Part shown: one piece after another, positions 1-33,761 of the stretch
How the letters are laid out: each line of letters begins with the position of its first letter
Position numbering within the stretch: position 1 is the first letter of the stretch
Source: Perkinsus olseni
Lineage: Eukaryota
Direction of reading: 5' to 3'
Length of the DNA stretch: 33,761 nucleotides
Assembly (NCBI GenBank): GCA_013115125.1
Contig: JABANN010000383.1
Location: 1 to 33,761, forward strand
Translations under genes and position numbers: made by a program
Notes under the pieces: generated by a model
What the model was told of the DNA's origin: nothing
Seen by the model: the letters and a program-made list of their open reading frames with translations, nothing else
The model's database searches: none

Positions 1-1015
1 TTCGCCAGAAATGAACCGTTTACTCATTCTTCAGGTATGGGCCTTGCTGCATACCACCCTTCGAAACTTACTGACACCTCTCGAAGTCGTGGATCACGAC
101 TCTTCTCCTAGCGCCCTCGCCCTGTTTGTGTGTGCTTGAGATGTTCGACGAGCGGCTGCGTCAACAATCGACACAGTCTGTAACAGCTACGGGGGGGGAG
201 GTAGCCCGCCCTGTACTCGTAATCCGATCGCGTTAGGGCAAACTTATCTCAATGGACTATCGGATAATCACTATCTCGCACTTCAATCTTAGCGATTTCC
301 CCACACATGGAGTTTGAACGACTCTTGTCCAACTGAGAGCGATTAAACTCTCACTTAGTAGCCACGGGCACCCAAAATTGTCATCGGTAACTCATATGGG
401 TCTCTTAGACAAGTTATGGTTCCGTGATGTGGAGCCGTAACGGCGCAGCCGTTGCACGCATGACCCGATGGGGAGAGTGGACATTCAACGCAATATGTTC
501 TCACAAAGTAAGCTGAAGATCCCAACCCCAATGGGACTGCTCGACGATCTGGAGTACGAATGCACCAACGGCGTAGGTACCACCATTGAGTATGACGGGG
601 GTTCATACCAAGCCAGCGCGTTTCGGGGAACGCACGCATGCTCATACGCATGTCCAAACGCATGCCCAACGCTAGAGAACGCATGACTGCGCAGGATCCG
701 TAATCGCTTATAACTCCATAGCCATAGCGCTAATAGCTAGCTCAGGGTAATGAACCGAACCGGTAACTCCTCCCATACCTACTCTCCAAATTTCAGCCTC
801 ATACCTGCTGCGCACTAAAAATAAAGTAAATAATACCAAAAATCACGATTTGCTTCAACTGGTCTACGGGTCTTGCGGGGTCCGTGGGGTAACTTTCGCG
901 CTCGCCCGGGGGCCCCAACCCCCGGAGCGCGAAAGGGCGCCTTCGGCGTGCAATCAAGCTTTTGGCAAAGCAAGTTCGCGCCTGCACCTAGACCGCAAAG
1001 TCAGCGAACAGGCAA

Positions 1016-1355
1016 TGTTGCGTACGTGTATTGCCTCCCAACCAAAGGCTTCCTCAAGGCGCAGAAATCCCTTAACTTGTGCGTGCCCCAGGGTAAGGGG
1101 TATAGCTCAGCGCAACTACAATTAATGGTGCAAGAATAGCCATTCTCAGCCTCTCACACCGAAATTCCATGACACAAAAGTAAGTAAGTTAGTGAATAAG
1201 GAAACTAGGCACACTGGTAACCTCAGAGTGACTTAGCCTAGATAGACACAATGTCTAACTACAGCCTGCAACAGAGGGCGAGTTTGTACGCGTGTACAGA
1301 GCGGGACAGTCTCCATTTAACCCACTGATGGAGCCTTGAAACTGTCATAATGACA
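1016..1355 (-). mobile_element. Solo/remnant LTR, same family as the LTR at 5439-5796
   Basis: On the minus strand it begins TGTCA and ends CAACA. Long blocks are reverse complements of 5556-5796 (e.g. cattctcagcctctcacacc vs ggtgtgagaggctgagaatg; ctcagagtgacttagcct vs aggctaagtcactctgag). No PBS follows it and no target-site duplication was seen. Confidence 0.65.
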
Positions 1356-1866
1356 GTGTCATTGTAGCATGAGTGAGCAACAGGAATCGCTTAAGGGATT
1401 TAATGTGAGAGTAGTTCGTATGGGCCTCTGAGATGCCTTCGTTGGCCGAATGTCTAGGAACTGAACAATATCTGAACGATATTTGGTAGAAGATCGGTAG
1501 AAGATTCCGCAGAGACGCTGGCGCTTGACACGCTGCGTGTCACTGGGCAGTGACCGCCGGTACTCAGAGAGGTGGCGACTAAACACTTCAGCGTCAGTTA
1601 TGTAGTACGTCAATGGGCCGCCATCCGCTGTCCCCCACTGTTATGGTGCGCCATGCGGCTGGCGCTCGCTGCCAATACTTGATCCCTTCTCGTGACTTCC
1701 CGTTCATGTACGACGAGTGCGGCAAATTCGCCCTGAGAATCTGAAATTCTCGGGGAAATTCTGAATTTCCCGTCTACCACGGGCTCTCCGCGAGTGAGAT
1801 TCCTCTGTTTGTTCATCCCTGTACGGACTCATGTAGGTTGAGTCATTCGACGTTTGCTTCCCTGTC

Positions 1867-4112
1867 ATGTCAAGGAACATCGACGTTCTCCTCAACATCG
1901 TCGGCAAGGTTGTATCAGCGGTCCGCTCTCGACCTGCCACCGGCCTTCTCACAGCTGTAGCGGTATTATCTCTCTATCAACTCACGAAGCACCGCAAGCG
2001 TAAAGCACCATCACTTTGTGCCACATTCGGCGGGCCTACAAGGGTAACCCTTGCTTATTTCGTTATGCGATCTGAATTCAGTGCCGCTGGCGCAGGACGT
2101 GTTCTTAGTTCTGCGGCACCCTGCTTGGATTCGTTCCGGAGTCAACACAGCGTAGTATTTCCACTCTAGAAATATTGGCCGACACCTACGGGGATACCTA
2201 CGCGATGAGGTAGTCCCTATTCACTGAGGGTTGATGTGGATTATTATTATCACCTCATTTGGAGTTCGCGATTCTTAGTTCTCTGTTTCAGAATGATCGG
2301 TCAAGACTGTCTTATTCTCACAGATGCGAAGTTGATTAGGGAAGTTCTCAGGAAGCGGCCTAATAGTTTCGTTAGGGCCTTCAATAAAGACAAATTATTG
2401 AGCTTCTCCGGTGTGCTGGCTACTGAAGGAGAGGAGTGGAAGCGACACAGGCGACTGGGGGCACCGGCTTTCAACGCAGCCAATGCAGCAACAATGGTTC
2501 CTGGAGACGCACTCGTCGCCAAGAGATTTGTAAGTTCACCCCGGGAGAAACGCATCCGTGACAATTCTGTAACCAATGGTTACTAATCATCAGGTACGAC
2601 AACTGCAGAAATCAGTCCGCCAGAATGACAATCGGATTGTCTGGGAGCCTAGGAAATTGTTCCTACCGGTTGTATTTGACTGCTTATGCATTTGTGTATT
2701 TGGAAAGGACTTTCGGCTTGTGAACCCCGACGGTGAGGACTTCACGTGGATTTGTCGCCCTCGGCTCCTTTTCGTGTTTGAGGCTGTTTGATTTTCCTTA
2801 TTTCAGACTTACCGATTCCTGATGGATCTCAAGGAATCACAGAAGCGATAGAGGACCTCACGAGCGGTGCGGATCATATCCTTACTCGTGTTGTCCACCC
2901 GGTCATGGCCCGAGATCGCTTCCCGTGGAATTTGCACCCGATGATAAAGAAAGTAGGAGTGGAAGTCTGCCGCGGTCGTCTCAATCCCACCTACTGTAGT
3001 TCCACTCTGGCCTCAAGCGCTTGAGCAAATTCGGTGAAGATCTTGCCACAGAGAGGAGGGCCGAGAAAGAATCAACAAGCCGAGTGGATCTCCTCAGCAA
3101 GCTTCTTCATTTGAACAAGGAGGATCTTCACGGGAATCTCGTGACGTAAGCTCTCAGCGGAAGTTCTGCTGCGAGACCGGTAGATTAAGCTTGACATCCG
3201 TTGTTGCAGATTTTTTGTCGCTGGTAGTGACACGACAGCTGTGAGCATGTCCTGGTGTCTCTACTACCTCTGTGTTTACCCTGATCTACAAACAAGAGCT
3301 CGAGTAGAAGTGGACTTACTCGGCCACGATCCGGAGACAAGCGAGGATCTTGACAACTTACCTTTCATTCAAAGCTGTCTCATAGAGTCCATAAGAGTAG
3401 TCAGTTATCTACAACTTTCTGCCGTGTCCTTGATCTACGATCAGCTACAACCTGCTTTCGTCGCGCTCGGGCACGAAGCCATAACTGAGGTGTCCGTCGG
3501 TGGGAAGAGAGTAGCACCGGGAACTAAGGTTGTCACTTTGCTGCGCAAGCATTTGCGGAGTAGCGCTGACGGAGGTAGCCTGTTCAAGTAAGTCTGTTGG
3601 CAGTTGCGGTCTAAAACGATCGACGAATTTCCACGAGTATTCTCCCGAGCTCATGATGGTTGAGGTCGATATGCGCTTGGATTCGAGACGCTGAATCTTA
3701 ATAATCGACGATTACTAATCGTGGTTCATATGCGACAGCCAATCTATGGGTCCACAGGCCCTACCTCTCGGCTCCCGTTGGGACAATTATTGAACGAAGT
3801 GACTTCGTCGAACTCTGGATCGAAGTTGCCTCTTCTCCTGCATGCTGGTTTCTTAGGCCCGATCGATGGCTCAGCCCTAACGGCTCCGTAGATCGAGCTC
3901 GTGTTCGAGACCTTTTAGCATTTGGCGCAGGTCCCAGGCAGTGCCCCGGAGTTGACACGAGTGTCACGACAGGCATTGTTCTGTTGGCCACGATACTGCG
4001 ACATTTCGAGGACATGAAGCACGAATCCAATATATCTGAAGTCACAAGAGAAACTACTGTCACTTCCTCGCCAGGAAATTTTGAAATTTCGATGTCTTCT
4101 AGGCAGATTTGA
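1867..4112 (+). CDS. Cytochrome P450, about 9 exons, apparently intact
   Basis: The spliced translation has an N-terminal hydrophobic anchor, C-helix WKRHR, I-helix AGSDTT, K-helix ESIR, PDRW and heme motif FGAGPRQCPG. All exons join in frame with GT-AG introns. Stop TGA at 4110-4112. Confidence 0.92.
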
Positions 4113-4515
4113 TCCTTGTCGTGCTGTTATTGTCGGAACAGTCCTCTCGGCTTCAAAGACACGACTTTATCTGGCGGTCGTTCGATATTGAAGTCTTAGT
4201 TTGTGGACTCCTACATCGTTTCGTAGCGTCTTGTCCTTTCGAAGATAGAATGCATTCTGCATTCTGTAATCCTCAAGTCGATCGATCTATCATTCCTACC
4301 ATGTAATCCGTTATAGAAAAACTAGATATGGATTTCTTCGTTGGGCTTCGATAGTGCTGATCGTTGACGTGAGAAGCCGCAAGCTGGGCAAGTCGTTCTC
4401 GGGAATGTTTTCCGATCGCGATAAGCTGTCATCATGCAACTCAGTCCGGCCGCTGGGCTATGGCCCGATTCTGTGGATTCCTGCTCCTGAAGAGTAGAGT
4501 GTTTTGTACCTCTCG

Positions 4516-4594
4516 AGTCGAGATTTCGATTCAGACTCCGAATCGAAATCGGACTCCGCTAAAAACTTCTCCGAATTTCGGAGAAGTTTTTAGC
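4516..4594. repeat. Two adjacent inverted repeats (11-bp arms, then perfect 18-bp arms with a 1-nt spacer)
   Basis: gatttcgattc-N7-gaatcgaaatc, then gctaaaaacttctccgaa-t-ttcggagaagtttttagc (4558-4594). Confidence 0.9.
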
Positions 4595-5799
4595 ATCGAA
4601 GTCGGATGATGTTGAGTGCAGTTGTGCCGGATATGAAGTTACGTCGTGAAACCTTCATGCAAAAAAACTCACATTTTTTCCCAGTTTGCGAGTTAAACTC
4701 ACTTGGCACTTGGCTTGAAGGCTAAAACTTCAAGCCTACTGGCAGCATTCAAGAATCCGCAGGACTTGCACTGCAAGTAACCACTGCGCAGTAGCTCAAA
4801 ACAACTGCCGGTTAAACTGGCCCAGTTGGCCGTACCACTTCCGAGCTCAGTATTGGAAACGCTGTGTTCTGAGAAAAACCGTTCTTTAGAACCTGACTGA
4901 CGAAAGAACTGATTCAGTTCAACTGAAGGATGCGGCGTCCCCGATGCTTGTCGGACGAGTCAGACTTGTCAAGCGGCTTGACAAGGCTCGACTCAAGTCT
5001 TTCACATAATGCAAAACTGTTTTGTCATAGCACCAGTATGTCGCTCGTTCACTGAACCATAACCCATGCCAACTTCCCTTGCTTCCACGGGGCGCCCTTA
5101 TTTCTGACTGAAGAATTCTTAAGCTTCAGTGGGAGCAACGAGGTTGAAGATTGAATTTTCAATCGCGTTGAGCGACTATAGATGCCATCTATTAGATGGC
5201 GCTAGGAGCTCGCTCCTCCTCACCTACCACTCAACCAACCTTGCGGTGGTGTTAACTAAGCCTGAGCACAAGAGTCAACACTTGTTCATACCAGACACAA
5301 ACCCTACAAGCCTTCCGTGCACGCGTGCCCACGGGTACGATACTTCACTGTGAAGTATCGAGGACCTCGATTGGAGGTGGCCGTTGAAGGACCGAAGGGA
5401 AGAACTAGTACATGTAGACAAATTTGAGTAATTTTCCATGTCACAGCAGTTTCTGGAGCCCTCAAACTCAATACTTGGGACTCAAAGTCATCAAAGGTGT
5501 GGTTGCTGGAGCTTCCAACTTGGAAGGTCGGGCTGCTGATATCACTGTCTCGGTTTTAGGCTGTAGTTAGGCCTTGTGTCTCTTCAGGCTAAGTCACTCT
5601 GAGTCCACCAGTGTGAGCCTAGCTTCCTTACTTACTATTAGGTGTGAGAGGCTGAGAATGGCTCTCCTTACACCATTGACTGTAGTTGCGCTGTCTCGCC
5701 ATTAGCTATGCTCTCTACACAGTTGCACGCATACGTTAAGAGGCTTTCTGCGCCTTGAAGAAGCCTTTGGTTGGGAGTCAGTACAGGCACGCAATATCT

Positions 5800-5817
5800 T
5801 GGTGCCCAGACCCAGGA
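5800..5817 (+). promoter_or_regulatory. Retrotransposon primer-binding site
   Basis: A TGG-initiated 18-mer just after the LTR end. Its complement TCCTGGGTCTGGGCACCA looks like a tRNA 3' end with CCA. The primer isotype was not determined. Confidence 0.7.
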
Positions 5818-5880
5818 ACGACTCCCGGTAGTTCGACATTGTGTTCAACGACTTTGGTCTCGTTAACTGTGTTGTGATTC

Positions 5881-6204
5881 ATGGCAGAAGTTGAGGAGCA
5901 GTCGAAGACGGTTGCGCCGTGCCCAACCTTCTCGGGTGATGATGGAAATCAGCCGGGTTCTCAACTTGACCCCTCTCTTGGGTTTGAAAGGTGGCACTCA
6001 AAGTTCTGCACATACTTGCAGCTCAAGGGCATCACTGATCCGGGTCCACAAGCTCCTGAGGGAGAACGAAACCGATTTGAGGCTAAGCGTGTGGATCACT
6101 TGAAGAACTTCCTCCGAGGGAGTGCATCCAACTTGGTATATGGCTTAAGTCATGCTGATCAGGGGTCGTACAATCGTATTCTGGCAGCATTGTGTGAGGC
6201 CTAA
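5881..6204 (+). pseudogene. Truncated retrotransposon Gag N-terminus
   Basis: PTFSG...FERW...LKNFLRGSA...SYNRILAAL resembles the capsid N-terminal region of retrotransposon Gag. It lies just downstream of the PBS and stops at a junction with inverted LTR sequence. Confidence 0.7.
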
Positions 6205-6310
6205 CTACAGCCTATAACATCTCCGAGACCGCGTCTCGTAGGAGGAGGTCCAAAATGGCAACGAATGAGTAAGACTCGCTTAAGAGTCTCTCGAAACCGT
6301 CAAATCTCAC
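6197..6310 (-). mobile_element. Inverted partial LTR fragment
   Basis: 6197-6214 (aggcctaactacagccta) is the exact reverse complement of 5557-5574. ccgagac follows, with weaker similarity (gaaaccgtca vs gaaactgtca) to about 6310. Confidence 0.5.
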
Positions 6311-6653
6311 GACTATACGGGCTCCCAAGCAACGAAACGGCTGGCTGTCAGCCGGTTAGCCGCTTGGGGGCCATTCAACAGCCGCCGCTCTTGAATGTAG
6401 ACAGCGTGAAGCGCGCGCTATTGCCCGTGCGCTGTCCCGTCGCAGGACTTGTTTGTCACCCACCACATAGTCTTAATGCTGGCTTCGCGACCGGTACCGG
6501 TCTCAGGAGCAGAGATGTACGCATCAAATACATTATATGGCATTGGTCTCCACGGCACGAATTCCTGATTCTGGGAGCGGAATTCTGGTCTCATGTGGTT
6601 GGCGAAGGAGTCTGGTTTCTGAGCCATTCGTTCCGCGACATCCCTCTATGAAC

Positions 6654-9356
6654 ATGTCAACGATCGTCGATGGTTGCTTCTCCTTCGTGAACCGGATGAC
6701 AGCTTGGGTGCGTTCCCGATCGTCAACCGGCCTTCTGGCCTCGGGAGTCGCAGCAGGGGCCGCAATGTGCCTCTACAAAGTCATCAAGGGACGCAGGCGC
6801 CGATCTTCCCTACTGAAGGCGCTCGGCGGAACCAGCGGCGTGAGTATAGCTAGCGATTGTGCATCCGACTTCGACGTGATTATGTCATTCGAGATCTCAA
6901 GAAGAGGAGCTCGGTCGGGACTCTCGCAAGAGAGTGCTGGTTGTTCTCGGAACTACTGTTTTCAGTTCACCCCCTACGGTAGGGGGTAGGGGGAGGGGCC
7001 CTACCTCGGATTCGTTCCAACATCGGCTGAGCACCTCTTCTATGCCCTAGATATCTTGGCTGACACGTACGGTGATATCTACGCGATCAAGTAATTCAGG
7101 TGTATTCCGTTCCAATGTGCAGCCTCACTGGTTGCCGACAACTTTACCTCAGACTTATGGGCCGAGAATCAGTCGCCTCATTCTTACATAAGGTCTTTCA
7201 ACAAAGATGAGATACTGCCCATCTCTGGTATCCTGACCTCGGCGGGAGAAGAGTGGAAACGCAACAGGAGGCTGAGCGCGCCGGCGTTTAACGAGCACAA
7301 CTCCGCAGGGATGGTTCAAGCAATGGCCGTCATGGCTAAAAGATTGGTGGGCTCTCAATGGTCGTCATATCCTAACAGCTAAGTCGCAGGTGCGGCAACT
7401 GCGGAAATTAGGCCGCCAGGGCGATGGTCGTATTGTTTGGGAACCCAGAGAATGGCTTACTCCATGTACTCTCGACTCCTTATGTCTCACTACATTCGGA
7501 ATGGATTTCTATTTCCTGAACCCTGATGGTGAGGATCGATTATGGAAACGTGGGAGTGTATGCTTGTGGATGCTTTGTTCAAACCTCGAACTTGTTGGTG
7601 CAGCCTTGCGGAGGCGCTCTCCTCAGGCGTCACGATAGCCGTCGGCACTAAGGAGATTGCTGAATCAATACGACACTTCCTGAAGGGCTCGACCTATGTA
7701 TTGGATCGCGTTATGTTCCCGTATATGACCCGCAATCGGTTCCCTTGGAATTTGAACCCGAGGATAAAGAAAGTGAGCCGCAATCAGCGAATCGACAGCC
7801 GCCGTCATTTTCCTCCATCCAGTTCTACTCGAGCATCGAGCGTTTGAAGAAGTTCGCTAACGACCTCGCTGTGCAAAGGAGGGAAGGGGGAGAATTGGGT
7901 CGAGCAGATCTCCTCGACAAGCTGCTCCAACTGGAGAAGAACGATCTCGAAGGGAATCTAGTGACGTAAAACGGTGTGTTTGTTAGAGCGCGGGTAACGC
8001 CTACTTAGTAGGGTGGTGTTCCGGAAGCTCTCGAATGGGATTGCGGGAATTCAGTTTTAGGACGGTCGCATCCCGCTTGTGGCCTTCGGACGTTCCGATC
8101 TCGAATAACGGGCTATAGTCGAGGGGACGAGCCATGCTCTTGAACTGACGGGCGTGTTCCCCAATTGTGTTGTAAACTGGTAGACTGGCTTACCAGTCAA
8201 TCAGTCCGATTCCCATCAAGGACAGTGCAAGGAAAGGTTCCCCGCGAAGGTTCCAGCTCTTCCATTGTCGCTAGTTTTTTCGATGACCTCGTAGAATCTC
8301 TGGATACGGTATCGTCAATACTCGTGCGAGAGGTGGGGATCGAGCTGTTTCGTAGGTTCATCATAGCCGGTAGTGAAACCACGTCCGTGAGCCTCTCCTG
8401 GTGCCTCTACTACTATCTCTCTATCCTGAAGCGCAAGCGAGAGCTCGAGCAGAGGTGGATAGCCTTGGTCGCGACCCGGAGACCAACGACGATCTCGAAG
8501 AACTGCCCTTCGTGGAAAGCTGCTTTCTCGAAGCGCTGCGCGTAGTGCGCTGCTCATTATCGCGTGGCCTCTGCTAGCCCAGTGATCAGATAATACAACC
8601 TCCGGTTACATTGCTTGCTCACATAACTACTGTCGAGGTCTCAGTGCATGGATACAAGCTGCCGGCAGGAACTCCGATTCTCGCTTCGACGCGCAAACAC
8701 ATGCGGAGCAACGCCGAGGGCGGCACCTTCTTCAAGTGAGTTGACCGAGAGCGTCACGCTGACACACCTTCAAGGATAGCGGAATGCCCATCCCGGTATG
8801 GGAGTCTGAGCCCCCTTGGGGCACAGACTAGAGTACAGACAGATTAGTAGTGGGGCACTTACAATTCTTGAACTGCCAATGCCGGATTGAAATGCTCCTT
8901 AAGGCGATGAACTCGTCGATATGATATCGACGATATCATGCCTGGCCGAAGTTCGTCCGCATACACAAGCGGGCCTGTCCGTATTGCTTTGACGACTTGT
9001 CTGTATAAGGAATTGTTCGCCCGTTGTTGTTTATCTCCGGCGTGTTCATCTTCCGCTACCTATCAGTCTCTTCTGAACCTATGAGGCGTCATCCTCTCAG
9101 GCCCGAGCGCTGGCTCAGCCCTGACGGCTCTGTGAACCAAGCGCGTGCTCGAGATCACATGGCCTTTGGTGGTGGTCCCCGACAATGTCTCGGTTCGAAG
9201 ATGGCTATCAAAGAAGGAACTCTTATCTTGGCAATGATTGTCCGTCATTTCGAAAATATTAAGCTGACTTGTGCAGCATCGGACGTCGAGATCAAAGCCA
9301 GGTTGACTCTTGGTCCAGCTAAGTTAGAGGTCTCGATGACCCAAAGGCAGACTTGA
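6654..9356 (+). pseudogene. Cytochrome P450 paralog, probably pseudogenized by two frameshifts
   Basis: Same exon layout as 1867-4112, with AGSETT, EALR, PERW and FGGGPRQCLG. Relative to the paralog there is a 44-nt deletion near 7167-7174 and a 1-nt deletion near 8414. Confidence 0.8.
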
Positions 9357-9723
9357 ACTTTGTTAACATCATGGAAGGCTAGAGTCCAGCAGTCCAGAGG
9401 CGATTCCCTTCTCCAGCTCGCCGAACTTCGGAGGATCTAGTCTTCACAGCACTTTGCTGTCGTTGTTGTTGAACGACAGCAGAATCCTTTTCAGAGCAAA
9501 TAAGATATGACTTAACCTTGGCCGTTCCGGCTTCGTCGTCAAAATCGACGATACCTTGAAAATGCTTTCCATTTGAAACTACACGGTGCTTAGTTCAGTT
9601 CCACTGAGCTCCATGACTAGCAGACTATGAGCCTGAGAGCATTTGATTCACTGCTTATGATACCTTACACTAGGTGGTTGGAAATATCTCAGCTCTCGCT
9701 GGGTAGAATATGACAACTTCGGA

Positions 9724-9978
9724 ATTACTCATGTCCGACTATCTATCACCCATCATTACTCATGTCCGACTATCTATCACCCATCATTACTCATGTANNN
9801 NNNNNNNNNNNNNNNNNNNNNNNNNNNNNNNNNNNNNNNNNNNNNNNNNNNNNNNNNNNNNNNNNNNNNNNNNNNNNNNNNNNNNNNNNNNNNNNTGACT
9901 ATCTATCACCCATCATTACTCATGTCCGACTATCTATCACCCATCATTACTCATGTCCGACTATCTATCTCTCACCAT
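9724..9978. repeat. 31-bp minisatellite spanning an assembly gap
   Basis: The unit attactcatgtccgactatctatcacccatc repeats on both sides of the N run at 9798-9895. True copy number is unknown. Confidence 0.92.
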
Positions 9979-10156
9979 CGTCTCAGTGTGATGTAATGCG
10001 ATAATCTTTTGAGAGGTGGTCGCAAGACGACTACGAACATTTCTTGCATTTCGTGCATTTGTGCAAAATATGTCCGCTCGACTCCTCCGCCGAACCCAAT
10101 TGGTGAGCAGCCACTGACATCACTCTATCAGCTTTACTTGTTTCTTTTCTCTGGGC

Positions 10157-13100
10157 ATGCAGTCGTCACCTCCAGTGAATATCACAGGTGTTGTGAACCT
10201 CTCCGATTTGGGGATCAACTCCAAGGATTTCCGTTTCGGGGTCCTCACTATGGAGTCGGACAAGTAGGCTGAGTTTACTGAGCTATTAGGCTATCACTCC
10301 GAAGGACCTCTCCAATGCTTTTGGAACTCTCTCCACCAAGCGAGAATGAGAGCTAGCAGCGTCGCCGGAATCTTCGAATGGTACTCGCTGGCGTCCGATA
10401 TTGTTGATTTTAGATACGTTGCCGTAAAAGATCAGGCTCCTGATGGATCGGTACAGGTCATCACGGTGGATATGCATGATAATAATAAGGTAGTGAGGGT
10501 TCATGTTTGCCGTGGGTGGTTGTAGCTCTTGCTGTTATTAGGTGACCAGAAGGCCTATGAAGGCCGAGGCAGTTGTGATGAATCCCGTGGATAATATTAT
10601 TGCACTGAAGGGTAACGCTGGTGTAGTGACCACGAATAAGATATGCTGATGATTAGGGCGAGTTGAAGGCAATACGGGCCATTTCTTACAAGTTTTCAAC
10701 TTGGGCACGAAGGAGAAGCTCGGGTCCTATCAGTTTTCTAATGAGCACATAGTTTTCTGGAGGTGGATCGCACCCAGATGTCTGGCACTGGTTGGGGATA
10801 GGTAGGAAGTATCTTAGGTTGAAGATGGTTTTCTACGAGATTATGATGCCTTTAGATCTGTGTATCATTGGACCTTCGACAGCGCCAACTCGGCCCCTGT
10901 GAAAGTTTTTGATCGCGCTGGCAAGTTAGCCGAGAATACCACTCAGGTAGGTTGGAGAGAATCTTAGGTTGATGCACGCCTTTTGTCCAGATCATCGCGT
11001 ACGCCACTAACAGTTCCCAGACTTGGTGTGTGCTCTCCGGTATCTCGACTCCTGATGGAGGCAGGACCATCGAAGGTTCTCTCCAGCTCTTCTCCGTCGA
11101 GAGGTGAGGGCTCCTCTGGTAGACTCTTTCGTATCTCCCGTTTGCTAGGAAACAACAGCAGCTGCTTGAGGGACATGCTGCTAACTTCGCTGACGCTCCG
11201 GTAGACGACAGCGGCGAGGCGATTGGCCTGTTCAGCTTCATGGAGAGGAAAGCAGGTAGTTGTGGCATGACTCTTGCTGACGTGTTTTCAGCGATATCAA
11301 GTGATGCTAGGTTCCACTGCTACCAAGCTCCATATCATGGATCTGGCCCGTAAAACACACTACAAGGTTGGTGTGGACGTGCCGATGCCCGCCGAGAACC
11401 CCAGCGACTTCGCCGTTTCCCTTCATATCAGCCCTAAGTAAGCGCCCCGGCGTTGGGAGTCTTGACTCAGTCTTTCCCGCAGGCACGGTATGGTGTATGT
11501 GCTGACCAAGGGAGGCTACGCCTTCGTTTTTGACATCGGCAGCGGAGCGTTGCTGTTCAGAAACAAGGTGTCTCAGGATAGCATCTTCATTGCCACTTAT
11601 AGCGATGGTAATAACATGGATTTTACTTGCTTCGCTCCGCTGTGACTCGTCGCTTTTCTCAGAGACTGGTGGCGTCCGTTTTGTGAACCGAGGTGGTCAT
11701 GTGATCAACTTCGGTATAAACGTTGACGCTATAGTGCAGTACATCACTAACAGCATGCCCCAGGTGAGATTGCCGTTCCCTGTGAGCCTCAGGGCACTTA
11801 TTCTGGGACACTCTTTGATGCTCCCCGGGATTATGGGGTGGCGAACTTGACTCGCCACGGCTTGTGCCTGTAGACGGTTTACGGCGTATATTCTTAATTG
11901 ATTCGAGGGGAAACCTTTACGAGTTGCGACCATGCGAAATCCGAGGTTGAAAGATTCCATTCTCACATAATACGCAACTCTTTTTAGCTCTCCAATCGAC
12001 AGGATGTCGCCTTTAACCTTGCCAGACGATACGGCCTGCCGGGAGGTCAGGAAATGTTCCAGCAGCAGTTTACCAGGTAGAGGCCTACCTGAAACCTCTG
12101 GCTGACGCACTTTGCATCTGACCACCTTCGACTTCAGATATTTTGCAGCGGGTGACTTTAAGCAAGCTGCTCGTATTGCCGCGCAAGATGCCTCTGGCTC
12201 GTTGAGGTCTCCGGCCACCATTCAACAGTTCAAGAATGCCCCCTCGATGCCCGGCCAGAGCACGCCTCTTCTCCAGTACTTCTCAGCTCTGTTAGAGAGC
12301 GGACACAAGTAATATAAAGATTTTGTATTCTGGGATTGACCCTGGGTCTCACGAGTACCGATTGTTTGGCTTCTCGCTCACAACTATCGGTTGGCGTGGC
12401 TAGCGATACGTGGACGAGTCCGTACGGAATCCTCATTGATCGCTAGACTTGACTGCTCTTAGGTTGAATGAAAGCGAGTCGATGGAGCTTGTGGGCCCGG
12501 TCGTAGCCCAGGGGCGTCGGGAATTCATCGAAAAATGGCTAAGTGAAGACAAGCTCACTTGCACTGAGCAACTGGGGGATATGGTCAAGCCTTTGGATAG
12601 CAAACTTGCTCTATCGGTCTATCTCCGTGCCCAGTGCCACGATAAGGTCATTGCTTGCTTCGTTGCCGCTGGGGAGTACGACAAGGTTGTCCAGTATGTG
12701 AAGCGGGTGAACTACGCTAATGCTGATTATGGCGGGATGCTGAGGACAATTGTCGCCACTAACCCTGAGGGGGCGGTCAAGTTTGCGAAGGACCTGTTGG
12801 ATAACAACCCGCCGTTGATTGATATTAATAAGGTAGGTTTCAGGGGTCACGGTGGAGCCGGTGAAGAGATGTGGTGTAGGTGGTGGATTCCTTCATGTCG
12901 CTGGGCAAGCTACAGGAGACGACTTCGGTGCTATTGGATTATCTCAAGGATGACAAGCCTGAGCAAGGGCAGCTGCAGACCAGGTTGTTGGAGATGAACC
13001 TCATGCAAGCTCCTCAGGTAGGACGGGCTTTCGAGGTGAGGTGGGTGATGCTCTTGGTCGTGTCTAGGTGGCAGAAGCGATATTCCAAATGAACATGCTG

Positions 13101-16100
13101 AGCCACTACGATCGTCAGCACATCGCTATGATGTGCGAAAAGGCTGGTATGTATCAGAGGGCGTTGGAACATTACACGGATATTTCCGACATAAGGAGAT
13201 GCATGCTGCACTCGCATGATATGTCCTCGGATTTCCTCACCAACTATATTGGGAAGGTAAGGGCATCCAGGCGTTGAGGAAATGCAAGAGAGCAAGATTG
13301 TTGTTAACTACAGGTCCTTGGCAACGGTACGGAGAATTCGAAGAGTGTGGCTTTGGAGTTGATCGAAGATATGCTACGTTACAACAGGCAACAGAACATC
13401 CAGGTTGTGGTGCAAGTAGCCATCAAGTAATAATGAATCCGTCGGTTCGCCTTCTCAGCACGCTTCGTCAATATCTGCTCTAGTGTGCTGTGTGAGGGAC
13501 ATCTAGTGCTCATCTCTGCTCATCTATTGCTACTGATGCGTGATTGTGGATTTGCCACCGTTGAGGGATCCCAACGCGGTTATGGTCGACGGCGACAGTT
13601 GTAATCGTAGGTACCATGATCAGCTGGAGGTGGATAAGTTGGTGGAGATCTTTGAGAAGTATCAGTGCTGGGAGGGCATGTTCTTCTTCCTCGGAGGAAT
13701 ATTGTCGACCAGTCAAGACCCTGATGTTCACTTCAAGTAACAGTCGAGTATCTTGGGGCTCTGTTGGATCCTTGCTTCGACCCTAGATACATCGAGGCAG
13801 CTGCCAAGCTGGGCCATATGCAGGAGGTCGAGAGGGTTGTTAGAGAGAGCCAGTATTACGACCCCGTGAAGGTGAAGGACTTCCTGAAGGAGGCTAAGCT
13901 GCAGGACCCAAGGCCTCTCATATACGTCTGTGATATGCATGGCTATGTCGAGGAGCTTACTGACTACCTCTACTCCAACAATCTCATGAAGTAGGGGAGT
14001 ATCTTGAGGTCGCTGGGATGGCATGTGCGTGCGTGCAGGTATATCGAGGTTTATGTCACTAAGGTGAACCCTTTGAATTGCCCTACTGTCGTCGGGACTT
14101 TGATTGATCGGGATTGCTCCGAAGATTACATCAAGAATAACATCCTGGGCAACGTAAGCAGCGGCAGCCGGCTTAGGAAGGGTGTCATACTATTCATTAT
14201 TGATAGGTTCGCTCCTTGTGCCCAGTGGAGCCTCTTGTTGATGCTGTTGAGAAGCGTAATAGGTTGAGGCTCCTGCAGCCGTGGTTGGAGGCACGTCTTG
14301 CCGAGGGCAATCAGGTAGGAGCTGGGCTGAGCAGGCCTGTCCACATCCTGCGAAAGGCTTCCCTCATCGCCTGTCAATAGACTCGTGCATTCGAGGATGA
14401 GCGAGTCGTCTGTAGGAGCCATCCCTTCATAACGCTCTCGCCAAGATCTACATTGACTCCAACAAGGACCCCGAGAACTTCCTCAAGACCGACTCCTACT
14501 ACGACTCTGCGGTGGTGGGAGCATACTGTGAGGATCGTGACCCTCATCTGGCCTACATCGCCTACAAGAGGTACTGCAGCCGCAGCAGCAGCAGCAGCTT
14601 TTTGTCTAGCAGTGCAGGAGGTGGACTGGGCTTCTCCTTCAGGGCGTGGGGTACCTGTGACGATCAGCTCCTTCGTGTCACCAACAATAATGGTCTCTTC
14701 CGTCTGCAGGCTAGGTACGCCAGGCTCGTCTGATGTGTTCGTGCATCTTTAGCTTGCTGTTCCTGCTGCAGGTACCTAGTCGAACGACAGAGTCCGGAGC
14801 TGTGGGCTAAGGCTTTGGCTGATGATAACCAATATAGGAGGCACGTTATTGACCAGGTTGTCAGTACTGCTTTGCCGGAGAGCAAGAACGCTGATGAGGT
14901 GACCACGTGCTCCACAGCACGGGCTTTCGACTTCTTGGCAAACCCCGCCTCCTCGCTACAGGCTTCTAACTAGGATTGTGTTGGGATCTTATTCCTGCAT
15001 TATCATTCATCTTCTTGCACCAGGTCACTGCAGCAGTGAAGGCCTTCATCGATGCCGATCTCCCTAATGAGCTTATTGAGCTTTTGGAGAAGATTGTCCT
15101 GCACAACTCTGACTTCTCCGATAACAGGACACTGCAGAACCTGCTCATCCTCACAGCTATCAAGGCGGTAGGCTGAAGAGTGCTGCTGCTTCTGCCGTCG
15201 ACCTGTATCGTACCCAGGATAAGTCCCGTGTGATGGACTATGTGCATCGCCTGGATAATTATGATGGTCCCGAGATTGCCCTCATTGCTATGGGGGATCC
15301 CTACAATCTGTAATACATTATACGACGCTGTTGATCGTCTCGATGGAGACTCTCACGTTGTATCAAATACTGATCTTTCATTTCGGTTACAGGGAGCCGG
15401 AGTGCTTCTGATGGCCGAGAGTTTTGGGGTAGGCGTTTTGGTCGTCACGACGTTCCGCTGTCAGATATGAGGAGGCCTTCGAAATTTACAAGAAATGTGG
15501 TATGAACGCAGAAGCTATGGACACCTTACTTACCAACTTGGACGATGATGAGGGTTCCGGGCTGGAGAGGGCCAAGGACTTCGCCAGCAGGGTCAACGAG
15601 CCTCAGGTCAGTCTTGTGCTGCAATATGCTCTGCGAGAGGCTATTGTCGTTGGTTTTCAGGTTTGGTACAAGCTGGGTGCAGCCCAGCTTAGGCACGGCG
15701 TTTGTGCTATGATACCCGAGGCCATTGACAGCTATATTAAGGCTGGTGATGCTACCGACTACATGGAGGTGACAAGTCGCGGTGGTGATGGTGATACAGT
15801 CTTGGGAGAGTTCGCCTCTAGGTCATCGCGGTAGCCGAACGTGAAGAGTGCTACGACGATCTTATCAAGTACCTGCGTATGGCTCGTACCAAGCAGAAGG
15901 ACAGCTACATTGACTCGGAGCTGCTGTACTCTCTAGCCAAGTGTGATGATAGGATGGATGAGCTAGAGGACTTCCTCGATGCTACCAATACGGCGAATGT
16001 AGGTTCAGTGGCTCCTGGCTTATTTCTCCCATTTGTGCCTTGCCCAGGTTCAGAGCGTCGGTGATCGTCTGTACGAGGAACGGCTTTATAAGGCGGCTAA

Positions 16101-18338
16101 GGTCGGTCCGTCGTCGCTTAGCTGGTGGTCCTGCATTTGGCGTGTTTGTGTAGGTCCTTTTCCAGTCTATTCCAAACAACGCCAAGTTGGCCTCCTGTTA
16201 CGTCAACTTGGGCGATTTCTCGGCTGCCATTGAGGCCGCTAAGAAGGTGAGGACTTTAATCTTCCGCTTGTCTTTGCTAGTGAACTCTCGTCAGGCGAAG
16301 AACCCCCGCACCTGGAAGGAGATCTGCTTCGCTTGTGTTGCCGCTGGGGACTTCCGTTCGGCTCAGACGGCTGGTTTGCATATTATCATCCACCCTGACC
16401 ATCTGGAGGAGGTCATCGAGGTCAGTCTTTTCACACCGCTCAATGGCTTGGTTTCGATTATGTGTCTCTGTTGAAGGTGTACGAGAACGCCGGCCGCTAT
16501 GACGAGTTAATGGCGTTGTTGGAGCTTGGCATCACTAACTCGGATGAGGCACACTATGGCATGTAGGGAGTCGTTAGTGGCTGCTGGTCTTATCGTGTAC
16601 CCCGGTGCTCTAGGTTCACCGAGCTTGGCATTTTATATGCTAAGCACAAGAAGGGCAAGTTGATGGACTTCGTCAAGAGCAACACTTCGAGACTCAACAT
16701 ACCCAAGCTTATTAGGTATATACAAATCGATGCTTCGCTCCGCTAGACGTAGTAACCATTTTCTCTGTCCAGGGCATGCGAGGCCAACTTCCTCTGGCAA
16801 GAAGCTGTGTATCTGTATGTGTCGTATGACGAATATGACTCGGCTGCTAACACCATCATCCAGCATAGTCCTACCGCCTGGTCGCAGGTAATAGTGGATG
16901 CTGGGGGAGACTCGGTCGAAGGCGTTGCGTGCTGTGCCTTTGTAGGACTTATTCCAATCAGTGATGAGTAAGGTCTCCAATTCGGAGATCTACTACAGAG
17001 CGATCAACTTCTACCTTGACGAGCATCCTCTGTTGTTGAGCGATGTAAGGCGGTGGCTGTCGAGTGAGGTACTCGGTGGATCCCCGTTATCATCGTTCAG
17101 TTACTTGTGGCGATCCAGGCTAAGTTAGATCACGCTCGTGTGATCCAGCATGTCCGTAAGGCTGGCCACTTGCCATTGATACAGGACTACATCGCCGCGG
17201 TGCAGCCGAATGCCAACATACCCCAGGTACTAGTCCCGATGCTGTCGGCTCTTGTTGTGCTAGGGTGACGTATCTTAGGTTAACGAGGCGTTGAATGAGT
17301 TGCTGGTAGAGGAAGAGGACGTGGATGGTCTGCGCAGCTCTATCGAGCATTATGACAACTTCGACCAAATTGCCCTTGCCCAGAAGTACGATATCTATTT
17401 GATGGGTGGTGTCATATCATCATCGATCGTCAGGTTGGAGCATCATCATCTCATTCAAATGCGTCGGATCGCGGCCACCTTGTATAACAAGAATGGAAGG
17501 TCAGCTCACCCCTCGGTCTGACGAATGCAGTTATCGTCTTTGACAGGTTTAAGCAGAGTATTGAGCTCTCGAAGAAGGACGGCATGTTCACTGATGCAAT
17601 GGAGTCTGCTAGAGAGAGTGGCAGTCGTGATCTCGCTGAAGGCCTCTTACGGTAGGCCCCTCATCAGTCTCCTGCTGCAGCCTGCAGACTTGCTTTCTTC
17701 CTCAGCTATTTCGCAACCTCGGAAGATGTCCCTTGCGGCCGTGAGTGCTTCTCGGCGTGCCTGTATACTTGTTATGAGCTGCTGAGGCCTGATGTGGTCA
17801 TGGAGCTGGCCTGGAAGAAGGGCTATATGGACTTCGCAATGCCGTAAGTCGCTAAGCCACTTCAGACGAATGCATCAGTCTCTCGTCTCAGTTATATGAT
17901 CCAATTGATGAGAGATTACTCGAACAGGATCGAGTCGCTCGAGAAGAAGTGGGTCAATGGGTGCTTGATAGAGCAGCGGGGATGTTTTTGATTAGGACCG
18001 AGTCATTAGCAGAAGATAAGGAGAAGTCGGCTCCGAATGACTTCGTCGAGTCCAATCCTATCGGCCTCGGTGGTCCAGGTGGTCATCTTGCCTTGATGGG
18101 TCCAGGGTGAGTAGCACACTTAGAGAGATGTTGCTCCATAATGGTCCTTCTTCTCAGTGGCGCTACGCCGTCATCGTCTCCTCAACTTGGCGGTGTAAGT
18201 CAAGGAGCCTTCGGTGCTGCACCTAGCTCGATGGGGGCCATGGGAATGAGTGGCACTATGACGCCTCCAACATTCCCACCTCGTCAGCCGTCATCGGGGT
18301 CGAATCTTGGAAACTTCCAGCCTCCAGCTTTCCGATGA
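10157..18338 (+). CDS. CHC1: Clathrin heavy chain, multi-exon
   Basis: Spliced peptides [82 protein letters not shown] and [11 protein letters not shown] match clathrin heavy chain. The start codon is approximate. Confidence 0.96.
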
Positions 18339-18619
18339 ATGATTGAGTGTTTATACCGTAGCTGGGCGTGTTCTTAGCTGCGGAGTAGGAAGTAGACCAT
18401 TCTCCACTGCTAGCGGTTTTGTGCTCGAAGTTAATAAGGATGTTGCCGCGACATTGTTACGGGGAGAGGAGAACGGATAATGTGCTGAGCATAACGATGG
18501 CCCGAGAACGGTTGGCTTCATTTCGTGACGGTGCTCTCGGGGCCCCCGAGTCGGGGGGCTAAGTGCCGCTAGCCAGATCAACGGGAGCCATATGAGCGTT
18601 CATGCGGAAAAATGTCAGA

Positions 18620-18692
18620 TCCGATATAGTCTAGCTGGTTAGGATACCTGGCTTTCATCCAGACGACCCGGGTTCGAGTTCCGGTATCGGAA
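18620..18692 (+). tRNA. tRNA-Glu (anticodon TTC)
   Basis: Cloverleaf with acceptor TCCGATA/TATCGGA, anticodon arm CCTGG-CT-TTC-AT-CCAGA and T arm CCGGG-TTCGAGT-TCCGG, followed by T6. Confidence 0.9.
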
Positions 18693-18693
18693 C

Positions 18694-18699
18694 TTTTTT
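18694..18699 (+). terminator. Pol III terminator (T6) of tRNA-Glu
   Basis: TTTTTT begins 2 nt after the discriminator base. Confidence 0.8.
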
Positions 18700-19287
18700 C
18701 TTGAGCTTCAAGTTGCTGGCATACGTAGTTAATATTTCGATCACCTGTCACATCAGACGGATCAGAGTGCAGCACGGCTTTCTCTGGCCTACGGCTACAT
18801 CTCTCTTCAGAGAGATTATGTCTCATTCGAGCCGGACGATGTGACCGACATCGTTTCCCGGACGAAAATGTGAAAGGTCCCGAAACAAAGACTTGGAGGT
18901 TGCTAGAAGCACCGTCGAGTGATCTAATGGCCAGATTCTGGGTAGACTGGTGTTTCAAGGATCATCTATGCTCCACTTCGAATATGATAGGCATCACAGT
19001 GCATACCACACCAGGTGCGAAAAACGGAGTCACACACTAGTGAATAGGAAACTCAGCGATGACGCTTCGAGCGACGAGGATGATTGTCTTCAATCTAGTA
19101 AGGGCCCATGAGCTCGAAAGCCCCCCTAAATTCTTCACCACGCACTTGCCCGCGATCACCATTTGCCATTTGCCGAATTATCTTATATAACTATAGTCAC
19201 GCAACACAACCCAGTAATCCCTCTTGCAAGCTGAGTTTGCTGCCACGCCCAAGTTCCTTGGAACCAATGATATCCGCAAAAAGCTGC

Positions 19288-19801
19288 TTAGATGATACCG
19301 ATCCTGTTACCCACATCAAGGGCATCGAAGTCATCAGCCAACTTGACGTAGGCCTTCTTGAGACCATCGTGACGCACCAAAGTGTTCACCTTCTTGCACT
19401 TGATGTCGTAGAGAGACTCAACGGCATCACGGATCTGCTGCTTGGTGGCCTGGATGTCGCAAAGGAAGACCAGAGTGTTGAGATCCTCAATGTGCTTCAT
19501 GGCCCACTCAGAGGTCATGGGGGAGCGAATGATGCGGTACTTGTCCATCTTAGTCAAGGTGGGGGTAGCGGAGCGGGGGTACCTGAGTATATCACGATTA
19601 CAAGACATCAACGCCAAAGATGAGGAGAAGAATCCTAGCCAACCCCGAGAGGTATTACTTAGGAGCCTTGGGAGTCTGACGAGTCTTAGGCCTGAAGAAA
19701 TGGGTGTTCTTCCTGACCTTGCGGGTCTTGACCTGCACGCCCTTGGTGAGGGCGGCACCGGTCTTAGACGCCTTCGATTTAGCGTCAGTAGCAGGGGCCA
19801 T
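19288..19801 (-). CDS. RPL23A: 60S ribosomal protein L23a (uL23), 2 coding exons; intron 19583-19658
   Basis: MAPATDAK...HFFRPKT...KAPKYPR...NTLVFLCD...[18 protein letters not shown]...[12 protein letters not shown]. Confidence 0.96.
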
Positions 19802-20248
19802 CAAGTAGTTCTGGTTGGGCAGCAACAAGCTATACGATCACAATGACAATACCAATCCCTGTACATCAAATATCTTTCACGCTCTTAGAGAGATCCAAGT
19901 AGGTTGGATTAAGCCAGCCCTTCACACAACCGATCACGTCCAATACGACAATCCACCCGAGTAAGCTGACCAGCCGACTACTACCATCTAACGCAGAGCC
20001 CTCTGGGAACTAGTACATGCCTTCATACCACTCCAAAAGCAGCAATAGCAGCCCGGGCACGCTGAGGAGCCTCCAACGCCAAAACCGAGGGCCTGCGCCT
20101 GGATAATCGATCAAATCCACAGCGACGCATGGCAGTAGCGCGCGCCATTCTGATCGACTTGGCTCTTGATGCGGGACGGTGAAGACCAGGGCGGGTAGGA
20201 TGGTTGATGGTCCTTAGTAGGGTTCATTTGCTCTATTCCTTGTACTGA

Positions 20249-23200
20249 ATGGTGAAGAAGTCCATCAAGAAAGAGCGTCGGAAAATCCTCGTCCAGACGC
20301 AGGAGAAATGCCTTCAACGTAACGATGGGACGGCGGGTCGGCTTTCCGTGGCCATGCACTACGATACAACAGTAGCACTATACATCCTCACGAGGTCCAC
20401 TGACCCCGACTCTAGTAGATGGATTGTCATAATAGTGATGGTTCAGCGAACTGCTCTTCCGAAGGCAACCGTTTGCCGTTGGAGATGAGCATGTTCAACA
20501 TTGCACCGTTGAACTACTCGAACGGACACAAGTGTAGAGATTTCAGGATAACAGTTGGCTTTCGCATCATCTATAGGGCTGAGGTCATCACCGAACCGTC
20601 ATATTAGCCTCTGTTGGGTACATCATACAGGGCTGTCACGGTCCATGTTACCGCATCTGTGTCAATCCTTGCCTCGCGGAGCGACGCAGGGCTCATCAAT
20701 GCGGACCAGTGATGGCCGTCTGTCAAGTCGTATGCCTCACCACCTTCCCCACTAACTTGTTGTAGTACAAGGCCAATTAGGTGGAGCATGTTCTGTCCAT
20801 CCGAAAACAACTTTCTATTGTCGACCCACTAGCTGGTGTCCTGCTTCTTTGAACCTGATCTTAGCGGCGGGCCTGCTCGGCGTGCTTGGGTGATTTCTCA
20901 CCCAATATTGTCGGCAATACTCGGATCACATAGCATTCGATTGAATAAGGGATTTATGTAGTTTTTGGAACGGACTTGGAACGCAAAGTCGCTTGTTAAT
21001 GGGCTGGACATGAAAATCTGTAGCGGTTTAATCTCTCTAGAATCGTGAGAGGAGCCGTTTACCACCCGTTGGTGCTGATAGCATCGGAGCCGATGCATGG
21101 GCAAATTCCTGCAGGGTATTTCACCAAACTCCACCGTAACATGGGCGAAATTACTTCTCGGAAGGAGTGAAGTAATACACTAATATTCCTGGAGGAGCCA
21201 ATACTCTTCCAAATGCCCAATCAGGATAGCAATACTATTAACTATTTCATAATGCTCAGTAGCGCTACACACTGACATCCGCTCCCACGCTTTAGACGAT
21301 AGGAGGGAGGGAATAAGTCCATGCTTCTGATGAGGAGAAGTTGGTGCGCGTAGTGTGCAGGAGTGGTGGTGTTGTAGGTCATAAGACGGGTAATGCTGAG
21401 AAGATACCGGAAGGAGATGTACATATACCAAACAAGTGGAAAAGACAAGAACTCGTAGGGTGTCATGGTCGCAAAGTTGGTGGAAATGTGGTATGGCAGG
21501 TCGGAAGGCAATATCGGGAAAAGAAGAAGGTCAAAAGGGAGACCAGAAAGCAGAGGCAGGAAGCTCGGGCTAGAGGAGAAGAGGTAGTAGCGGCAGAGAG
21601 GCGGAGCGACGCATGAAATACTGCTACAGGTGGATGTTCCTGTTACTACTACCATTGAGATGATGAGGGAGCCTGATGTCACTATGCTGCCCCCTCAAGG
21701 AGATGATGAGGTCAAGGCGGATGAGAGAATGGATGAGTTCAGGTAGAAGAGGCGATCACCTTTGGTGCATAGTAGCACTTGGTGTAGGAAACTTGCCATT
21801 ATAGTGGCTTCTAGGCTTGATTCACGTCATATTACATGACGATGATGTTTTGTGCCGCCCAGGAAGTTCATTTACCTTGTATTAGCGCGTGAATAACGAA
21901 TGAGAGAAAAAAGGAAAATTTACAAGAATGATCTGAGTGATTCGATGAGCTGGGATGTTGCTCAGGCTGTCGGGTACCCCGTGGTACGCCACTCGGCCGG
22001 TATAACGCAGTTGGAAGAGCTACGTAGTTGTCCATCAGGCATACCTTCCCGACACCACCTCCCACGAGTGAGGTCCTCCCGCCAGCGTCAGCTGAGGAGG
22101 AAACTCCGAGTACCGCACCTACTACGGTTGAAGTGGGCCAGGCTGTGGGTGAGGAGGAGGATGAGGAGAGGGAACCTGTTGAGCCGAAGATCATGTTCAC
22201 GACCTCGATGGCGGTAATAAGGTTAGATGCACTGCCCAGGGATCGAACTTGGGATCTTTCCTGAGGAAGGTGGTATTGAACATACTTTCAGTATCCTTCT
22301 GAGCGGTCATACGGTTTGATTAAGGAGTTGGTCGAAGTCGTGCCGGGGATGCAGTACTTCCGGAAGAAGCATTTTCCCATCACCAAGATATGCGACTTTG
22401 CTAATAACAGAGGCTTCACAGCCGTCGTGGTAGGGAGGGGCGACTACCGTTTCCTTATTTCGTCGGAACCACTACAGGCGCATGAGAGAGGCATGCCACC
22501 CCGAGTCTGATGGACATACAACCTCGGAGCTGGGTGTCCATCTCTCGCTTCTCAGTTTCGCAGTCTATCGGTCGTTCGAGCGCTTCGAGCGTGATTTCGA
22601 TACGGCAATGTTGTTGATCCTGGTCGTCATTACGGTGTCACTGTCACTGCTTGGGTAGGTATTGTCAGAGGACAGGAAGCACGAGCCCTCCTCTCTCCAC
22701 ATCACCAGTCTGCCGGAGGGCCCCACGAGTTACTGGAGGCTTACTAGTCTCGAACTGGGAGCCGACATGAAGCACGGCGCTACATGTAGTATGGGAACCC
22801 ACCGCCGTCAGCCATCCCGTCAGCCGTAGTATGCGATTAGAACTCCGGTTCGGTGGTATTGAGGGGAAGTAACTGCCGTCGAGGTTGCAGTAAAATCAAC
22901 TGTCACTACTTTCCCGCCTTGTCACTCTACGAGCAGTATAACTCCCAGGATGCGGTGTTAGGTTAGATGCATTGAATGTTAGGTAACCCCGACGATCGTC
23001 CTGAGCTGTTGTTGAATGGCTTTGGTACGAGGCTCGGCCACAGGGTAGGAAGGCAGATAGGGAGCCTCTTCGGTAAGAACCTATTCGGGCTCGCTACTCT
23101 CGCTCATTTCCTGCCGTCCTATTACTCTGAGGGTATGGTGATGGATAGAATCCTGTCAGTGATAGGCCCGTGCCTGGAGGAGAGCAGCGGAGGGTTTGTC

Positions 23201-24045
23201 AAGTCTTGTCTCGTTGTTATGGTTTTGACTTAACCCTAGTGGTCTCTCTCTTCAACCTCCTGTGTGATTCAAGTCTGGCTCATCGAGCTGATTATTCGAA
23301 CGTCTATTTCTTGGTTCGTGGGTATTGAGGTCAATAACATCCCTAAGATACGTTCAACAATTCTTCAGCGTGCGCGTTCAGGTGCAATTCAGCCGGACTT
23401 CAGAGGTCGGAGAGTCGTCGCGTTCCATAATCAACGAGACTTCGTATTTTTCCGCCATTACCGGTAGTATGGGGTAATTTCGTTGCGGGCGGTCGTAATA
23501 TAGGGTTGCTCATCTTTCCGGGGGTTATCTCCGTCACCGGGTAGTTTGTGAAGTATAGCCATGTCGTGCTTCTCGCTAACTTTGTAATAGCCCATGAGTT
23601 GGGGTGAGAACTCCGATTATCTCCGTTCAATGGTTGTTGAACTCCGAAAGGTCTCGCCCACCAGGTACGTCTTCCGAGATCTTGAGAATGCCGAGAAGGA
23701 TGATAGATGTGCCCTGCAGGAGATAGGCCCCCGATTTACTCTCAAACTGCGGTCACTACAGCTTGGGCTCTTCGCCAAACGTAATCGGGCTGGATTGGAT
23801 CAGATCATAACCATCGTGGCGTCGTTTGAACGGCGTTTATGGGAGTCTTTTTCGAATGGCCTTGAGGAGCGTTAATGATGTTGTTTATATAATACATCAA
23901 AGGCCTATTATGAAGGTTAGGCGTGGCAATAGAGTACAGTCGTTGAATAGGGGTTCTCATCTCCATGTTGTGGGTAGGTACGGGTGAGTATGAGTATGTA
24001 TGGAGGCCCGACTCTCAAGTTAGCAGGAAGGTCTTTGCTCTCTAG
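20249..24045 (+). CDS. RPF1: Brix-domain ribosome production factor 1 (RPF1), multi-exon
   Basis: NKWKRQE, TIEMMRE, EPKIMFTT, SLPEGPT, PELLLNGFGTRLGHRVGR, FHNQRDFVFFRHYRY, LQEIGPRFTLKL and GEYEY. Exon 1 (20249-20318) joins in phase across a 1059-nt intron; this join is less certain. Confidence 0.9.
22228..22257 (-). pseudogene. tRNA 3'-half (B-box) remnant, antisense in RPF1 intron 22214-22291
   Basis: The minus strand reads AGATC CCAAG TTCGATC CCTGG GCAGTGC A: variable loop, T arm, acceptor 3' strand and discriminator. Confidence 0.65.
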
Positions 24046-24432
24046 CTCCCCAATCACATTACCAACGTCTCTTCGTCCGTCTCCAATGGTGCTGAGTTCT
24101 AGTGGTTACTACTATCTGACAGACCTCACTGCACCGATCCTCCGCTGGTCTTTCGTGCTGAATCGCTCCGTCACGTATGCCATGAAGTGCCATACTTGAG
24201 GTATTCTAACGATGGGACTTAAAGAGTCCCATGCTGTTCGGCGGGAGTTGGTTAACTACTTGTTCACAGTCCTCACTACCGCCCATTCTGAAGAGGCCGT
24301 TAACAATATCCCAATACCACTAACAACGCGAACTACTCGTTATGAACAACAAAGGGCATGAGCACAGTGACACATGTCGTTGAATAGTACTAGTGATCAA
24401 TGGGGATCTGAGACTAGCTGCAATCATCACGG

Positions 24433-27400
24433 TTACCACACCCCAGCGACTGCACCTTTGAGGTCTCCCGTCTCCGGATAACCGTTGTATACAGGCCGCG
24501 CTCGTTCAGTCGTGCCTGTAGGGCCGCTGGGCACCGCTACATCCGAATTGGCTTACTCATAGGGTACGGTCGTTTCGGAAGAATTCCTGTGGTTTTGAGC
24601 TCTTCGACCAGCAGAGAACTCTGGGGGAAGGCAGCGCCATTGGGGGAATCGCCGAGAGCACGGGTCAAGGTCGGATGCCTGCAGCGGGCGTTGCTGATGC
24701 GGTCCATCTGTACGACCACTCACCCTAGGCCGAGCGAAGGCGGCATGCCGTACCCCTGTCGACCGAATCCGGCGCTAAGCAGTCCAGACACTTTATCGCC
24801 GGGGAGCTGACCGGCACAAAATGACAGGAATTTTGTGGCGGAGCGGTCTCCCTTACCAGGACCTGGTCTCTGGCCTGCTTTATCATGTGCCTCGGATCCG
24901 CCAACTCGATCTCTCTATGGCGGAGTGTCTGAGGAGGTCATCAGTCACCAGGGGCAACAGTGACTAGAGCGGGAGACCTGCTGCATGGCCTCCATCTTGT
25001 TGGCCATCTCCAGTAGCTTTGCCTGCATCGTCTGATTGTCTCTGAGCAGCACGCATGCACACCCCTCGAGTACCGGTCGCCTTACTTCGCCAGCATTTGG
25101 TTATCATTAGCCAACTGTGATGTTTTATTGTGGTGATATCTCATCTCCAACATGAGATGCTTCACATCCTGCTGTGCATTCAATAGGGCCTCCTGAGAAG
25201 AGTGCGACGCTTCCCGACAGTTCACGACAGCGAAGCCTGCCGGATGGCTACCTGCAGATCCTTCACTTGTTTATTAGCCCTCCCGCTGGCCACCAAAGCT
25301 GCATGACCTGAACACAGTCATCGCCCATGACCGCAGCCCCACTCCTACTACCTGCTTTCCCCCCGGCGGCGGGCCCTCGAGCAGCAGCCTCGTTCTGCAA
25401 CTTGATGATCTCGTTGTTGAGCTCATGTATGATGTTATTCTGTTGCTTCATTACCTGCCCCTCACTACAGAAAGACTCCACCAGCCATCCTTACCGCTGC
25501 AGCGTTGTTGAGAGGACGATCAGCCACCGCCGACTTGTACATGTCGGCTTCGGCCTGCTTAGCCGCCAGCAGCCGCTTCAGCCCTTCCACGTCCGCAGCC
25601 TCCCCCTCCTTCGCGTTGCTCTTCGCCAATACTGTCGTGGTGGTAGACTTACGTTCCCTCTGTTTGAGTACGAAACCTGCGATCGGGCATGCCACGGTCA
25701 GCGAACCGGATCCCCCTGCTTCCCTATACCTTTTGTCTTTAGTCTGGTCATTTCCATTTTAGTGACTTCCAGTTCTCCCTGTAGACACCCTCGGCGGATC
25801 TCAGTATCGGTGAGGTCCTTCTGCAACTTCACTATCATCTGGGCCTCCTCGCCGCGGCTCTTCAACTGTTCCTCAAGTCGGGCCAGCTCCTGAGAAAAGA
25901 TACCACGTCGTCACACTCGTAACGTACGATGAGCTGCGAGACCTCTTCCTTAGCCAAGAGCGCCGTCTGCAACTGCTGTACTTGTAGCCCGAAGAGGCCC
26001 TGAGGTTCACCGCTGTTGGCCGCGGTGCCGCCAGTGACCGCCTCCAGGAGGTCCTCTGTGTCCGCCACGTAATCCTGGATGCGATGATGGAAGACTTCCT
26101 TCGAGCACGAACCTGATCCTCAGCGGCTAAGCCTCCCACCTGTATGAAATCTATCTCTTTCTGGAGAGTCTTCATGGTCTTAATCAGCGGATGCATACTA
26201 GCTTCCTCGGGTCCGCCCTCCTGGTGACCAGCCGCCTCCTCCTCATCATCATCGTCCTGGCCAAGACAAGAAGCATATTCACATGAAAGGTCTGATGCCG
26301 CACTTCCTTCCCTCCCTCCCCGTCAGCTTCAAGGTTGCCGCCATCTTCCTCAGCGGCCGCCGCCGCCGCCGCCGCCGCAGCAGCAGCGGCTTCCTCTTCG
26401 GCTATCCTCTTCTGCTCAACCTCGATCTCTCGCGCCAGGCCCGTGGCCATGACTATCGAGTTCACCACTTCCTCCATCGACGTGATCATCTCCTCCGCCT
26501 TCTCCCTGGAGGGCACCATATCGGTCTGGTCTCCAACATGGAAGCCAATCTGAATAACGACAACCACATAACACTCCGGCATCCTCTGGATCCCCCCTAC
26601 CTTGACGAGGTCTCTGAGGACTCTATGGGCCCTTCTAGCTTCCACGTTGGCCTCGGCCGCCTGAGAGTTCAGGTCCTTGATCTGTCCCTCAAGGTCACTC
26701 AGCTTGAGGAGTATCGGATGCCTAGCCGCCTCCTCAGGGACCTTCCCTCCTTCCTAAACCACTAGAGTGCTGATAGGTCAACCCACACCGATTCGAGCAC
26801 CTCCGCTGATTTGCCGAGAGCACCACTCTTGGCCTGCACCTCCAGGAGCTCAGCGGCCCGAGCCTCCTCTTCTTCTGCGTAGGATACTACCTCCATCAGA
26901 GTCTCGCAGATACCTAAACGAAGACAACTCAATACACTGGCACAGCCCCTCAGCGATGCTCGATCGGCAACGCATATTACGTTCCATAGGTTCCACCAAG
27001 CCAATGGCACTGTTGACATTGATGGTCCCCTTCCTTCTGAGCTGCTCCTGGATGAGGTCCGCCTGGGACGACACCTTCCGCTCGCCGCCATCTCCGCCGG
27101 CTGGTGATGTAGTAGGAGCAGTAACAGAGTTACTGTGTAAGATGCTGAGCTCTGCTTCCAGCTCTTGTATGCGTTCAAGCTGAGAGAACAACGCGCTGCC
27201 TCCAGGAATTGAACTTGGGACCTACCATGTCTCCAGAATCATCACCCATCGCACCACCGACTGTGAGCACGCCCAGCGCTTTCAAGTGGCACAGGTCCTG
27301 ATCGGCCCTCTCCTTGAACAGCCACGTCTGGAGAGTCTCCGAGTCTGATATCCTCAGCTCGCCTCTCTCTTGGAATGAGAACAGCCCCGATCCCTCATGC

Positions 27401-30400
27401 TCTCGCATAATCAGCTTGTAAGTCTCATCGCCGACATGCGGATGGGTGGGGACGCCTGTCTCAGCAAGCCACTCGGCGATCTGCACGCCCGGGCCGAAGA
27501 AGGCGTACTGCGGCGCCTTCGCTCGGCCGCCAATGACACCAGCGTAAGCGAGGCCGGTATTGACGCCTATCTTCAGTTTAAGAGTTTGTCCTGTACTACC
27601 GATCTTCAATTGTTCGGCTGAGAAAAAATACTGGAACCGAGAATCGAACTCGGGACCTACTGCGTGTTAGGCAGTCGTCATAACCAACTAGACCATTCCA
27701 GCGATGCTACGTAGACAAATTCACCCGACTAGTGAGCGCACGAGTACTCACCCTTCAACAACTTGCTGGCGAACCTCAGAGCCACCTCCGTGTGTTCATC
27801 GCTCGTCGACTCGTGGCCACATACGGCAAGGAAACGCTCTCCATTGGACAACACGGGATACATACCATTGTCTTTACATAACTGGTCGAAACTATTAGTC
27901 ATTTTATTCATCAACACCACCAACTGTGTGACCGGCACAGCCTGATAATCGAGATACTCCTTGCGCATCAGCCGCAAGGGCACAGCCTAACTCACCTGCG
28001 TGATGAGAGGGAACTGATGCACAACTGCCGATACGCAGCTGACACATTCCAACTTGTCGGCAATCATAGTGGCGCCTCCTCTCAAGCGATTGATGATGAA
28101 CTTGGGCATAACCCTGCCCATAACCTAACGCCAATGAGATGTCGATCCGAGTCAGCGTCTTGAGGTCGCTGGCACCTCGTAATTCACTTTCGCCTTGTTT
28201 TCATGCTGAACGTGATAACGGTTACGTATGAGAGCAAAGATATGGTCAATGATGATGGGAAGATTCTCGTCCGTGATGGGCTTGGTGTACACCGCTGTAG
28301 CACCTCGTCGAATGGCCTCTACGTGACTGGACGCCTCGGTTGACTTGGTTACCACTAAGATGGGCACCTGAGTCTAGATTTTCACAACCTCATGACCACT
28401 ACTACCAACAGACCGACTGAACAACATGGTGAAGGCCGAAGCACACTGGCCCCCCACCCAAGGCGACGAACTATGTACCGCCCACTGAACTGATCATTCG
28501 TCATCGAACAATCGACGAAGTGTCTCACAAGCAGAAAACGGAGAGCCATATAATGACGAGAATGAAGCGAGGCTCCGGTTGGAACCTCCGCAACGAGAGA
28601 GGTTCATATATACAAGTGGTTCGCCGAAGAATGCTTCGTGAAGTAAGCGGCCTACGATAACCCCTTAGAGACACATCCTCACCTCCGGCGGCTTCTCCCT
28701 TCTAAACTGGCTCAAGAACTCCAGCCCAGGCAGATTGCCGGGCAGCTCCGTCTCCATGATAACAATATCAGGCATTGGATGCATGTTGAAGTAATCCAGA
28801 GCCGCAAAGCCGTCAGCGACGGTATTGGTCTTGTAAGCTCGGTCCACCAGCATCGGCCGCAGGATGGTGGCCGTATCGTCGCAGTCATCAATCACTAACA
28901 CCTCCTTCACTGCGAGCTCGTTAATAGTATTCTGCAGATCTTCCTGATCGTCCCCTTCCCCCGCCAACCCTTCATCAGCCATAACCTACCAAGCACAGCA
29001 GCTCAGGTCAACAGTACCACAAGGGAATCGCACTACCATTTTTTGGGCTAACTCTTTCTTTTGGGCACGCTTCTTGCTCCTTGCCTCCACCACTTCACGA
29101 GCGTTGCACACTAGATCGATGAAGAACGTAGCTGAAAAACAGGCCACCACTGCAACGACAACGATCCTCCATAGTCCCCTAGCTCCTCAATTCAAACGGT
29201 TCGAATCAAACCAGAGCTAATTGTTCGCCATTCCCTGAGAATATGCGACAGGTTTCCGACAATCAGGAAACCTGACTCTGGAGTCTCGAATCGAGAAGAG
29301 CCCTTAGACTGAAGCCTCATGTGAAGGCGATTCCACCATGCGGAAGCACCGACATTCCGAAGATCCCCAACCTTACTCCCCCGTCCCGGCTCAGATTCAC
29401 ACCATAATCTCCCACCGTGGAGGTTAACAACTTCATTCGACACCGATAGACCCAGACCCAGGCCTTCGTATCTGAGGTTCACCCCACAATACTACACTGG
29501 TCATCACAGCCAGCACCGTCAAGAGCCATCGACTGATTGCATCATAAACTGCGCTGCACTGTAACGGCTAGAGAAGGCTAGCTCCACCACAGGCAAGCGA
29601 CAGCCTAGGCCCATCAGTAGTAAAGGGATCGCTCATAAGACAGGAAGGACACCACTATGCACTACAGGCAATACACTGCAGAGCGACGGGCAATCGCAGC
29701 TCATGCATTAGCGAGGCGGCTGGTCGGGGTGAGCACACGTTCACCTACTTTCGGTTCTCATGATCATCATCCTCCTGCTCGAACTCTGTGAATATTCGCT
29801 TCACATTCTGGTCGGCGATGCCAATACCGGTGTCCACTATTTTAACCAACACCTAGAATGCCACCAGTGGGAATCGAACCCGGGATCTACTGACACTCAC
29901 CCCTCTGGCCTTGCTCTTGGTCACCACCTTCACAGACCCCTTGGATGTGAACTTGCATGCATTATTGATCATGGCCGACAACACATAGTGGAGTCTGATA
30001 ACACCGCAAAGCGTCACTGCGCCACGAAATTCTAGCCTAATCTTCGCCGGTTCATCCTGCGCGAGTCACTAAGACGCCGACCTTCCCGCTAACAGAGCTG
30101 TCCCTATGTAGATGACAACCCACGCGTCTCTCGACTGTCTACGCAGTACACAGTAGCACGCTCGACTCCCCACCACCGTCCATGCCCCTCATAGACGATT
30201 TGCTACCAATCGAGGACCACCTCAATCAGGTTTTCACATTTCACAATTTTCTTTAGTGCTACCTTCCTTCACCGCAATCGAAATATCGATGGTGTATTCG
30301 ATGCATCCGGGCCTACCTCTCTCTATCGCCTTCAACTTCCGGACACGCTGGGTCCGGCAAGAAGCCCAAATCCACCTTATCCTTCTTGATCTTCCGGCCC

Positions 30401-31782
30401 CTCTTGTCCACGGCCTCCATCATCTCTCCGCACACTTGCTCGCAAATCTCGTTAACCTATGACAATTCTCGCGCGCCACGAAATTGGCGGAGTACACTCC
30501 TACATTAACCACGCCGAAATTCAACTGCATTTTCTTCGCCTTCAGCGCCGCAATGTCCATTATCTCATTCACCAATGCCAATAACCGGACCTGCTCCCCG
30601 CCAGGAAAAACTTCGCTCCGCTAAAATTCTCCATTTCATACAGCGCAATTATTGATGATATCCAAGTGTTTCTTCCTGCCCGGATTGGGCTCCGTCATCC
30701 TGAGGGACTCAGAGAGGCCAATGACCCCATTGAGGGGAGTCCCTGCAGCAGCAGCAGCAGCACTGGCAATGCGACAGGGGAGGGCGACCCTACTAAGTTC
30801 GTGATTGACGGTTGCCATGAAGCTGTCCTTCTTGTGTTCCAATTCACATATCTTAGTGCAGTCCCGGAGAATAGCGCAGAGCTTGTAGTCAGTAGGGTCA
30901 GAGTCGAAACTGCATCGTGAGGAACAGGGAATATTCAGCAGCGTCTTCCTTCCACTACTCTACAAATGATCGCGAGTCAGGGGCTGTACGGCCATACTGC
31001 GGGAGCAGGAGAGGTGGTGCTCCCAGCACGAGACAAAAACTACTACTGCACTCTTCACCACTAGGAAGCTCATTCCGCGCGTGAGAGCATGGCCTCCGCG
31101 AGTAAGGACGTCGTATTTTTGGCGGTGGGTCTCAGATGAGGACATAAAATTGGCGAACAAGGAAGGCAGTGTACCGTCAGGCCCGGGAATAGGGAGTTCG
31201 ATTCCGCAAACGAGGACCTCAATCCCATTCCGTAGATATGGACAGCAATTCCATGATTAACGAAAACGATTTCGTCGATGAGGACATCAATTTCAGGGAT
31301 GCGCCTAAGCACCGTGACCGCTTCTCACAGTATCGAGACAAATAACGAGCTCGGCGTGACCTGGCCGTCTTTGTGCTTAACTTCAACGTTCCTGCTTTCA
31401 TCCACGTTGATCTCTGAAGGGAACTTTCACCATACCACACTTTTCCGAACTCCTAGACTACTCGGGCGTCTGGTGGGATCCGTCGCCATCGCCTCATCTG
31501 CTTTCTTGACGAATTGTTGCAGCAACATATCATGCCCGACCGCCACTCTGTCCGGCATTAGCATCTTTATATCCCGACCTATCAGCTCCTCTGCTTTGAA
31601 CCTAAAGATACTCCTGTCGATGTTTTTGCATCGCTCCGCTAGAATTACCCCGTCCAGGTCTCGGATTGGCTGTTCCCATATAGGATCTTGCCTTGCCGGT
31701 CCGCTAGAATGACTAAGTCGTTTGAAACCTCAGCAAAGGAGTCGACGCCCCGCCAGAACGCATTATTCTGGCAGTCCACCAT
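24433..31782 (-). CDS. Hybrid sensor histidine kinase: PAS, HisKA, HATPase, pseudo-receiver, degenerate class III nucleotide cyclase, coiled-coil tail
   Basis: PAS ([14 protein letters not shown]...[10 protein letters not shown]...RDCT), H-box NHELRTPLNG, N-box NNACKFT, G1 DTGIGI, G2 GLGLGL, receiver (VLVIDD...PDIVIMET...YTKP), cyclase fold (KIGVNTG..AGVIG..PQYAFFG) and an E/Q/L-rich tail. Gene ends and single-gene continuity were inferred by manual splicing. Confidence 0.85.
27194..27223 (-). pseudogene. tRNA 3'-half (B-box) remnant filling most of the 46-nt intron 27180-27225
   Basis: Donor GT, then AGGTC CCAAG TTCAATT CCTGG AGGCAGC G, then CGTTGTTCTCTCAG. Confidence 0.65.
27623..27628 (-). 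terminator. Pol III terminator (T6) of tRNA-Val, overlapping the intron polypyrimidine tract
   Basis: Minus strand ...TTCCAGTA TTTTTT CTCAG|exon. Confidence 0.8.
27629..27702 (-). tRNA. tRNA-Val (anticodon AAC), intronic, sense to the host gene
   Basis: GCTGGAA TG GTCT AGTTGGTT ATGAC G ACTGC CT-AAC-AC GCAGT AGGTC CCGAG TTCGATT CTCGG TTCCAGT A forms a complete cloverleaf inside intron 27618-27751. Confidence 0.95.
29859..29888 (-). pseudogene. tRNA 3'-half (B-box) remnant inside the 48-nt intron 29853-29900
   Basis: AGATC CCGGG TTCGATT CCCAC TGGTGGC A. The stretch CAGTAGATCCCGGGTTCGATTCCC matches the neighbouring tRNA-Val at 21 of 24 positions. Confidence 0.65.
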
Positions 31783-33761
31783 GGAAAGAAAGATGGGGTA
31801 TCCGAGCTTGACGCGTGCGAGATACAAAAAAGGTTAGACTGCAAGCACTTGTGACTCCCTCGGAGCTTATGGCTCTCTCGTGAGGGTAATACCGAGAGTC
31901 AGTATCCACCTACGCACGCGCCCGTCCTTCTCGAATAGCCTGTCCCTAAGCGTAGCCTCGACACTGTGGCTCACGGCCTCTGTGAATAACGAAACTATCA
32001 GGCTGTCGCATCCCAGTGTGCTCAAGACAATAGTAAAGAGGAAACTATGGTCTCATGATGGAACCGCAGGCTCTTAAGGGCCTTCATCGCTCTCACGATG
32101 GGAAATATAAATTACAAGCTGTCATATTCCATCCCGACCTCGAACCAAGCCACGAGCCTGCGACGTTCCAAAGCGACTGCGCTTCTCGAGTTAACCGAGG
32201 TGGGCGCGTAGCTCATTCTCAGATAGCCAGCCTGCCTTCAGCACGACAACTCATCGATCGCTCATTTCCTGCCCCAGCATCAAAATCAGATACCTGCCGA
32301 ATACGTTAGCTGTGGCCTCTTCCTGTGTCTTATGTCCATCTCCTCCGATCCACCTTTCGACCATGATGTGAATCTGTGGACGTCCTCACACTTCGTCCCG
32401 GGTCTCCAATCAGTCGGGCAATGTTCTTCCTCGATTGCTCCTTATCGTACCAAAATCAGGTGGTCAAGCTAACAACGCTGAGACTTCAGAGTAATGCCTC
32501 TATCATTTTGGCCGAAATCTTTCAAGGAGGCCTCGTCCGAGCCCTCGACAGGGGCACGAGGGAGATCGTAAGTCCATAGTAAATGATCGTTGGATTTCAA
32601 ACCTAATCCTCTCCCTATACCCTTCATCAAGATATCACTTTGCATCGCGATGCTCTGCCCGATGCCATCGCTAAGTAGGACGCTTACACCGGTCTAGCAC
32701 AGCTGATTGAGTAGCGGGCGTGATCATGGACCATGATCGTAGAGTCGGCAGATGGTCTTCAGATCCTACCCACACCGCAAGAGCTCACCTCTTCCGTCAA
32801 CGGCTGCGTCTCAGAAGACGAGCGGCCGAGGTACTCTCCTCATCTGACCCCATCATTGCCCGCGAGGCGCTCGATGCCGACTCGACATTGTCGAGAAAAT
32901 ATCCGGAGAAAGGGAAGTTGAGGAATAAATATCAACGTTCAAGGGGAAGACCATCGGCTGATGAAACCAGTGTCAGAAAGTGTCCCGATCGACGCCCAGT
33001 ATTGCGCTGTAGGGACTCCCTCCTAGGGAGACACTACACGCGTGCTGAGCGTGCTGGTGCGTACGAATTCAGTTCGCTAGTAATACCGCTTGGGTTTAGG
33101 AGATTATATCTGATTGTTGACGAATTGGGCGCTACCCAACTCTCCTTGAGACTAATCATGGTCCTCGCCGCGGACGGCCCTGACAGTCCTCGCGCGGCAA
33201 CGGTGTTATCATTATGTGCCGATCGTCTTGTGCATACGTGCATAGCTCATACTCCCAGAAATGAACTTAAGAGAGACTTTGCACTCCTTCGCCTTGTGTT
33301 AACTACGGACAACAAACCATGACACAACCGACTCTATTTCAAGACTTTCATCTGTGCGGGCGGAGAGCCGCTGGGCCCCACGATAGAAGGAGGACTTGAC
33401 ACTTCACCGCCCTAAGGACAGCCGGCTCAATGTCAGACCTTCGGCCACCGAAAGTTTTGTGGGGCACTGAAAGGACTTCTTGGGTGCCGAAAGCATTTTA
33501 GGGCGCGCGAAAGTACCGGCACGAAGGAATTGCGGGCTGTTCAATAGACAAGCGCGAGTTCGTTCCCAGGAACGTTCTTGAAACGTGGGTTCCTGACTTG
33601 AAACGTTCTTGAGTTCCTGGCATTGTGTTCAATAAATACGTTCCTGGAAAGTTTCGGGAACGTGCCTGGGCATGAACTTCAGGCATGTTCATCTGGAGGT
33701 ATGGACGAAGTCACATACCGTCGGTGAAGCCGGCCGTGTGGGGACATTCGACACAAAGGGG

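What the first reader, a model, noticed from the sequence alone, without database searches (positions are those of the whole stretch)
22228..29888. Recurrent tRNA 3'-half (B-box) modules built into short spliceosomal introns
Seen: three short introns within 8 kb (22214-22291, 27180-27225, 29853-29900) each contain a 30-nt block in exact tRNA register 5+5+7+5+7+1, of the form AG[AG]TC CC[AG][AG]G TTC[GA]AT[CT] CC... ending GC plus a purine. No D arm or A-box was found, and all three lie on the minus strand. A fourth intron holds a complete tRNA-Val. The acceptor strands all differ (GCAGTGC, AGGCAGC, TGGTGGC), so these are not recent copies of one element. T-stem pairing is imperfect while the B-box core is kept. 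Known: isolated B-boxes bind TFIIIC without Pol III transcription (ETC/COC sites in yeasts) and organise chromatin. Inference: intronic tRNA genes shrink to minimal intron size while the B-box is retained as a DNA element, or tRNA fragments seed or remodel introns. One copy is antisense to its host gene, which favours a DNA-level role.
Basis: partly seen in the sequence, partly recalled or inferred. Interest (0 to 1): 0.78.

Follow-up and report, generated by a model that had tools for sequence, protein, structure and literature searches.

The report
tRNA T-arm relics inside Perkinsus introns
Three very short introns of a Perkinsus (mollusc parasite) contig carry 20-30 base leftovers of tRNA genes next to an intron that still holds a whole tRNA gene; they look like debris of a genome crowded with tRNA genes, and a working role is not shown.

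Summary
One intron is RNA-supported; two rest on spliced protein alignment plus annotated Perkinsus orthologues. The window is Perkinsus, about 99-100% identical to P. olseni proteins.

Only part of the "30-nt tRNA 3'-half in exact register" holds. What is shared is the variable loop, the 5' T-stem strand and the T-loop (tRNA positions 42/44-62). Positions 63-73, the "acceptor strands", are near background.

- **S3 (29859-29892):** robustly tRNA-derived, 20/22 identical to the neighbouring tRNA-Val, reached by 0 of 100 and 0 of 200 shuffles.
- **S1:** marginal on its own.
- **S2:** no better than chance once its GTAGGT, the commonest 5' splice site here, is removed. It does match S1 at 17/19, with the same T-stem mismatch.

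B-box-like 11-mers are about 3-fold enriched in 46 introns (6 against 1.8 expected). A-box-like ones are not enriched.

Best reading (0.55): non-functional relics of intronic tRNA genes, trimmed to normal intron size in a tRNA-rich genome. Rivals that cannot be tested here are TFIIIC-bound solitary B boxes and a tRNA-derived intron-forming element. No whole genome or orthologous DNA could be reached.

The parts
22214..22291 (+). 78-nt phase-0 intron of a Brix-domain ribosome production factor 1 (RPF1/IMP4-like) gene; hosts S1 in antisense
   Evidence: GT..AG joint in RNA contigs of runs X7, X10 and X11. The junction TSMA|YPSERSYG is present in 3 of 3 annotated Perkinsus proteins.
22228..22257 (-). 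S1: T-arm-like block (variable loop, T stem 4/5 paired, T loop TTCGATC, unverifiable tail)
   Evidence: It matches the tRNA-Val 19-mer at 15/19. Local score 22, rank 3, reached in 5 of 200 shuffles. Rfam gives no tRNA hit.
27180..27225 (-). 46-nt phase-0 intron (GTAGGT...CTCAG) of the histidine kinase-receiver-cyclase gene; hosts S2 in sense
   Evidence: Spliced alignment. The junction [15 protein letters not shown] is present in 3 of 3 annotated orthologues. The reading frames fit. No RNA joint was shown.
27194..27223 (-). S2: T-arm-like block, 17/19 identical to S1, with the same CCAAG/CCTGG stem mismatch
   Evidence: The score against the true tRNAs falls to 18 (not significant) once the 5' splice site is trimmed.
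29853..29900 (-). 48-nt phase-0 intron (GTGAGT...CTAG) splitting the HATPase_c domain; hosts S3 in sense
   Evidence: Spliced alignment. Pfam HATPase_c continues across the junction at profile positions about 39/40. The junction KARG|VL(V/I)KIVDTGIGI is present in the P. chesapeaki protein.
29859..29892 (-). S3: the robust tRNA-derived block. CAGTAGATCCCGGGTTCGATTC is 20/22 identical to tRNA-Val positions 40-61, with a perfect B box GGTTCGATTCC. The tail overlaps the GTGGCAT intron motif.
   Evidence: 2 mismatches, and 0 of 100 shuffles gave any match; score 34, reached by 0 of 200 shuffles. add support. Rfam sees only a 13-nt T-loop match.
27618..27751 (-). 134-nt phase-1 intron holding an intact tRNA-Val(AAC) gene at 27629-27702. 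Its T6 run, TTTTTTCTCAG, runs straight into the 3' splice site.
   Evidence: ARAGORN and Rfam (64.5 bits). Spliced alignment. The junction LLK|AEQLKIG is present in 3 of 3 orthologues.
31195..31205 (+). Weaker B-box-like 11-mer AGTTCGATTCC (TAGGGAGTTCGATTCC) in an uncertain long intron of the same gene, antisense to it
   Evidence: Local score 22 against tRNA-Val (rank 2, reached in 15 of 200 shuffles).
29198..29208 (+). Weaker B-box-like 11-mer GGTTCGAATCA in the 245-nt intron 29132-29376, antisense to the gene
   Evidence: Only 1 of 5 T-stem positions pairs.
18620..18693 (+). Intact tRNA-Glu(TTC), in a stretch with almost no RNA cover (context: second tRNA gene in 33.8 kb)
   Evidence: Depth table.

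Best explanation
The blocks are non-functional relics of tRNA genes, or of one pseudo-tRNA family, that once lay inside introns. The intact tRNA-Val still lies that way in the same gene.

Perkinsus carries very many dispersed tRNA gene copies, and its genes are packed with roughly 50-nt introns. tRNA copies can therefore survive only in introns and spacers. Deletions then trim the intron back to the usual size (inferred). What remains is a 20-30 nt piece: variable loop, 5' T-stem strand and T loop. In S2 and S3 this piece now serves as the filler between the 5' splice site and the 3' signals.

Shown: tRNA-relatedness (strong for S3; S1 and S2 related to each other), intron location, the intact intronic tRNA, and normal intron sizes.

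Inferred: the order of events (whole gene, then deletion) and the absence of a present function.
For: 1. S3 matches the neighbouring tRNA-Val at 20 of 22 positions. No shuffle gave a match (0 of 100; 0 of 200).
2. The S1 19-mer hits S2 with 2 mismatches. Both share the same A-C mismatch in the T stem, which points to a common defective source.
3. Identity to tRNA-Val is equally high outside the B box (positions 42-51: 6, 9 and 9 of 10) and inside it (9 of 11 each). That is expected for descent, not for B-box-only selection.
4. An intact tRNA-Val sits in a 134-nt intron of the same gene, 11 nt from the 3' splice site. The sense relics S2 and S3 end 14 and 6 nt from theirs.
5. The relic introns are of ordinary length: 46, 48 and 78 nt, against a median of 53 for 47 introns.
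6. tRNA genes are highly multicopy here. In DNA run X8 many contigs share only the tRNA-Val sequence and diverge at its borders: 15 loose ends at 27627/27629 and 9 at 27702/27704. Summed depth there is about 7,700, against 60-120 nearby (the tool warns that depth is not copy number). [quoted passage not shown]
7. No cloverleaf, A box or D arm is found. With ARAGORN relaxed to 80%, 1 of 26 extra calls overlaps S2 and none overlaps S1 or S3.
Against: - Only one window was examined: 47 introns, of which 32 are inferred by homology only.
- S1 is marginal and S2 is not significant against the true tRNAs.
- In an all-against-all comparison of introns, S1 x S2 scores 27. That is no higher than the best pair in 2 of 5 shuffled sets.
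- All three relics keep the same part of the tRNA. Random trimming would not obviously give that. B-box-like 11-mers are enriched in introns (6 observed against 1.83 expected; 4 of 300 shuffles reach 6) while A-box-like ones are not (3 against 2.04; 62 of 200). This asymmetry is what a retained-B-box model predicts. It is also expected from detection bias, because the T arm is the most uniform part of tRNAs.
- The source tRNA of S1 and S2 was not identified.
- No orthologous intron could be examined, so neither the order of events nor neutrality is shown.
Confidence: 0.55

Rival explanations
1. Solitary B boxes kept as DNA elements. The T-arm pieces persist because TFIIIC binds them without Pol III transcription, like ETC/COC sites, and this affects chromatin or transcription of the host genes.
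For: S3 has a perfect GGTTCGATTCC. S1 and S2 differ from GGTTCRANNCC at one position each. B-box-like 11-mers: 6 in 46 introns against 1.83 expected (4 of 300 shuffles reach 6), while A-box-like ones are not enriched. TTCGAT/TCGATT is the top intron-enriched 6-mer, with 10 occurrences in 5,409 nt of introns and 0 in 6,669 nt of exons. Blocks occur in both orientations relative to the host gene (S1 antisense), which fits a DNA-level role.
Against: Conservation is not confined to the B box: positions 42-51 are equally similar. With my weaker dinucleotide-type shuffle, enrichment is only 6 against 2.83 (6 of 100 reach it). Exons are depleted of many words for coding reasons, so the exon contrast is weak. 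There are no binding data and no cross-species conservation data. The ETC consensus and biology are recalled from knowledge of yeasts, not tested here.
Confidence: 0.17
2. A tRNA-derived mobile or filler fragment that seeds introns. A roughly 30-nt tRNA piece was inserted into coding sequence or into introns, by 5'-truncated retrocopying or double-strand-break filling. In sense orientation it supplies a GTAGGT donor, spacer and T-rich tail, so that S2 and S3 are introns made largely of tRNA sequence.
For: The S2 intron is, end to end, tRNA-Val-like positions 42-65 followed by a T-rich tail and CAG. tRNA-Val itself contains GTAGGT, and GTAGG is the commonest donor here (9 of 47). S1 and S2 share a unit of about 22-31 nt with unrelated flanks. 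That is easier to explain by copying a short unit than by two independent trimmings.
Against: No target-site duplication or terminal repeat was seen by eye at the three introns. No family of near-identical introns appears: in 2,162 comparisons the best non-tRNA pair scores 27, equal to the shuffle maxima. Summed depth in the DNA run X8 is not raised in the bins holding S1 and S3 (99.7 and 89.4, against 60-120 elsewhere, a weak measure). No CCA follows the blocks. S3 has its own GTGAGT donor outside the tRNA-like part.
Confidence: 0.15
3. Partly chance combined with splicing signals. Only S3 is a tRNA relic. S1 and S2 are ordinary intron sequence that happens to resemble a T arm, helped by the GTAGG donor and other intron motifs.
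For: Trimmed S2 scores 18, and the rank-4 score is reached in 57 of 200 shuffles. S1 scores 22, within the range of shuffled tiles (28, 28, 26 at the top of 5,028). Rfam gives no tRNA hit for S1. The S3 tail overlaps GTGG[CT]AT, which occurs 6 times in sense introns, always 12-25 nt from the 3' end.
Against: S1 and S2 share 17 of 19 bases, with a shuffle mean of 0.01 matches at up to 3 mismatches. With the tRNA-Val 19-mer as query, the three best non-self hits in the whole window are exactly the three sites (17, 17 and 15 of 19; next best 14).
Confidence: 0.1
4. RNA-level role in splicing. The T-loop (UUCGAU/UUCAAU) serves as the branch region, or the block folds to bring the splice sites together.
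For: In S2 and S3 there is no other obvious branch-like word, and the T-loop A lies 21-29 nt from the 3' splice site. The S3 intron folds into one hairpin pairing its two ends: -15.4 kcal/mol, z -1.85, with 11 of 200 shuffles folding as well.
Against: S1 is antisense to its host. The S2 fold is no better than shuffles (z +0.61; 141 of 200 fold as well). No clear branch consensus emerged from 47 introns.
Confidence: 0.03

Closest known systems
tRNA pseudogenes and tRNA-gene fragments (tRNA-derived relics) in nuclear genomes
   Same: A partial tRNA sequence without a cloverleaf, lying near intact tRNA genes in a genome with many tRNA copies.
   Different: Here only about 20-30 nt survive. They sit in introns of 46-78 nt and make up most of two of them. 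All three keep the same part, the variable loop and T arm.
Protein-coding-gene introns that host tRNA genes (for example C. elegans; PMC4999229, seen as search listing and start of abstract only)
   Same: The intact tRNA-Val in intron 27618-27751 is such a nested Pol III gene.
   Different: The three blocks are not genes. In the tRNA-Val case, the terminator T run also lies where the polypyrimidine tract and 3' splice site are.
Extra-TFIIIC (ETC) / chromosome-organising clamp sites of yeasts, and solitary B boxes in Dictyostelium (PMC5391098, search listing only; the yeast biology is recalled)
   Same: An isolated B-box-like 11-mer without an A box. S3 matches the consensus exactly.
   Different: These blocks are inside short introns rather than between genes. 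The similarity extends beyond the B box. No occupancy or conservation data exist.
Introners / introner-like elements (PMC3609843, PMC9860276)
   Same: Introns whose body is a recurring sequence unit.
   Different: There are no near-identical copies, no terminal repeats or target duplications, and the unit is only about 22-31 nt. The main text of the 2022 survey mentions neither Perkinsus nor tRNA (supplements not seen).
tRNA-derived SINEs
   Same: Dispersed tRNA-related sequence carrying a B box.
   Different: There is no A box, body or tail, and no sign of high copy number at S1 or S3 in the DNA run laid.
Dada transposons that target tRNA genes in Perkinsus marinus (PMC3706591)
   Same: The same genus. 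The paper documents the unusually large and disrupted tRNA gene population.
   Different: Dada elements are 4.7-11 kb and insert at a fixed site in the D-arm region. Nothing of that kind flanks the three blocks.

Membership tests
Functional tRNA gene | Complete cloverleaf recognised by tRNA finders | tested here: not met
   ARAGORN and the Rfam tRNA model find only tRNA-Glu and tRNA-Val. Site-only Rfam scans give a 13-nt T-loop match for S3 (7.2 bits, E 0.17) and nothing tRNA-like for S1.
Functional tRNA gene | A box / D arm upstream of the B box | tested here: not met
   No similarity to the 5' halves of the two true tRNAs next to the blocks. A-box-like words are not enriched in introns (3 against 2.04 expected).
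tRNA-derived relic (pseudogene fragment) | Sequence similarity to a genuine tRNA beyond chance, extending outside the B box | tested here: met
   S3: 20/22 to tRNA-Val, with 0 of 100 and 0 of 200 shuffles reaching it. Positions 42-51 match at 9/10. S1 is marginal, and S2 qualifies only through S1.
tRNA-derived relic (pseudogene fragment) | An identifiable source tRNA species in the same genome | not testable with these tools
   No whole genome is held. Only two tRNAs are available for comparison.
ETC / solitary B-box TFIIIC site | B-box consensus (GGTTCGANTCC; consensus recalled) without an A box | tested here: met
   S3 is exact. S1 and S2 have 2 mismatches to GGTTCGANTCC and 1 to GGTTCRANNCC.
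ETC / solitary B-box TFIIIC site | TFIIIC occupancy without Pol III | not testable with these tools
   No binding data are available.
ETC / solitary B-box TFIIIC site | B box conserved between species above the flanking sequence | not testable with these tools
   No orthologous DNA was found. The divergent DNA run X8 covers the region, but the per-base difference table was cut.
tRNA-derived SINE | tRNA-like head with A and B boxes, plus a body and tail, in many copies | tested here: not met
   No A box. The flanks are splice signals or unrelated sequence. Summed depth in X8 is not raised in the S1 and S3 bins (a weak measure).
Introner / introner-like element | A family of highly similar whole introns, often with terminal repeats or target duplications | tested here: not met
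   In 2,162 intron-pair comparisons within the window, only S3 x the tRNA-Val intron (34) exceeds the shuffle maxima (24-27). This was a window-scale test only.

The most novel reading that the evidence does not exclude
Perkinsus introns systematically carry tRNA T-arm (B-box) modules. Either these are TFIIIC landing sites embedded in Pol II genes, or tRNA pieces are a raw material from which this lineage builds and resizes its roughly 50-nt introns. In the second case the tRNA's own GTAGGT and terminator T run would supply the donor and the polypyrimidine tract. If the window's rate (3-5 of 47 introns) held genome-wide, thousands of introns would be involved.
Probability: 0.15. Interest if true: 0.7.

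Novelty: new member of a known kind. Interest (0 to 1): 0.35.

Why it matters
If these are only relics, the finding is a small but clear picture of how a genome with a very large tRNA gene population and tiny introns disposes of dead tRNA copies. It is also a caution that intron motifs can mimic parts of a tRNA: GTAGG donors, and GTGG[CT]AT near the 3' end.

If the B-box asymmetry proves real genome-wide, it would point to one of two things. One is extra-TFIIIC sites inside genes of an alveolate parasite. The other is a tRNA-based route of intron formation. Both can be tested with existing Perkinsus assemblies.

Tried and rejected
- **Orthologous DNA.** The metagenome scan gave 3 distant loci (29-43% identity), which were not used. 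Scans of genome contigs and viral contigs found no relative.
- **ORF-called proteins reading through the S2 intron.** None found.
- **Reads.** The divergent DNA run X8 covers the region, but only 40 of 1,046 differences and 15 of 51 joints were printed. Conservation of the blocks and RNA joints for S2 and S3 therefore could not be read.
- **Rfam at permissive thresholds.** No tRNA hit for the sites, and nothing for the TAGCGGAGCGA intron.
- **Relaxed ARAGORN.** At 80% it made 28 calls, mostly noise, one of which overlaps S2. At 70% it made 149 calls. Rejected as uninformative.
- **A tRNA-Glu-like 23-mer at about 9284-9306.** Score 26, within the null range. Rejected.
- **Weaker look-alikes seen by eye.** Introns 25677-25729, 26075-26139 and 31414-31461 did not stand out in any scored test.
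- **Branch-site reading of the T loop.** No clear branch consensus emerged.
- **My dinucleotide-type shuffle.** It is only a partial shuffle, so its numbers are conservative.
- **Literature.** Searches listed no paper describing tRNA-like modules in Perkinsus introns. This is listing-level only, and supplements are closed.

Full report
**What the window is.** The exon between the S2 intron and the tRNA-Val intron is 99% identical to a Perkinsus olseni protein and 95% identical to P. marinus and P. chesapeaki proteins. The exon after the S1 intron is 100% identical to a P. olseni "ribosome production factor 1". The window is therefore a Perkinsus contig (Perkinsozoa, parasites of molluscs).

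RNA contigs show many GT..AG introns of 45-78 nt. Combining the 15 printed RNA joints with 32 introns from my spliced alignment of the 1,529-aa P. chesapeaki orthologue gives 47 introns. Their median length is 53 nt, and 30 of 47 are 60 nt or shorter. This agrees with Zhang et al. 2011, who report that most Perkinsus introns are under 100 bp (PMC3101222, passages read).

**Host genes.**
- S1 lies antisense in a phase-0 intron of a Brix-domain RPF1/IMP4-like gene on the + strand.
- S2, S3 and the intact tRNA-Val lie in sense in three introns of one minus-strand gene. That gene encodes a histidine-kinase ATPase, a receiver domain and a class III cyclase (Pfam).

**Is the observation there?** Yes for sequence and coordinates.
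- The S1 intron is supported by RNA contigs of 3 of the 4 runs laid.
- The S2 and S3 introns rest on reading frames, on the spliced alignment, and on annotated orthologues that run straight across the junctions. The gene has little RNA cover, and no joint for these two was among the 15 of 51 printed.
- ARAGORN and Rfam find only tRNA-Glu (18620-18693) and tRNA-Val (27629-27702). There is no D arm or A box at the sites.

**Is it more than chance?** The pattern written from the three sites finds them, but that test is circular. Tests that do not depend on the sites give the following.

| Test | Result |
|---|---|
| tRNA-Val 19-mer as query on the whole window | best non-self hits are exactly S3 (17/19), S2 (17/19), S1 (15/19); next best 14/19 |
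| tRNA-Val 22-mer, up to 3 mismatches | finds S3 with 2 mismatches; 0 of 100 shuffles gave any match |
| Local alignment of both true tRNAs to 46 introns, splice-site ends trimmed | S3 scores 34 (0 of 200 shuffled sets reach it); ranks 2 and 3 are intron 31040-31261 and S1 at 22 (15 and 5 of 200); S2 falls to 18, within noise |
| S1 19-mer as query | finds S2 with 2 mismatches; shuffle mean 0.01 |
| All 47 introns against each other | only S3 x tRNA-Val intron (34) exceeds shuffle maxima (24-27); S1 x S2 scores 27 |

S2 loses its score because its GTAGGT is both tRNA-Val positions 42-47 and the commonest donor type here (GTAGG in 9 of 47 introns). S1 and S2 share the same CCAAG/CCTGG stem with an A-C mismatch.

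My reading is that S3 is certainly tRNA-derived. S1 and S2 are two copies of one T-arm-like unit, but their tRNA origin is probable rather than proven.

**What exactly is shared.**

| tRNA positions | S1 | S2 | S3 |
|---|---|---|---|
| 42-51 | 6/10 | 9/10 | 9/10 |
| 52-62 (B box) | 9/11 | 9/11 | 9/11 |
| 63-73 | 4/11 | 5/11 | 4/11 |

The common unit is therefore the variable loop, the 5' T-stem strand and the T loop. It is not a full 3' half. The T stem pairs at 4, 4 and 3 of 5 positions.

With small gaps the tails look alike (CCTGG..GCAG.GC), but this is not significant on its own. The "acceptor" of S3 overlaps GTGGCAT. The word GTG G[CT]AT occurs 6 times in sense introns, always 12-25 nt from the 3' end, once antisense, and 15 times in the whole window on both strands. 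It is therefore more likely an intron signal.

The claim that only the B-box core is kept is not borne out, because positions 42-51 are equally well kept.

- B-box-like 11-mers (GGTTCRANNCC, up to 1 mismatch) occur 6 times in 46 introns (5,275 nt, both strands). Shuffles give 1.83, and 4 of 300 reach 6. With my weaker dinucleotide-type shuffle the figures are 2.83, with 6 of 100 reaching 6.
- The six are S1, a second word in the S1 intron, S2, S3 and two antisense words at 31195-31205 and 29198-29208.
- A-box-like words are not enriched (3 against 2.04; 62 of 200).
- In an unbiased word count, TTCGAT/TCGATT is the most intron-enriched 6-mer, at 10 against 0 in exons.
- There is thus a modest, roughly 3-fold excess of T-loop-like words in introns. 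This fits either a retained-B-box model or the simple fact that the T arm is the part of a tRNA that looks alike in all species and is therefore the only relic one can recognise.

**Context.**
- The intact tRNA-Val lies 11 nt from the 3' splice site of its 134-nt intron. Its T6 run reads straight into CTCAG.
- The sense blocks S2 and S3 end 14 and 6 nt from their 3' splice sites.
- In DNA run X8 many contigs share only the tRNA-Val or tRNA-Glu sequence and break at their borders. Summed depth there is about two orders of magnitude above the neighbours (the tool warns that this is not a copy number).
- A genome with that many tRNA copies and hardly any non-coding space other than short introns should hold many decaying copies in introns.

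**Explanation.**
- **Relics (0.55).** Most likely these are relics of intronic tRNA genes, or of one defective tRNA-like source for S1 and S2. They were cut back by deletion until the intron reached its usual size and now serve only as spacer.
- **Solitary B boxes bound by TFIIIC (0.17).** Supported only by the B-box/A-box asymmetry and the mixed orientation.
- **A short tRNA-derived unit that seeds introns (0.15).** This is attractive for S2, whose whole length is tRNA-like sequence plus a T-rich tail. However, there are no target duplications, no high-identity family and no copy-number signal.
- **Mostly chance plus splice signals for S1 and S2 (0.10).**
- **An RNA-level splicing role (0.03).** The S3 intron folds into a hairpin joining its ends (z -1.85; 11 of 200 shuffles fold as well). 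S2 does not, and S1 is antisense.

**Comparison with what is known.** Intronic tRNA genes, tRNA pseudogene fragments, solitary B boxes (ETC/COC; recalled) and introners are all known kinds. The blocks pass the test for "tRNA-derived relic", with S3 passing clearly. They fail the tests for functional tRNA, SINE and introner. The defining tests for ETC sites (occupancy, conservation) cannot be done here.

Seven literature searches listed no paper on tRNA-like modules in Perkinsus introns. The main text of the 2022 introner survey mentions neither Perkinsus nor tRNA. Supplements were closed and might hold species lists.

**Limits.**
- Only one 33.8-kb window was examined, and 32 of 47 introns are inferred by homology.
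- The introns around 30910-31261 are doubtful.
- No genome was available and no orthologous DNA was reached.
- The read tables were cut.
- Whether the three blocks are typical of the genome, and whether their B boxes are constrained, remains open.

Noticed in passing
window 16735-16745, 30613-30623, 31631-31641 (exact); 11632-11642 (1 mismatch): The 11-mer TAGCGGAGCGA (wider form T[CT]TAGCGGAGCGA[AT]G) recurs in four short introns of three genes. It always lies on the genomic minus strand, so it is sense in two hosts and antisense in two. Three exact copies of an 11-mer are far above expectation, though the word was picked after the fact. There is no Rfam match. Its origin is unknown.
   Followed up: partly
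window introns starting 21455, 22214, 25677, 25890, 29853, 31414: GTGG[CT]AT occurs 6 times in sense orientation in 47 introns, always 12-25 nt before the 3' splice site, and once antisense. It is a candidate Perkinsus intron 3' signal, possibly the branch region. GTGAC is also enriched there (4 against 0).
   Followed up: partly
window 27618-27751: The Pol III terminator T run of the intronic tRNA-Val (TTTTTTCTCAG) lies exactly where the host intron's polypyrimidine tract and 3' splice site are. One stretch appears to serve both transcription systems.
   Followed up: partly
window 22270-22280 (minus strand): The S1 intron holds a second T-loop-like word, TGTTCAATACC, 33 nt upstream of the S1 T loop on the same strand. 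Only 2 of 5 stem positions pair, so it may be chance.
   Followed up: no
window 9724-9990, flanking the N run 9798-9895: A tandem repeat with a 31-nt period (at least 5 copies seen by k-mer positions) surrounds the assembly gap.
   Followed up: no
window about 1215-1300 (+), 5520-5610 (-), partial copy at 6201-6215 (+): A dispersed repeat of about 55 nt or more (…CTCAGAGTGACTTAGCCT…CTAACTACAGCCT…) is present as an inverted pair plus a partial third copy.
   Followed up: no
window 24466-31782 (minus strand): One gene fuses a histidine-kinase ATPase, a receiver domain and a class III adenylate/guanylate cyclase domain, followed by a long coiled-coil-like tail. The spliced alignment gives about 32 introns.
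   Followed up: partly
window 19218-19831: A short minus-strand gene with one 76-nt intron has a summed RNA-contig depth about 100-fold above its neighbours in three runs. It was not identified.
   Followed up: no
window 29853-29900 (minus strand): The S3 intron folds into a single hairpin in which the bases just after the 5' splice site pair with those just before the 3' splice site, with the T-loop at the tip: -15.4 kcal/mol, z -1.85, 11 of 200 shuffles fold as well.
   Followed up: no
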